Shown one piece after another: positions 1-63,022 of a DNA stretch of 63,022 bases. The position numbers and the translations under genes were made by a program. A model generated the notes under the pieces. The model was not told the DNA's origin, made no database searches, and saw only the letters and a list, made by a program, of their open reading frames with translations. This DNA is from Perkinsus olseni (taxonomy: Eukaryota). The stretch's first letter is position 1. Each line of letters starts with the position of its first letter. The stretch is from contig JABANN010000140.1 in NCBI GenBank assembly GCA_013115125.1, forward strand, positions 1 to 63,022. The letters are read 5' to 3'.

Positions 1-1732
1 TACTGCCGCTGTAAAATCAGCGTAGTTCGCTGCAGCATCGGCCGTCATACTCTCTATCGCTACCTTAAGTAGCCCCTCATCTTTGAACCTCAGAGCCGAT
101 ATGGACCAGGCGGCCAATGAAAAGGTGTTAGCCCGGGAGACGTCAGCCCGGTCTTTGAAGTGCTCCGCGAACTCGTACATCACAGTACGTATCCGATCAG
201 TGGGCCGCATCTCGACTTTAGCCAGCGCCCACATGAACATGCCAGCGCCCTCCTGGTCGGTGAAGCTCTTCGCCCCAGCTCTACTCGCCAAAACTACCAT
301 GTCCTCCAGCAGCGGTAACGCCTCGCCACGACCCACTCCATTGGTAGCCAAAGTAGCGATTCCCCACGTCGCTGAGCTGATATGGCGAGCACTCCATTCT
401 GCAGTCATTTGTGACTTCATCTTGGTGTAAGTCGCCAAAACAAGCCCATCCAAACCACCAGGGTAATCGCCCCTATTCGTCATCGTACCCAAGGCCCATA
501 GCACTGACGAGAGGTCAACCGGCAAATACGCTCTGGGTGATGTTTCCATGTGGGTTTGGGCGAAGCGCACCAGCTTAGAGTTCAACGGGGGGCCACTGCG
601 GGCTATGCCCCACAGCACGTTCGCTACATTCTGGGGCTTGGCCTTATCCATGGTAGCAGCAAGACGTTCGGGTAAGCCATCCATTGTCCATGCCGGAAGC
701 ATAGTCCCTCCGGCCCAGACGAGATGGGCGACTTGCTGGTTCTCGAAGTCTCGGAGCTTTCTAGTTGAGGCCTCCGAAATGATACGATCAACCACCTCCG
801 GGTGAACACCCAATGTTGCTAAGGACCACGCACAGAGGGATAGAGAGTGCGGACGATATTCACCACAGGTTTCGTTGATAGAAGCAACGCATATGCTCAC
901 AACCCCTTTGGCCACTTTCGGCTCAATCCCCAGCTTCGCGACGGCCCATAGGATGTTGGCAGAATGCTGGTCAGCGAAGCGGAACTTCGAATCGGCTCGT
1001 TCAACATACCTGGCCATGAGTGCGCTGGCCACCTCACGAGTTTCCGTCCGAAACTTCTCGGGCGCTCGTGCCAGTGCCCAGAGGGTGTTGGCGAGTTCCT
1101 GGTGATGAAGAGGCCGTGGGATGTCCGAGAGGCTCCTTAGGATCCGTGAAAAGTTCTCAGGATCGGCAGGCCAATTTTGAGCAGAGGCCATCGACCACAC
1201 AATGGTGGCTAGATGTCGTGAACCCATCTGGCCGATGAAGCGGTAGATCTTCGTATCGAGCTCCGTGCGATCAATCTGGTCAGCTGACCTGAGAGTGGCA
1301 GCAGGAGGCGAATGGCGGCTCATCGGCTTCCCAGCGGCGCCTACATTCGAGCTGCCTCGAGCTTCGCTGCCGCCCACGATGTATTTGCCAGAAGCTGCTG
1401 GATCTGCTCTCTCGGTACTTCATCTGCCTTCTCCATAATGTGTTTTAGTATGAAACCAACCGGAGACTTGGGGGTAAGACGATCACGCGGGGAGGAGGCC
1501 AGACGATGGAGGCAGGTGCAAAGGTGTATCTTCGAGGATAGTAGATAAGGAATAGGGAACGACTGAGAGGCCGATGACGGCAGTCCGAACTTACAGCTGA
1601 CATGTTGCCAATCTCTTCCTCTATAAGCTTGTTGATGCTTCTCGCGCCACCCTGAGCCGCCGCTTTGACTCGACTCTGCAGTTCAAGGTCAGCACGAGAG
1701 ATTTGAGCGATTCTTCTGGCGGATGGTGGCAT
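1..1732 (-). CDS. Helical-repeat (heptatricopeptide/OPR-like, RAP-family type) RNA-binding protein, multi-exon, 3' end runs off the window
   Basis: Manual minus-strand translation (not in the ORF track because it is open at the window edge) gives ~37-40 aa repeats: QLLANTSWAAAKL, HLATIVWSMAS, QELANTLWALAR, QHSANILWAVAKLG, HSLSLCAWSLATLG, QQVAHLVWAGG, PQNVANVLWGIAR, DLSSVLWALG. Start MPPSARRIAQ at 1732. Confidence 0.85.
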
Positions 1733-1792
1733 GTTGTGGTGGGGAAGGGCAAGGACAATGCAATCGAAACTCGACAGAATCAGCTCGGAAAA

Positions 1793-1865
1793 TGGAGAAC
1801 CCGGGCATCGATCCCGGTGCCTCTCGCTTGCTAAGCGAGCGCTCTACCATTTGAGCTAGTCCCCC
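1793..1865 (-). tRNA. tRNA-Ala (anticodon AGC)
   Basis: Minus strand GGGGGACTAGCTCAAATGGTAGAGCGCTCGCTTAGCAAGCGAGAGGCACCGGGATCGATGCCCGGGTTCTCCA: 73-nt cloverleaf, G3:U70 alanine identity pair, anticodon stem CTCGC/GCGAG around TTAGCAA, followed by TTTT. Confidence 0.97.
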
Positions 1866-2149
1866 ACAACCAACCCGAGGTTGTTTGTTTCGTGTATCGC
1901 TACGCGAGCAGACAACACTACTGAGATCACGGTAGGAAATGCACACCCTTGGTATTCCTGAAACATGAGCTCACTCTGACCCATGAAACCAGAGGAGAGT
2001 GTTTTAGATATATCGAATTCAAATGGTGAGTCTCTAAAGCCGCTGACGAACGAAGTGATAGAAGTGAGAAGTGCCCGGCAACTCAGTGCTGCGCTGCGGA
2101 TAGAAACCCAACGTGGTACGAACCAAACCCCCTTTTAAAGAGAGAGCTC

Positions 2150-3463
2150 TCAAAAGTTAGCCTCCGCCATCGCTATGACAGCTGATTCTGAGAAGCAAAC
2201 AATAATCGAGTTAGATCCCACACCAGTAGCAGAGACAAGCCTCACCGTCATCAACCTCTTCCTCGTCGTCATCGGCAATCGTGTACTCCGATACCTCATC
2301 GTCAGTGCACGCTTCACCCGTGTACCACCTGGGGCGCCAAGCAGCACCGATTATCAGGATATAGCCAGCGGCAAGTCAACACCTTATCGCATGGGGTATT
2401 ATGTTATCCTTCAACATTTCCGCCCTCTCCCAATCATCCGCCATCAACATGTGCAGGCGCTCGAGCTCATCTTCTAAAGACAGACTGCCACGACTGAGCG
2501 CTCCATGGCGGCAGCCCACCGTCGTCTTCGGAGTCCTCATCGTCTGGCAACTCCAACCACTCGGGTATGGGGTAGTTGGGCCCTAGGGAGCTGAGCACAT
2601 GATCCATCCATGCACTCCTCTAACCCATCGACTTACGTGAAGAATTTGAAAAAGCTCGGCCGATCGCGAGTGACGGTCTTCATAGCGGCCCTGTTCTTCG
2701 CCCCGGAGCCCTCCTTCTTCTTGCGCACCACCTCCACCGTGACATCCTGAGGCCCTCAGCATGGACCCTTGTATCGCGAGGCCACCCACCATGCCAGGCT
2801 TCCAGTCGATGCCATCACTCGCTATCTCAACGATCTCAGTCTGCTTGAGGAACTCCTTGCCCTCGCCGTAATGGTATTTCTTGCTGAGCTTATCATTGGT
2901 GAAATAGGGGTTTTCAGCGAAGGCGAATGTAAGAGAGAAGCCACACGGTGCTTCATCTCCTGCCGGACCTGCGACAGAGCGACCAGTGATGGAAAAGCCA
3001 TCAACTACTAAACGTACTAGAAGGAAACAAATCATCTGTCGTAATGTCCACAAGGTACTCCAATACCGGCAAGTCCCACTCCTCCACGTCATCCTCAAAC
3101 TCCGCCGAATTGCGCAGCACCTGATGCCGCGCCCACCCCCTCGGAGCAGCGTCCCTCCAGCTGACTTTCTCCCAGAATCCTTTCACATGACTTGACCCTC
3201 CCTCTCCGGGTTCAGCCAGCAGCTGGGCCCTTGCCTCGATGATGGGAGCGAGCTCCTTGTCGTAGCTTTTCTCTAGCTCCCTTATCTCCCTACCAAGAGT
3301 CATCAACGCAGAGGCACCAGCGGAGTATCCATGCACACCGTTCGAGCCGTTTCTGAATCTTAGTGTAATCATCATCCAAGGCAAGTAGTTTCGATACCAA
3401 CTCCTGAGGCAGCGTGGGGGCCTCCCCCTCCTTCTCAGCACTCGCTGCTGATGGGGCGGACAT
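2150..3463 (-). CDS. Nucleosome assembly protein (NAP1/SET family), multi-exon
   Basis: Spliced pieces EIRELEKSYDKELAPIIEARAQ, VKGFWEK|VLRNS, FSLTFAFAENPYFTNDKLSKKYHY, IDWKPG, plus an acidic tail; these are NAP family motifs. Confidence 0.9.
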
Positions 3464-3809
3464 AGAAGCCTAGAGGTAATCCGACATTGAAGCTCGGTCG
3501 CCAAGTGTCACCCCAGACGGCTGCGCTAGGTCGAGCTCTACAGAGTGTGTAGAAGACACCAATAAGGCGCGGTTCCTCGGCGAGGAATCCTCGCAATGGA
3601 CTCTATGACTGAACTCAAGAGAATAATAGATACATGACAGAGGCGACAAAAACTCCCTTCTTTATTGTAGCTGAGTGGTGGTGATGCAGTCACTACGACG
3701 AGGAGGAGGAGGACGGGGACGATACACTTACATAAGCGGTAAAATAATTGGTCAATTGTTACAAGGCCGGGATAGAATAGCTCGCCAACCAGCGTCACTG
3801 CCTGATCCA

Positions 3810-5303
3810 TCATACCCCTCTGCCACGTTCGCTAGCCACAGCACTCCCCCACTCCTCATCATCATCATTGTCACTCGAGTAGCCCCAGTCCACGTTAAGG
3901 TCCGAGCGTACTACCTTAGCTGCTGACACGGGTAGCCTGGCCATCTCCGGAGAACCGCAGGATTCGGTAACCATTGCAGCCCAGAGATCATCTTCACTCA
4001 AATCGTGTCTGCCCAGCATGATTCTCCGCAGGGCCTCGGGCGAAGTCACTTTCACAGGGTACCACACCCCAAGGTTCATCTCCCTTTCAAGCTGACCACG
4101 CTCCCAGGCCGCTTTGCCAACAAAAGTCCTCCTCGGCGTCGCTACTTCAGTGAGGACCTCAGCATCCTCCGTCTGTTTCCAGCCGTGGAAGAGGCCTATC
4201 GACGTCTCCTCAGGGCCTATGCTCAAGGGGCGTATCCCTCTCACAACACTCTCATGGACAACCTCGACCGAGGCCACCGGACCCCCAAACTGCCATCTGG
4301 ATGGGTCCTTGGTGACTTGTGATAGTACCGTCATGAAGGCTCCCTCCTGTGCACGCTGTTTGCCATGCATGTCCGAGAGCCAAGAAGCCTCTTCGCCCTC
4401 ACTGCCGCTCCCTTGCTCCTTCCCACTCGCCTGCTGCTGCTGTTGGCCCCCCTTGGCCCTCTGCAGAGAGGCCGATCCTACCCGCTTGTTCCGCCGTATA
4501 CTGCGGAAGAAGGCTGCCTGATCTCGCAAGATCTGCAACTCTCTCGTTCCCTCCCTAACCCTCCTATTAACTATCAAACCATCAGGCCTCCAGCCGTACC
4601 CACGAGAGACATCAGGCTTGTCGCCGCCCGTGATGACTATAACACTGCGCGTCCAGGTTCCCTCCTCGCAGAGGGGGTGAGCCAGCAGCACCAGGCCCGG
4701 CGCTACCGTTCCCCAGCAGGGTTCTATCGTTCCCTTCAACCAGGCCGGTACATCACGATCGGCTCTTTCCTCGAGCTCCACCTTATCGCATAAAGTGCGT
4801 ATCCTCGACAAGTGACGAAGGGCGGAGAACCAGGAGTCCGTAGAATCGATGCCGCTACGGAAGCACATTCGAACCAAGTCCACCAGACTGTCACCCGCCG
4901 ACAAGGAAGCGCAGGTCGCGGTGGTGAGGTGACCATCAGGACCGGGCACCGAGACCGGCTTGCCGGGGACGTAGTAGTCCGCACCAGCCAGGTAGGCTCT
5001 GAGGGCCTCGGCATACAGCGGGTCCTGCTTCTCCTCTACAGTCCTGTAGGCGTTGGTGATAAGGGACTTGTAGGCGGGGTTCTTGTCGAAGAAACGAGCG
5101 ATGCGCCAGAGACCTCGAAAGAGGGTTCCATCCACTGCAGAAAGGGCACCCCTAGGGACCCGAGGATGGAGCCCAGAACGCAATGCTGCCACTGCGCGGA
5201 CCTGCGAGGGGCAGAGCGTGCCCGCGATTCGACGCTGCATAGTGATGACGACGATAAAATCAACCGAAAGCAAGCAGCCACTGACCATAACGATCGTACT
5301 CAT
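3810..5303 (-). CDS. YqgE/AlgH (DUF179) domain protein, intronless; likely start MQRRIAG at ~5240
   Basis: Motifs PGLVLLAHP..WTRSVIVI, DGLIVNR, FGGPV and FVGKAAWERGQLEREMNLGVW match DUF179. Confidence 0.85.
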   Translation of the reverse strand: MSTIVMVSGCLLSVDFIVVITMQRRIAGTLCPSQVRAVAALRSGLHPRVPRGALSAVDGTLFRGLWRIARFFDKNPAYKSLITNAYRTVEEKQDPLYAEALRAYLAGADYYVPGKPVSVPGPDGHLTTATCASLSAGDSLVDLVRMCFRSGIDSTDSWFSALRHLSRIRTLCDKVELEERADRDVPAWLKGTIEPCWGTVAPGLVLLAHPLCEEGTWTRSVIVITGGDKPDVSRGYGWRPDGLIVNRRVREGTRELQILRDQAAFFRSIRRNKRVGSASLQRAKGGQQQQQASGKEQGSGSEGEEASWLSDMHGKQRAQEGAFMTVLSQVTKDPSRWQFGGPVASVEVVHESVVRGIRPLSIGPEETSIGLFHGWKQTEDAEVLTEVATPRRTFVGKAAWERGQLEREMNLGVWYPVKVTSPEALRRIMLGRHDLSEDDLWAAMVTESCGSPEMARLPVSAAKVVRSDLNVDWGYSSDNDDDEEWGSAVASERGRGV

Positions 5304-5440
5304 GCAGTAGAGTGACCGCGCGCCACGAAATTCCCCCCCGACACATTGAGAAAGTCAAGACCATGCTGTGTACGAAACGTGGACCATTAATGATTGGTAT
5401 TAGAAACTCTTCTCAATTTTGCAGAGATTACAGAGCAGCT

Positions 5441-5473
<33 letters not shown>
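5441..5473. repeat. (CAG)11 microsatellite just downstream of the PEX19 stop
   Basis: Perfect CAG x11 visible in the sequence. Confidence 0.95.
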
Positions 5474-5474
<1 letters not shown>

Positions 5475-5483
5475 GGCGGGGCG

Positions 5484-6986
5484 TCACATGATAGAGCACT
5501 GCGGAGGCTTGTCGCCACCGCCGTCCTTCGAGGAGGCATCCTGCATGGCCTTGTCCAGATCTCCCATCATCTGCCGCAGTAAATCTGATACAAGGGAATC
5601 GACAGGTCAAGGTGGCACGCCCACTGCTACCAGGATTATCGATCATTTCCTTCATCACTTTGGCCGACTCCTCGTCCATGCCTGCAGGGTTGCCCTCAGA
5701 CGCCGAGGTGTCGGACCCAAAGCCCATCTGACGACCACAAAGATACTCCTGGCTATACGGACCTCAACCCTACTATCACCCCCTTTAAAAACTGAGCGAA
5801 CTCTTCTGCATCCTCTTTACTAGCCGGTGCCGCCGCATGCTTCCCCTCCTCCCCGCCAGACGACGACGAGGCCGCCGCCGTAGCAGCAGCAGTTGGTGGA
5901 ACTATCCGCTCTACTACCTCCTCCGGTGGCGGCCCTAATGCCTGCAGCTCGCCAAACAGTCGAGAGGCCTGCCATTCCGACTCATCACAGCCTCCAGTTT
6001 CATCACGGCAGTACCTCCTGCTGCTCAGCATCGGTCAAGGCATCCCCCTCAGACTTGTCATAAACCTCGAGGACGGCTGCGTACTTCCTCAAGATCAGCG
6101 TGCACCTAACGACACGGTGTCATCCCTTCTCCTGCTGATGGAGACAGCAATGATTCCTACCGTTCCCGCTCCTTCTCATCCAGGTTCTTGCCTTCATCAG
6201 ACGCCAGGAACACTTGCAGCTCATCGCGTATCTTCACGATAGGCTCCCGTATCGCCTCCTTGGCAAACATACCTGAGAGCTCTTGCCTTAACCTGGTCAT
6301 GATACATGCGATAAGGACTGGCCACCAGGGAGAGGCCGATAGACAACGCCAAAGGTGTGAGTGGTGGCAGGCCTCGACGCGGAGTAATCGTGGCAAAACA
6401 CACGAAATGCGTTAAGCTAGAGCAACCGAAAACAACAGCCTCTCCCGTCGACCGGATGCAGACTTGTTCTCTCTAGACTCGTCATCGTGATCTCAGAGAC
6501 GACTCATCGCCTCCCTAGCAACCGCGCTTTCTGTTGTCCCTGGGTACCTTTGGTCAAACCATTGATTTCCTTCATAAACTCCTCATCATCGCCCAAGTCT
6601 AGCTTCCTCATAGCTTCCATCAGCTTCTGGAGGTCCTCTTCGTCATCTTCCCCTGATCTCCACCCTACCAACCATAACCACTGCACTCCAGGCTCTACCT
6701 CCTCGCTGGGCGCTCTCTGAGAGACCCTTCACCAGGTCGTTTAAACTCTGCTCCAGCGTACTAGCTTGCTCCTTCCCTTCTACCGAGGCCCCAGCAGCTG
6801 CCGTGGTGGCCTTCTCCCGGCTACCTGTGAAGTCACTCGAACAGCAGTACCCCCAACGGCGAGCTCACCCTCTGTCCCCCTACCCTCCTCTGCCTTCGCG
6901 TTGTCCATTTCCTTGAGGGTTGATTCGATCAGATCATCCAGCTCATCTGACAGCTCCGGTGATGACTCATGATTTGCGACCGGCAT
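5484..6986 (-). CDS. PEX19: Peroxin-19 (peroxisomal membrane protein import receptor), multi-exon
   Basis: N-terminal DELDDLIESTL (PEX3-binding-type motif), MFAKEAIREPIVKIRD, LQALGPPPEEVV, and a C-terminal CaaX box ...KPPQCSIM*. Confidence 0.88.
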
Positions 6987-7208
6987 GGGATAGACACAAC
7001 TGCAGACTAAATCATCCCCAACAGCAACGAGCCAACCGAACTGCGCATCTTCCGCGCCGAAAGTTCTGGGCGAGCGCTAGATTTCGTGGCGCGTGACTGT
7101 GTCGGCGCATGATGCTCCGATCGCCGGCACGGTCGTGATCCTTCGCAAGGGAATTCCTACTACCTGCCTTGCTCTAGCTATTACTCCCCTACTGTCATCC
7201 ATTGAACT

Positions 7209-10200
7209 ATGCTATCCATAATCCTAACAGGCTCTATCTACCTCTACACAGGACTCACGGTAAGCCTTGGGGGGGGCAGTGGGGGCCTCGATCTCACAAA
7301 TCTAGGATGTAGCCATCCAGAATGGGGGCATCTTTCCCAGCAGCAGAAGAGAGGTGTCGTTCGTGGAGGGCCGTTGTGTGGCCCGGATGCGCGCAAGTGG
7401 TGCCCTCTAGACCAGAGTCTGTTACCGCCAGTCTGACAGTCAGTGATAGGATTCTTTCCCGTTCGGCCTGCGGTCAGGGGGCGACGGGTAGATGTCCCCA
7501 CCGACTTCATGTTGTCAGGTGAGTCCGCAGCCACCAAACACCTCACTCCGGAAGGGAAGCGCGGTAATGGTGTGCGGGCCATTAATCCTAACCCAGCCTC
7601 AGCCCACCGTCCTAACCCTATCCTCTTCAGGCCTTCTTCCAGCGCACCTCATGGCCTATCGCTTCCGTGAGTCTCAGGCGCCACTGTCGTTCGCCCCCAT
7701 TCGGTCCATGTTAGGTATCCCAGCTTGCCGCTGGCCACGGACGCTACTTCGGAGTACAGTGCATGGAACAGCACTGCGGCAGTGCCCTCAACACCTGCCT
7801 CATGGAGGCCGACAAAAGTCTAGACCCCGAGTTTAACAAGTACGACCATACCCTCCTCTACTGAACTCGTCATCCCAGTGCCTTAGGGACAAGCAGGAGA
7901 TCAAGCAGTCCCAGTGCGGGGTAATGCTGCTGTGCCTTTGGAATGAGGAGAAGGACGAAGAGACCCTAGAGAGGCAACAGGACCATATCCCCAACAAGGT
8001 GCCTCGCACTGTCGTCACCTTAGCCTTCGATCTGCCTCTCAGCTCTCGCCTGCTGCCGCCAAAGCCCTCTCCCAGGCCCGGGCTGCTAGAAGGGGGAGAG
8101 GGGCTGATGTGTGCACCGATGGTAGACCACACCCGGCACCAGCTCCTCAGTACCGACGGCGTACCCTTAGGTATCACAGCAGCCGAGGAAAGCCCTGCGG
8201 AAGGCTCCCTGCTCAAGTGCGCTCAAGACTTTGGATGTGAACGCGTTGTTGAGTAAGCCTCCTACCAGCACCCTTTACCACTCACGCATTTGGATTTTTT
8301 ATTCAGCCACGACCCTGCTGAGCTCGCGGCCTCCACGGAGATACCATCAGATGACGCCGTAGTCCAGGTGAGCTCCTCCCTCGGCCCCCTCTTCTCGCCA
8401 GCGCGGCCTCGCCTTCAGGACACTTCTCTGCTCAAGGATGCGCCTTTGGAGAAGGCAAAGGTTGCCATTCAATCCCTTAGTCCTAACTGCCTCAAAAATC
8501 ACTGCTCCGCCGAGCTCTACGCTTGCGATGAGAGTGAGTCGTCTGTGGTCGGTGCAGGCGGATCATCATCATCGTCTTGCTTCAGACGCCGAGTGCAACT
8601 CCGTATTCTCATGCCTCGAGATCAACTCCGCCCGCCACGATAAGACTGACGCTAAGAAGTGCACCGATAAGCTCATGGGGCTGGACGAGATTAAAAAGAA
8701 CTTGCTGGCCTGCGCTGAGGCGGCCAAGTGCCTCCAAGTGAGCACCGCCGCCTACCGCCTCTTGCCTTACTCGTAGACGTTGCTTTCACAGGGCGAGATA
8801 TCCCCCTCACTGAATCTCAAGGATGATATCGACTCTATTCCTGCCAAGCCTAGCTCGCTACTCCAACTTTCGGGAGGGGTCTCCAGCCATGCTCGCCAAC
8901 AACACATGACTGAGGCGGAGGTGAAGAAGGCCTTCGAGGTTAGTCGGCAGAAGACGGACGAGATCCTTCATAAAGTGGGCCCGTATGGAAGCAGAGGCCA
9001 GGCGGGTGATGCCTGAGTGCAGGTCCAACAGCAAATGAAGAGTCTGAACGTTCAAATGGATAAGACCAGAGATGATGAGCAAAAGGGCATGGCTGAGCTG
9101 GAGAAGCAGAGGAAAGACGATGACACGTAGGTGGCAGCGTTTGGCAGCCTCTCCTGCCTACTGCCCGTCTAACATCAGCAAACTCGGGGCTGCAGAGAAG
9201 CGGTACGAAGCACTCGAGACGAAGGCGATGAGTGATCCAAGTAAGGTTTCTTAATATTGTGTCGGCGGAAAATCCGCTTCGCCTGCGAGTCTCTGGATGG
9301 TGATGGTGTCATTTCTGTCAGGCTTCCAGAGCGGCAATCCCACTGGTGCTGCTGCTGCTGCTGCTGCTGCGACCTCGAGCTTTATGGAGGGCGACATCCC
9401 CGACTTCCTGGAGCCCTTGAGAGAGGTGGCAAGGAAGGCTCAGAGCTTTGCTGAGGAGATGAAGAAGCAACAGGAAGAACTTGACGCAGTTGCCAGCAGC
9501 GGCGGTGCGGCCTATTATTATCCTCAGCCAGCCCTCGTACCCCTCTGGGGACACCTTAGGTACTCCCTCAGGGCTCTCGCTGATTCAGGAGAAAGCTGGG
9601 GTTGCTACGACGGACCAAGAGGACCGTGAGTTGGCCAGTGCGATGAAGGCCGAGGACGCCGATGAGGTTCGTACGGACAAGCATCTCGCCAAGGCTAGTG
9701 ATGCGGTACAACAGTTGGGCTTGAGCGGGCCTCGGTGCCATAGGCTGCTTCCTCAGTTGAACGAGCTACAGCGTAGCATTCGGGAGGAGTCTCGCGAGCT
9801 GGCACTCGAGGAACGGAATGATGCTTCCCACGTACAGTCTGGTGTGCATGATCTTGGCGATAACGACGACGGCCTCTCCTTACTCGAGGAAGCATCTGAA
9901 AAGAGGGACTGGGAGACTGAGTAGTGTACTCACCGCAGCCCCGGTCTCACACTTGGCCCTTCTCAGCCTCGAGCGACACGTGTCCGAGTGGAGAAGCCTG
10001 CTCGCCCATGACTCTACCAATAGACGCCACTTCACGCCCAAGGCAGATGACGGAGAAGAGGACGATGACGATGAGGCTTCCTCCTTCCTACAGGTTGCTG
10101 ATAAGTCCGATGCAACCGGAGATTGGATCAGCAAGTGAGTACAGTCCTCGTCCGCCGGCCGGTCACTCTGTCGTATCAGAATCGAGAAGTATCTGAAAGA

Positions 10201-11237
10201 GGATCGCCAGCGCGTGCTGGCCGCTCGCAATTCGAAGTTGAGGTCGTCGTCCTCATCGGATGTGCCGGAGGAAGAGAATGACGAATCGGCCTCCTTCCTG
10301 GAGACCTCAATGGTAGTCTCCGCGGCCACTGTTGTCATGACATGCACAGATCCGCTGGGGCTCTCAGGATGCTGAGAATGTTCGATCTGCTATACGTAAG
10401 GAGGCGGAGAAGACTCGAGACGTTATCAAAGTTCTCCAGCAAGTGCAGGAAGCCGTTGACGTCAAGAAGGCCTCTCAGGTAGAAAGGCGACTTCCGCTCC
10501 TTGCTCCTCGCAGATGATGTCGCTGTCGCTGTAGGGCAACAAGCACAGTAGTGGTCCGTCCTTCGTCGAGCAGGCTCAACCTGGCCATTTCAACTTAGAG
10601 AAGGCCCAGGAAGAGGTCGGTGCTCTCCAGGCCAAGTGGGCGAGAGAGGCCAAGAAGATTTCAGTACGGCCAGCATCCTATTCCTAGTGTTCCTTCCGAC
10701 TGTGTGCTGTCACCCCAGGCCCCCACTGCAGCCGAGGCAAGCCCCCGTACCAACACTAAGCTCAAGGCGATCGAAAAGCGGACGGCTAAGGCTGACAAAC
10801 ACGTGAAAAAGGTCGACCAGGAGTTCAAGAAGGCGCTGGTCTCGCTGAAATCTGTAAGGCTGATGCGCTCTCTGGGGCCGCAAATTCGTTCCAGGATATT
10901 CTGTCTCAAGCTGACATGTCCAAGGCTGTCGGAGCATCCTTCCTCGAGCTCGGGTCCCAGTCGAAGGCTCACGAGAAGCTCGAGAAACTCCGGGCGGAGT
11001 TGGACGCCGACATAGCAAAGAACGCCGAGAAGCAGCAGCAGATCGAAGAGGAGATGAAGGAGGCCGGGGGATCGCAGTCCCTACTTGAGGAGACCAAGAG
11101 AGAGGTATCCAAGGTTGATGCGTGGTAATGACAGAACACCGGTCCTCGGTGGTCAGGCGGCACTCCCGGTGAGCCTTACACAGGCCATGTCTCGACTGGA
11201 CGCTTTGGCTAAGCGACTGAGTAAGGAGAGTGCTTGA
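7209..11237 (+). CDS. Large multi-exon protein: Cys-rich N-terminal modules, then coiled-coil blocks separated by S-Phi-X-E/Q motifs (5' end uncertain)
   Basis: Exons joined by GT-AG introns: QCMEQHCGSALNTCLME, KCAQDFGCERVVD|HDPAE, NHCSAELYACD, AECNSVFSCLE..KKCTD..ACAEAAKCLQ. Helical blocks follow, with SSLLQ, SSFME, SLIQE, SLLEE, SSFLQ, SFLE, SFVE, SFLE, SLLEE; ends AMSRLDALAKRLSKESA*. Confidence 0.7.
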
Positions 11238-11386
11238 GCCTACCAGCCATCAATGATGATGTGCATTAACATGATAACCCAGAAGGGTGTTAGTCTACCA
11301 CCACTACGTCTGTTGAGCCGTCACTACCTATGAGACGAATACGCAACTCTTTGCAGCAATTACCTCACACACATTTCAAAGCACTC

Positions 11387-13479
11387 ATGCACTGCTCCCG
11401 CCTTCTCTCCTTCGTATCCACGATGACAGCCTTGCCGCTAGTGTCCGGCATACAAGTGAATGCAGCAATTGGTGCTAGGACAAGCCTGGCCGATAGAGTT
11501 ATTGAGACGAGCAGGAAGAAGTCGGAGGAACTCCTCAAGGAGGTGTGTCCTTGGCCGTGGCCAGGTCACTACGGCCAGCTACTACTTCCACTCAGGTCCA
11601 CGACCAAATAAGATCTCTGACGAGCGATCTCGATCAGAGCACGGCCGAGCAGAAGAAGGATCTGGAACTGCTCAAACAGAACGAAGACTACCAAGACAGG
11701 TGAAGGACAGCCCGGGCCTGGCATCCTCGTCGCATCCATCAACTTCAGGGCCCTCGAGAATACCGAGTCCAAGCTCAAGGACATTGCTGCCGAGAAGATC
11801 ACATTGCCAGGTGGAGGGTTGTGCTAGTCCGCCGGATCTTGAGCCCGACGACGGTGTTTTTTTTTCAGATGCACCCCCGATGAGCAGCTTCATGGAAGGC
11901 AAGAATGGCCAGGGTGATATCTTTGCGCCTCTCCGGAACGCTGCAGAGAAGGCCAAGGAATTTGCCCAGAAGATCTTCAATGGCACCGAGGCATCAGTCG
12001 AGGGTGAGAGCACCACCGAGGCTGTATCGAGGCACATGCTCAATTTTGCAGGCCCGGCCGGGGACAGCAGTCAGGCCGACGGAGGGAAGAACTCATCCTC
12101 ATCCTCTTTCCTGGAGGCCAAGGACATCGGCTACTTCCTCGGCAATGCTGGCTCTGCAGGGTCGGAGGATGCTGATACGGATGCCGCTGAGAGAGGCCTC
12201 AGCATGGCTCAGGACGGAGTAGGTCTAGAGGCGATCTGAAGGAAAGGCACCTCCTGTTTTGGCAGATCAGTAAGCTCGACGCTGACATCGCAGCTCAGAA
12301 GAAGATGTTGGCCACCGAAAGGGCTGAGCTCGAGAAGGAGAAGGAGGCCACCGCCAAGATAAACCTAGACGATGCTGACTCGGCAACCTCAGTGGCCTCC
12401 TCGCTGCCGGATACGCCAGATCAACTCGACAACACTGAAGACTACTCGAATGCCCTTCCTAGCCTCTCCTTCCTCGAGACTCACAACGGAGCAAGTACGG
12501 TCGCGGCCGCTTCCAGAGCTCGACTTAGCTCCTGGTTGCAGAGGTGATGCTGAATTCCGAAGGGCTCAGTTCGCGGAGACTCCAGTTGGTGGCTTCCCTT
12601 GTATGCAGGCTCAGGGCTAAGTTAAATAAAGCGAGATCAGCAGCCGGCCTCCCAGACCTGCCTACTGAGGAACCCAAGAAGGATATCACCAATGAGGAGA
12701 AGTCGGTAGCGAAAGGAGAGAAAGGAACTAAGAAGAGATCCAGCTCTGAGAAAGAAGAGTCGGGAAAGAGGAAAGGCTCATCCTTCCTAGAATGGGCCCC
12801 TGTTAACTTTGCGGTAAGTCACTTACTGCATGTCCGACGGTCGCCTGATTCTCTGCGCCACCATAGGGAACTGAAGATAGGCAGAAGGAAAAGAGGGAGG
12901 TGGAACGTTTGAAGGAGGAATTTGCCGAATCCATGCAGAAGGTTAAGGACCAGAGCGCCGCTCTCCTTGCCGAGTCCAAGGCTGATGTAAGGCCAGGGTC
13001 AGCCCGCTCACTCCCCCAAAGCTGCCCCTTCCTCAGCTCAAAGCGAACAGGAATTTCAAGTCGAAGCTGGAGACAGATGACGAGCCCTCTACTAGCAGCT
13101 TTGTCGAGACTAGTAGCTACGATCCCGAGAGGGAGGCCGCGGCCATCAAGGCGCTCGACAGAAGGTGGGAGGCGGAAGCGGAGAAGCTGCGGAATGTGAG
13201 GCGTCCAGTCGACAAGTGCTGCTATGTTATGATGAAGACAACCTCAGGCCCCGATCGACGGACCTGAGGAAGAAGAGCTGACGGCAATGCTGAAGACTCA
13301 AAGAGAGAAGGATGCCAAGGACGATGAGAAAATCAGAGAGTTGAAGGATGAGATGCATGAAGACCTGAAGAAGCTCCACAAGGTGAGCCTTAGGCCTAAT
13401 GGTCAAAGAACAACATACTCTGCTTTATGTACGTCCGGTTCAGGAGATTGCTCTGGCTACTGCCTCCACTGCCAACTAG
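11387..13479 (+). CDS. Putative secreted coiled-coil protein with repeated S-F-X-E motifs; paralog of the upstream gene
   Basis: Signal-peptide-like start MHCSRLLSFVSTMTALPLVSG-IQ. IETSRKKSEELLKE|VHDQIRSL aligns with FEVSRQKTDEILHK|VQQQMKSL of the upstream gene, at the same intron position. Motifs SSFME, SSFLE, LSFLE, SSFLE, SSFVE; ends EIALATASTAN*. Confidence 0.8.
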
Positions 13480-15459
13480 CTGCAGGACACATTCGTGAAT
13501 CTGAGCATATTGTGCGGATTCATATATATGAAAACAGTTGAGGCCGTACGTTTGGTGAAATGGCACACTCGACCCATGAAAGAGTGATCCAGGTGTAGAG
13601 TACATCGCGTAGTGTTAATCCCAGTACCGAATATCCATAGCGTGAACCAACCCGATAGGTGAATCCCGTTCTCAAGAGTACCAGTTGAAAGGGAGTTTCA
13701 GAAAGTGGAAGGACGCACTAATGATAGACTAGTCGAGTTACAAAACCGGACCCTCACGCTTTGTGTAGTTACAGTCCGTAACCTAAATCACGGGCGATGG
13801 AAATTCCAGTACCATTTCTAGTTCTACTTTTCAGTGGAGTCTCGAAATCCCAGCTTAGCATTTCAGGAAAATGAATGAAAATCCATGGATAAACTGTGAG
13901 GAACCCTCCACGATGAGGCTAGGGAAAGGGCAACCCAAAAGGCCCTGAAACGAAGAGGGCGACCAGAAACCCAGTGTGAGTGAGTTGCTGAATGCGTCCT
14001 TGGTAATCCTCCTCAATGATCTAGGAGTCCTGGACCAGGACCCATTGGATGAGGATTGTCCAAGTTGGACAGACCAACGTCGATTGTTGGAGATGTACTC
14101 GTGAAATGAAACCCATCAGTAGCAAAAGCATGTTTTCAGTGAAAACGTTTCACTTCGTCGCAACCCTCTGGAGATAAGTACATGCGCGTTCGCGGTTCAT
14201 ACTCCACCCCTGTTTTTTAGGATGTCGCACCGTGTTATGCGGTATTGTATCATTTTGCCTGTTATGCCCGAAGTTTATGCCCGAAAGTTCTTTCGAGTCG
14301 ATTCTCTGTGAAAACAAACAGTTCCTCATTCCATTCACCACCTGCTTCTCTACGGAATATTTCCAGCTGAAACGAATAAAGTTTATTCAATAAACCATTC
14401 CGCATTTGACAAAAATGTGAAATGTCGCGAAACACCTTGTGTCACAGAACTTGTGTGGTCTTCATGAAAAACGCCGTTCCTGGCGGAGGTTTCTAGCGGT
14501 GTGATCAAGTCATCGTCATGTGATCTTTCTGCGGTTCGCGTGGTCATCATCGTGATAACCTGGATTTCGTGATTCGCAGATGTATCTGAATTTAATGGAC
14601 CTTATTGAACTCAATCCCGGCGAAAAACTTCTCGTTAACAGAAAAGTTTTGGAAGTGTTCCCACGACAAGGGAGGGCAGTTTCCGTCCAAAACTTTTCGG
14701 ACACTATCAGCCGCGGGAATGGCCGGAGGCTCACGTCCTGAGCGGCTCCAAGCGCGAGATAATCTAATTAATCACTGCGATCAAGGCATCTTCGCCGTAG
14801 ATTAATAATCTCAGATTATCCAGGGATTCCCGAAATCCCGGAATCCGATTTCGAGGATCTCGAGAAGGGGACATCATAGCGAAGGGTATGGCAATCGTAC
14901 TAGTTGCGGAGCGAGCGGAGCATATTACGCTCGCTATTCCGAGCGTTATTCGGTAGCATATTTCCTCGGCATGTTTCGAGCTGCCAACCGTTGTCTACTC
15001 TCTTGTACTTTCCGGTGAAATACCGGTTCTTCGGTCAGTGAGTGTTGGACGAATGTATGTTCTCATATGACATATCCTCTGATAATGGCATAAGTAATGC
15101 GTAGTGCCGCATTACGCCGGGTCGTTGCCGTGACCAGCCTCAGTCGGCGTCCACAGTGGGACCAGGAGCCGATGAGCCCATGGTCCAGGCCCTGGACTTC
15201 AGAGACGTTCGGGAGTCGATCCGCATGCACGTGAGGCTGAGATCTATCTGCCTACTCACTATCACCCCATTCAATGACATTGAATCAATGTATCCGTACG
15301 CCTTATGATGGTTTCGCGGTCAACGTTTCGACCATCGCCGATGGTCCATCGGCACTTGCTGCTGTCCGTTGGTTGTGGATCTGTCCGCGGAGTGTGTAAC
15401 TTTGTCGATTACGTTCGATGATTCATCGCGCCGGGCGCGATGACGTGAAGCTAATACTT

Positions 15460-15760
15460 GTGTGGTGTGATATGACTAGTATGCAAGAGGCATGTAGGAA
15501 TGCGCCAGCCATTCACTTCTCTATGGATGGTACATTCAAGCGTTGTCCGGGTGAGTGGCATGAACAATACACCATTTCGTTCCGACATCAGTGCGGGCGG
15601 ATGGTGCCTTGCATCTTCTGCCTGTTGTCCCAACGCGATTGCGAAACGTACTAACGGCTGTTCGAAGCCATTCATCAAATTGTTGGTCCAGATGTCTATT
15701 CCTGTATCTTCGACAAGGAGAGAGCCGCGACCAAAGCGTTCGTTCAGCAGCTGAACGAAG
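15460..15760 (+). mobile_element. Degenerate MULE (Mutator-like) transposase fragment
   Basis: IHFSMDGTFKRCPGEWHEQYTI...MVPCIFCLLSQRDCETY*RLFEAIHQ...SCIFDKERAATKAF: the DGTF and DxE(x)A MULE core motifs with an in-frame stop at ~15652. Confidence 0.85.
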
Positions 15761-17518
15761 CTGAACTTCAGCTGCCGAGCGCCTCGACTGCTAACGAGGA
15801 CTTCATTATTCTTGGAAACCAGTCAGAAGAACTATGAATCGGAAATTCTTAGAAAAAGGAAAAGAAACTTAGTCTCTGCTCGCTCGCGTTGAAGATTTCG
15901 TTGCCCATGACGAGATCAAGTCAGAGGCGAAAGAAGTTCTGCTTTGGTGATGTTGCCTTCAGAAATCAATCGGTTTCGAGCTCTCCGCAAAGGAGCTGGT
16001 AATGCCGTCAGTTCGATCCAGTGGGTGCTAGCCCAGACAGCTCCTAATTCTGTGCATTGATGCCCATAACTTTACATGTGGGTTGCAAAGCACATGGGCC
16101 ATGTCACATGGCAGCCGATGTTTGGAGCACAATATCCCCCACGTTGATTTTTTTGAGTCGAAAGATTTCACTGGGAACCTGGTTCGGACAGTCCGGTTCG
16201 GATTGCTTCATCCATCGAGAAGGAGGATGCCAAGATTAAGGTGGTGATCAACCACCTTCTAACCAGGCGGGTGACAGCATGGTTCGTGCCCAAACAAGGC
16301 AACTCCCGGTGCCTGCACGTCAAGAAGGGCATGATGCCCTGGGCATCAAGCCAGCGCTGTGAGACACACGCACTACCCAAGAAAAGTTCGCGCCGCTGTG
16401 GTGTTGCCTTCGAACGTCTGGCCTCTCCGTCAGCTAAGTTGAATCAGCTAAGCTGAGCCAGCTTCAAGCCCTTCGCAACGAAGCGGGGAATGCCGTCGGT
16501 TCCATCCCAGGGGTGCAGGGAGCACCGTGCTCCCTCAGATAGCCCGCCATATTGGGCATTAACTTCACATGCTGTTCATTGGAAGACATATGCCGATGCT
16601 TGTGATACACTATTCCCCTGCGTTGAGTTCTAGTCAAACGGCGGTCAGATTCTGCAGTAGCGCAGTGTCACGCCTCTCTACTGAGTCAGTAGTCAATAAG
16701 GGGCAGCAATTTCGGTCCGAATTTCCCCGTGAGATCGCGAATGAAACATTCAAAGTGGGTTGATGCTCCACTCAAGTCGAGAAGAGCAAACTATATGGAA
16801 TCCATATTATGGATTATCTCAGGCTGAGAACCTAGAGTAAACTCGCCAATGACGAGTCGTCATGATTTATGTCATCGCGCTGCGTTATCAAGACATGCCG
16901 TGTCTGACACCGTGTCTTAGACACCTCGCCGAAGCTAGTAGCTTTAAGGCTTGAAGTTCAAGCTGCCACCGAGAAGTTTACCTCTGTGTTTTCTGTCGGT
17001 CGTGGGCTTCTGTCATACTTCTGTCGTAGGCCTTAGAGAGTTTGAACTGCACTAACAGCCAGTATGATACTGAGTATGCCGCATGAACCACTGTCTGTAC
17101 TTCTCGCCGCTTAACAGATCACGAGAGGCTCTCCGTTGAACGACGGTGCCAGCAGATGAAGTTCATCATGAAAGAACTTCGTTCATCTGCTGACACTCAA
17201 CGTCAGCCCATAGTCGTTAGTGAGATGGTAAATGAAATTGGCAGTTTCAAATTGCCTTCACTATGCCGCATAGTATGCGCACTGCGAAGAGAAACTTATG
17301 AGTCCCGAAAAAAAATTTCCTGTTGCCTCGGGAAATCGGGAAAAAATTGTGAGAGATTTCGCTCTGGAAAAAGTCGTCAAAAGTAGCTTATTCCTCATAC
17401 CTGCCAAGCAGGTATTTCGAATGACCCGTCCGACTCTCCGACAGAGCACAACATCCTTCATTATGATAAAAATCCCGAAACGAGGCATGGACGTAAGCTT
17501 AAACACCCAGATAGAGAC

Positions 17519-17899
17519 CTAATCATTGAGTGAGTCGAGGTCTCCAAAGCCGGACTCATCCGACTGGGCGTCGAGGAAGGCCTTCATGTTTCCCAAGGCT
17601 TTATCCTTGGCACGGCGCTTGGCACGAAGCACTGGCTGCTCATCAGCAGGAGGTTGTTGGACTGCCTCATCACCCTCAACCTCGTCGTTTCCCTCCACTG
17701 GAGACGGAAGAATCTTTCTCCGTGCAACTCTTCTCGGACAATACTTCTCTTGGTCATAAGCCAGTGAGAGACACGCTTTTAATGATGCATGATGCACGAT
17801 GATCGTGCTTTCTCCAACAGTAGACAGCTCCGGATTAGAGCCTAGAGCGCGGGAGCGTATACAACATAACCGTTCATGTCTCTCGACTGTCCGTTGCAC
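17519..17899 (-). pseudogene. Orphan ORF remnant, possibly the C-terminal tail of a retroelement pol
   Basis: Isolated 126-aa ORF in a repeat-like zone (TIIVHHASLKAC, then an acidic/basic tail); the family is not recognisable with confidence. Confidence 0.25.
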
Positions 17900-18093
17900 T
17901 CTGAACGCGGAACAGAGGTGGATTGAGAAGCACGGGCAATCTTAGTCGAAATTTTTTCGTGCAGATGCAATTAGAACACTTAATCAAAGATTGAGATACA
18001 CAATGCTATTAACAGCGATCAGTCATGGACATTTTACGAATTGCAAACGAACTCACGGGCAGCAACCAACCTCAATGAAGTCACCACGATGGA

Positions 18094-19058
18094 TTAAACA
18101 GAGACCAACGCAGTACGGGGCCTCAGTAGCAGCAGCTCATCCAGTCGGTGCCCGCGCTTGTTCAGACCCCTTGGCCAGATAGTATGCAGCTCCTGCATCC
18201 ACCAACGCTCACGAGCCCGCCGAATGCGAGCTTCCTCTAGGGGGCTCGTATATTGTTCTCCGTCGAAAAATAGACTTTCCAGAATAACCACGTCGAAGTT
18301 GTCTAAGCTCATATGCTTCTGCTTATCATCAGAGTCGAAGTTATCTGCAGTTCCACCGGTAGAAACTCTGGAGCACACTAGCCAGTGCTCACCTGTGCAA
18401 AGTGGGCAAACCTCAGCATCATTACGGTAGTGGATGCTCATCGGCCCGTTGCCCTTGATTTGAAGATGGGAACTCAGACGTTGCCGCAGCTCTCGGCCAG
18501 TCTCCCCAACGTACCTACAAGGCAGAGGCTTAGTGCTTGATATTGCCGTGAAGGGACCTCACAAGATGCCACAGCCTCGACATTGAAGTGCATATACGAG
18601 ATTCTTCGACCTGCAGCTGAGCTCGCCTTCCTCCATCCATCCGTGATTCAGCGTTCTCACAGCCGGACGAGTTTCTCGCAAGACCGCGCAAGTCCGACAG
18701 TGCGGGTTGTCACAGTGAGAGATCCGCACTGGCGGCGGCAACTGAGCGGAGAAGCCCCAAGTGAATCAAGGGCCGATACAACTCAGATGCCGAAGAGAGA
18801 CCAGCTTACCCATTTCTCGGTGAAGTCTTTATCCAGGATCAGGTGCCATGTAGCGGGATTCTCTCTCTGTACTAGACGTATGGTGTTATAGTTTACTTTG
18901 GTACAGCTGTGACATCGGTGCCGTAGGGGTATCAACGGCAGCCTTCGAACCACTACGGGAGCTGCCCGGCCGAGGTGCCACGATAAGGATGCCAACATGA
19001 AGGCACAAAACAGGACAAGGACAACACAACCTGCAATTCTCAATAACTTAGCTCCCAT
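18094..19058 (-). CDS. GIY-YIG endonuclease of Penelope-like type with N-terminal hydrophobic signal; two introns (18742-18809, 18515-18562); no RT
   Basis: Spliced product MGAKLLRIAGCVVLVLFCAFMLASL...WHLILDKDFTEKW|LPPPVRISHCDNPHCRTC...LSCRSKNLVYALQCRGCGIL|YVGETGRELRQRLSSH...RRARERWWMQELHTIWPRGLN; open after removing two GT-AG introns. Confidence 0.85.
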
Positions 19059-19336
19059 CGCCCGAACGGCGGCCACTGACCAGTTCAACCCAAGGCATGC
19101 TGCCAACGAGCATCACGGTTTTGGCATACAGTCAAAGAACAAAACGTCTAAGTGTATCAACATGTTATAGTGATCGAGGATTCGCTATTCTCTGGGCCCC
19201 CCACTCCTTAACAACGAGTTAAAGCGCAGCCACATTGTGGCTGCCACAAAGAGTAGTGCAAGATGAGAGCCCACCCGCGGTTCTCTGGGAAGGCTCAGCC
19301 TTAGCTAGCTACGGTCTGTTCATGGCGAGTTCGTCG

Positions 19337-22300
19337 TCAAAGCTCATCCCAATCGGAGTCGTCCGAGTCGTCGACTATACTGAATGACTCCTCGGTCAGC
19401 AGTGTGTCCGGGTCGATGCTGCTGCTGTCTACAACAACCGCATCGTCATCGGGGAGGTAGCGGGAGTGCAGTGAGGCCGTGTGAGCGAGATATTCAACAG
19501 GCATGAGCACTTGATGGAAGAGAGGATAGTAGATCTTGGCCAATATCCACTGGGAAGGGTTCGCCGTATTCATGCCGAGACCAGGCGCCCAGCGGGTAGG
19601 AGTCGGGAACGGCTGAGACGTCACTTCCTCGGCCTGTGCGGGGATCTGAGGCACATGCCTTTCTCGCAATTCGGCCACTATGACGGAGGACGCCACGCGA
19701 GCTCACCCAGGATGGATTCTGGAAGGACTCCCTGCAAGGAGGGGTCGGCTGCTGTCGCCGATCTCCCGTGTACTGAATCTCAATCCATGATGATAGGGGG
19801 CCCGACAAACGCCTCCGACGGGTTTTGGGCGGCTCAGGAACGTCCATGGTATCTGCTGCTGGAGGGTCTAGGGCTCGAAAGCCGAGGACTGATGCCAGCC
19901 TTAAGGGGAGCTGTGGCATGTACAGAGGAGGCAGCGCTAACAACAACAAATTAAGTTTCCTATAGGCCGAAGCAAGCTGGCCACCACCGCCGAACTCAAG
20001 TCGGAGGCCATTCAAGGACCAACATCATTATCACCATCACTGCTGTTGCTGCATGTATGAGACTTCGAAGCAATACTACCCATGGAGAGGCCCGACTGGT
20101 GACTGCCGAGGAGAGCTGGCCTAGAGGCAAGTGAAAGCGATGAGCCCTACCTGGAGTCGTCCTCATCTTCCTCGGACCGCTTAAGGAGGCCCATCAAATC
20201 CTCCCTTCCGATGTCCTCGTCACCCTTGGTCAAATGGCGGGCAGCGAAGTTTCCCATCCTCATGGCGCAGTCACGGTAGCGCTGCAGCGCCTATTGCAAG
20301 AGAGGGCGGTTCATCCCAGAGTACGGCGACGGGCGAGAGATTTCGAGGGCTCACCCGGGGCATTGGGGCGAGGTCCTCCTTGGGCCACAGCTTGGATATC
20401 CCCGTCACCTGCGTTGTTATGCTTTGTCGCTTCGTCAACCATTCTGAGGATTGCGGTCGCCTGGGGACTTGTAGTTTTGCACGCATGCACATCACTCGCA
20501 CAACCCACTCGGTGACATTCTCTTCGGCTGAGAGTTTCTTCAGCAGCTGCTCTTCCCTCCGATCTCGCTCTTCTTGAACCTGAAAGGAGGAGTGCCCTCG
20601 TTCAATGCCGGCCAGAGAATGCCTGGAGTCATTCGGCGGCCGAGAGTGCGCGACGATGACGACCTGATAGTTCCATCGCGCCGCCACGGAACCAAGCTCA
20701 GTCTCTCTGGACTGTAGCCATTTATCGACCTCCTCGGGGCTCCCAATGACGTCCCAGTCATTCTCTGCCTTGGCCGCTGACCGAGACGTACGCTAGCGAT
20801 GAGAATGCCGGCTCGGTCCCACCTCGGTCCTCAGACTCCATTGGATCCGTTGGCCCGTTGCACACAGGAGGAGGTAGCTGACTCGGATCATTATTAATGG
20901 CGAGAGGTGAAGGAACTCACCTCCTCATCGTCAGAGGGGGAGAGCATGAGGCCCTCCACCTGCAGCTGAGATGCACCGACCAGCCACAGCCTATCAGTGA
21001 GGGCGTCAAATTCAAAGTCAAAGATACCAGCTAGAATGGTCCAGCGAGTGCTGAGCAGTCCCGCGATCCTTCCGACGGCATCCCGCACCAGAACTGAGCA
21101 GAGGGAGTGGATGGTGTGGTACTCGCCGCGAGGGAATGGGGTAGTATGCTGTCACTTTCGAGTGCCTGCGACTGCTGCTCGCCCATCGCCATAACAGCCT
21201 CGGCTCCTGGCTTGAAATAGCGATACGAGATGGGAGTAGTCCGCTGAACTCCGGGTATCTGTGAGGGCAATTGCGGTTTCATACGGCGTCGTAGTGAACA
21301 GGGGTCAGGCGCCACGCTCGACACACCCACCGAGAGATTCTCATCGCGGAAGGGCCTTGTGGATAGGTAGGCTACATTGAGCCACGCACTTCGGCTCGTC
21401 TGCCGCAGTAGTATCATCGACCGGAGCTGCAGCCACAGGCAATCAGACAATCTCCATACCCTACAGTGTACTCGCCTCGGCGGCAGAGACAGAACGCACA
21501 GCGCCATCGACGTAGCGGATGATGAACACAGCATCGCAGTCCTTGAACAGCAGCTCATGTCGCCTCTCCTGGCCGAGGCCTATGTACAGAGAATGCAGCA
21601 CACGTACAATGCCCTCTCTACTGGAGTACATGCCACATAGCATCGTATGGTCGCCGCCGCTGTTTCCCCCATCTCACCTTCCTCCTCCGGTGTTGCAGAC
21701 TTCATGTAGGGCTGTGAAGACTTCGCCAAGTGAGACTCCCTATGAGCATACCGTTTGCGCTCCAAGTTGTACAGTTTCTTCAGGAGCACCCCTGAAAGGA
21801 GGCAACCAATTGCAGATGGTGAAAAAATACGTGAAATTTGGTACGGGAACTGCCCTAGCCTTACCAGTGCGCATGTCGGATCCGCCGTCCGGCCTCTTGG
21901 CCGTCATCGTGAGGATCGACGCTGACTCTCCTCCCATGGCGAACATCCGGAAGGCGACCCCTTTCTGGAAGAAGATGACCTCTGGGACGCTGACTGGGCA
22001 TCTTCGAGAACCAACAGCAGCATGAAGAGTGCGGGAGGTAAGGCAGCTCACTTCTGTCCTGGTCGGGCTGCTAGTTGTGCAAGCAGCCACAGGTACCCAC
22101 GACGACCGGGTTCTCCAGGCGGCGAGGGCTCCCGGCTCTCAGTGGTGAAGCCACTGGATATCGGGTCCTCGAGACCGAATTCGAGAGAGAGCCTCAGAAC
22201 GGGGCAGGCGCCAGCGACATTAGAGTGTCGACTAGCGCTAGACTGATGACAAGAAGGACAACCACAAGGACCACCTGAGAGAGACTTCTCCCGAGACAAC

Positions 22301-22654
22301 CAGCCCTCGCAGGAACCAAAGGACGAGTCAATCGGGGCCTCATGTTGTTGTCGCCGGTGGTATCAGCTCAGTGCTACCTTGGACGAGGGTGGCACTGGTA
22401 TTAGGGTCCCCCAACTGAGCCGGACGATATCTTCTTGCAAGCGAACGAGGCGTGTCTGATATTGTGAGATACTCCCCGCCCCTCAGGGACCCAACCTGGA
22501 GGGAGTCCAATCATTAGCGGATCACCTTGCCGTAGGGTACCTCGTGGTCCGCAGAAGATACTGAGGGTCGCGCCGATGCCCGGGCACCTTGGGGCTGTGG
22601 CTGGCCCGTCATATAGCGGGTCAACTGAGAACTCATCTTCAAGTGGAGGGCCAT
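19337..22654 (-). CDS. Hypothetical multi-exon protein (possibly more than one gene)
   Basis: Chain of exon-like segments linked by GT-AG introns, from MALHLKMSSQ to ...DDSDDSDWDEL*; no family motif recognised. Confidence 0.5.
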
Positions 22655-22750
22655 GAACTCAACGCCCGGTAGCTCTCGAGTAGAACTATCCCACCATCAA
22701 CATGCCGTGAGAGAACAGGAACGATAAAGTTGAAAAACTAAAATTTGAAA

Positions 22751-25700
22751 TCAGCAGGCGACGACACAATCTGAGCTCGCTCCTTCACGAAGGGCCATAC
22801 GCGAGTCGAACTGCGATGGAAGGCCGTCTCGTGACCGACGACCACGATGTGATCTCTGGCGCGAGAGATGGCTACATTGGCTCGCTGAGGGTCCGAGATG
22901 AAGGTGCCTGCTCAAACTTCAGATGCAGAGGGGATGCTAGAGGAACTAATACCAAAGCAACCGCTGGAGGACCTCTGGTAGGTCAGCACCACAATAACAA
23001 TGCTCGCCTCGGAGCCTTGGAAGCTGTCCACGGTGGCCACGGTGACGGGCTCCGTGATCTGCAGTACAGAGGTCCCGTCCTAGCATCCCAGCAGACAATT
23101 TACAGACGATGCGAGCGACGAAGAGATGACCAGCCTCGGTCGCAGAGCGGTCAGAGCTGAGAGACCCCACCCTATCCTTGACCTCCTGCACCATTGCCTT
23201 ATACATGCAGATGACACTGATGTCCTGAGTGCGACGATAAAGGCGTTGAACCAGGCTAGCTACGAGGTCCGCCTCTCCAGGATGGTAAAGCGAGTCACCT
23301 ACGGCCACCCCAGCCTCTGCATCGCCCGTCCACAGCAGCCCACCTCTGCGCTGAGGAGGTGAGCTGCTGTTGTACTGTAGAGCTATCACGGCTGGCATGC
23401 CAGGGAGGGGAGCCCCCGCCGCTGGAGGGGTGTATTGTGTGGTCACCTGACGATAACGGTCTAGGCGTGGGTGCCTCTAAGTACGGTAGCAGCAGCACCT
23501 GTCCATCATAGAATAGGGTTGAGCAGATCGCAGAGATATCAGGGTGGCAGCGATACTGCGTCCTGAGCTGAAGGCTGTGCATGAGTTTGCCTCCAGGATG
23601 GGCTGCATGCCTAGGGTGCAGCAAGGGGCTACTCGAGGTCATCTAGCCTGGTGACACGCTACCTCTCCGCTATCAGCTTCATCACAGAGGTCGACCCAGT
23701 AGGGGCCTTGATCGGGCAGTCATCCGGTGGAGGCGGCAACTGCCTCGGATCGCCAAACATGAGCATACGGACCGGGCGTACGCTCCTCATCAACGGCAGC
23801 ATCAGAGTGGGCTCCGTCACTTGGCTGCACTCGTCAATCACAACGAATGGGCACGGTATCTGAACAGGCCACACCATACGACCAAGCCTCTTTCCTCCAT
23901 GCACCTACAGTCGAGGCCAGGTCGGCTGCTGACGCCAGTGTCGCGGCCACGATCGCTCTCGCCTTCCACTCTAGCACTGAAAGGCCAGGGGGGCCCTCCT
24001 TCTGAACCCGGCTCTGCGTCCTGGCGAAGTACTCATCCCGAATGCCAACAGCAATCCGATCATGGACACCCAAGCGGACGAAATCTTGGAGGCCTTTGGA
24101 CTTGAGCTTGAGAAGGACGTTGTCGACAGCGACGTTCGTTAGGGACAAGAGGCCGACCCTACGGTGGGCCACCGGCACGACGGGGCCGCAGGAAGCCACG
24201 AGTATCTCATAGAGTAGTGCCATCACTGCCGCCAACACTGTGGTCTTGCCGGAGCCGTAGACGCCTTGAACCATGATGAGGGGCTCAGCAGAGCTGTCCG
24301 AGAACCACGCCCTCACCTGCTCAAGTACCGCTACTTGCTCGGAGTTGAGGCCCGGGAACAACGTCATTGTGGCTGCCATACAGTCATCGAGATCGACAGC
24401 GGCAGGCAGGCTGAGAGCACGGCCTAACAGTCGGTGGCTACTGCTGCTACCTTGGCCGCGGAAGAGGCACAGACTAGTGCAGCAGATAGCCCAGGGGTCG
24501 AGAGACGCTCGAGATCCCGAGCCAGCATTGAACAGGTCTCCCTCACTATCATCGCTGCTGCCATCGTCGCCTTTGGTGGAGAGAACCTCCCGTATAGTTT
24601 GTAAGTACTGTAGCCTGTGTCCGACCCCCTCGAGGCAGTGCAGTTTGCTACAGGCCAGAGTCGACCCTACCACCAGACCTTCCTGGAACATCCTGGTCGT
24701 TTCAGTGAGCGGTCTAACTTGCAGCAGCCCCTGTGGGTTGAGGCCTCGCCATGTACTAGCATAGACCACCCACTTGCCCTTCACTAGGAACAGGAATACG
24801 TCCGGTGTCTCAATACGAGTCTCCTTATCGCGTACAGTAGACGACTTAAAGAAGAGCTTCGACCCACCGCGCCCCTTCTTGGTCGCCCCCTTGGAGTACC
24901 CGGGAAAGTACAGCCTCGCCTCCCCTTTGTCGGTCATCTTCAGCTTACACGTCGAGCCCAAAGGACATGCCTTGAACCGAGGAGCAGCTGATCTCGTCGG
25001 GCGCAACCCCGTGGCCAGGTCCCGCACGCCTTGGTGAAGCGCTCTGTAGATGGTGTCCAGCCACAAGAGGGCGTAGCTGCGCATCGATACGGCGACTGGA
25101 GAGGCGTCAACTGCGCTTGCAGCATCGCCAGACTTGCATGGGATTACAAAGTCCATGTCGAGGAGGTCGAAGGGCGTGGTCGGAGAGCGGTAGGGAGGAA
25201 AGGTCGACGCAACGGTAACGTCTTCCCTGACTTCCCTGATAGGGCTCGACCTGCTAGGGGCCTGGGGTGGAGCCCTGCTGGGCTTCAGTAGCAACGGAGC
25301 GTCTCCATCGTCGCTGTGCTTCGTTCGGGTCTGAGCTTTTCTCAGTATAGCCTCGAACTCGCCGTCCTCAGCATCAGGGGTGCCGGTGGGAGGCCGGCAG
25401 AGGCCACCAAAGGCACGGCTTTCGATGGCCGCAGCGGAGCGGAACATATCAGCACTCACCACCCCCACATTCACACTACCCCTAGACAGCCCCTGCGGCC
25501 CGCCCTGGCAACCTGCCGCCACGCAGCCAGTACCCTGGATGAGGCCGCCTTCACCCGACCCGAACTGCACCCGAGCAATGTGGCGTTGCAGTAGCATCTC
25601 CAGCGTAGCTGACTGGGCCTGGGCCTTGTTCCAATCTCGCCTCAGTGTGTAGCTCCAGATGGCGCTGTCGACCACCTCATCGTCCTCAAGGGTACACAGG

Positions 25701-26014
25701 CTAACGCCGGCTCCGCAAAGTACTAAGACGCCCTCTTGATACCGCTTCCTCTTCTGCGTCACTTGCGCTGTATACTGGCAGTCGAAGCGTCCCGTTAAGA
25801 CAGGAGCTTCTGCTCGGTTGCTGCCCCAACCTCCGAAAGACTGCTTGTTGTAGTCGTCTAGCTCCCTAGTAGTTTCTAGCGTTGATGGCTTCAGTTCCCG
25901 ACGTGGCCGTTTCCTCCTACCAACAGCCTTCAGGTCCATCAAATCCGCCGCCGCACCACTCGAGGCGCCACCGAGGAGGTCAACCTCGGCCAGACAGGAA
26001 TCAAAGTCGCACAT
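22751..26014 (-). CDS. ZGRF1: ZGRF1-like SF1 (UPF1/DNA2-type) helicase with N-terminal DUF2439
   Basis: FDCQYTAQVTQKRKRYQEGVL (DUF2439-like), LNSEQ, QGVYGSGKTT, LTNVAVDN, VVIDECSQVTEP, GDPRQLPP, QYRCHPDI, TVDSFQG, RANVAISRAR. Confidence 0.85.
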
Positions 26015-26190
26015 AGGACGCGAAAGTCGAGCTGAAAAGGCCCCACAGTAACTGTCGGGCCCGTTGCTCCCAGTCTTACTACGACAGCGCACCTACTAAT
26101 ACGGGACTTCGGATGCTGAGGGACAACAGCTGCCATGCCTCCGGCCACTGACTCACTAAACAACACACTAGAGGCGTAGGGGAGAGGTCA

Positions 26191-27117
26191 TTAAAGTTTA
26201 CTACGAATTGCCAAGTATCCTATACCAGCAGCACCGGCTGCTGCTGCTGCACAGAGGCAATGTAAAAATGGCGGGTACCATAGAACGACGCCCGAGGCGT
26301 GCCGAGTAAGGGCCTTACGCCATGCCGCTACATACAGAGTGTAGACCATATCATGGAGGGCCGAGTTGAACATGTGGGGTATCTTACACCCTATGATCGG
26401 GAGGGACCGGTAGGGAGTGAGGCCAGTTGAGGGGTCCATCGTAAGCATCTCAGAAAAACACAGAGTCATTCCCCACAGGCTCAAGGCGTCCACGGCGACC
26501 TCGGGCCGGATTTTGGTGGCATCTCTCAAGCAAACTACAAGCGATGGCAGTGTGAGCTCCGTCAAACCGAGGAGATGCAGATACCAATACATGCTCGTGT
26601 CCCTTGGGATACTCCACTTAACTTCCTTCACGTCCTCTTCCCTAGCGCAGGCGATTGCTGTGAGAGGGACCCACCCACAGGCAGCAACTTCCTCGACTGC
26701 CAACGTGAAGGCCTGAGGGGCCAGTTGCTCGTAGACGAAGCAGCCAATGACCATATTAACCCTGCGGGATTCGAAGGTCTCCATGTCGCTAACTCGGCCA
26801 AGGTATCTGTAGTGCTTCCTGTTCGTGAGGTCGACTCCCAGCTCCTCCCGAACCTCTCGACAGGCAGTGGTAAAGTCACAGGCAGCGTCTTCCACGTCAC
26901 AGCGACCACCGGGGAAGGCCGTCTGTCCCGACCAGGGGTCGCCTTCACGAGCAGCCCGGCGTATGAGGAGCATCTCAGCAGGATCCTGCGGTTGAGGGCC
27001 CGGGCGTACAATACAGGCCACCATTGCCCGGGACTTCACCGCTACCTTAGCCGCGCTGAGGACGGGCGATTGGCGAGCTAGCCTGGCAGTAATCTGGGGT
27101 ATGGTGAGGGCAGGCAT
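26191..27117 (-). CDS. Nudix hydrolase, CoA-diphosphatase-like (NUDT7/PCD1 type), ends in SKL; intronless
   Basis: LLIRRAAREGDPWSGQTAFPGG and Nudix box TACREVREELG, LWGMT; C-terminal hydrophobic stretch then SKL*. Confidence 0.9.
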   Translation of the reverse strand: MPALTIPQITARLARQSPVLSAAKVAVKSRAMVACIVRPGPQPQDPAEMLLIRRAAREGDPWSGQTAFPGGRCDVEDAACDFTTACREVREELGVDLTNRKHYRYLGRVSDMETFESRRVNMVIGCFVYEQLAPQAFTLAVEEVAACGWVPLTAIACAREEDVKEVKWSIPRDTSMYWYLHLLGLTELTLPSLVVCLRDATKIRPEVAVDALSLWGMTLCFSEMLTMDPSTGLTPYRSLPIIGCKIPHMFNSALHDMVYTLYVAAWRKALTRHASGVVLWYPPFLHCLCAAAAAGAAGIGYLAIRSKL

Positions 27118-27358
27118 TCGAGGGCGTGAGATGAACAGCGGTTAATAAACTATGAAGACACAAAACGTGACGCCGCTCTCTGCTTGCGAACAGCCACTTC
27201 ATAGATTCTTGATGACATCCCGGAGACCACAGTCGATGGACCATCACTTGGAGGCCAGCAGAGGCCGAGAGTATGACTGTTGCTGCTGTTCGAGCGCAGG
27301 AGAACTCAGCTAAGTGTAGCGTCCAGAAACAATAGTACAAAGGATGTGCATGGAGCGG

Positions 27359-28297
27359 TCAGAGGCGACTGCGCAGGCCTACGTAGACGGCACCAGCGGC
27401 AGCGACGATAAGGCAGGCAAGGACGCCGTGGAAAAAGCACAAATAAGACAGATGCATCGCCGAGCCATCACGCAGCCCTCGCCGATTATTATACGTCGAA
27501 TGGTACAGCGCCACGAGGAGGTCATGCACTGCTGAGTTGAACTTGCGAGGGATTCTGATGCCGAGGACGGGCAGCTTGCGGTATAGCCTTAGAGGGTTGC
27601 CATCGCGGGCTATCATATTCGAAAACTGTAGCGTTATACCCCATAGACTGAGATCATCCACAGAAACATCAGGTCTAGCCTGGACCGGGTCCCTCATGAC
27701 GATAGGGAGGGTCGCCAGGGCCACACGATTCAGACCGATGAGATCAAGATAGCCATGAAGATAGGACGGCAGCCCCCAACCCCTGGGGACGGTCCAGTAG
27801 GTATTGTGGAGGTCATCATTAGTAGCATAGCCGATCAAGGAAAGCGGCACCCAACCGCTGGCTGAGACCTCACGAGGGTCCAGTGTGAGGGAGTCGGGTG
27901 CTAGCTGTTCGAAGACCAGGCAACCGATGACCATGTGGATCCTCCCCCGGCGATAGATCTCAATATCGCTGACCCGCCCTAGCAACCTGTAGTGCGCCTC
28001 ATCGGCCAAGTTGATCCCTACTTCTTCCCTCACTTCCCGTATTACCGTTGCCAGATCATCACCGTCGTCCTCGACCTCACAGCGGCCACCAGGGAAGGCA
28101 GTCTGACCCGACCAGGGGTCCCCTTCACGAATGGCCCGGAGTATGGTCAGCATCTCGGCCGACTGTCCAGGCTCCGACCCTGGTCTAACGATACACCCTA
28201 TCATCGCTCTTGACTTCACAGGCGTTACAGCGCCACTCAGGACGGGTTCCTCCTGCGACAGTCGAGCTGCAAGCTGGGATACGGTGATGGTAGGCAT
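27359..28297 (-). CDS. Second tandem Nudix hydrolase paralog, ends in SRL; intronless
   Basis: MPTITVSQLAARL..., RAIREGDPWSGQTAFPGG, TVIREVREEVG, LWGIT; colinear with the neighbouring Nudix; SRL*. Confidence 0.9.
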   Translation of the reverse strand: MPTITVSQLAARLSQEEPVLSGAVTPVKSRAMIGCIVRPGSEPGQSAEMLTILRAIREGDPWSGQTAFPGGRCEVEDDGDDLATVIREVREEVGINLADEAHYRLLGRVSDIEIYRRGRIHMVIGCLVFEQLAPDSLTLDPREVSASGWVPLSLIGYATNDDLHNTYWTVPRGWGLPSYLHGYLDLIGLNRVALATLPIVMRDPVQARPDVSVDDLSLWGITLQFSNMIARDGNPLRLYRKLPVLGIRIPRKFNSAVHDLLVALYHSTYNNRRGLRDGSAMHLSYLCFFHGVLACLIVAAAGAVYVGLRSRL

Positions 28298-28664
28298 ACA
28301 AGACGCTGACAGGCCTGAACAGCACGCTCTTGCGCTAGTACTGGGCTTTTGGTGCACAGCCCCCCTAGCTACTCCCCGTCGGATGGTCATCCCTATCCGT
28401 TATTCGAGACGTTGGAACACAACAGATGGAGTTGCATAGAGCTTCATTATTGTTATTGTTATTAAGTGATATGGCCAAAGGAGTGCTATGCAGGTCCTGC
28501 TAGAGCCAACAGCTGAGGGGTGGTGATACTTATACCAATACAGTGTACAGCTCACGACGACGAGGAGGAGGAGGACCAGAGAATATCAAGCCGAGCAGCA
28601 TGCACTACGCAACAAAGACAATCATTAATATTCTAGTTCACACGAGAACACTACTGCCGCTACT

Positions 28665-29762
28665 TCAGTCCACAATAGGGTGCCACACTTCTATCCGATG
28701 GTCGAAGTCCAGCAGGTGCGGGTCAGGCTGCAAGATTCGGGTTATCCACAGGCCACCATCAGGCCTCAAGAATATCCTCTCTGGGGTAATGTTGGCCGCA
28801 TTAGCGGCTATACCAGTGCCCCCTCGAGCAGCGCCAACCATCGGCATATCAAATTGGTAGAGGACAGCCCTCGAGTCGGGCGAGTAGATCCAAAGGCGCC
28901 AATTGGGCTTTTCGGGAGACCCTCCGAGAATGTAAATCCATTTACGTTTATAGTCGATGTCCATTGAAGTACACTGTCTGGGTATGATAAGGAGAGTCTC
29001 CCAACCTTGCCCCTCTCGGCGCTGCAACACGGTCTGCTCGTCATCACCGCCGGTAGGCTCCTCAACTCCAACTAGTATGAAGATCTCCGACTCTAAGATA
29101 GCAAAGCACTGTATGAGCTCAGGCACCGTGCAGAGAGACTCGCACATCCACATGCCCGACATACGGGACATTCGGACCAAAAGGTTATCCGAGAACCCCA
29201 GGCCAGGCGCGATGCCATAGAGGGCGTCGGAGAAGGGAGTTGCAGTGGTGAGCTCTACCAGCAGATCCACGGGCGTACCCGAGCTCTTAACGACGGCAAG
29301 AGGTAGGCTGTCTCGAGGCGAATCCTCACTGACGGACCAGCCCGTCACCTGAGTGACCAGTGAATTGAATACAAATGTTATGCAAGGACGATGGTTCCTC
29401 ATACTAGCACAAATTGAATTGTGGACGTAGGGCAAAGAGATCTCCGCTAGCTGGCTCCGGTGACCATCTAGCGAGAGACTCTCGAGTACGTATTGATCAG
29501 AAGGGAAGGCAACCCACAGCAGCTGGCAGGAAGGCAGGCCTCCGTCCAGCCGAGTGTACACCGGATAGATGTTGCCATCCTCTGTTTCGACATCATGACC
29601 GGACCGGTCTAGAGTGAAGCCTCTGATAGACGGGCGTAGATACTCCCAGATACTGATAGAGACCTCCAGCGGCACTCCTTGATGTCGACTTCGCTTCAAC
29701 AGGTTTGCTAAACTTAGCAGTGTTCTCGTGGATAGTACGTCATGGGTAGCGGCATTAGACAT
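28665..29762 (-). CDS. Hypothetical intronless protein (F-box-like N-terminal patch, beta-rich C-terminus)
   Basis: 365-aa ORF; GVPLEVSISIWEYL resembles an F-box helix; short beta-strand-like segments follow. Confidence 0.65.
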   Translation of the reverse strand: MSNAATHDVLSTRTLLSLANLLKRSRHQGVPLEVSISIWEYLRPSIRGFTLDRSGHDVETEDGNIYPVYTRLDGGLPSCQLLWVAFPSDQYVLESLSLDGHRSQLAEISLPYVHNSICASMRNHRPCITFVFNSLVTQVTGWSVSEDSPRDSLPLAVVKSSGTPVDLLVELTTATPFSDALYGIAPGLGFSDNLLVRMSRMSGMWMCESLCTVPELIQCFAILESEIFILVGVEEPTGGDDEQTVLQRREGQGWETLLIIPRQCTSMDIDYKRKWIYILGGSPEKPNWRLWIYSPDSRAVLYQFDMPMVGAARGGTGIAANAANITPERIFLRPDGGLWITRILQPDPHLLDFDHRIEVWHPIVD

Positions 29763-29900
29763 TGCCCGGGGAAAACAGGGGGGGCAGCAGGAGCAGCAGA
29801 AAGAGCAAACCTACACAGACCGTCGGACGCCGACCGCCCCATCGCAAACGCAACTCCACGTGGCTTGCCTTACACCTCACCACTGGGACCATGCAGCAGA

Positions 29901-31178
29901 CTAGAGCATGAAAGGCAGGTCCGAATTCCTCAGGCCATCACCTAGGTAGACGCCTCCATACAGGGTCGTGGCAGGTACGTGGAAGGCTGTGTAACCAGGC
30001 CAGATCAGGCTCCTCAGCAAGGTCGCCCCCTAAGGCCAGGGGGTAGACGACCGATAGGCGGATGATGATTGCCCCACCTGCAGCGGTTGAACATTGGGTC
30101 GTAGCACCCATGCTGAGCCCTTGGGGAAATCTTCATCGAGAGTGTCCAGGAAGTTAGATGATGTCATGAACGCAGCATCATCCGAGACCTGCGAAGAGAC
30201 CTGTCGAATGCTTCGCACCGCTACCAATCCTATACTACCGAGGCGCGGAGGGCAGAGGCATCCGAGGAGGGACGGAAGTGACGGAAGGAGGCGATCGAGC
30301 CCGCATCCGCGAAGCTCAATCCTGAACCGAAGGACCGACAATGAACCGACAAGCGCAGCCGTCAGGTGTGCCCCGCCGAGGATTCAGTACCTCTGAAGGC
30401 GACACTCTCCTTCACTTTAAAGGAGTCGCTAACACAGTGGGCCCCAGCTGGCACCACCGACGTCTCAGCGTCGATATGCGGCACAGCTAGGGCCAAACGC
30501 TGTAGGTCAGTGACCTTGTGAAGAGAGGTCGGGTAGGGCCAGTAACGAGGAACGCTACCTTCAATGGGGTGGGGGCGTTCTCCTTCTCCTCGTCTTCAGC
30601 GACGTTTGGAAGTTTCTCAGTCGCGACGAGCCTGGCAAGGTAGACGTTCTGAGTACGGTTCACCCGGCAAGAATAGTACTACTACGGCTGCTACCAAGAG
30701 GAAAGTCGTCTATCCAGCAACTACCATTACTACTTCGATGGGACACCTATGAAGGGTTGGGTCTGGTCCACCAGCGACTTCACAATATCCTCCTCGGACT
30801 CCACCAGCTCTGGCAGTTCCACGAAATCTGAGGAACACCAATATCCGTCGACTAAACAACCACCTTGGCTCTACCAGAGGCAGTAGAAGTACTGAAATAA
30901 AACTCCTTCTTAGGGAAGGCATCCGAGCACGACCTCAGCCCATAAGCGATATAGTAGTTGCCTTTGATGCCTGCTATGCGCCCCCAGAAGTATACCTAGA
31001 GAGAGGGGCAGGTGGCGCTTGGGACCGCGGGTTGAATAGCAACTCCGACCTTGTCAAATTTAGCGTCGCATTTTAGCTGGTCGAGCCCAGCTCTGATGCT
31101 GAGGATTTCCTGCGGGCTCAGGGTGGACCCCTGCCCTCCGCAGAACTTTAGGGCGACATCGAAGGTGTGAGCGTCCAT
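29901..31178 (-). CDS. RSPH9: Radial spoke head protein 9, multi-exon
   Basis: LSPQEILSIRAGL..FDK|VYFWGRIAGIKGNYYIAYG, FLDTLDEDFPKGSAWVL, LRSLIWPGYTAFHVPATTLYGGVYLGDGLRNSDLPFML*. Confidence 0.92.
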
Positions 31179-31341
31179 TTTCAATTTTCTTCACCGAGTT
31201 GTTCGCAAAGTGCGTCGGAATGGTAGAGCGCAAAACGTTTGGGGTAAAACGATGTCTTATCGGAAGTTCTCGCGCATCACATAATCGCCTTCGCAGCCCC
31301 TGTCATAACCACCTATAAAACACCTCAATTTTTTATCTTGT

Positions 31342-32737
31342 ATGACGGGCTCGCTTGAATCCCAAGACAGCTACTGCAGCAGCTCCAGTAACGGCCCTAG
31401 TTTCCCCGGGTATTTCTACAGCAGCATCGCAGCCGACGAGGCGACCGGTGATAATGTGAACGCTATAGTGGTCCACGACATAGAGTCTGAGCACTACCGA
31501 ATGCTGGTCGGCCCTACCAGAGGGAAGGTCTTCCGCTTGTTCAATCGGATACGGGCAAGAGGGCAAGACGCCAGTCTGGCCGACGGAGCGGAGGACATAG
31601 TCCTAGGGTTGATCTGTCCCTTGTACAACCTCGGCCTTGTAGAGGATGTTACTGCCGGTGAACTGGACTTATCTGTAGTCCTGAGGAGCCTTACTGGACT
31701 GTCTGGCGAGGTGGCAACACGGTCCAGAGTCCCCATCCTGTTCCGATTGGCTCGCAATCTTGTGATACGCTTCCGCTGGGAGAACGACCAGGCACTGAAA
31801 GTAATTTTTGAAGGTTTTGGCTACACCCCTCTTGACGGAGTCAGGGAGGCCATCAGCCAGATCACCCCACGTGGCCTTAGTCCGCCCTTCCCCACCCAAG
31901 ACGAGGCTTGGGACTGGTTCAAGAGCGGCGACTGTGATGAGGTGTATCCGCCCTGGGACTTCAAATTCACTAAAATCATGCATTCGTTGTGGGACAACAA
32001 ACTGGCAAGGCTGGCCATGAGCACCTCGGATTGGTCGCAGATGTTCTGGGCCGTACTCTGCGTCATTCCAGCTCGTATTGAATCGGTTACCATAACGCCG
32101 GGCACGCCAGATAATATGGAACCACAGGCTAGGGCGAAGATGGTCAGATTGGATCAAGGAGATCCTCTCGGTGACTACCTATCTAAGGAGGAGGACGAGC
32201 TTGCTGTCATGTAATATCATCGGCCATTAGGGGACGGCGAATTCCCTTATCATTTTGCAGTGTATTGAAGACCCCGACCAAGAGGGCTCTTGCGGAGAAA
32301 TACGCTGCCAGCGGGACTAACTGGTGTGCACTGGTCCAACCGGCCAAGACAGGTAGTAACTGGACAAAACATTCGACTGGGTCATTAATGCTGCCACTTG
32401 TTAGCTTTTGAGCAGCAGCTGAGAGGAGCGGACCCTCATAGAATAGCAAAGCTGCTTGCCGGCGCTGCTGCCCCTTCGGAGACGGTCTTGGCACCTACAG
32501 ACTGGCGTGATAGCGATCCTACTTGGAATTTTGTAGACGATAAGGATTGGATGGGCTATGTCCTCAAAGAACATGGAAGAGTTCTGTGGTAGTAATGGCG
32601 GTCTCATACCAACTTTTCCCGAACTCTCGGTATTAATTCGCAGGAGGCCTGCTCCGGGATACGGCGAGTTCGCGGATCCAAGCCTCTTCTACAGTGACGA
32701 GGATGCCTTCAGCGGCGCCGAGGAAGGATCCGCTTGA
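31342..32737 (+). CDS. Hypothetical protein (large first exon plus short 3' exons)
   Basis: The 290-aa ORF continues through GT-AG introns to ...YSDEDAFSGAEEGSA*; no family recognised. Confidence 0.65.
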
Positions 32738-32742
32738 GTTCA

Positions 32743-33390
32743 CTAATTGATTGGAATCCGTCTGCCGTCCTGTACTGCTCCTGGGCGGAGCTTGCTGATT
32801 TTCCTCTGCTCGCGGCGCTGGTCGAGCAAAGATTTTCGTAGCAGTTCATGTACCGCCGTCTCCAGCTATAGCAGTTGCTCGCTAATACTATCACTATTCG
32901 AATCATCGAGTTGAACCCCTCCCATCTGCTCTGTTTCACTTGTGTCTCTCTCAATCATCGTTGTCGTGTTGAGGAGATGAAGTTGTAGATGCCACCTATG
33001 ATCGACCTATGATACGCTAAGATACTCGGGAAGCATTCCATCGTCACTGCCCCTCCCACAAAATCTATTATGCTGTAACCCATCAGTATCCACATGCGCT
33101 GTTTTTCACTTCATTTCACCATCTCGAAGCCACTACTAGTGTCCGAGCGCACTGTGATAACGCTCGTACCGATCTCCCACCGGAAGGAAGGCTTTTCCGT
33201 TCCCTTACCACAGCCGTTGTGAGGACACCTCAGCTGCTGTAACCTGATCCATCTCCGAACAGGGAAATGAGATGGGGAGGTTGAGAGGCTTCAAGTGCCC
33301 GTCACAGTTTCTTGTCGACAAGCGTATCCTCCTGGTGGAAAGCTTGGGTTGTCCTTTGTTGTCGGGTTACTGCATCGATTAGCTATCATT
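32743..33390 (-). pseudogene. Possible small gene or pseudogene divergent from the HECT gene
   Basis: Coding-like pieces (QLRCPHNGCGKG; LETAVHELLRKSLLDQRREQRKISKLRPG..PIN*), but with an in-frame stop or unresolved splicing. Confidence 0.25.
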
Positions 33391-33432
33391 CTGGATGTTG
33401 TAGATACTCCATTTTGAATCTAACCCTTCATT

Positions 33433-36400
33433 ATGTGGAATGGCCTCGAGCACGGCGGTGGTGTTAATCTGGCCGGTCGGTCATCGGCGATGACCAAGGC
33501 TCGGTTCCTCCAGCAGCAGCGAGTTGAGAGACAGAGGTACTTCATCTACTACCATCATGCATCAACCTTGCATACCACTCCTCCACCGATTCCTCTGTCA
33601 GTACTATCTAACATGATCGTCTCGTTGTCAGGCGAGAGCAGAACCGTAAACGGACCGCGGCAGCAGGCCTCATCCAGCGTGTCTATCGGGGTCGGAGGGA
33701 GGCCTGCCGAGTAGCCCGCGATATGCGGACTACTGTGGATAAACGCAACGGTGATTTAAACAAGGTGGGTTGCAACTCATGGTGACACACTCTGCATTGT
33801 CCAGAAGGATTATTACCGCTGTGCCACGAAATTCCCTCTTCTCCAGGCAATCAAGTCCCTCGGCCTCGAAGGGTCCATACTCGGAAAGTTCCTCGGGAAA
33901 GCACTTCCTGGCCAAGTTCAGCGGCTGCTCTTCGCCCATGCGGTAGGCCGGCACGATGTTCACGTGTTCATACCAAACTTTTCCGGAATCGCGAATATCC
34001 CAGGTCCGATCAGACCGAGCAGAGGACCGGCGAATAGCCGTGGAGACGGCCGAGTTGGTCATCCATCACTATCAGCTTTCTGTGACCTCGTCTGATGATG
34101 GCGGTCGGATCTTCCTAGATTGCTACCAGCGGAATTTGGTGCGGCCTCGACATCTCCCCTGCAGGTCGTTATCCTGTCTGGCGTCTGTTGTCAGTTACCA
34201 CGCCTTCTGTCTCTCCTCTTGGATCTCGATCCATTGACGGGATTCAACCTAGCGTTGATTCTTCCCGAAGATCAGACAGCAAAGGCAGTGGCCACCCCGA
34301 CCAGGGTGAACAATCTTGCCCAAGGCGTGTGGGCCAATCCATCACGGTCGATGAAACTCTTCCGTGACCCCAAGCTGGCAGGAGTGCTGGCTCTGGCTAC
34401 TCTAGCCCAGGGGTCGACGGCTCACCAGGATGATGAGCAGCCCGAGTTTGGTGTAAGGCTTCGTCGGGCATCTTCCACTATGAAATTCTGCCTCAGGACA
34501 TCACCAGTATAGCTGTACGGTTCCTGGAGGAAGTTTATCCCGACGTGGAGGGTACCTTATCGCGCTGCTTCCCGGACGCGGCCTCCAGCGGGATTCCGTA
34601 CCTGTCCCGTAATCTATGCCGATGGATTGAGGACTCGGCGACGAGTGGTATATCGAGCGCTGTGGTTCGAGCTGTGTGGTGGGGCTCCCGGTCGGACCGG
34701 GGCAGCTCCAAAGACGTACTGCTCTCCCCACACGTCATGAAGGCCTTGGCACGGCAAGGCGATGACGAGGCCATCTGGGCCCTTCTGGGCCTTTACTTCG
34801 GCAGCAGCCAGAGCTCTGTGGTCCTCGGCAACGACACCAGAGTGGTAATGAGACTGCTGACCGCCTTCCCTTCATCATCCTTTCGTCGTCATGGTAGTTA
34901 CTAGCCTCCATGCCGAGGATCCATCATGTCATTGTACGCCGGTTTGTAGAGCCGTACCTAGTCCCTACCACTGGCACGGACAACGCTAAAGAAGCACTGG
35001 CGCAGTCCTGTGCGGATAAGGTAGAATTATCTGTCACCCATTGTGCAGCCACCGTCTTCTCTCGGTCAGGTCCTCTCTGGCGACGAGAGTGTTTATGTTG
35101 GCCTGAATGCATCAGCCACACTCTACGGTACAGCATTGCAGGTGATGGATGCTGACGATCTGCGCAGTACTGAGCGGAACCCTGTGGATCCTGAGGTGGG
35201 TTGCCGGACTCTGCCGCTGCAGTGTCTCCTAGTTGGACCTCAACCATCCGCCGTGTTCAGACTCTGAGGTCGGCTATCCCGGTGTTGAATCTGGTGGCTT
35301 TCAAGCTTCTCATGGCCACGGCTCAGCCTGGGTGCCGGTCCAACATCCAGAGCATCGTCGGAGGGATCTGTGGAATTTGCCGTTCCCTGCACGGACGGAG
35401 GTGCGACCTCCCTCGTCGCTCCGTCATGCAGTGTTGCAGCGTCTCTTAGGTCGACTCTCGGTCTGGACTCGGCGGATTATTGGGTGGTTCGATCATCACG
35501 GCCGCTCCTGCGAGCCGCTGCCGACGTCAAGTTGGCGGACTTAGCTGTGGACGAGCCCGGTGATGTGGACATGGACGAGGTCGACTACATGGAGGAAGAT
35601 GAGGGCGACTCCGAGGCTCAGGCTGGGTAAGCTTGATACAGGGCATTGAAGGGGTGATACTGTCAGTGTTCTCAGGCCCTCTGCTGGGGATGCCCAGCCC
35701 GAGCCTACTACTGTCCACTACTTTTTCACGCCCAAGTCGAACGGCCGGACTCGAGGGCACGAGGCTGAGCAACGACAGCTCAGCGCAGTGCTTGCTGAGC
35801 TCCCTCACTCTGTAAGGCACCTCTCCATTCGCGGGGATGTCCTCGAGGGCCGTCTGGCTTCTAGGTGGCATTTAAAGATCGGGTGGCGCTCTTCCACACC
35901 GTCCTACTCAACGACCATAGCGGTGGTGAACGGCGGAATGCCGACCTCATGTTCATGATGAGGTCGCGGCGCAATGAGACGCTGCAGACAGTCCACAGAG
36001 GTCATCACCGAAACTCCCTTTACCTCCTGCTGCTTCACCGAGAATCGTCTTCAGATCCTGAGCTGCTGTTGAAGGACGGCATGAAAATGATGGAGAATCT
36101 GTCCTCCTCGGGATCGAGCCATGCTCGATGGCGTGTGGAGTGGATCGATGAAACTGGTGAGATAACGTCCACTCATCGACTGCTGGTCGCAATTTCTCGT
36201 CTCCAGGGACCATGGAGCCCGGCATCGACGGTGGTGGCCTTTTCAAGGAGTTCCTCAATCTTTGGACAACAGAAGCATTCGGGAAGTTCTTCGCCGTTGA
36301 TGAGCGGGGCGGTGAGCTGCTGCTGCTGCTGTTTCCTCTCCCTCGGATGAGGGTTTCCTTCGGCAGGCGTCTATCCGATACCCAACGCCACTCCCACAGT

Positions 36401-37411
36401 GGAAGAGCTGAACCAGATCCGCAACATTGGGCGGGCAGTAGGCAAAGCCATCTACGAGCTGGTCGGTCATCAGCCATCTATCTGAGTCGGCCTTCTGAGG
36501 TCCCCTCATCAGGTTCTGCTCGATACCCGATTCTCGATTGTCTTCCTCAATCGGATCCTAGGATTGCAATTCTCTATTGACGAGGTTGCTACCATCGACA
36601 AGGAGGTAAGGCCGCCACCAAACGCTCCCTGAGGCCCAGAAGCTTCCTCTGCAGGTCTGTCGGAGTCTCATGTATTTGCGCCATTGCTCGCCAGAGGAGG
36701 TTGCAGCGCTATCCCTCAATTTCACAGTGACGGCCGGAGGGCGGGACGTGGAGCTCGTACCCGGCGGGAGCACGGTAGCTGTTGCTCGTGGAGGCCCGTT
36801 GGGCGTCATTTTCGCCGCTTCCTCAGATTCCGGTCACTGCTGACAATCGAATGCTCTACTTGTTGTTGATGACCAAGTTCAAAACATGCTCCCAAATCGA
36901 GCAACAGACGGCAGCGTTCGTTGAAGGGATTGGCGACATCATCCCTGTGCAGTGGTTACAGGTAGCGCTACTTCCCTCGTAGTTGACTTCTCGTGGTAAT
37001 TTCCTTCTTCAGCTCTTCTGTCCCGAAGAATTGAACATGCTGGTCTCGGGAGAGGAGCGACGCGGTTTTGATGTTGATGATCTTCAGCGGCACACGGAGT
37101 ACTCCAACGGCTACTTCGCCGAGCACCCCACCATCAGAGCCTTTTGGCACATCGTAAAGGACCTCTTCACTGATGCCGACCGAGATGCATTACTCCAGTT
37201 CGTGACGAGCAACTCGAGGCCTCCTCTACTTGGTTTTAAGACATTATCTCCCCTTTTCGCTATAGCTAGGGTTGATGATCCCGATCGTTTACCAACTGCC
37301 AGCACTTGCGTTAACTTGCTCAAGTTGCCCGACTGTGGTGGTGATGTGGAGAAGCTCCACAAAAAACTTTTAACGGCCATTCACGCCAAGGCTGGGTTCG
37401 GCCTTTCTTAG
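33433..37411 (+). CDS. HECT E3 ubiquitin ligase with N-terminal IQ motif (UBE3B/UBE3C/UPL6-like), multi-exon
   Basis: VNLAGRS..FLQQQRVERQR, LIQRVYRGRR (IQ), EPGIDGGGLFKEFL, LLQFVTSNSRPPLLGF, RLPTASTCVNLLKLP, AGFGLS*. Confidence 0.95.
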
Positions 37412-37604
37412 TGATATACTTACTCTTCTGCATTTTTACTCTACGTTGATATTGTTACAATTTCATTAACATACCTCTTCACCCCCTTATATGATATTCC
37501 CCTCAGTTTTTGTGTTCTAGTGTGACTCAACAGCGATTATATACCGAAACGTGACAGTGAGTTAAAAGGGGTATTTATTTATGCGGTCGGCGGAACCTGT
37601 TCGT

Positions 37605-40600
37605 TTACGCGAACATCTTTTTGTACATTTTCTTGGCCTTGGCATTCTGCCTCTCGATTTGGGTCTGTAATCTACTCTCGAGTCTGACGATCTCCTTGTC
37701 CTCAGGGGCCAGGTGTCGTGCCCGCTTGGCGGAGGTCAGACCCTCGTCGAACTTCCCAAGATGGTCGAGGGCGAACGCGAGACGATAACTGACATACAAC
37801 GGCGGTAAAAGGAACATCGACAAACGACGAACGCGTTCTTCGACATCCGAGCGACGAATTTGCCGGCATTCGCTTCGATTTGAACCGTAGCAGCGATGCG
37901 AACCCTACAGAGACCTCGAGAGAATTGACTTACTGCGCCTTAGCGCTGCCGTCTTTAATCTTCACTGCATCTTTAGCGGCATCAACAGCCTTCTCCCAAG
38001 CTCGCTCAGCCTTCTCTTTATCACTGAGGAGACGACCATCCTTAGTGTAACGAAAAGGACCTCGGCAGACTCACCTCTCCTTAGCTGCCATTTTGATATA
38101 ACACTGTGCGGTATTCAAATGACAGGACAAGGCGATGGAGTCATGCTCGGCCTGCTGCTCAGGGCTCATATCGAAGGCCTTGTTCAAGTGCTGCATGGCC
38201 CGGGCGTATCTTATCACGAAGCGATCTCGAAGCCAAAAGGTCGAACACTTCAACTCACCGGCTCACAGCGTCCTGCAAATTGCCAGCCTTGAAGACGACG
38301 TTGCCCTCTTCCTTGTTCTTGGCAGCCATGCGTAGCCTCTCGCTGGCGGGCATCTTCCTGTAGTCATGATCTTCCTTCTCATTACCTACAATGCAGGTCC
38401 GCCAGCAGCCCACTATAGCAGGGTCTCACCCTTCTCTTGAGCAGCCCTTTCCTCAAGCTCCTTTTCTGCTTTCTGTCGATCCTCTTCGCGAGCCTTGAAG
38501 AAAGCTTCCCTGAAAACAGCAGACGCGTCACGGTAGACCAGTCAGCCTCGCCCCCACCCCTCAGATTGGACAAACCCTTCGAGAGCCTTCAGTCTGTCTT
38601 GATACTGCTCAGTCGACACTGGCACTTCAGCGTACTGGCCGTCCTCGAACCACAGCTCTTCCTTATCGAGCCGAGGAGCGATCTAAGCACATGAAGCTGA
38701 CGGCAGCGCCTTCATGGACCCTGCGAATTCTAACCTTGTCCTTGGGAAGGAGCCCTTCCTTGTCGCCATTCATCCAGTCGCGGACAGTATATATGTAGGT
38801 CTCGAAGGCGTTCTTCGCGAGCAGGCGGGATGTCTGACAGACCGAGCAGCAAGTGTCACCATCACCACCACCACTACTGCCGATTGCTTGTCGTCGTTGC
38901 TCACCTCCTTGTCGTGGACATCCTGCATCCACTCCTCGAGCTCCCTCTCCTTGGAGTCCACCATATCATCAGTCAATTGCACGTCTTTCTTAATACCCTC
39001 TACTGTGTCACCCCTGAGCCGGAGGGATGATGGGCGAGAGAGAAGACCACCGCACTCACCGTGCAACATCGACTGCCACAGCGGCGGCTCCAGCAGCGAC
39101 GCAGCTGCTACCGTCCAAACCGGCCCCTAACTGATCAGATGGCACGTTGGCCGCCCTGAGAGAGGATCGAACTTGAGAGCAGGCACGTCAATCGATGCCG
39201 AGCCCTCTTACTTGGCGATTGCCTCCCGCACGCATGGGATGCGACTTCCTCCACCGACAAGTTCAACTCGGCCGAGAGAGCCTCCAGCAGCGCCGACAAC
39301 GCGGGCCACCGTATCCTGGATAGCTGCCGTGATGCTCTTGGCAGCATCCTCGAACTTGCTCCTGCAACATTGCCAGTCCGAGGACGTCAGCGGCCTGTAG
39401 CAAGGTCACCTTGTAAGGGCAAGACGAACATCGCCGTCGTCCTCAGTGAAGCATTCGAGCTCGAGGGTAGTGTCCGCAAGCATCGACAGCTGATCAATAG
39501 AAACCACAATCAGGAAGAGCATTGAAGGCATTGAGGCGGACCTGTTTGAGGGCCTTCTCGGCAGCAGCGAGGAGGCGGCGTCCTCGGCGGGTGCAAAGTT
39601 TGACCGCACCGTGCTGGTCTCGGACCTAACCGACCGGATAGCCGACGCTGACTGGTGGCCAGAGTGTCGCCTACCAAATCGCAGATGGTGCGGATATACT
39701 CGAAGACTCCAACAGCCTTGGTAGTCTCGGTCGCCACTATCTTGCCCTCAGGATAAGACACGACAGTCGCCGTAGCATGGGAGTAACCGACATCAACGAA
39801 GAGAACCAATCTAAGAGAATTACAAATACTGTTGCCTAACATTTGACAATGGGCCTACCCGGCCTCTTGCAGCTTAGCCTCCGACTCCTTATGCTTGTAG
39901 GCATTGGCGATGGCCAAGTTGTGATCCAGTACTACTAGATGGTGATCTAAGGTGAAACAGGTGTTGATCACTGGCCAGGGAAATGAGAATATGTATCACT
40001 TGGAGTGGCGAGGGCTGCGGCCTCGACGAGCTTCTCGACAGCCTCGTCTGAGTAACCATCAGGAACAGCGATGGCCATGATGTCCGGCACCTCAGCGTCA
40101 TCGCAGGAAGCGTAGGAACGTAGATTCTGAGGGGAACACGTTCCGAGTAATGATGACCGCTGGAGACTGTCAGTAACACTGACCTTGAGGTAAATAGCAG
40201 TGGCTTGAGTGGGAGTGAGTTCAACGCCTTGTCGATCAGCATGATCCACGGGGCCAAGCTTAGTCTCCCAGCCACACTCAAATCGCTTGCTGCAAGCGAT
40301 GGGATCCTCGAGGGCGGAAGCCAGGTGGGAGATGTAGCCGTCGCCCTGCAAGGAAGGAGTAGGGGCATGATAGAGTGACAAGGCGAAGACCGAGAACTAG
40401 CTGCTGAGCCTCTACCTGATTCATGGCATGTTCACCAGTCAATCGAAGGCCGTCCGAAAGGGCGACAACACTCGGCGTAGCTCTATTGGACACATCATTA
40501 ACATCAATGCCAATAGCTGCTTTGGCTGTAGTAGCCGGGAGGGCTGATGCCACTACCGAGGTCCGGGTGCCGAAGTCAATACCAACACACCAAGTGAACT

Positions 40601-40673
40601 TCCCCGACGGAGTTGAGGACGATGTTGGTGTCGAAGGTGCGCTGCTGTTACTGCTGTTACTGTTGCTTGACAT
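37605..40673 (-). CDS. Hsp110/SSE-like Hsp70-superfamily protein fused to a C-terminal TPR domain, multi-exon
   Basis: VGIDFGT, VNDVSNRATPSVVAL, FVDVGYS, VELVGGGSRIP, AKNAFETYIY, then TPRs KNKEEGNVVFK / HLNTAQCYIK / KAHYRLAFAL and ...KKMYKKMFA*. Confidence 0.88.
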
Positions 40674-40819
40674 GAGCTATGACTCGGCAGAAAAACAATA
40701 TACTGCAAACCACGGGCATACCTCTAGGGCAGTAGCGCCACTCGAACTAAACACGATCTGAAGATCCGCAGTCAAGAACAAGAGTCACAAGACATGCTAC
40801 TTCGGTGGTCCATGCGACC

Positions 40820-43800
40820 TCAGACTTCGAAGTCAATGTCTTCGGCAAAGGCGTTTGGGAAGCCCATCTGGGCGCGCTCCATGGGGACTCCAACAGGGGG
40901 GTGCTGACGACCAGTCCCATGGGAAGCGGCTGATGCAGAGCTCCTTGAACGAGGAATGGCTGGAAGGGCTGTAGACCGTCTCAAAGGGTCCAGAACATCA
41001 GAAGACACTCGCCACGGTCTCCAAGGCCCAAAGGAAGTCGCCGTTGAGGTCAAGGCTTTGGGGTCTGCTGCTACCACCATCACTAAACTGAAGGCAGGAG
41101 AGAACCCCGACCCTGCGAGCTCCCGCTCGATGTCCGTAGAGCTCCTGGCAGCGAGGCCGTCGAGCAGGTCCGACCCTGTTGGGGTCTTCATCACTGCAGC
41201 AGGGACATATCGACGGCACTTGGCCTGGATAGAGGGGTGCGTGCTACCCCTGGCGTGGCTCGGCCAAAGCCTCTCCAATGCGAAGCTAGTCAGCCGAGCT
41301 CTCATTGCGTCCACGAAATCCTGAGCACTGGCAGGCGCATGCCAGGGACGGGCACTGGGAACTTGAGCCGCCAAGCTCTGGCACTTCGTCCAGATCTGCA
41401 CGGCCCTGACTAGCTTCACTTGGGAGCGCGGTGACAAGGACTCCAGTAGGATGCACAGACGCTCGCAATACTCGAGGAGTAGCAGGCTAAGCCTGACGTC
41501 ACCCGTGGCGATCCCGATGCTGGTCGGAACAACGCTTCGCTGGCTCTCCCTCGTGACGCTGGATTGGAGCTTAGGAGATCGCGGACATCCACGAGGTCCC
41601 GCCATCTGAGGGTATCCATAGAGGACGTCGTTGATTAGACTGGTATGGTGACTCTGTGATGATAGCATAGCGCGGTACCTGCTGGGACTGGCTGACAGGT
41701 GATGCTGACCATGAAGCTACTACTACTACTACCTCGGTGACGACTCAGGTGTCGGGTATATCCTGATGAAGTTGTTCTTCGCTCCGCTATTCCCTTTCGA
41801 GTGACCAGCATGCCTACGGATTTCGCCGAGGACCTGGACCAGCGCCCGGAAGGACTTTTCGTCGATATCATGGCCCCGTGCTGATCTCTTTCTCGGCATG
41901 CCGTCAGCACGAACCAGCCCATGGCTCCTCGGTGAACCCTCTGAGGAGTCTCAGTTGGCCACGGCAATTGGGACAGGGGCTCACCTCCCGATGGCTTTGG
42001 CAGACGACTGAGCATCGATGCGAAGCTGCTGCCGTAGTAGCGCTGGTAGCTGTCCCCTAGTGGACTGGATACAGGCACGCCGACCAGGTTGAGGATGTCG
42101 CAGACCAGGTGTGCTTTGATCTGATCATACCAATGGCCGCCGGGCCAGGGGAGGGATCGATCATACTTTGCGATCGAGAGGTGTGTCCGCGACTAGACTC
42201 GGACTCAAGTTGACCTCGATGATCCATGGTTTGAGCCTGGAGTCGAGTAAGATGTCGAACCTGCGAAGTAGCGTACCCCGATTATCGAGAAGGCCAGATC
42301 CTCTACCCGAAAAGTTCGAAGCAGGAGTGGGCTGTCCGACTGCCGATGCCGCTTCGGCCGACGTGGCCAAATCGCTCCGAAGCCATCAAGGTCTTCAGTA
42401 CGCAATCGATGATACGCCCCCAAAGCTGAAACAGCGTGACGATCAGACGGGCGACTACAGGCGGTATTGGAGGAGCACCTTCTGCACGTCGAGGTCGCTG
42501 CAGGAGCAATGCTTATTAAAAGCCGATAAGCTCCACTTATGGCCGAAGTTGTCGGCTCTCGCGTCGCTATTCTCCACGTAGTCATTAGAGTTCTTGCAGA
42601 TAGAGTAGTTAGTAAGATGCTTGTACCTGTAGCAATCCATGCCTCAGCGATCAGACCATACCCTAGCTTCTGGCTTACTTGTTCTGCAAGTCCTCCGTGG
42701 TCTTGACTGTGAAGGGGCTGCAAGCCAGCCTCGTGAGGCCTTCCCGATAGAGGTACACCCGTAAAGGGTCAAAGCCAGTGACAAGAACGTAAACCCGAAG
42801 ATCAAATTTGTACCCCTAGAAGGAGACAGAGGTGCCGAAGGGTCGGTCGGAACAGAGCTACTGGCCTACCTGGATTAAGTAAGGGTCAGCAATGTAACGA
42901 CTAATAACGCAGTGAGAATCCACAGGCAAATCTTCGAGCTCGCGCAGTATGAAGATTCCCCGCCCTCGAGACTGCGAGGTTGGTTTGACGATCCACAGCC
43001 AAGATGGAAACTTGTCGTAGACCTGTGAGCAAGACGAGGGCGTTCACTATAGGCCCTACAGTGGCCTTCATAGTACCTCTAAGAAGGAGTCCATCTCCTC
43101 CGGCAGGACGAAGGTCTCCGGCAGGTAGTCAAATTGGGCGGCGCCAAAGAGTTGCTGCATCGCTGCGTAGTGGGACCATAGCCGATCCTTCCGCGTCAGT
43201 TCCGAAGACCGAGGGAAATGGTTGATACGTTGCCATTCCTGAGCGGCCGGTGGTTGCATATCCAAAACACGTGACGGTAAGATGCGAAATAGGTCAACAT
43301 ACGGCTCGAGCATCGGGCGAGGTGCTCCCGCATTACCTGTAGCTGTTGAAAGGTGTGCTCCTTTGGATGACCTCCACTCCACGATAGAACCCAGCCAGGC
43401 CCGTTTATTTGTACTAGTCCGCTACCCAGCAATGTCTCTCTTATCAAAGGAGCATCGCTGTGGCTCAGACGGAAACCGGGCCTATCAAAGTCCGATACTA
43501 TCAAACGAACCCCCTTTCCCGTGCTTCCCACCTTCCTAGGCCCGCAGAGTATGGCAAATATGCCGCTGTAGTGGAGCGAGAGAACGCCCCTGACCCGGCC
43601 GACGAGGCTGAGGTGCTCGCCTGAGGCGGAGCGTAGGTGAACCGGATTTCCGCAGCCTCAGTTTACTTGACTATCCACCGGTGGCAACCGAGTTGGTCGA
43701 CGGTGGGGTTTCCGCTTCCTGGCGTCACTAGACACGGGCTTGAACTTGATGCACCTATAACGACGTATCCGAGATCGACTTCGTAAGATACCGGAGAACT

Positions 43801-43987
43801 CGACAACCGCAGGATTCCCGTAGTACCTTGGTATCTTGATGTCGCTGGCTGCGTTGAAGGTAGTGAAGCCCATGGAATGCACGGCCTCTTCTATGTATCT
43901 TTCAAGACTCTGCACCTCTTCCTCGAGGTCGACATTCTTCCATGATTCTCCAGGTGAGCAGCCAGGATACTCTCCTTTCCACCACAT
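40820..43987 (-). CDS. Tubulin-tyrosine ligase-like protein (polyglutamylase, TTLL4/5-like), multi-exon; start uncertain
   Basis: [105 protein letters not shown]. Confidence 0.93.
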
Positions 43988-44183
43988 GATAGTGAGTCAC
44001 GATGGGACGATTCACCCCGAGGCGACTCTGATCGATTAGAATGGCGAGCGCGAAAAACGTGCTTAGTTTACTTCGGGGTACCTCTGTGATCATCAGGAAT
44101 CTGAGTTTAAACAGCGCAATGGCGTCGATGAAAAGTGGTTGTGTATGTACTACTGGCAGGGCTCGTTGTTGTTATCAAATTAT

Positions 44184-47100
44184 ATGGGTAAAACAGCAGG
44201 CAAGAACAGCCCTAAGAAGCCGCGTCGAGAGGAAGCAACAGCTGATACGGAGAGCAACACTGCCACTAAGGCGGAGCCGGCAACACTAGATGAAAGCATG
44301 AGTCAGACTGCAGCGACAGGGGGCAGCACAGAGACACCCGCTGTACACGAGGAGGCCTCGAAGGAGGCTGTTGGTGGTGGCGACGACGAGCCAGATGTTG
44401 GGGTATCTCCCGACGGGCAGCCCGCTGAGAATACGGTAGTATGCTAGGGATCTGCGGGTCTCGTTGTTCAGGCTTTGTTTAGGGTCCCGAGGATGGTAGT
44501 CAAGCGGCTCAGTCCCAACCGAAGGTGGATTCTATGGTGGAGGCCCTAGGGGCTAATGAGGACGAAATGAAGGGTGAGAAGAGACCGCGTGATGAGCTCG
44601 TGGAGCAGGACGGGAGTAGTAGCTGTTGGTCGACTAGCGGGTAGCGATGGCCCTTCTCTGCAGGTGAGGCTGGGGACCATCCCGAGCCTAGCGCCCAGGC
44701 TGTTCTTGATGGACCATTTCCCGAGGTCGAGGGTTTACTATCAGTTGGTGATGGGCCCAGTGCTTTACTGGACAAAGGAGAGAAGGCTGGAGAGACGACC
44801 CAGTGTGCTGATCCTCGTCGGCTCAAGACAGCGGAGCGGTTGGTGGTATCCTGGGAGCATCCGCCTCCAAATGAAGGTAGTACGTCGAGTTTTCTGGATA
44901 GCAGTAAGTCTTTGGTAGGTGAAGCCTTCGTCGTGGAGACTGGTGATATGGGCGAGACAGTCGTCCCTATCCCTGCCAAGGACGTGCCATGCTTTGTGGG
45001 GAAGGGTGGGACCACTCAGAGCAAGATAATAAGGGCTAGTGGAGTGCAAGAAGCCGCCATAAAAGAAGAATATGATGATGGAAATGTGAGTGTATTGTTT
45101 TTGTATCAGTGGGTGTATCGTTTGTTGGTAGGGTGATGAAGCCAAGGAGCAAATGGCTGCTGTTGTATTGAGCGGCACGGAAGCTGCGCGGAAGCACGCA
45201 GAGAAGTACATAAGGCTGGTACTCTCTCGGCACGGAGCGGAGGTTAAGGTTGACTTGGACAAGGATGACGATGGTGATTTGACGGTTATGAGGGATGTCC
45301 CTCGTAGTGCTGTGGCCCTGATATTGGGCACGAAAGGGGCCAAGCTGAGAGGGATGGAGGAGAGATGTGGTACTATGGCCTTCCTACTGGGCAATACGGA
45401 ACCATTGGCCGGCGAAGATGAGGTGAGAACGCTTACCGGGGAGTCTTTGATGAGGAGTGGACTGTACGGTGAATGCCTTGCGATTAGGGCGATGGTATCA
45501 GTACTTAGGTCTCACCCGATAAGGTGGTCTTGGCCATCTTCGGAGCACCTCACCACCGAAAGCGCTGTGAGATGGAGGTTAGGGATTTGGTAGAGGCCAA
45601 GGTCCACGGCTACTATACTAAACACATGAAGGAGTCGTTGAGCACAGAGGAAGGAGAGGCGTCTGATATAATCAAGATGGATGTAGCCAGCTGGGATTGG
45701 GTGGGGTCCATCGGTCAGAGTCGTGGTGTTCAGAAGTCGGATGCCATACTACTTTTCGAGGATCATGTAGCGGTGAAGAAGCAGCTGGAGCTCCTGAGTG
45801 GCGCTACTATCAGCAGGCTGAGCGATTTCGTGAGTCGTTACCGTCCTGCATTGGAGAGGCCAGGGTGTGTGGTGGTGGTACGCAGGTTGATGTTTTTGGT
45901 ACGAAGAAGCAGCGCGTGAGGGCTAGGGAGTACATGAAGTGGACTGTGGCAGCTCTTCTTGGCGAAGCAATCGACATCAAAGACGCCGCCGAGAGGGATG
46001 ATTGTAAGAGGGGAGTTGGGGCGGGCTCGTTACGTGGTGCACACCACTCGAGGAGGTCTTTGCTCTCAAGCCCACAACAAGGAGGCCACTGCTGCTGCTG
46101 TTGTCGTTTCGGCACCACCCTCGGTGATGATGATGATGATGTACGGTAGGCACTGAGGTTGAGGTCCCGACTGAACTGATTGATGTGCTATTTGGCAAAG
46201 GTCGACGGCACCAGCTCCGTCAACTACAGGACAAGTTCACGTGCCTGTTGTTCCTTGGCAAGGAGCCATCAGACGATAAAACTGCGAAGAAGAAAGCCGG
46301 TAAAACAACTGAGCTTGCATGTGCTGTGTAAGAGTATTCCCGTCATCCCCGCAGAGAATGGTGACGATTCTGGAACGAGCGCTGAGCCAACCTCCGCCGC
46401 CGCCACCACCACCACGACTCCGTCTACTACGACAACTACCCCGCTTGTTATTGTCGGTCCCTGGTCGAGCCGCCGGAGGTGCATGTACGAGATACTGGCC
46501 GAGATTGAAGCCAAGATACCCGGCTGGATAACTTCATCGATTGAACCAAGCCTGGCTGATGAGGTCGAGGTAGCGAGGGTATCATCCTCCTCCCCACGCT
46601 AACTCAGTGCCTTACCCGATGGTGGCTGTAGCGAGTTGGGCCCTCGGGTGCCCTTCTAGTCGCCCTCTCGCCTCTCCAGGGCGCTATGGTATTGCATTCG
46701 CGATCTTCCACGGTTTTGTGCTAGTCGTTGTATGAGTTTGGCCCGTAGTTGTCGTTGCACCGTCTGCATCTCTCAGGGCTATGCATGCGACCGACTATGG
46801 CTACCACAGTGGAGGGACGGGGATGATGGCAAGAGCCCCTTGAGAGACTACCCTCTCTCTGCCGCCTCGGGCGCTATTGTCACCGTCATCGGCCCGATGG
46901 TTTTCGTGGAGGGCGATCGTGACCAGCGCCAGCGATGCGAGCAGTACATTAAATGGCTATTGGTAGCAAGCCGGAGGCTATCGGAGTATCAGTCGAGGCA
47001 GCAAAGAGAGGAAGAGGAGAAGGAGAGACAGGAACGTCACAAAGCTAGGCGAGTGACGAAGTCGCTGGAGCCCTGGCAAGAGGCGGATCTCCGAGCTGAG

Positions 47101-48807
47101 CATGTGAAGGGGGGCCTTAGTGCTTGCCTAGTCTTATCGCGCTCCACTTTGGAAGGGAGGGACGATTGTACCGAAGTTAACGTCCTCGGAGATGCTACGG
47201 TGGAGCAGAAGGAACAGTAAGTCAGTGAAATTTGTGAATCGTGTGTTGAGGACTACGGTGATCAGGCTCCTTGAAATGACTGTATCTAACCGCGGCACGG
47301 GGAAGGGTCGGCAGGAGTTGGAGACGATAAGTAGCCGAACTGGAACGCTGTGCTTGTTGGCAGCGGACCGCCCATTGGATGAGCAGATAGAGCAGCTGCC
47401 TGGAGTGAGAGTGGTGGTGCTTGGTAGGGATGACAGTAGTAGAGAAGCGTCTGCGAGCGCACTTAGAAGCTCATTTAGAGATTTACTGTGGGAAAAGGGA
47501 GCGGATTGGCATCGGTCTGGAAGGACAGAGTCTGCTGAGTGGAATGGTAGCAGCCCTAAGGGACGGAAGTGGGACAGTGGTGATTGGTGGAGGGACAGCG
47601 GCAGAGGAGGGAAATGGACGAGGACTGATAGCAAGTGGGAACAAAGCGCGTCCAAGTCGTGGAGCAAAGGTGACCCGAAGTGGACATCGGGTAGTGGCTG
47701 GAGAGATTGGAAGCAGCGAGAGGATTATGGTTGGGAGCAGAAACAAAGTTGGGGTGGTAAGGAAGATGATAGGAGTTGGCGGGAGAGCGGTAGGAATAGC
47801 TGGAGTAAGGGCGATAAGAGCAACAGCTGGGAGGGCTGGGAGAAGGATCGATGGGGCAACTGGCAGAAGAAGGATGAGAGTTTTAAAGGAAGGAGGGAGG
47901 AGCCGACGACGACGAGGACGTAGGTCAATCAGCTGCATCGCCTTCCCATCTTCTCTGTTTAGCGCCTGGGCTTGGAGTCCGCCGATGAGGCCCGAGCCGT
48001 CCCGAGATACTTGGTTCAAGAGAGAGATGCCCCGTTTAGAACGGCCGCCAAGCTCGGGGGCTCCGTCTATTTTCCCTCGCGTTGATGATTATCGCTACAG
48101 TACATACCGAGATGTAGCACCGCCGCCTGTGAGGCAGGCAGCCCTGAGCAGTACCCCGCGGTACTCCTATCGTACAGAAAGGCCCGATGAGGGGATCTCT
48201 GGGGGGCGAGGGAGGTCGACGTGGCAGCGGGAGGGCAGGAGAGATCAATCACCCCAACGCATGGCCGCAAGTCGGTATCGTGAGTCGCCTCCAAAGCGAG
48301 GCGTGCCCACTGAGAGGTTCTATCAAGTGGAGGACTCCTACTATTACCGACCATCGGCTGCCAACCCTCCAAGTCAGTCTTCTATGCCGACACGAGAGGG
48401 GTATTTCCAACGACCTGAGTCGCCTAAGAGAAGGCGAGTGGAAGCACCGATGCGGCCTGCTTGGGAGGGGCGGAGGGACAGTGGTCCAGCGCCACGACAA
48501 CAAAGATACGATGGCTACTACCAAGAAGCAGCACCTACCAGGGGCCTTGGTGCGGCTCCCGGACAATTGAACGAACCAAGGTAACGAGGAGCTGGCCTGT
48601 GTGAACGTCGTTTTTATGGTCGTACGATGGTTATCACCTGGCGATGGTTGCATACTAGCTCTTCTTTCCTTCAGGCGTCCAGGGCCTTCACGAGGCTCGT
48701 TTTCAACTGCACCGCCGCCCTCTAGTGGTGGAGGACGGTATACTATGAAGGAGGAGAGAGGGCCGCCTCGGCCAAGGGGTTATCCCGAATTTGGCCGTGG
48801 CCGATAA
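44184..48807 (+). CDS. Multi-KH-domain RNA-binding protein with Trp-rich and Arg/Pro-rich low-complexity C-terminus, multi-exon
   Basis: KH motifs VPIPAKDVPCFVGKGGTTQSKIIRASG, DVPRSAVALILGTKGAKLRGMEERCG, GTGKGRQELETISSRTG; W-rich block at 47490-47875; ends EFGRGR*. Confidence 0.8.
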
Positions 48808-49076
48808 TCGTCACCATCTTCACCATCACACGGTAGGGGCTTCACTAGTCGGCTCATCGTCTGTGTTGAAGCTCCTGATTGCTCAGGTACCTTGACCGTA
48901 TTTTTATAGTAATGCCTTTTTCTCGTTCTTACTGGTCCCTCTTGTATAATATTTTTTGTTCACTATTAAGCATTCTCGCGGAGACTAGCGTCCAGTCCAG
49001 TGGCGGGTGAATTGGCGGAGGTTGGTTTGTTGGGCGGCCGGTGGTTGCTTTCATTCCCGTCTTTGGTTTTGGGCCA

Positions 49077-50498
49077 ATGTCCTCTTCCGCGGGTTTCTGC
49101 ACCACTACTACTTTGGTGTCTCCCCCTCTGGACGCCATATCCCGGGTTCGATTCCCGGTACAGGCAACTCGGTCCTACGGAGTCGGCAATATCCAGGCCC
49201 ACTTGCTGGCTGTATCTAGTTGGGACGGGGTGAGCTCCAGCACTACTATCCTCTGCACAAGCTCCTTCTTGTCTACTCAGTCCTGCCGTTTGTACGACAC
49301 AAATCGTAATTCCCTGTTGGCAACACGGAAGGATCATCACCCGCTTCTGGACGTTACCTTCAGCGACCCGTCGCAGGCTGTATGTGCCACCCTAGGGGGG
49401 GCCTTGGTCTTAGTAGACTTCAACCAGGGAGGGAAGGAGGTCAATCGTGTTGACAAGTGAGGCGAGGGATTTCCTCGCGTTCGTCGATTCCCTTCGTCGA
49501 CATCAGATTCCATTCACTACCGGCCTCCTGTGTTGAAAAATGTCTTCTGGACCAAGACTTGGTGGTCAGTGGAGGCTGGGACCGTACAGTTCGCCTGTGG
49601 GATACTCGTACAAGGGAAGAGAGTGCGAGTTGTACTGCAGCTAAGGGGAAGATATTTTGCATGGCCCTGGACCCTAGTAACGGCACCCGGGTCATTGCGG
49701 GGACCAGCATGAGAGAGGTGCGTAGCGTTTGTCGACGGCTCCCTGCACAGCTTTCCGGCAGATAATGATACTGGACATACGCAACCTGTCAACACCGGTC
49801 CAAGTACGGGACTCTCCCTTCTCTCAACCTATTAGATGCATGGCGATCCATCCGATGGGAACTGGTACCACTCCATCCTTTCATCGTCATTACTATCCTC
49901 GCCGTAGGTTTCGTGTGTGGCAGTCAGGAGGGAAAGGCAGCATGGGAGCCCTTCGAGCATTCGGATAAAGTGAGAGGGAAGTACACGTTCAAGTGTCATC
50001 ATAAGAAATGTAATACTAGCCCTGTCGTTGGCTCCCTTCCACCCCCACCAACCGCCCGATCTCACCCCATCTCACTCAGCCGTCGACTCTGATGACCAGG
50101 GAGTCAGCGCTGTGAACGGGGTAGCCTTCCATCCTAAGTAAGCTGCAGGCTCCGCTGCGATATGGTCGAAGGAGATCCTCTCAGACACGGTACCTTCGCC
50201 ACATGTGGCTCTGACGGTGTCGTATCGGTATGGGATGGCGAAGCCCGGAAGCGCCTGTGGAGGATGACTGCGGATGAGGTCACCTCAGTGGGCGTGTCCA
50301 GTGTCAGCTTCTCCCCTGACGGTACCCGTCTAGCTATGGGCGTTAGCTATTCCTTCGACAATGGCGCAAAGAGGTGAGATAGGTAGTGCAGGAAGGGCAG
50401 TCTTCATGAGTATTTACTTCAGTCCCGAGCCACCGAGAGCAGTCATCGTTCGCCCAGTTAGCGATGCTGAAATGCAAGCTAAAAAGAGAGTAGACTAG
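49077..50498 (+). CDS. BUB3: Mitotic checkpoint WD40 protein BUB3, multi-exon
   Basis: PPLDAISRVRF, LLAVSSWDG, VSGGWDRTVRLWD, ILDIRNL..RDSPF..IRCM, KYTFKCH, VNGVAFHP, HGTFATCGSDGVVSVWDGEARKRL. Belongs to the BUB3/RAE1 family; the last motif favours BUB3. Confidence 0.85.
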
Positions 50499-50608
50499 CC
50501 CCTGCCCTCAACGATCGTCCCAACCATCACGAAGGTATTATATGAAATCACAGTTTCCTAGGAGTGCCTCGCCCAGTCGATTAGAGTTCGCGGCAGAAGT
50601 AGCAGGGG

Positions 50609-51610
50609 ATGTCGAGGCTCGGAGTGCTCGTCGCTTTCACTGTAGTTGCTATGGCAACCGCTGCTAAAGGGGGAGGCCCTCCATCCTCCGTCGCCGTATG
50701 CGGCTACATGGCTCTCAACTTCCTCAGTGCCACGTGTATCATTTGGATCAATAAGCTGGCCTACAACAACGGTTTCACCTGGGCAACAACTCTCACTGTC
50801 CTGCACTTCCTGGCCACCTTTATCGGTCTTTGCCTATGCATCATGGCCGGTCAATTCACCCACAAGCGACTGCCCATCAGGTCGGTGCTGCCGCTCTGTG
50901 TCAGCTTCTGCGGGTTCGTTGTCTTCAACAACCTCTCGTTACAGTATAATACAGTAGGGACCTATCAGCTCATGAAGGTCATGACTACTCCCGTTATCGT
51001 GGCTATACAGTACCTTTACTATTCGACCACTCTACCATTCAATCAACTCTTGGCCTTGGTCCCGATATGTATAGGGGTGGCCCTGGCTACAGCCACCAGC
51101 GTCGAAGTCAACCTGCTCGGAGTCACCTTTGGTGTAGCCGGGATTCTCAGTACCAGTCTGTATCAGATATGGGTGAAGACCAAACAGGAGGAGCTCAAGT
51201 GCAGTAGCCAGCAACTGTTGTTGTACCAGGCTCCTCTCTCGATGATCATGCTGCTGTCAGTGGTCCCAGCTGTTGACGATATACCTACTCTCATAGACTT
51301 CGATTGGGCGACTTACGCTGGTGGCCTGGTGGTAGCCTCTTGCGCGATGGCCTTCCTTGTGAACCTCTCCATTTTCTTGGTCATCGGCAAGACGTCTCCG
51401 GTGTCGTATAACGTGCTGGGTCATGCCAAGTTGGTGGTGATCCTCTCCAGTGGATACCTAGCCTTTCGAGAGCCCTATACGCTGCCCAATTTGATTGGAG
51501 TGTCCCTGGCCGTCTTTGGTATTATCAGCTATACTCACCTCAAGATGAATGAACGCAAGGAGCCGGTGGTGGTGGAAGCGTTCAGTGGGGGTAGGAAGGT
51601 TGCTGAGTGA
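50609..51610 (+). CDS. Nucleotide-sugar/TPT-family transporter (SLC35E3/UXT-like), intronless
   Basis: About 10 TM segments; CIIWINK, FNNLSLQYNTVGTYQLMKVMTTP, QLLLYQAP, IGKTSPVSYNVLGHAK. Confidence 0.92.
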   Translation: MSRLGVLVAFTVVAMATAAKGGGPPSSVAVCGYMALNFLSATCIIWINKLAYNNGFTWATTLTVLHFLATFIGLCLCIMAGQFTHKRLPIRSVLPLCVSFCGFVVFNNLSLQYNTVGTYQLMKVMTTPVIVAIQYLYYSTTLPFNQLLALVPICIGVALATATSVEVNLLGVTFGVAGILSTSLYQIWVKTKQEELKCSSQQLLLYQAPLSMIMLLSVVPAVDDIPTLIDFDWATYAGGLVVASCAMAFLVNLSIFLVIGKTSPVSYNVLGHAKLVVILSSGYLAFREPYTLPNLIGVSLAVFGIISYTHLKMNERKEPVVVEAFSGGRKVAE

Positions 51611-51784
51611 GGGCTCGCTCGAGTAGCCGTACACCATGAGTGCATGCATGATCACGACATGATATGATGATGATGAGAATGCCGACTTCGTGTTGCTTCG
51701 GTTCGATTTGACTTCTGATGCTTTGCCTTACTCTCGGTATCAACAGATTATTAATTCTGAATAATTTCTGTACCGCCAATTTCA

Positions 51785-53613
51785 ATGTCATCCGCACCTA
51801 TACGCCCGCTAAGTGGCGGAGACGAGCAGATAGTCCCGACGACAGCTGAGATTGAGCAGCGGGACGAGAAGCTGGTGCAGTTTCTGTCCATGGCGGGACC
51901 CGAATCTGAGGTGAGGACAGGGCCTGTATTGGGTCGGATTCGGTGGATTTTGGTCAGATTGATCCAGAGGTCGCGATGGAGATACTGGCAGCTAACGAAT
52001 GGGACGTGGGGAAGGCATGGGAGCAGCTAAGGGGCCCTGACCAGGCGATGCAGTCAGAAACTCCGGAGAGGCTTCCAGGGGTGCGCCTGAGCGGAGCGAA
52101 GCATAACCGTAATGTGTTGTTTTGTGAGCGCAGATAAACCCTGAAGATCAGCGGCAGACATGGGAGGAACAGATGAGTTTGGACTACGCTAGAAGAATGC
52201 AGGCTCAAGAATACGGTAGGACTTTGAAGACTCTCCTGGTCTGGAATGATCGGTCAGGTCCACTGCAGACGTCACCGATGGCTAACACCTCCGGTGGTGA
52301 GCGGCTGATAGCCTCTCCTATGGAAGAGTTTGCACAGCAGCAGCATTGGACTAGCCCTCTACAGCGGCAAGAGGACGAGGCCTTGAGACAAGCTATAGAG
52401 AACTCTAAAAAAACGTAGTTTCTCCGACCGAGCCGTCGATGCCTGAAGCTAGAGATTCCTCCGTCAGGGCGAGTGTGGGCGGTGATGCCTCTGGGTCGAC
52501 GAGCGAGGCAGCCTGCATATCCGACGACAGCGTCGACCACATGGACGTGGAGGTCTGGAAATGACACCTTCTATTTCACGTATAGAGTGTAGCTCAGGTC
52601 ATGCAGTCGCAGGAGGCGGCCTACAATCGAGCCCGCAGCAACGAGTTTTTGACAGGTAGTACTTGATATAATCAACCCGGCAGCATGACCTTCTGTTGGT
52701 CGCGGGCACAGCAGCGGATGCCTGCCTCTCTACTGCTTGGCATTTTCTCGCTTGAATGCTGCGGAATTGGAATAGATGCGCTTGTCATTCGGATTGTCTC
52801 TGAGACTAACGGCAATGCTGTGTGGCTTTCAGGCCCCTCACCGAGTGCACTGTCGTCCCAAAGCCAGGTGTCAGACGCCGAGCGGGTCGAACGAGAGACT
52901 CAGCGGCTGAGGGCGATGGTGGACCGTGAGACCCGCCAAGTCCAGGATCAAGAATATTTGGAGAGCCTGAAGGTAGCGGGGTGCTCTGTTGAGCATTTAT
53001 CGAAGTGCCTACACTTGTAGATGGATCGCAAGCGAGAGGAGGAGAAACAGAAGCGGGACGAGGAGATATCAGACGCCGCTGCTAAGTATGTGATACTGAA
53101 GTCCTCCATGAAAAGGAAGCGAGAGGGCTTGCCTCCGGAACCCGAAAAGGGGACAGCCGGTCGTGTCGAGGTGAGCTGTCTGGCTGCTGTTATTGGGGCC
53201 CCTGTGAGCCTGCCCGGTGCAGGTGGCAGCTAGATTGTTTAATGGCAAGCGAGTGCAAAGAGCATTCCTTGGTGAGTTGGAGTGGTGGTGGGGTGCCGGT
53301 CTGCTCACTGGATGATTGTGTCAGATAGCGAGCCTGTCTCTGTCCTCTACGATTGGATGGATTCTGAGCTATTCCACGACCATGACCGTGCAGCAGCAGC
53401 AACTGCGGAGGAGGAGGACCACAGCCTGGAGCTCACTGAGGCAGACCTCAACTACCATCTGGTCTCTAGGATGCCCCGTCGGGTATTCGACAAAAGAGAT
53501 ATCACGATGAAAGACGCCGGTATTGAGAATCAGATGGTGAGTCTTCTCGGGTCTGTTCTCGTACTGTTATTGCCGACGGTCCTCAGGTCCTGGCCGCTGA
53601 GCGAATTCGGTGA
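51785..53613 (+). CDS. UBX-domain protein (UBA-like, UIM, coiled coil, UBX), multi-exon
   Basis: AMEILAANEWDVGKA (UBA-like), EDEALRQAIENS (UIM), QDQEYLESL, LPPEP, RLFNGKRVQRAF, YHLVSRMPRRVF..TMKDAGI. Confidence 0.88.
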
Positions 53614-53886
53614 AGCAGGGGACCTGCCCTTCCGACCTTCTGGTCGCTGTTGTAGCATTTTGCACTTTGTCTGTCGGCACGGTCACGAGCAGCTGTCAAA
53701 TTCTGCTTACTGACGCCCACATACTGAGATGAAAACCTGTGTACCCGTGCTGTTGCGTTGCCCATTTCATACGTCTTCACCGTATCAAGTCCGGCCCTTG
53801 GTGCCGTCTCGTGAGTTCGTCATCGTTCACTCTGATCTGATCTGTCTATAGAAAAAATACTGATTTTATGATAGCCTTTTTTATTA

Positions 53887-54684
53887 ATGGAGCCATACCC
53901 CTTATCAATGGTATCACATTTAAATTTAACGTCTCGGAGTCAGCGACTGAGTGCTCGTGATCGACGATATCGTATCTTTTGCGTCCTCCTAGTACTCACT
54001 ACTGTATGGTTCTTTGTCCTGGGCACCTTGGTCGGCATCACGATCTACGCGAATACAGGTAGCGTGGGCCTCGTGGCGCGCTTTATCGGGGCACTTTTCC
54101 TTCCCCTTCTGTGTTCAGGTTCAGCGAGTTTCAGCTTTCCTGTTTATGTTGTGATAATCTGGGCAGTCGCTCCGCCCCTCCTACTGCAGTTCTGGAGGCG
54201 GCGTAGTAATGTGTTGAGAATGGGTGCCATCAAGCGTCGGACGCCGAGGTCTCTGATGCCTCAGTTTGATACCTTATTCAAGCCAGCGACGCCGTCCAAG
54301 GGCGAGCTCTGCCCAATATGTCTCGGCGACATGAGTGACTCTGCCGTTTCAAAGAATGATGATGGCAAGTCGACAAAGGCTGAGAGCGATTCCGTTGGAA
54401 GCGACGAGAAGCCTGCAGTGGGAGTGCTCGAGTCTAACGTGGTGGAATCAGTTTATTGTTCTCATAAGTTTGATCGAGATTGCGCAAAGATCTACACGGA
54501 TCATTGGGGCCCGACGGCTGTAGGCGCCAAGGGAGACGTCGTACGCTGTCCTGTCTGTAGAGCTTCCTGGGCACCAGGCATCAAGCCCGATGAAGAAGTC
54601 GGGTGTGACGATAATAGCAGCCTTTATTACTATGCTTCCTCTACCGAGGGAACAAGGGATAGCGATATAGCAAGCAGAGTGTAA
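53887..54684 (+). CDS. Transmembrane RING-finger protein, intronless
   Basis: Three hydrophobic segments, then CPIC...CSHKFDRDC...CPVCR. Confidence 0.8.
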   Translation: MEPYPLSMVSHLNLTSRSQRLSARDRRYRIFCVLLVLTTVWFFVLGTLVGITIYANTGSVGLVARFIGALFLPLLCSGSASFSFPVYVVIIWAVAPPLLLQFWRRRSNVLRMGAIKRRTPRSLMPQFDTLFKPATPSKGELCPICLGDMSDSAVSKNDDGKSTKAESDSVGSDEKPAVGVLESNVVESVYCSHKFDRDCAKIYTDHWGPTAVGAKGDVVRCPVCRASWAPGIKPDEEVGCDDNSSLYYYASSTEGTRDSDIASRV

Positions 54685-55661
54685 ATGAGGGTTCGCGCTG
54701 TAAAGTCGTCTCATTAATTGAATGACATGCGTTGTTGTGCGCATTCGACTTAGGCGTAATAAGTACCCGATATGTCTGTCAACGACACATGGCTGCCGCG
54801 GAGAGCAGCGCCTGTGGCTGTACCCTCTGTTTATTCCGTTGTCCTTTATCCGATGCTCTTGCCGTCGATCTGTTCAGAATGTCTCTACTTCGGTATATGT
54901 TAATGCTAAGTTGATAACTACAACTTATTTCGACTATTACTCTAACTCTAACTCACTGTTCACTCTGGGTGTTAGTGGCCATGCCAGTACTCTACTAAAC
55001 CCCTGGATAAGGGGCCCAGGATGCTCTTCTACTGAAGAGCCCCAAAACGGTGTGTAGCCTACCACCCAGTGAACAGTGTAACGCCCTTGGCGCCTCAGTG
55101 TGACCGAATCGGGCCTCTGTCTCTTGCGTGCTCGTTGTCGTGAACGATTTTATAAGTGTTATCGGTCCAGATCGCTTCAGTGCTATCCTTGTACCCTATG
55201 ATAGTCTAAAGGCGGACCAGACCCAAGTTGTGTCATGACTACACCCTGATTCATCCATAGCGGTGCTCAGTGGTACTACTTATTTCCTTATCGTATGATC
55301 AGTGTAATTGTGACACTTAGCTTCGCGTAAAGTTCGCTGTTGGATCCCTCGTGTTTTATGGCAGTTACTGGGTTCCACTCAGTCTGTATGAAGTTGATGC
55401 CTGCCCGCCTTTTTTCTCCATAAGTGTCTACTTTCGCTCGCGTGAGACAAGAGCGCCCGAGTCGTCAACGATACTTCCCTTTGCTCCTGTTGCGTTAGTG
55501 CGTGAGGCTCAATGATATGCGTTCACCTCGCGGCTTTAGCCAGCTTCCATTTCTGTTATTAGTGAACGGATATCCATCGATGGGGGCTGCCTATTGCAAC
55601 TCCTACGCGTGCCGATCCCTGACCCTCGTTCATTCTTTCACAGTATCATTTCTTATGTCCC

Positions 55662-56717
55662 ATGGTTGACGCTGTCTTCAATCTTGCGGTCGACATCGAA
55701 GCGCTTAATACGACAGCACAGCGATCTTGTCGTTACGCGACGGTCGATATCAAGTCTGCTATTTGGGAGTTCATGGGCCTTCGTGAACCGCGTGGTATCT
55801 CGTACAACGTCAAGGCCAAGCGTGCTTCTTATCATGGCCTCTGGGAGGACAAGATCCTACGCTGCAAGCGCGATGCCTCCTTGGATCCAGTATCCTCTAT
55901 TTTATACAGTCTCAATCGCGAGCAGGGCTGCAGCAAGGTGCAGATGAGCAGAGTTCAATTGCCCTTCTTTCTCCCTGAAGATACCCCGGAGATTGTACAA
56001 AATCCTCTGAAAACAATCAGACTGGAGTTTGGTGAGAGTCGAGGCCCCGTCAGCGTCAACGTCAATATCGTTGCTCATCGTGGGAAGTTGTATACGGCTG
56101 CCCTCTACGGCCCACTTGAACTCACCCAGGAAGAAAAGAACAATTTAGGAACTCGTCTTCTGGAGAGCGAGTGGTTCGGCCCTTCTGCTTTTTTGACTGA
56201 GTTCAAGGAGGTGTGTCCTGTGTCAGGAGAACAGCGTACGGTGGCTTATGCCAGCATGTTCGTACGTGATTTTGATGTTACTCATGATGAGCAAGGACGT
56301 CTTAAAATTGTCGCAGTAGATAGCTACGACTACCATTCTTACATTGGAGTTTTCGACTCTTCGACGGCGGCATTCAACCTCTTCAAGTGGCAAGGTTTCG
56401 TTCACAGCATGAGATTCATCACTCCAAGTACCATTCTATTTATGAAGACTATGCGTGGTAAAGCAGCCTCACCTATGACCTATGTGCAGTCCTTCTTCCA
56501 TCATATGTCGGGCGTCGAACCCGGCGAGTGTGTACTACTACGCCTTCCGGATCATCGAGGAAATCCTCCTGAGCAAATTGCGATGCTGCAGACCCAGCTA
56601 GGTTTCAGCTCGCTGTTCGACCCTTACTACTACATTGTCAATCGGGCTGACGTGCGGCTTCAGGGACGTGCGTGCATCGGCGAGGAGAGGTTCAAGCTGA
56701 TCAAAATTCTATATTGA
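55662..56717 (+). CDS. Hypothetical intronless protein
   Basis: 351-aa open ORF with natural composition; VDIKSAIWEFMG is weakly F-box-like. Confidence 0.65.
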   Translation: MVDAVFNLAVDIEALNTTAQRSCRYATVDIKSAIWEFMGLREPRGISYNVKAKRASYHGLWEDKILRCKRDASLDPVSSILYSLNREQGCSKVQMSRVQLPFFLPEDTPEIVQNPLKTIRLEFGESRGPVSVNVNIVAHRGKLYTAALYGPLELTQEEKNNLGTRLLESEWFGPSAFLTEFKEVCPVSGEQRTVAYASMFVRDFDVTHDEQGRLKIVAVDSYDYHSYIGVFDSSTAAFNLFKWQGFVHSMRFITPSTILFMKTMRGKAASPMTYVQSFFHHMSGVEPGECVLLRLPDHRGNPPEQIAMLQTQLGFSSLFDPYYYIVNRADVRLQGRACIGEERFKLIKILY

Positions 56718-57199
56718 ACGCCGCCGTTTCACATTCGATTGGTCCGCAACGGCGCCTGCTGATAATGATTTGATTGAACGACATTCTCGGAGAGGCTAGC
56801 CTCAAGATCGAGGTAGGCTGGTCGCTGTGTCGAGGGCGGCGTTTTTATCCTTTTTCTGATGATCTTTACGTACGACAGTCGGGAGTAGATAGTCCGACTA
56901 CTAGCTTGGAGTTGTGAGTGTGTTCCCGTACGTAAGTATCACATATTGTCTGCCGTCCTCGTCAAGCTTCTGCGGGCACCATTCTGCAGTTGGTGTCTAT
57001 GGCGAACACTTTTCGTAAACCGTTTCCGCTTTTGAGTTCCGTGACTTAATCAACGGTTTCATGCCAGAACGACAGCGATGCAAGCGAGTGCCGTGATTTG
57101 CTAACATGTCGATCAACAAGCTAGTACGGCATCCCTCGTCCATTGAGGTTTATCGGCCTCTGCTACTCTCTAGTGAACCCTAATTTTTCAGTAGTGGCT

Positions 57200-60100
57200 A
57201 CGCTTGGAACACCCGATACCTCTGCCCGTGCATCGTACCAGCATTAATGAGGTCAATCGAAGTCAGGACCCACGCCTCACATGTTCGCATGGCGATCTTG
57301 CCACACCCCTCGGGAGCCCCTTGAGCAGCACAAAAGAGAGATCCGTCTATCGCTACCCTGTAGTTATCGTTTCGTTCCAGCATGGGTGCCTGTGCTCCCA
57401 GCGGGATGAGCAACTCGACAACCCTGTCCGTCGATCCTGAGCTTTTCACTCGTCTGGCTAGAAGAATCGCTCGTAAGCGGGCGGGAGCGAGCTGCGTGCT
57501 GCTGAGCGACGTCATTAGGCACCTGCCGGGTATCTTACCCGTCAGCAAGGGGAGTCTCCAGTATAGATTTCGCCACCGTTATCGAGTGGTCGGATATCCT
57601 TAGTAATTGTGAAATGCAGCACCTAGACGATCTCGTTGGTAGTGCACTCCTGAAGCACTTGAAGTTTTAGTCTAAAACGCGTCACGTTCCGGCTCAGGGG
57701 CGACTGTCCGTGCAACAGTGGATATACTCTGGCAGAGCTTGGTCATCACAGCGCACACCGCCGAGGAATACGTGAAGTCGAAGACTCTCTAACTCACTGC
57801 CATTGCCTGTTTCTCAGCTACACTACCTCACAAGCGTCGATGCGCTCGTTACCAACCTCTTGTCTCAAGGACGGCAACCTCCATTGGCCGATGATCAGCC
57901 ACATCCCCCGAAAGTCGTTCATAGGTGGGGTGCGGCCTGATCAGCACCACGTGTACAGCATGCACATGCGTGGCATGTTTTCTGCCAACGTCGGCCATCT
58001 AGGTCCGTTGTGGCAGGTTGTTGGCCAACAGACTGGGCACAGCGCTCATTGAAAGAAAGATAGTCCACGCTCTCAAAGCTGGGACGCTCCGATCATTGAA
58101 TGTCGAAGCCGCCACTTTGCGGATAGTATCTTACTGGTCAGGCGAGCTCATCGGGTCTCATCTGCGAATGAAGAACGGGGACACTTGCTGACTTCGCATC
58201 AACACAATCGCACGTTGCCCCACGGAAACTTGAGTATATCCCATCAGGTTGTCGTTATCACCAGAGAGAGTGACCTCCTCGCATCCGGGATGGGTCGCTG
58301 TCAAGGGCCTCATGCGTGACCACAAGATAGACCTTTCTGTTGCCGAGCTGCTCTCCGGCCAACGGGTTAGCTTTCCGAGCTAGTCATCGTAGACCTGCTT
58401 TATCCAGCATAGGTCTCATTCCGATATTCCATTGATTGGTGGAAGCTCCTTCAAACGGCGTTCGCAAAACAGTAGTCTGGTAACTCAGCCGTAGTGACGC
58501 GGAGTCCGCTCTCAGGGACTCTATCAACGAAGTGAGAGCCTTGGCAACATCCGTGCTCCGTGTGGCTGCTTGCTGTGGTGGATTCCTCAAGCTCATACAG
58601 CACATCAACGCCGCTGATGTTAATGGTATGGCCGCTAACAGTCCGTCCAAGGGACCATCCAAGCGCAGTCGCAAGTAAGATGTTCCTCGTCATTTCCTAC
58701 GGATCGGATCGAGACGAATATCGCCGATGCTCACCAGCCTACTCGCCGCCTACCCATGCCTCAGAGAAAAGCCAACACTCCTCAAGACCTTCGCCCGGTC
58801 TCTCACCCTGGAACTCGGATCCCGACTTCAGAACCACCTAGTCTTGGAGCTCCAAAACGTAAGGACAGCTTACCGGTCAGTTGCGGTCAGAACTCCCACG
58901 AACCAACCTCAGGCTTTGAGGTCACTGCCGAGGAACCTCAAGGCAGTGGTCAGCACAAGGGTCTGTGACACAGTCGACATCGCGACTCGGGTAGGCTGGG
59001 TGATGGGAACTCGACGTGGTCAAACGCTCATCATCGCAGGAGACCGTTTGCCTAAAGATTCTCTCGGCAGTGTGTGACGCATTCGAGCAGCTGAGCAGAT
59101 CCGCGGATGCTCTCGCTACAGAGGAGATAATATGCTGTCTCGTGATGCACTTCCTGCTACACTCTAAGCATAAAGTACAGAGCTCAGCCACTGCAAGCAC
59201 GCATCGCCATGTTTCAGACGGGCTCTGGGGAGGAATCGCCGAGAAGGAGAGATACTGCCCGGTCGGAAACTTCCGACAACAACGGGGAGTCTCAGGTAGC
59301 CCTAGAAAAATACCAGTATTCAAAGGGCGGGTCGACACCCTAGTCCATTTATGAGCTCGTGATGACATCAACCTAGAGCCGAGACTTGCCCAATTGCACT
59401 CTGTGGCGCTTAACCCACCACGTTCGGGAGCGTCCACGATGCTGTGTTATGCTGCGCTACTCATGACGCATCGCCACCTTCTCATAATCTCTCTCCTTTC
59501 AAGAGTGGTGAGCCCACCCCAAGGTCATCCTCTGGCGAGAAGAATGAGGGGCACACCTATGCGGCAGCCTTGACTGTCCTCACCGAAGTAGAATAGAGGG
59601 GAAGCAGTCGCTTCGCTCTGTATCAGGACCTTCAGGTCTACCGTCTATCGATCGACTCGAGAGCGAGTTGGTCGCCGTTGTGCCGAGACATCAGTTGGCT
59701 ATCGACCTACGCAGCCCTGCGCCTCAAGGACGTGATAGAGGCCGTCCGTGATGGTTCTTTCCATGCTGATGGTGATTGCCTCGGCCATTACTCTTGCTTA
59801 CCACAGGCCAGCTCGTGCAGGCACGATCACAGTGTCTAGAATGGTGGAAGAAGATACCAGTGGGACGATGAAGGCGAGCTGGTCCAGGCTTGCGAAGCGT
59901 TTCTGCACCCTAGTAGACCGATTAGCGAGTCGAGGAGCCACCCTCGTACTCGAGGCCGACCGGTGAGATCCTCTGTGAGTGTCTACTGATAACGACTAAG
60001 TGACCCCACCTAACACCGGCGCCTCTCAGCATAATACTAACACAGAGTAACTCAGGTTGAGTTTCGATCTGGCGGAGAGCTTCGGCAGGTGCCAGAGGAT

Positions 60101-61300
60101 AGTCATGCAGGTGGACGCGGAGAACATCGTCAGCTTCGCGAAGGAGCTCGGGGTCGGCGGCACATGGCCATTGCTGCCTCCTGGAATGCACGCTTGTACA
60201 CCTGCCTCTCAGTTACCTATGAAGGAGGTCACTCCAGAGGCTGGTGAGTCCGCTTGATCTCAACGTGCCTGGGCGTGACTGGTAATTGATGCTTTCCTTT
60301 GCAGCCATGGATGTCCTGCGGAGGGCTTCTCACGAGAAGAAAAGCCTACTGCGCAACTCTCTGCCTTCTTGCCTGTACCAACGGGGCGGTTGGTTATCAG
60401 CAGGAACTCTGCCCCCTCGCGGTTTCTACGACTTGAGGCCGTCCTTTATTACTGCCTGTTGTCTAGGCTTCCCCCGGTACCTCTGACTCCTTTAGACCGC
60501 TTCCTCATCTGCCTTCCCGGTATCGACTGAGTCCAGAAGGTACCAGCAGTGGGTCGGACAGCCCTGCTCCGATGGGAAGTACTTCCCTGGAAAGGACCGG
60601 CGACTCACCCATCAGGAGTGAGACGAAGTTTCTTGTAGCCCAGAACATGAGCCCTCCTTTACTCAGGTCGGAGTAGGGTTCGCTCGGCGATGCACAGCAA
60701 AGCTGATAGAACTTCACACATGTTTGACTTCTCTTCATCGGTGGTGCGAAGATCCTTCCCGACTGAGGTTGCACAAACTGAGCCACCTCGAGAAGCTGTG
60801 CGCGAATCGGCATCGTTCGAGCTCGGGACTAGTAAGTAGCCCCGGCGATCCCGACGCCTGACAGCTTCGGGCTCCTTTCATTAGATCCTCGACCAAGTGA
60901 CATGACTCTCCCTGTGGTAGGTGTCGTCTCCGCGTGACCACGGGGAGCCTTCTTTTTTAGTTACGGGATGATTCCCCAGCCCGCGCGTCGCAGCCGTCCG
61001 CCATCCTCGAAGGTGATGTCTCGACTATAGAGGCTGTCAGCTCTTCACACCTTCTCCCGCTCGATGAGAAACCTCGTTGGACATATTCGAATTCGTGTTT
61101 AAGCTACTTTGAGTTGGCCGTGAGATTCGGGTGTCTGTCAAACTTGATTCAAACGGTAACGGAGTCATTTCCTACTCGAATTCAAGTACTTTCCGATGCG
61201 GGCTCGACAAACTCTGAGGATCTCAGCGGATGTTCACCAGAGCCCCGGAGATCCTTTCAAATACACTGTCCGAACTTTCTGCTCGCTCCGGGAGATATGT
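57200..61300 (+). pseudogene. Degenerate long coding-like region (unclassified pseudogene or decayed element)
   Basis: Successive plus-strand protein-like fragments (e.g. 57382-57603, 58727-59077, 60057-60257) broken by stops and frameshifts; no motif identified. Confidence 0.3.
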
Positions 61301-61519
61301 AGCAAATAGGGAGCGAAAGAGGGAGCATGTGTCGCTTGATGTCGCGCTGCCGAAATAGTGGTCGAAAGTGTTGGAATGGTGCACCCATTCGAGTGATTTG
61401 ACATGCGTTTTTTTCGTAATTGACATAGCGTCGAGAGTGCGAACTCATCAATCTCCCCGAACTGATTGCAACCTTCAACTGTGGACGGGAGAATGTGGCA
61501 TGCTGTGAGGTACCGATAC

Positions 61520-61880
61520 GGCAGCTCTGTTGGCTATGCTGCGTGAACAGCGAGACCTCAATAAGTCTCTGCTGGAGGAACTCCGTCAGAGCCGGGAACA
61601 GGTCCGTGAAACACCCGTTGCTCTCGAGAAAGCGCCGTTTCATCTCTCGGCCGATCGGCTGAGTGACTGAATCGCGTCTTCGTTCCAATACTCTCGAAGG
61701 TTGTCAACTGCGTAGTGATCAGTTTGCTGCGGCGATCACGGCCCGTGACCAAGAGCAAGTAGTGGTGGAAGCGGTCGATGCCGCACAGCGAGATCGGGAG
61801 AGACAGCTGCAGGCGATGAAGCACGAGCAGTATCTCAAGTCTCTTTCTCGTATCGGAACTACATTGTCCCCCGGAAAAGG
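61520..61880 (+). mobile_element. Possible gag-like coiled-coil remnant
   Basis: AALLAMLREQRDLNKSLLEELRQSREQ, then a frameshifted QVVVEAVDAAQRDRERQLQAMKHEQYLKSL; the assignment is inference. Confidence 0.3.
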
Positions 61881-62437
61881 TAAGTTCTCTCAGTATTTCT
61901 GCCCACTCATTTCCCGGTCATTCTCGGAAGCGAAACTTCCAGCGCGTCATCCATCTAACCGGAGCGGGATTGCCGGCTCTCTAACGGCAAGACCGGCTGT
62001 GGAGACGCCCATGCTGAAGACTCTACTCCAGCGTGAGGCTCTGTGGAGGCCCTTAGATGTGAGTGCCTCGGCCCATTGTGCCTGGATATATGGCTGCTTG
62101 TTGAGCAGGGGGATAGCGCCCCAACCTCGTACGTTACTACGTCTCGTACCGATTACAACGTGTCCAATCTCCGGGCTATGGACAACCTATTTGATGATAT
62201 GAGGCGTGGTGATGCATGAATACTGGACTGCCACTGAGCCGGCTGTACTCCGGGAGCGAGAAATTGTGTCGAGTTACGGGATACAGTACGGTCGAAATAC
62301 TGTCCGATGGGAAATTTTCCTTGCGACGAGGATCATTTCTCAATCCCGAATTTCTCGTTGACACCTCTGAGAAGAGGTAAGAAATTTCTGGTCGATTCGT
62401 GTCCTTCATGTGGTTATATTCCGGTTATTTTGCCACC

Positions 62438-62500
62438 GGTGTTTCATCTGAACGTGACTCCGTAAGGTGACCTTACGGAGTCACGTTCAGATGAAACACC
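62438..62500. repeat. Perfect 63-bp palindrome (31-bp arms, 1-nt centre)
   Basis: GGTGTTTCATCTGAACGTGACTCCGTAAGGT-G-ACCTTACGGAGTCACGTTCAGATGAAACACC. Confidence 0.98.
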
Positions 62501-62610
62501 TTACTAAGGTCCATTTTCCCGCGGTGTTTTCGCCGGCGACGGTCTGTTGGGAGTGTCTCTGGTCCAGCTGCCATGACAGCGAGGCCGATCTCGATTCTCG
62601 GTTCGGGTAG

Positions 62611-62862
62611 CTACTTGTCCGCTGGATGGAACCTATAACTACGGGGATCGGGAGTTGAGGCAGTGAGGGTAGCGAGGGATACCGCGACATTCTCTACCAT
62701 CGGCATTCGGCCTCGTGGGAACGCGTTTAGTAAACTGCCACTATCCAAGATCGTGGTGATGCGCTTGTCAGGCTTCTGATCACAGTGATAGAAGGATGAA
62801 TGTCCAGCGCAGCGGTCATCCACTCCGACGCGGGAGTCTTCCACTGTGGGGTCCGAACCCAC
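62611..62862 (-). mobile_element. Retropepsin-like (LTR retrotransposon protease) remnant
   Basis: RITTILDSGSLLNAFP resembles the hydrophobic-LD(S/T)G(A/S) aspartic protease active-site motif; neighbouring frames are broken. Confidence 0.45.
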
Positions 62863-63022
62863 GCGGACCGTGTCCAGTGGATCTGAAGTCTACCCCCTTG
62901 ACTACTCGGGCAAACACTCGTGGCGGACATGGCTTTGACAGGATTTCCCCGAGTAATTCGAATACCCACGGGCTGTGTGAGGATCTCAATTTCTTCTGGT
63001 AAACCTCTGGACAGGTCGCCTA

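What the first reader, a model, noticed from the sequence alone, without database searches (positions are those of the whole stretch)
8200..13479. Tandem coiled-coil polyproteins with ~14 S-Phi-X-E/Q motifs: candidate protease-matured secretory-organelle cargo system
Seen in sequence: after splicing, two adjacent plus-strand genes consist of charged helical blocks separated by Ser/acidic linkers ending in a recurring motif. Gene 1 has SSLLQ (~8852), SSFME (~9375), SLIQE (~9577), SLLEE (~9877), SSFLQ (~10079), SFLE (~10292), SFVE (~10559), SFLE (~10937) and SLLEE (~11078). Gene 2 has SSFME (~11883), SSFLE (~12102), SFLE (~12468), SSFLE (~12778) and SSFVE (~13093), and begins with a signal-peptide-like leader. 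Established: S-Phi-X-E (e.g. SFVE in Toxoplasma ROP1) is the maturation site of apicomplexan rhoptry proteins, linked to ASP3/plasmepsin IX-X type processing; ciliate extrusome matrix proteins are also helical pro-proteins cut during granule maturation. Inference: each gene is a polyprotein cut into many small helical peptides for a rhoptry or trichocyst-like organelle in an early-branching myzozoan.
Basis: partly seen in the sequence, partly recalled or inferred. Interest (0 to 1): 0.85.

Follow-up and report, generated by a model that had tools for sequence, protein, structure and literature searches.

The report
Perkinsus secreted proteins with repeated cleavage-like motifs
Two neighbouring genes of the clam parasite Perkinsus olseni encode secreted, helix-rich proteins whose flexible linkers each carry the short motif that malaria and Toxoplasma parasites use as a protease cutting site, which suggests, without yet showing, that this maturation code is older than the apicomplexans.

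Summary
The window is a Perkinsus olseni contig. Gene 2 (11387-13479, 518 aa) has 10 introns, all confirmed by a spliced contig. Gene 1 (7209-11237, 884 aa) starts about 1 kb upstream of the reported span. All 14 reported motifs are in frame: S-[FL]-[LMVI]-[EQ] occurs 9 and 5 times, against about 0.2 expected.

The genes belong to an uncharacterised family found only in Perkinsus and unnamed environmental sequences. All 15 members tested carry 4-9 motifs. Members have signal-peptide-like starts and no membrane segment. Long forms carry a 16-cysteine N-terminal region.

In the AlphaFold model, 5 of 5 motifs lie in disordered linkers, 9-21 residues before the next helix. The motif columns are the best conserved part of the family.

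The motif equals the published plasmepsin IX/X consensus (SF*hE/Q/D) and the Toxoplasma S-phi-X-E site. My best reading (about 0.5) is multi-site proproteins cut into helical peptides of 33-115 residues (plus a 309-residue cysteine-rich N-terminal piece in gene 1) in the secretory pathway.

Cleavage, the protease and the organelle are all unshown. "Coiled coil" and "polyprotein of repeated units" are not supported. NCBI's model wrongly fuses the two genes.

The parts
7209..11237 (+). Gene 1 (long form): 23 exons, 22 GT..AG introns, 884 aa, stop TGA at 11235-11237
   Evidence: NCBI protein P0001 threaded onto the window. Intron 9505-9571 comes from my own model because orthologue P0024 reads FSLIQEKAG there. 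Gene 1 uses its own stop instead of NCBI's fusion intron 11221-11441. Final model. Splicing was not confirmed by the RNA contigs shown.
7209..7259 (+). Gene 1 exon 1: signal-peptide-like hydrophobic start (MLSIILTGSIYLYTGLT)
   Evidence: Mean Kyte-Doolittle hydrophobicity 2.03 over 10 aa. The same start is seen in orthologue P0024. SignalP was not run.
7760..8238 (+). Gene 1 cysteine-rich region 1 (aa 60-172, 8 Cys; introns included in the span)
   Evidence: Cysteine positions. These cysteines are invariant in 7 of 7 long forms.
8488..8731 (+). Gene 1 cysteine-rich region 2 (aa 221-284, 8 Cys; intron included in the span)
   Evidence: Weak matches, below cut-off, to the start of Pfam VDE PF07137 in 5 of 7 segments.
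8855..8866 (+). Gene 1 motif SLLQ (PSSLLQLS)
   Evidence: conserved in P0024
9378..9389 (+). Gene 1 motif SFME
9577..9588 (+). Gene 1 motif SLIQ
   Evidence: In frame only with intron 9505-9571. NCBI's model skips it; P0024 keeps it.
9877..9888 (+). Gene 1 motif SLLE
10082..10093 (+). Gene 1 motif SFLQ
10292..10303 (+). Gene 1 motif SFLE
10559..10570 (+). Gene 1 motif SFVE
10937..10948 (+). Gene 1 motif SFLE
11078..11089 (+). Gene 1 motif SLLE
11387..13479 (+). Gene 2 (short form): 11 exons, 10 GT..AG introns, 518 aa, stop TAG at 13477-13479
   Evidence: All 10 joints are present in one spliced X1 contig. Translation.
11387..11464 (+). Gene 2 signal-peptide-like leader (first 26 aa)
   Evidence: The same kind of start is seen in P0003, P0007 and P0046. 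SignalP was not run.
11886..11897 (+). Gene 2 motif SFME
   Evidence: in a low-confidence linker of the model
12105..12116 (+). Gene 2 motif SFLE
12467..12478 (+). Gene 2 motif SFLE (S, F and L invariant in the 10-sequence alignment)
12781..12792 (+). Gene 2 motif SFLE
13097..13108 (+). Gene 2 motif SFVE
15763..16057 (+). Decayed copy of the family's last module (frame broken)
   Evidence: tblastn with the P0006 tail; sequence and translations
16456..16515 (+). Second short relic of the same module

Best explanation
Gene 1 and gene 2 are separate tandem paralogues of a perkinsid family of soluble proteins that enter the secretory pathway. Each protein is an ordered series of charged alpha-helices joined by disordered, fast-evolving linkers. 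Almost every linker holds one copy of S-[F/L]-[L/I/V/M]-[E/Q].

I read these motifs as endoproteolytic maturation sites. After entry into the ER, and disulfide formation in the long form's cysteine-rich head, a post-Golgi protease would cut within each motif. By analogy this protease is an ASP3 / plasmepsin IX-X type aspartyl protease, and the cut would fall between the two hydrophobic residues, as in SF*hE. Cutting at every motif would give helical peptides of 33-115 residues from both genes, plus a 309-residue cysteine-rich N-terminal fragment from gene 1. The peptides would be stored in, or released from, a secretory compartment such as rhoptries or other extrusomes.

Shown: the gene structure of gene 2, motif enrichment, motif conservation, the linker position of the motifs, signal-peptide-like starts, and the restriction of the family to perkinsid-like sequences.

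Inferred: the cleavage itself, the enzyme class, the cut position, and the destination.
For: 1. Enrichment. There are 9 and 5 strict motifs against about 0.2 expected, with 0 of 5000 shuffles reaching the observed count. All 15 family members tested have 4-9 motifs against 0.11-0.33 expected, with 0 of 2000 shuffles each.

2. The motif is the most conserved feature of the family. In the 20-sequence alignment, motif columns have occupancy 0.96 and identity 0.61. Other linker columns have 0.47 and 0.12, and helix columns 0.88 and 0.31. The motif class is kept in 15-19 of 20 sequences at each of gene 2's five sites.

3. Position. In the AlphaFold model of P0002 (99% identical to gene 2 over the 92-aa query exon), 5 of 5 motifs lie in non-helical stretches, most with pLDDT below 50, and 9-21 residues before the next helix. 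In the low-confidence model of P0024, 7 of 8 motifs start outside helices.

4. Site logo from 95 sites: small residues at -2 and -1, then S, then F70/L25, then L57/I20/M9/V9, then Q57/E38, then T/E, then G/S. This equals the published consensus SF*hQ/E/D for plasmepsin IX and SF*hE for plasmepsin X (passages of PMC13637054). It also fits the Toxoplasma S-phi-X-E sites, for example ROP1 SFVE|APVR, an ASP3 substrate (passages of PMC5595437).

5. Secretory route. 24 of 30 M-starting members have a hydrophobic N-terminal window. Neither window protein has a hydrophobic 19-aa window beyond residue 40. The long forms have 16 invariant cysteines.

6. In 4 of the 10 sequences of alignment A1, a motif follows directly after the leader (..FESFIQTD and similar), as expected for removal of a short propeptide.

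7. The motif copies do not come from recent repeats. Self-BLAST shows no internal repeat, and the two genes share only 22% identity.

8. Perkinsus is reported to have both rhoptries and other extrusomes (passage of PMC5609580).
Against: - There is no proteomic or blot evidence of cleavage.
- No Perkinsus aspartyl protease was examined, because no genome was held and I had no admissible query. The only hint is an EST survey that lists cathepsin E among the proteases identified (passage of PMC2868825).
- The Toxoplasma N-terminomics paper says that ASP3 sites gave no obvious consensus. A motif match therefore does not identify the enzyme.
- The order of the helices is conserved across the family. 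That would also fit a single protein that works uncut.
- Only 2 of 7 helices show significant amphipathic periodicity, so a lattice-forming coiled coil is not indicated.
- Gene 1 RNA contigs seen were unspliced and of low depth.
- The signal peptides were judged by a crude hydrophobicity rule only.
Confidence: 0.5

Rival explanations
1. The motifs are cleavage sites, but the enzyme is not an ASP3/PMIX/X-type aspartyl protease. It could be, for example, a subtilisin-like or cysteine protease of the secretory pathway. The outcome would be the same small helical peptides, made by different machinery.
For: S-phi-X-E cleavage in Toxoplasma was long attributed to the subtilisin SUB2 (passages of PMC5595437). 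Perkinsus ESTs encode secreted subtilisin-like and cathepsin-like proteases (passages of PMC2868825). No Perkinsus aspartyl protease was examined here.
Against: Two adjacent hydrophobic residues flanked by S and E/Q is the defined plasmepsin IX/X consensus. In Toxoplasma, ASP3 depletion blocks processing while SUB2 showed no evident defect on ASP3 knockdown.
Confidence: 0.15
2. The proteins stay intact. The repeated motif is a multivalent short linear motif in the linkers that binds a partner, such as a sorting receptor, a chaperone or another matrix component, or that drives self-assembly.
For: The motif sits in disordered linkers and is conserved, as binding motifs are. The order of the helices is conserved across the family.
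Against: Sorting would need one copy, not 4-9 per protein. Copies directly after the leader fit propeptide removal better. I recall no binding motif of this form, and I did not search for one.
Confidence: 0.2
3. The serine is a modification site (an S-x-x-E type acid-directed phosphorylation site) or the N-cap of a helix-capping box (S-x-x-E).
For: S-x-x-E is the form of casein-kinase-2 type sites and of capping boxes (recalled, not from a call). The motif precedes each helix.
Against: Position 4 is Q in 57 of 95 sites, which an acid-directed kinase would not favour. Positions 2 and 3 are strictly hydrophobic, which neither reading requires. The helix starts 9-21 residues later, and the motif is followed by T/E then G/S, not by helix.
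Confidence: 0.08
4. The motif count is a by-product of composition or of recently duplicated repeat units.
For: The proteins are rich in S, L and E.
Against: Composition-preserving shuffles never reach the observed count. No internal repeats are detected. The sites are kept across proteins of 23-36% identity while their surroundings are not.
Confidence: 0.02

Closest known systems
Substrates of apicomplexan clade-C aspartyl proteases (Toxoplasma ASP3; Plasmodium plasmepsins IX and X): rhoptry, microneme and exoneme proproteins with S-phi-X-E / SF*hE sites
   Same: They have a signal peptide. They carry the same four-residue motif, including E/Q at the last position. The motif lies in an exposed, non-helical stretch, and in some members directly after the leader.
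   Different: There is no detectable sequence relationship to any apicomplexan protein. Each protein has 4-9 sites rather than the single propeptide site of ROP1 or ROP13. The organism is a perkinsid, on the dinoflagellate side of Myzozoa. Cleavage, enzyme and organelle are untested.
Ciliate dense-core granule proproteins (Paramecium trichocyst matrix proteins, Tetrahymena Grl proteins), whose processing needs the aspartyl cathepsin CTH3
   Same: Both are multigene families of secreted precursors thought to be cut at conserved motifs into smaller polypeptides during organelle maturation. An aspartyl protease is involved in the ciliate case (passages of PMC4142616).
   Different: Heptad or amphipathic periodicity is weak here. 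The ciliate sites are not known to me as S-phi-x-E (recalled).
N-terminal cysteine-rich part of violaxanthin de-epoxidase (start of Pfam PF07137), compared with gene 1's head only
   Same: There are weak but repeated matches to profile positions 3-74: P0024 at E 0.0054, and 5 of 7 domain segments with best E 0.0025. The first structure row in the Atlas is a VDE cluster. The cysteine spacing looks similar (recalled).
   Different: All scores are below Pfam's cut-off (14-17 bits where listed, against 25.7). The Atlas TM-score is 0.29, under its bar. A profile search with the domain found only family members, no VDE. There is no lipocalin part.

Membership tests
ASP3 / plasmepsin IX-X substrates (S-phi-X-E, SF*hE proproteins) | Enters the secretory pathway (signal peptide) | tested here: met
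   Both window proteins, and 24 of 30 M-starting relatives, have hydrophobic N-terminal segments. There is no later membrane-like segment. The long forms have 16 invariant cysteines. This is a crude rule; SignalP was not available.
ASP3 / plasmepsin IX-X substrates (S-phi-X-E, SF*hE proproteins) | S-F/L-hydrophobic-E/Q/D motif in an accessible stretch | tested here: met
   14 sites in the window. Logo from 95 sites. 5 of 5 sites lie in modelled linkers. The consensus comes from passages read.
ASP3 / plasmepsin IX-X substrates (S-phi-X-E, SF*hE proproteins) | Cleaved at the motif in the cell, dependent on the protease | not testable with these tools
   No proteomic data could be queried. Supplements of the P. 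marinus complexome paper (PMC13623125) were not opened.
ASP3 / plasmepsin IX-X substrates (S-phi-X-E, SF*hE proproteins) | A clade-C aspartyl protease is encoded by the same organism | not tested
   No genome was held for the window, and I had no admissible protease query. Literature searches linking Perkinsus with plasmepsin IX/X or ASP3 listed no such paper.
ASP3 / plasmepsin IX-X substrates (S-phi-X-E, SF*hE proproteins) | Resides in rhoptries, micronemes or exonemes | not testable with these tools
   No localisation data were found for these proteins. The accession search returned 0 papers.
Ciliate trichocyst / mucocyst matrix proproteins (TMP, Grl) | Sequence homology to TMP or Grl families | tested here: not met
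   phmmer over 1.84 billion representatives gave 31 hits. Pfam gave no family.
Ciliate trichocyst / mucocyst matrix proproteins (TMP, Grl) | Heptad-repeat (coiled-coil) segments | tested here: inconclusive
   A hydrophobicity periodicity test on the 7 modelled helices found 2 of 7 significant at period 3.6, and one of those also at 3.5. No dedicated coiled-coil predictor was run.
Polyprotein of repeated like units | Tandem homologous units within one precursor | tested here: not met
   Self-BLAST of both proteins at E up to 10 gave only the self hit. The alignment shows distinct conserved helices in a fixed order.
VDE N-terminal cysteine-rich domain (Pfam PF07137, first ~70 positions) | Score above Pfam's gathering threshold | tested here: not met
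   Listed scores are 16.7 and 14.0 bits against a cut-off of 25.7. 5 of 7 segments match weakly.

The most novel reading that the evidence does not exclude
The SF*hE/Q 'cut here' code and its aspartyl maturase predate the split between apicomplexans and the perkinsid/dinoflagellate line. Perkinsids use the code to dice ordered multi-helix precursors, made as long-plus-short gene pairs, into a set of small helical peptides. Together these peptides would form the content of a regulated secretory organelle. That would be a myzozoan counterpart of the ciliate trichocyst and mucocyst matrix proproteins.
Probability: 0.25. Interest if true: 0.8.

Novelty: new variant of a known kind. Interest (0 to 1): 0.6.

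Why it matters
S-phi-X-E / SF*hE processing by ASP3 and plasmepsins IX/X is central to invasion and egress in Toxoplasma and Plasmodium, and it is a drug target. In the papers I read it is described only for apicomplexans.

A conserved perkinsid family with 4-9 such sites per protein would be natural multi-site substrates outside the Apicomplexa. It would make it possible to test whether this maturation system is ancestral to Myzozoa. It would also point to the cargo of Perkinsus secretory organelles, which is essentially unknown.

The work has a practical result as well. It corrects a public gene model (two genes fused in FOL46_001440) and defines an unannotated protein family that includes many environmental sequences.

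My searches found no paper that links Perkinsus with these motifs or that mentions these accessions.

Tried and rejected
- No whole genome was held for the window, so there was no proteome-wide motif scan and no protease search.
- The look-up of sequencing runs listed no holder on record as RNA. The two runs are 'RNA?' guesses. Spliced contigs nevertheless show the joined form of gene 2.
- Gene 1 splicing is unresolved from what one search showed. The displayed contigs were unspliced, and further joints and pieces were not shown.
- My own intron-finder recovered only 8 of gene 2's 10 true introns. For gene 1 I therefore used the threaded NCBI model plus orthologue evidence. A first threading script timed out.
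- Pfam found nothing above threshold for 3 + 8 family proteins.
- The ESM Atlas gave no usable feature hit.
- A profile search with alignment A1 and a domain search with A4 found only family members.
With P0008 it gave one locus, L001, holding a single family gene and no tandem partner on that 8.5-kb contig.
- Neighbouring window genes (FAST-like, NAP, AlgH-like, helicase, two NUDIX, TPT transporter) are unrelated, and there is no protease nearby.
- Fold search was not run. Both models have pTM 0.21 and are strings of helices, so matches would be meaningless.
- Complex prediction was not used, because I had no partner sequence.
- Literature searches gave nothing on these proteins or on Perkinsus plasmepsin-like enzymes.
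- The coiled-coil reading was tested and not supported.
- Chance or repeat origin of the motif was rejected.


Full report
**What the window is.** A 92-aa exon of gene 2 retrieved a 1384-aa NCBI protein, FOL46_001440 of Perkinsus olseni, on a contig of exactly 63,022 bases. It also retrieved near-identical P. olseni proteins and a 66%-identical P. marinus fragment. The organism is therefore a perkinsid, a mollusc parasite on the dinoflagellate side of Myzozoa.

**Gene 2.** Contigs of run X1, laid on 6000-15000, include a 1616-nt spliced contig that joins ten GT..AG introns. One of the joints is also seen in run X2. With the ATG at 11387 this gives an open 518-aa frame that ends at TAG 13477-13479.

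**Gene 1.** My own splice-site dynamic programme recovered only 8 of gene 2's 10 introns, so I did not rely on it for gene 1.
- I threaded the NCBI protein onto the window.
- I kept NCBI's introns except one. With intron 9505-9571 the protein reads ..GLSLIQEKAG.., as the P. chesapeaki orthologue P0024 does (..FSLIQEKAG..). NCBI's choice skips that motif.
- The final gene 1 runs from 7209 to 11237, with 22 GT..AG introns and 884 aa.
- What I could see of X1 over gene 1 was low-depth and unspliced (pieces 8804-9208, 9383-9704, 9984-10421), and 8 joints and 27 pieces were not displayed. Gene 1's splicing therefore rests on the annotation, on colinearity with the orthologue, and on an intron-free relative (see the family section).

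**Two genes, not one.** NCBI's model fuses the genes through an intron at 11221-11441. Four observations speak against the fusion:
- The X1 contig starts at 11417, inside that supposed intron, and runs unbroken to 11542. Cover between 10816 and 11417 is almost nil.
- Gene 1 has its own in-frame stop, and its P. chesapeaki orthologue ends at the same place.
- Gene 2's leader is present in P. olseni P0003, P. chesapeaki P0007 and P. marinus P0046.
- The orthologues are annotated as neighbouring separate genes: FOL47_006741/006742 in P. chesapeaki and PMAR003575/003576 in P. marinus.

**The motif.**
- The pattern S[FL][LMVI][EQ] occurs 5 times in gene 2 against 0.15 expected (0 of 5000 shuffles). 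It occurs 9 times in gene 1 from 8792 onward against 0.21 expected (0 of 5000).
- The other long ORFs of the window hold 2 such motifs in 8384 aa.
- The looser pattern S[FLMIV].[EQ] is less striking in gene 2: 6 against 1.55, with 26 of 5000 shuffles reaching it.
- The two proteins are only 22% identical, and neither has internal repeats detectable by BLAST. The motif copies are therefore not left over from recent duplication.

**The family.** phmmer with P0002 against 1.84 billion representatives found 31 proteins at E up to 0.001.
- Every named protein among those looked up is from P. olseni, P. chesapeaki or P. marinus. The rest are metagenome or Logan proteins without organism names. One fragment carries an automatic V-ATPase label.
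- A search with the cysteine-rich region found 27 long forms of the same kind and nothing else.
- All 15 members tested carry 4-9 strict motifs against 0.11-0.33 expected, with 0 of 2000 shuffles each.
- The 95 sites give small residues at -2 and -1, then S, F70/L25, L57/I20/M9/V9, Q57/E38, then T/E and G/S.
- A metagenome contig, L001, encodes an 899-aa long form as one uninterrupted ORF with the same motifs. This shows that the architecture does not depend on my splicing.
- P. chesapeaki has a second long/short neighbouring pair, FOL47_005687/005688.

**Anatomy.** 24 of 30 M-starting members have a hydrophobic N-terminal window. The two window proteins have no later membrane-like stretch.

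Long forms carry two 8-cysteine regions, all 16 cysteines invariant in 7 of 7 sequences. In gene 1 these are aa 60-172 and 221-284.

The AlphaFold model of P0002 (mean pLDDT 66, pTM 0.21) has seven helices, mostly at pLDDT 80-93, joined by stretches mostly at pLDDT below 50. All five motifs lie in those stretches, 13, 21, 9, 9 and 9 residues before the next helix. In the poorer model of P0024 (mean pLDDT 50), 7 of 8 motifs start outside helices.

In the 20-sequence alignment the motif columns are the best conserved part of the protein: occupancy 0.96 and identity 0.61. Other linker positions score 0.47 and 0.12, and helices 0.88 and 0.31. The motif class is kept in 15-19 of 20 sequences at each site.

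In four members a motif follows directly after the leader.

If every motif were cut between its two hydrophobic residues, gene 2 would give pieces of 115, 57, 105, 83, 71 and 87 residues. Gene 1 would give a 309-residue cysteine-rich head plus nine pieces of 33-114 residues.

Only 2 of 7 helices show significant hydrophobic periodicity, so 'coiled coil' is not supported.

**Comparison with what is known.** From passages I read:
- Toxoplasma rhoptry proteins carry an S-phi-X-E site. [quoted passage not shown] The same paper found no obvious overall ASP3 consensus (PMC5595437).
- The plasmepsin IX consensus is SF*hQ/E/D and the plasmepsin X consensus is SF*hE, with the cut after F (PMC13637054). 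The same consensus appears in the abstract of PMC9804387 (listing).
- Plasmepsin X cuts itself at IALE, SSIE and NFLD (PMC9352755).
- In ciliates, granule proproteins are cut at conserved motifs, and the aspartyl cathepsin CTH3 is required (PMC4142616).
- Perkinsus is said to have both extrusive rhoptries and other extrusomes (PMC5609580).

The perkinsid motif matches the plasmepsin IX/X consensus residue for residue, including the E/Q alternation.

**Reading.** The most economical explanation is that these are multi-site proproteins matured by an endoprotease in the secretory pathway. By analogy the enzyme is of the ASP3/PMIX/X type. I put this at about 0.5.

Against it:
- Nothing shows cleavage.
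- I could not look for the enzyme, because no genome was held.
- The fixed order of distinct helices would also suit an uncut protein.

Rivals, with my estimates:
- Another protease class (0.15).
- A multivalent binding motif in an uncut protein (0.2).
- A modification site or helix cap (0.08). This is disfavoured by Q at position 4 in 57 of 95 sites and by the distance to the helix.
- Chance (rejected).

The organelle is open.

**Novelty.** No paper in the library mentions the P. marinus accessions (0 papers). None joins Perkinsus with these motif words. My searches on Perkinsus with plasmepsin, ASP3 or rhoptry terms listed none on this subject. The family is unannotated, and Pfam finds nothing. 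I class the finding as a new variant of a known kind: a known maturation motif, in a new family, in a new lineage, in a multi-site layout.

**Side observations.**
- The cysteine-rich region weakly resembles the start of the Pfam VDE model, below cut-off.
- Gene 2 on this contig ends one module earlier than its orthologues. Decayed, frame-broken copies of that last module lie at 15763-16057 and 16456-16515.

Noticed in passing
window 11221-11441: The public gene model FOL46_001440 (P0001, 1384 aa) fuses gene 1 and gene 2 through an intron that skips gene 1's stop and gene 2's leader. An RNA-derived contig starts inside that 'intron', and the orthologues are annotated as separate genes.
   Followed up: yes
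window 15763-16057 and 16456-16515: Decayed copies of the family's last module (..STANEDF.. / ..RVEDFVAHDEIK..) with a broken frame. Gene 2 here stops at 13477-13479, one module earlier than P0006, P0007 and P0046. I did not examine whether the 13.5-15.7 kb stretch is an insertion.
   Followed up: partly
window 7760-8238 and 8488-8731 (gene 1 aa 60-172, 221-284): Two 8-cysteine regions, invariant in all 7 long forms. The second matches the first ~70 positions of Pfam VDE (PF07137) weakly in 5 of 7 sequences, below cut-off, and the top Atlas structure row is a VDE cluster at TM 0.29. This is a lead only.
   Followed up: partly
L001 1844-4543: An unnamed environmental eukaryote (contig GC 0.47) encodes an 899-aa long-form homologue as a single intron-free ORF. 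It lies among what look by eye like an ABC1-type kinase, a CCT chaperonin subunit and an RNA polymerase second-largest subunit. About 20 further ~890-aa environmental long forms exist. Their organism is unknown.
   Followed up: partly
window 6014-7001 (minus strand): A neighbouring minus-strand gene with short CT..AC (that is, GT..AG) introns is covered at much higher depth in runs X1 and X2. One intron is joined differently in the two runs (6820/6880 against 6822/6867).
   Followed up: no
window 26191-27141 and 27359-28399 (minus strand): Two tandem NUDIX-domain paralogues. Other neighbours are FAST-kinase-like, NAP, AlgH-like, a ZGRF1-like helicase and a TPT-family transporter. None is related to the finding.
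   Followed up: no

Follow-up and report, generated by a model that had tools for sequence, protein, structure and literature searches.

The nuclease gene considered here occupies the minus strand of Perkinsus olseni contig JABANN010000140.1, from about 19030 to 17473 of the 63,022-nt stretch of DNA that was analyzed as a whole (hereafter the window), and GenBank annotates it as a hypothetical "GIY-YIG domain-containing protein", nothing more. Endonucleases (ENs) of Penelope-like elements (PLEs) are known as modules of retrotransposons. The question raised by this locus is whether a PLE-type nuclease standing by itself is a working gene of its host or a part of some element, and which protein it specifies. 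A first-pass annotation, made from the letters of the DNA, had described an intron-containing PLE-type GIY-YIG nuclease without reverse transcriptase (RT), and this description held, as there is no RT in the window and the splice joints are present in RNA.

Four RNA runs were compared with the locus, of which X21 and X23 had 0 reads there and hence are uninformative; X1 is RNA by guess only, its spliced joints indicating cDNA, and X12 was the other run covering the gene. Part of the nuclease stretch is contained in 20 of the 24 listed runs, from 11 studies. The features of the locus were as follows:

19337..19646, minus strand: last exon of the upstream minus-strand gene, with its stop at 19339-19337; co-transcribed with the nuclease gene.
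19033..19058, minus strand: ATG 19058-19056 and the first codons of the proposed leader; upstream of the trans-splice site and absent from the mature mRNA.
19031..19032, minus strand: AG acceptor for spliced-leader trans-splicing; the body of the mature mRNA begins at 19030.
18810..19030, minus strand: exon 1, with a 32-nt 5'UTR, the start codon 18998-18996 and the basic, acid-free N-terminal 63 residues.
18742..18809, minus strand: intron 1, 68 nt, GT..AG, phase 0; joint 18741/18810 in X1 (depth 623.5) and X12 (6.9).
18563..18741, minus strand: exon 2, with LPPPV, the Cys knuckle H71-C72-x4-C77-x2-C80 (18720-18691) and the first half of GIY-YIG (Y113, C117, C120).
18515..18562, minus strand: intron 2, 48 nt, GT..AG, with an in-frame TGA at 18561-18559; joint listed as 18512/18561, "cut +2", in X1 and X12.
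18393..18514, minus strand: exon 3, with YVGET, R135, H139 and H151.
18345..18392, minus strand: intron 3, 48 nt, GT..AG, in frame and stop-free; joint 18344/18393 in X1 (depth 765) and X12.
18094..18344, minus strand: coding part of exon 4, with the acidic insert, E209 (18210-18208), N225 (18162-18160) and TAA 18096-18094; RNA contiguous (X1 record 2, X12 record 7).
17842..18212, minus strand: intron of the window's own GenBank model, P0050, which would delete E209 and N225; no such joint in the RNA contigs, which run through.
17473..18093, minus strand: apparent 3'UTR of about 620 nt; X1 record 2 is one contig, 17473-18347, of depth 260 versus 6 in the next downstream contig.

The first-pass annotation had reported a minus-strand frame from ATG 19058-19056 to TAA 18096-18094, made whole by removing two GT-AG introns, 18809-18742 and 18562-18515. 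A spliced transcript was found in both X1 and X12, and it confirmed these two introns (68 and 48 nt); a third one, 18392-18345, had been missed, and it is shown by the RNA contigs. Being in frame and without a stop, intron 3 is invisible from the reading frame alone. All three joints (CT..AC on the plus strand) were present in 2 of the 2 runs covering the locus, while intron 3 was retained in a minority of the RNA (X1 record 3, depth 45, unspliced). Read-through or selenocysteine insertion at the TGA within intron 2 was discarded, because the RNA joint excises this codon and the spliced product, C-x2-C-GIL-YVGET, has the same spacing as in the relatives. An introner-type origin of the two 48-nt introns was also rejected, their pairwise scores lying within about 1-2 sd of those of shuffles. 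GC content at the three codon positions and a CAI-like index of the nuclease gene were within the range of eight neighboring ORFs; the index does not separate frames, and the test for foreign composition is therefore uninformative.

The 5' end of the transcript was marked by a common boundary at 19032, where record 5 of X1 (depth 623) and record 7 of X12 both stop. The loose end of the X1 contig consists there of 9 non-genomic letters followed by Illumina adapter letters; the 9 letters, reverse-complemented and taken with the acceptor AG, are identical to the final 11 nt of the Perkinsus spliced leader PmaSL1 published in PMC3101222. The X12 contig carries 5 unaligned letters at the same end. 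Support for the spliced leader thus comes from a single contig of one run, with 9 non-genomic letters, and contigs alone cannot show where an RNA starts. Because the trans-splice acceptor is downstream of them, ATG 19058 and the first 9 codons of the proposed leader are missing from the mRNA. The first ATG past the acceptor, at 18998, corresponds to residue M21 of the frame first reported and lies 60 nt downstream of ATG 19058; in the trans-spliced mRNA it opens a 246-codon frame ending at TAA 18094. Translation from this AUG begins with MLASL, as do 5 of the 5 annotated allelic models.

These data bear on the proposal that translation starts at ATG 19058 and that a hydrophobic leader either makes the protein a secreted effector or, being bipartite, takes it to the relic plastid. 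The frame from this ATG does encode the leader, IAGCVVLVLFCAFMLASL, a strongly hydrophobic segment (best 15-residue Kyte-Doolittle window, 2.95, versus 1.0 from AUG 18998), followed by an Arg-rich, acid-free stretch, and RNA containing the ATG exists. However, the only contig that crosses this stretch is X1 record 6 (depth 105), which is unbroken from the upstream gene; it covers 19003-19646 and continues with letters located at about 19709, that is, across an intron of that gene. ATG 19058 stands about 280 nt behind the stop of another ORF because this RNA continues from the coding exons of the upstream gene, and the unbroken contig over 19033-19646 implies that there is no other abundant acceptor upstream. 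The RNA form cut at AG 19032-19031 and joined to the leader-like letters is six-fold commoner (depth 623 for the nuclease exon contig versus 105 for the upstream gene). We consider a start at ATG 19058 very improbable. As the hydrophobic leader would be untranslated, a signal peptide and plastid targeting are unsupported, although the other half of the proposal, a nuclease captured by the host, agrees with the appearance of the gene, which is spliced, trans-spliced, expressed and free of element structure. The N-terminus encoded from AUG 18998 contains 7 Arg in its first 45 residues and no Asp or Glu before residue 46. Its hydrophobic moment, calculated as a check for the amphipathic helix of a mitochondrial presequence, was not above that of shuffled sequences (574 of 2000 reached it).

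The 3' part of the gene is modeled differently in GenBank. Three of the five annotated allelic models (P0050, P0053 and P0003) splice away E209 and N225, and a 140-codon open frame, 17941-17519, lies inside the apparent 3'UTR. The main product might then be the longer isoform of these models, a catalytically dead DNA-binding protein composed of the knuckle, half of the GIY-YIG domain and an acidic tail from 17941-17519. The donor 18212 (GTGAGC) and the acceptors 17842 or 17698 match the consensus well, no stop interrupts the 140-codon frame in the three alleles for which the models use it, and the RNA ends about 46 nt beyond its stop. In contrast, X1 record 2 and X12 record 7 (18096-18344) are unbroken across the donor, with no joint listed, in assembled contigs from which rare variants drop out, and the intron would measure 371-515 nt versus 48-68 nt for the three proven introns. 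The longer isoform is thus an improbable main product. The gene model is corrected in two respects: E209 and N225, both catalytic, are missing from the window's GenBank model, and translation begins 60 nt downstream of the start first reported.

The 246-residue product consists of a basic, acid-free N-terminus of about 60 residues, a CX4CxxC knuckle and a GIY-YIG domain. The motifs quoted in the first-pass annotation were all present: HCDNPHCRTC, NLVYALQCRGC-GIL followed by YVGET, R..LRQR..H, and RE.WW...L.T.WP.GLN. In a 47-row alignment, Y113, Y124, R135, H139, E209 and N225 sit in nearly invariant columns, and they align with the Y, Y, R, H, E and N that we take to be the catalytic residues of I-TevI. 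The CCHH residues are arranged with C117 and C120 between the GIY and YIG motifs and H139 and H151 after them; C120 is invariant and the other three are nearly so in the 47 rows. The knuckle, C72-DNPH-C77-RT-C80, aligns with the family consensus CxxxxCxTC. All 14 invariant or nearly invariant columns besides the start Met are kept in the Perkinsus product, and none of the 10 residue differences between the window product and allele P0051 falls at the conserved columns. An acidic insertion of about 20 residues separates H151 from E209. The Pfam GIY-YIG score of allele P0051 was 22.9 bits, against a cut-off of 22.6.

In the AF2 model, the pLDDT was 80-93 in the core and 93 for residues 71-80, and below 50 for residues 1-59. 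The model superimposed on the catalytic domain of I-TevI (VIA-align) with a Z score of 9.7 and an rmsd of 1.9 over 86 of 92 residues, the next row reaching a Z score of 6.1. A profile search of PDB sequences found I-TevI at E=0.0035, and Foldseek against the PDB returned nothing at E<=0.001, its top rows being I-TevI at E 0.19-0.29. I-TevI is tethered to a separate C-terminal DNA-binding domain. This homing endonuclease of a phage T4 intron (PDB 1LN0) shares the fold, 23% identity and the alignment of the catalytic residues with the Perkinsus protein, but it is without the Cys pair in the core and is encoded in a mobile intron. Slx1 and the N-terminal domain of UvrC are likewise host-encoded GIY-YIG repair nucleases and could be a working model for a domesticated copy, although they are distant structural matches only (UvrC, Z 5.9; Slx1, Z 2.5-2.6), with no sequence match and no PLE Cys motifs.

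We then looked for traces of an element around the gene. No RT was found in the 63,022-nt window, in which tblastn of the PLE proteins P0004, P0037 and P0042, all three reaching far past their nuclease domain, matched the EN only, and the flanking ORFs had no Pfam match. A Naiad-like layout, with an N-terminal EN and the RT downstream, was rejected, as no RT was found downstream. The segments WHLILDKD and LPPPV, previously compared to an RT-EN linker, are present, but a likeness to such a linker was undetected, the tblastn alignments of the same three proteins starting from exon 2; the family alignment contains no consensus upstream of the Cys knuckle. No hammerhead ribozyme was detected between 14000 and 24000 at E<=1. 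A single chance row, IRES_HIF1 at E 0.1, was seen with Rfam. Direct or inverted flanking repeats in the 14000-24000 interval amounted to just two chance pairs of 20-26 nt, and no tandem repeats were found across the window. The neighbors within the 63 kb are ordinary cell genes (FAST kinase-like, AlgH-like, helicase, NUDIX and TPT). The window contains 1 copy of the nuclease, and the named matches in two word-indexed searches were only P. olseni alleles of the same gene (2 clusters, 5 sequences), so that the copy number is that of the annotated proteomes and one 63-kb window.

The gene could still be the nuclease module of an unrecognised mobile or selfish Perkinsus element, either an EN kept apart from its polymerase in the manner of Terminons or a free-standing homing-type nuclease. 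According to PMC8557442, the Terminons of rotifers are associated with PLE-type ENs that carry both Cys motifs together with large unique insertions and lie outside the usual RT-EN fusion, and the Perkinsus protein likewise has both motifs and an acidic insertion of about 20 residues; its GIY-YIG fold is also closest to that of the homing endonuclease I-TevI. However, the Terminon ENs lie inside giant telomeric retroelements, whereas the Perkinsus gene is found among ordinary cell genes within 63 kb, with no RT in the window, no repeats bounding a unit, no element structure and only allelic copies known. Such an element has little probability on these observations.

A search of 1.84 billion representatives gave 47 proteins at E<=1e-3, one of which was the gene itself, and the best non-self relative had an E value of 2.3e-8 and 45% identity. 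Four long relatives were scanned: P0037 scores for RVT_1 and GIY-YIG; P0004 scores for GIY-YIG only and has a YLDD box upstream of its C-terminal nuclease; P0042 has an N-terminal EN and a sub-threshold RVT_1 match; and P0017 is long without an RT match. Two profile matches, P0063 and P0080, place a C-terminal GIY-YIG after RVT_1, with P0080 staying under the Pfam cut-off for RVT_1. Most other matches were short fragments. Among 10 relatives looked up, one had an organism name, that of the animal Elysia marginata. For a few members, ESM Atlas clusters give Cnidaria and Chordata, which is a lead only. The protein searches showed no orthologue in any other named organism, other Perkinsus species included; a species-restricted gene of this kind may be dispensable, or may be a young insertion from an unsampled element. 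Longer (fused) relatives were sought by a word search, a weak test, with none among 3216 candidates, and of 45 pattern matches at metagenome loci none was confirmed.

A tree of ENs was built by a quick search with SH-aLRT only, from 81 near-full domains of the 172 sequences with an EN match. Every other row was separated from the Perkinsus pair, on its 0.92 branch, by 2.2 or more substitutions per site. This long branch fell inside a 40-row set (96), attached to another long row, and gave no further placement from which a donor could be named. In spite of its length, both frame and motifs are intact.

The relatives and the tree also bear on whether the gene is a stranded PLE fragment, that is, a solo EN left after loss of the RT that lies by chance in a transcribed and trans-spliced stretch and has no function. 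PLE ORFs are among the closest relatives, and several of those ORFs are multi-copy (clusters of 97-255 members); the gene was found in P. olseni only, and PLEs are described in PMC3846280 and PMC8557442 as retaining introns and being 5'-truncated. Against this, the 246-codon frame is intact with all hallmark residues in spite of the very long branch to the sampled PLEs, and these residues are kept in both allele groups. The three introns are efficiently spliced, the gene has its own leader acceptor and a depth six-fold over that of the upstream gene, and no pLTR, tail, inverted copy or hammerhead accompanies it. A functionless fragment is thus unlikely.

In sections of PMC8557442, the EN+ PLEs of the Neptune, Nematis and Naiad types are characterized by a CX2-5CxxC linker and by CCHH with two Cys inside the GIY-YIG core. 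The Perkinsus protein is like them in its linker (C72-x4-C77-x2-C80), its CCHH (C117, C120, H139, H151) and its R/H/E/N residues. Unlike them, the gene is without an RT on either side, occupies a single locus without pLTR or hammerhead, and has three spliceosomal introns, a spliced leader, an acidic insert of about 20 residues and at most 45% identity to any match. The host differs as well, as the same sections place CCHH-bearing ENs in animals, with one transfer to conifers (PMC8557442), whereas P. olseni is an alveolate protist. The Chlamys elements of green algae, spike mosses and slime moulds also have a PLE-related GIY-YIG nuclease outside animals, but they are presented there as N-terminal-EN PLEs without the CX2-5CxxC linker and CCHH and fused to an RT (PMC8557442), whereas the Perkinsus protein has both Cys motifs and no RT. 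A literature search found no paper naming both Perkinsus and GIY-YIG.

The reading that we favor, with a probability of roughly 0.6, is that of a single-locus nuclear P. olseni gene that derives from a PLE endonuclease module, is now run as an ordinary host gene and encodes an RT-less DNA nickase. The gene shares a transcript with the upstream gene, obtains its own 5' end through spliced-leader trans-splicing at AG 19032-19031 and loses three short GT-AG introns; AUG 18998 opens the 246-codon frame. The product comprises a basic N-terminus modeled at low confidence, a CX4CxxC linker resembling a zinc knuckle and a GIY-YIG domain with the PLE-specific CCHH, as judged from the alignment and the AF2 model. 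The knuckle and CCHH elements would bind DNA, and the enzyme would nick or cleave it by the one-metal GIY-YIG mechanism. As no RT is used, the protein would serve the cell, in repair, recombination or defense, and not transposition. The basic N-terminus might direct it to the nucleus or the mitochondrion, and would not be a signal peptide.

A further-reaching version, possible but doubtful, is that this is the first domesticated PLE endonuclease. An animal-type EN, with CCHH and the Cys knuckle, a type encountered by the 2021 survey in animals alone, would have been taken up by the mollusc parasite, plausibly from its host or another animal, would have lost its RT and gained three introns and the leader acceptor, and selection would have maintained it as a DNA nickase of the cell, possibly targeted to an organelle by the basic N-terminus. 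P. olseni is a parasite of shellfish. An expressed PLE-type nuclease that stands alone and has introns, in an alveolate, would be a natural case of the domestication of such a nuclease; as an outlier in taxonomy, it would be relevant to horizontal transfer between animals and their parasites, and it would offer a compact 246-residue PLE EN for study.

The motifs quoted in the first-pass annotation of the nuclease gene lie in three stop-free pieces of the minus strand (18783-19112, 18559-18765 and 18094-18558), and the following features were assigned at this locus.

18809-18742, minus strand: intron 1, GT-AG, 68 nt, phase 0, joining ...DKDFTEKW to LPPPVRISHCDNPHCRTC
18562-18515, minus strand: intron 2, GT-AG, 48 nt, taking out an in-frame TGA and joining ...LQCRGCGIL to YVGETGRELRQR
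18392-18345, minus strand: intron 3, GT-AG, 48 nt, in frame and stop-free, predicted from sequence and then seen in RNA contigs
17842-18212, minus strand: intron of GenBank model P0050, deleting catalytic E209/N225, absent from RNA contigs
17519-17941, minus strand: 140-codon open frame within what appears to be the 3'UTR of the nuclease transcript
19339-19337 (stop) and about 19705-19647 (intron), minus strand: upstream gene, in one X1 RNA contig with the nuclease gene (19003-19709)

Among the public sequencing runs for 17400-19400, 20 of the 24 listed contained part of this stretch (11 studies), and the RNA evidence was taken from the assembled contigs of X12 (recorded as RNA) and X1 (guessed to be RNA). 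All three joints, 18344/18393, 18512/18561 (cut two places further on) and 18741/18810, were found within single contigs of both runs, with CT..AC ends on the plus strand, which correspond to minus-strand GT..AG, and with X1 depths of 623-765, confirming a spliced transcript. The frame proposed to be restored by two GT-AG introns was borne out by these joints; the count of two was incomplete, as intron 3 is also spliced and, being in frame and stop-free, is therefore invisible from the reading frame. Intron 3 was retained in a minority of the RNA (a 104-nt X1 contig, depth 45 vs. 765), which would insert 16 in-frame residues into a nuclease-domain loop.

The RNA-supported product comprises 246 aa and ends at the TAA at 18096-18094, as in the alleles P0051 and P0052 (247 aa). 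One X1 contig (17473-18347, depth 260) and one X12 contig (18096-18344) run through the donor at 18212, and no joint at this donor was present in the contigs of either run. Of the five recorded allelic models (P0050, P0053, P0003, P0051 and P0052), three, including the window's own P0050, use the 18212 donor to splice out RERWW...GLN, and with it E209 and N225, by a 371- or 515-nt intron before reading the 140-codon frame. This intron is probably a mis-annotation in all three; a rare isoform using the 18212 donor is possible, because contigs drop rare variants. The 140-codon frame is open in all three alleles whose models read through it, and has an acidic tail at its end and its first Met only within the last 22 codons; the RNA ends about 46 nt past its stop.

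The exon contigs of both X1 and X12 stopped at 19032. Beyond this position, the X1 contig carried 9 non-genomic letters followed by Illumina adapter letters, and the reverse complement of the 9 letters together with the genomic AG (19032-19031) equals the last 11 nt of the Perkinsus spliced leader PmaSL1 (ACCGTAGCCATCTTGGCTCAAG), as printed in PMC3101222; at that end the X12 contig also has 5 letters that do not align. A separate X1 contig (depth 105) ran unbroken through 19003-19646 and, beyond an intron, continued into the gene upstream on the minus strand. We read these data as co-transcription of the two genes, with the 5' end of the nuclease mRNA formed by spliced-leader trans-splicing at AG 19032-19031, a reading drawn from 9 letters of one run and from contigs, which cannot show RNA starts. 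The 19003-19709 region (minus strand) looks like polycistronic transcription resolved through spliced-leader trans-splicing.

The start codon first proposed, ATG 19058, precedes the acceptor AG by 26 nt and, where present in RNA, lies about 280 nt behind the stop of the upstream gene; trans-splicing at the acceptor removes it. The first ATG past the acceptor, 18998, is in frame and 32 nt into the exon, and all five annotated allelic models begin there (MLASLSWHLGR), none at the earlier MGAKLL. The best 15-residue hydropathy window was 2.95 from ATG 19058 vs. 1.0 from 18998. With the acceptor downstream of ATG 19058 and the start at 18998, the hydrophobic leader is therefore, on this evidence, encoded in the DNA but not translated, and the proposed signal peptide, with its secreted or plastid-directed nuclease, was not upheld. 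The N-terminus from 18998 is basic: its first 45 residues include 7 R, 1 K and 3 H but neither D nor E. Because its helical hydrophobic moment was not above that of shuffles (574 of 2000 reached it) and residues 1-59 were modelled by AlphaFold at pLDDT <50, a mitochondrial or nuclear address can only be inferred from N-terminal composition.

A HMMER scan of 1.84 billion representatives returned 47 matches at E<=1e-3, one being the gene itself (P0003, 2.7e-78) and the best other having E=2.3e-8 and 45% identity. Besides the start Met, 14 columns of the 47-row alignment were invariant or nearly so (C106, Y113, C117, C120, Y124, G126, T128, R135, H139, H151, E209, P221, G223 and N225), and the Perkinsus protein keeps every one, confirming the PLE-endonuclease motifs noted previously; its C72-x4-C77-x2-C80 aligns with the consensus CxxxxCxTC. 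According to PMC8557442, canonical PLE endonucleases are marked by a CX2-5CxxC linker, a CCHH motif and R/H/E/N residues, all shared by the Perkinsus nuclease. For Chlamys elements, which occur in protists and green algae, the paper reports that both Cys motifs are missing. The abstract of that paper gives canonical EN+ PLEs as known only from animals, bar one transfer to conifers.

A domain scan covered four long matches: P0037 (774 aa) gave an RVT_1 score followed by a C-terminal GIY-YIG; P0004 (707 aa) scored for GIY-YIG only, but a YLDD box precedes its C-terminal nuclease; in P0042 (1111 aa) the nuclease lies close to the N-terminus and is followed by a sub-threshold RVT_1 match; and P0017 showed no RT match. 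A profile search yielded 139 matches at E<=1e-5 among 8000 candidates scored, and the 120 listed included several multi-copy clusters with RVT_1 and GIY-YIG. The protein was modelled by AlphaFold with a mean pLDDT of 66 (core 80-93), and the model matched the I-TevI catalytic domain with Z 9.7 and rmsd 1.9 over 86/92 residues, the next row having Z 6.1. I-TevI was found by sequence profile (E=0.0035); a Foldseek search by itself had no match at E<=0.001.

Elsewhere in the window, the large ORFs belong to ordinary cell genes: FAST kinase-like, AlgH-like, ZGRF1/AAA_11 helicase, two NUDIX and a TPT transporter. The tandem NUDIX-domain ORFs (26191-28399 and 23834-26092, both minus strand) adjoin the ZGRF1-like/AAA_11 helicase ORF, and a tRNA-Ala (AGC) at 1792-1866 (minus strand) lies between the FAST kinase-like ORF and its neighbour. 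An ORF at 47132-47923 (plus strand), overlapped by long ORFs on both strands, is W/G/K/S/R-rich and of low complexity, with no Pfam match, in a zone (44000-48000) of strong positive GC skew (0.21-0.27).

When a protein collection clustered at 90% was searched, two clusters came up, each carrying the name Perkinsus olseni. One of them is P0050 (314 aa), recorded as 'hypothetical protein FOL46_001441' (UniRef name 'GIY-YIG domain-containing protein'). GenBank thus already lists the nuclease gene, under the label of a hypothetical GIY-YIG protein. Neither its PLE type, nor the corrected model, nor a domestication reading was found in print in literature searches on Perkinsus, GIY-YIG and Penelope. 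Its named or labelled relatives are all animal, namely Elysia marginata (one of ten looked up) and, as a lead only, ESM Atlas clusters that include members from Cnidaria or Chordata, plus HTH_animal. The gene could have been acquired from an animal, perhaps a mollusc host. Composition and codon use were not distinct from those of the neighbours, a test without power here. In a quick EN tree of 81 near-full domains with SH-aLRT support, the branch leading to the Perkinsus pair is long (0.92), and no other row lies closer to the pair than 2.2 substitutions per site; the long branch argues against recent transfer from any sampled family. The pair falls inside a 40-row set (SH-aLRT 96) excluding the main 41-row C-terminal-EN clade; finer placement was without support, and long-branch joins were flagged.

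The window contains one copy of the nuclease, and named matches in word-indexed searches were only its alleles. In tblastn with three PLE proteins extending well beyond their nuclease, the window was matched solely at the nuclease, in agreement with the reported absence of RT. A search of 14000-24000 for a hammerhead ribozyme was negative; the only flanking repeats, direct or inverted, were two short pairs attributed to chance, and tandem repeats were absent from the window. The window product and P0051 differ at 10 residues, none at a hallmark position. A gene kept by selection fits better than a decaying insert, because the frame and motifs are intact at its distance in the EN tree and the gene is strongly expressed, contains introns and has a leader acceptor. 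Of the first-pass annotation, the motifs, the two introns and the missing RT thus stand, and the start and leader fall with the trans-splice site. The interpretation given there holds in half: the locus has the look of a PLE-type nuclease that was domesticated, but not of one that is secreted or plastid-directed.
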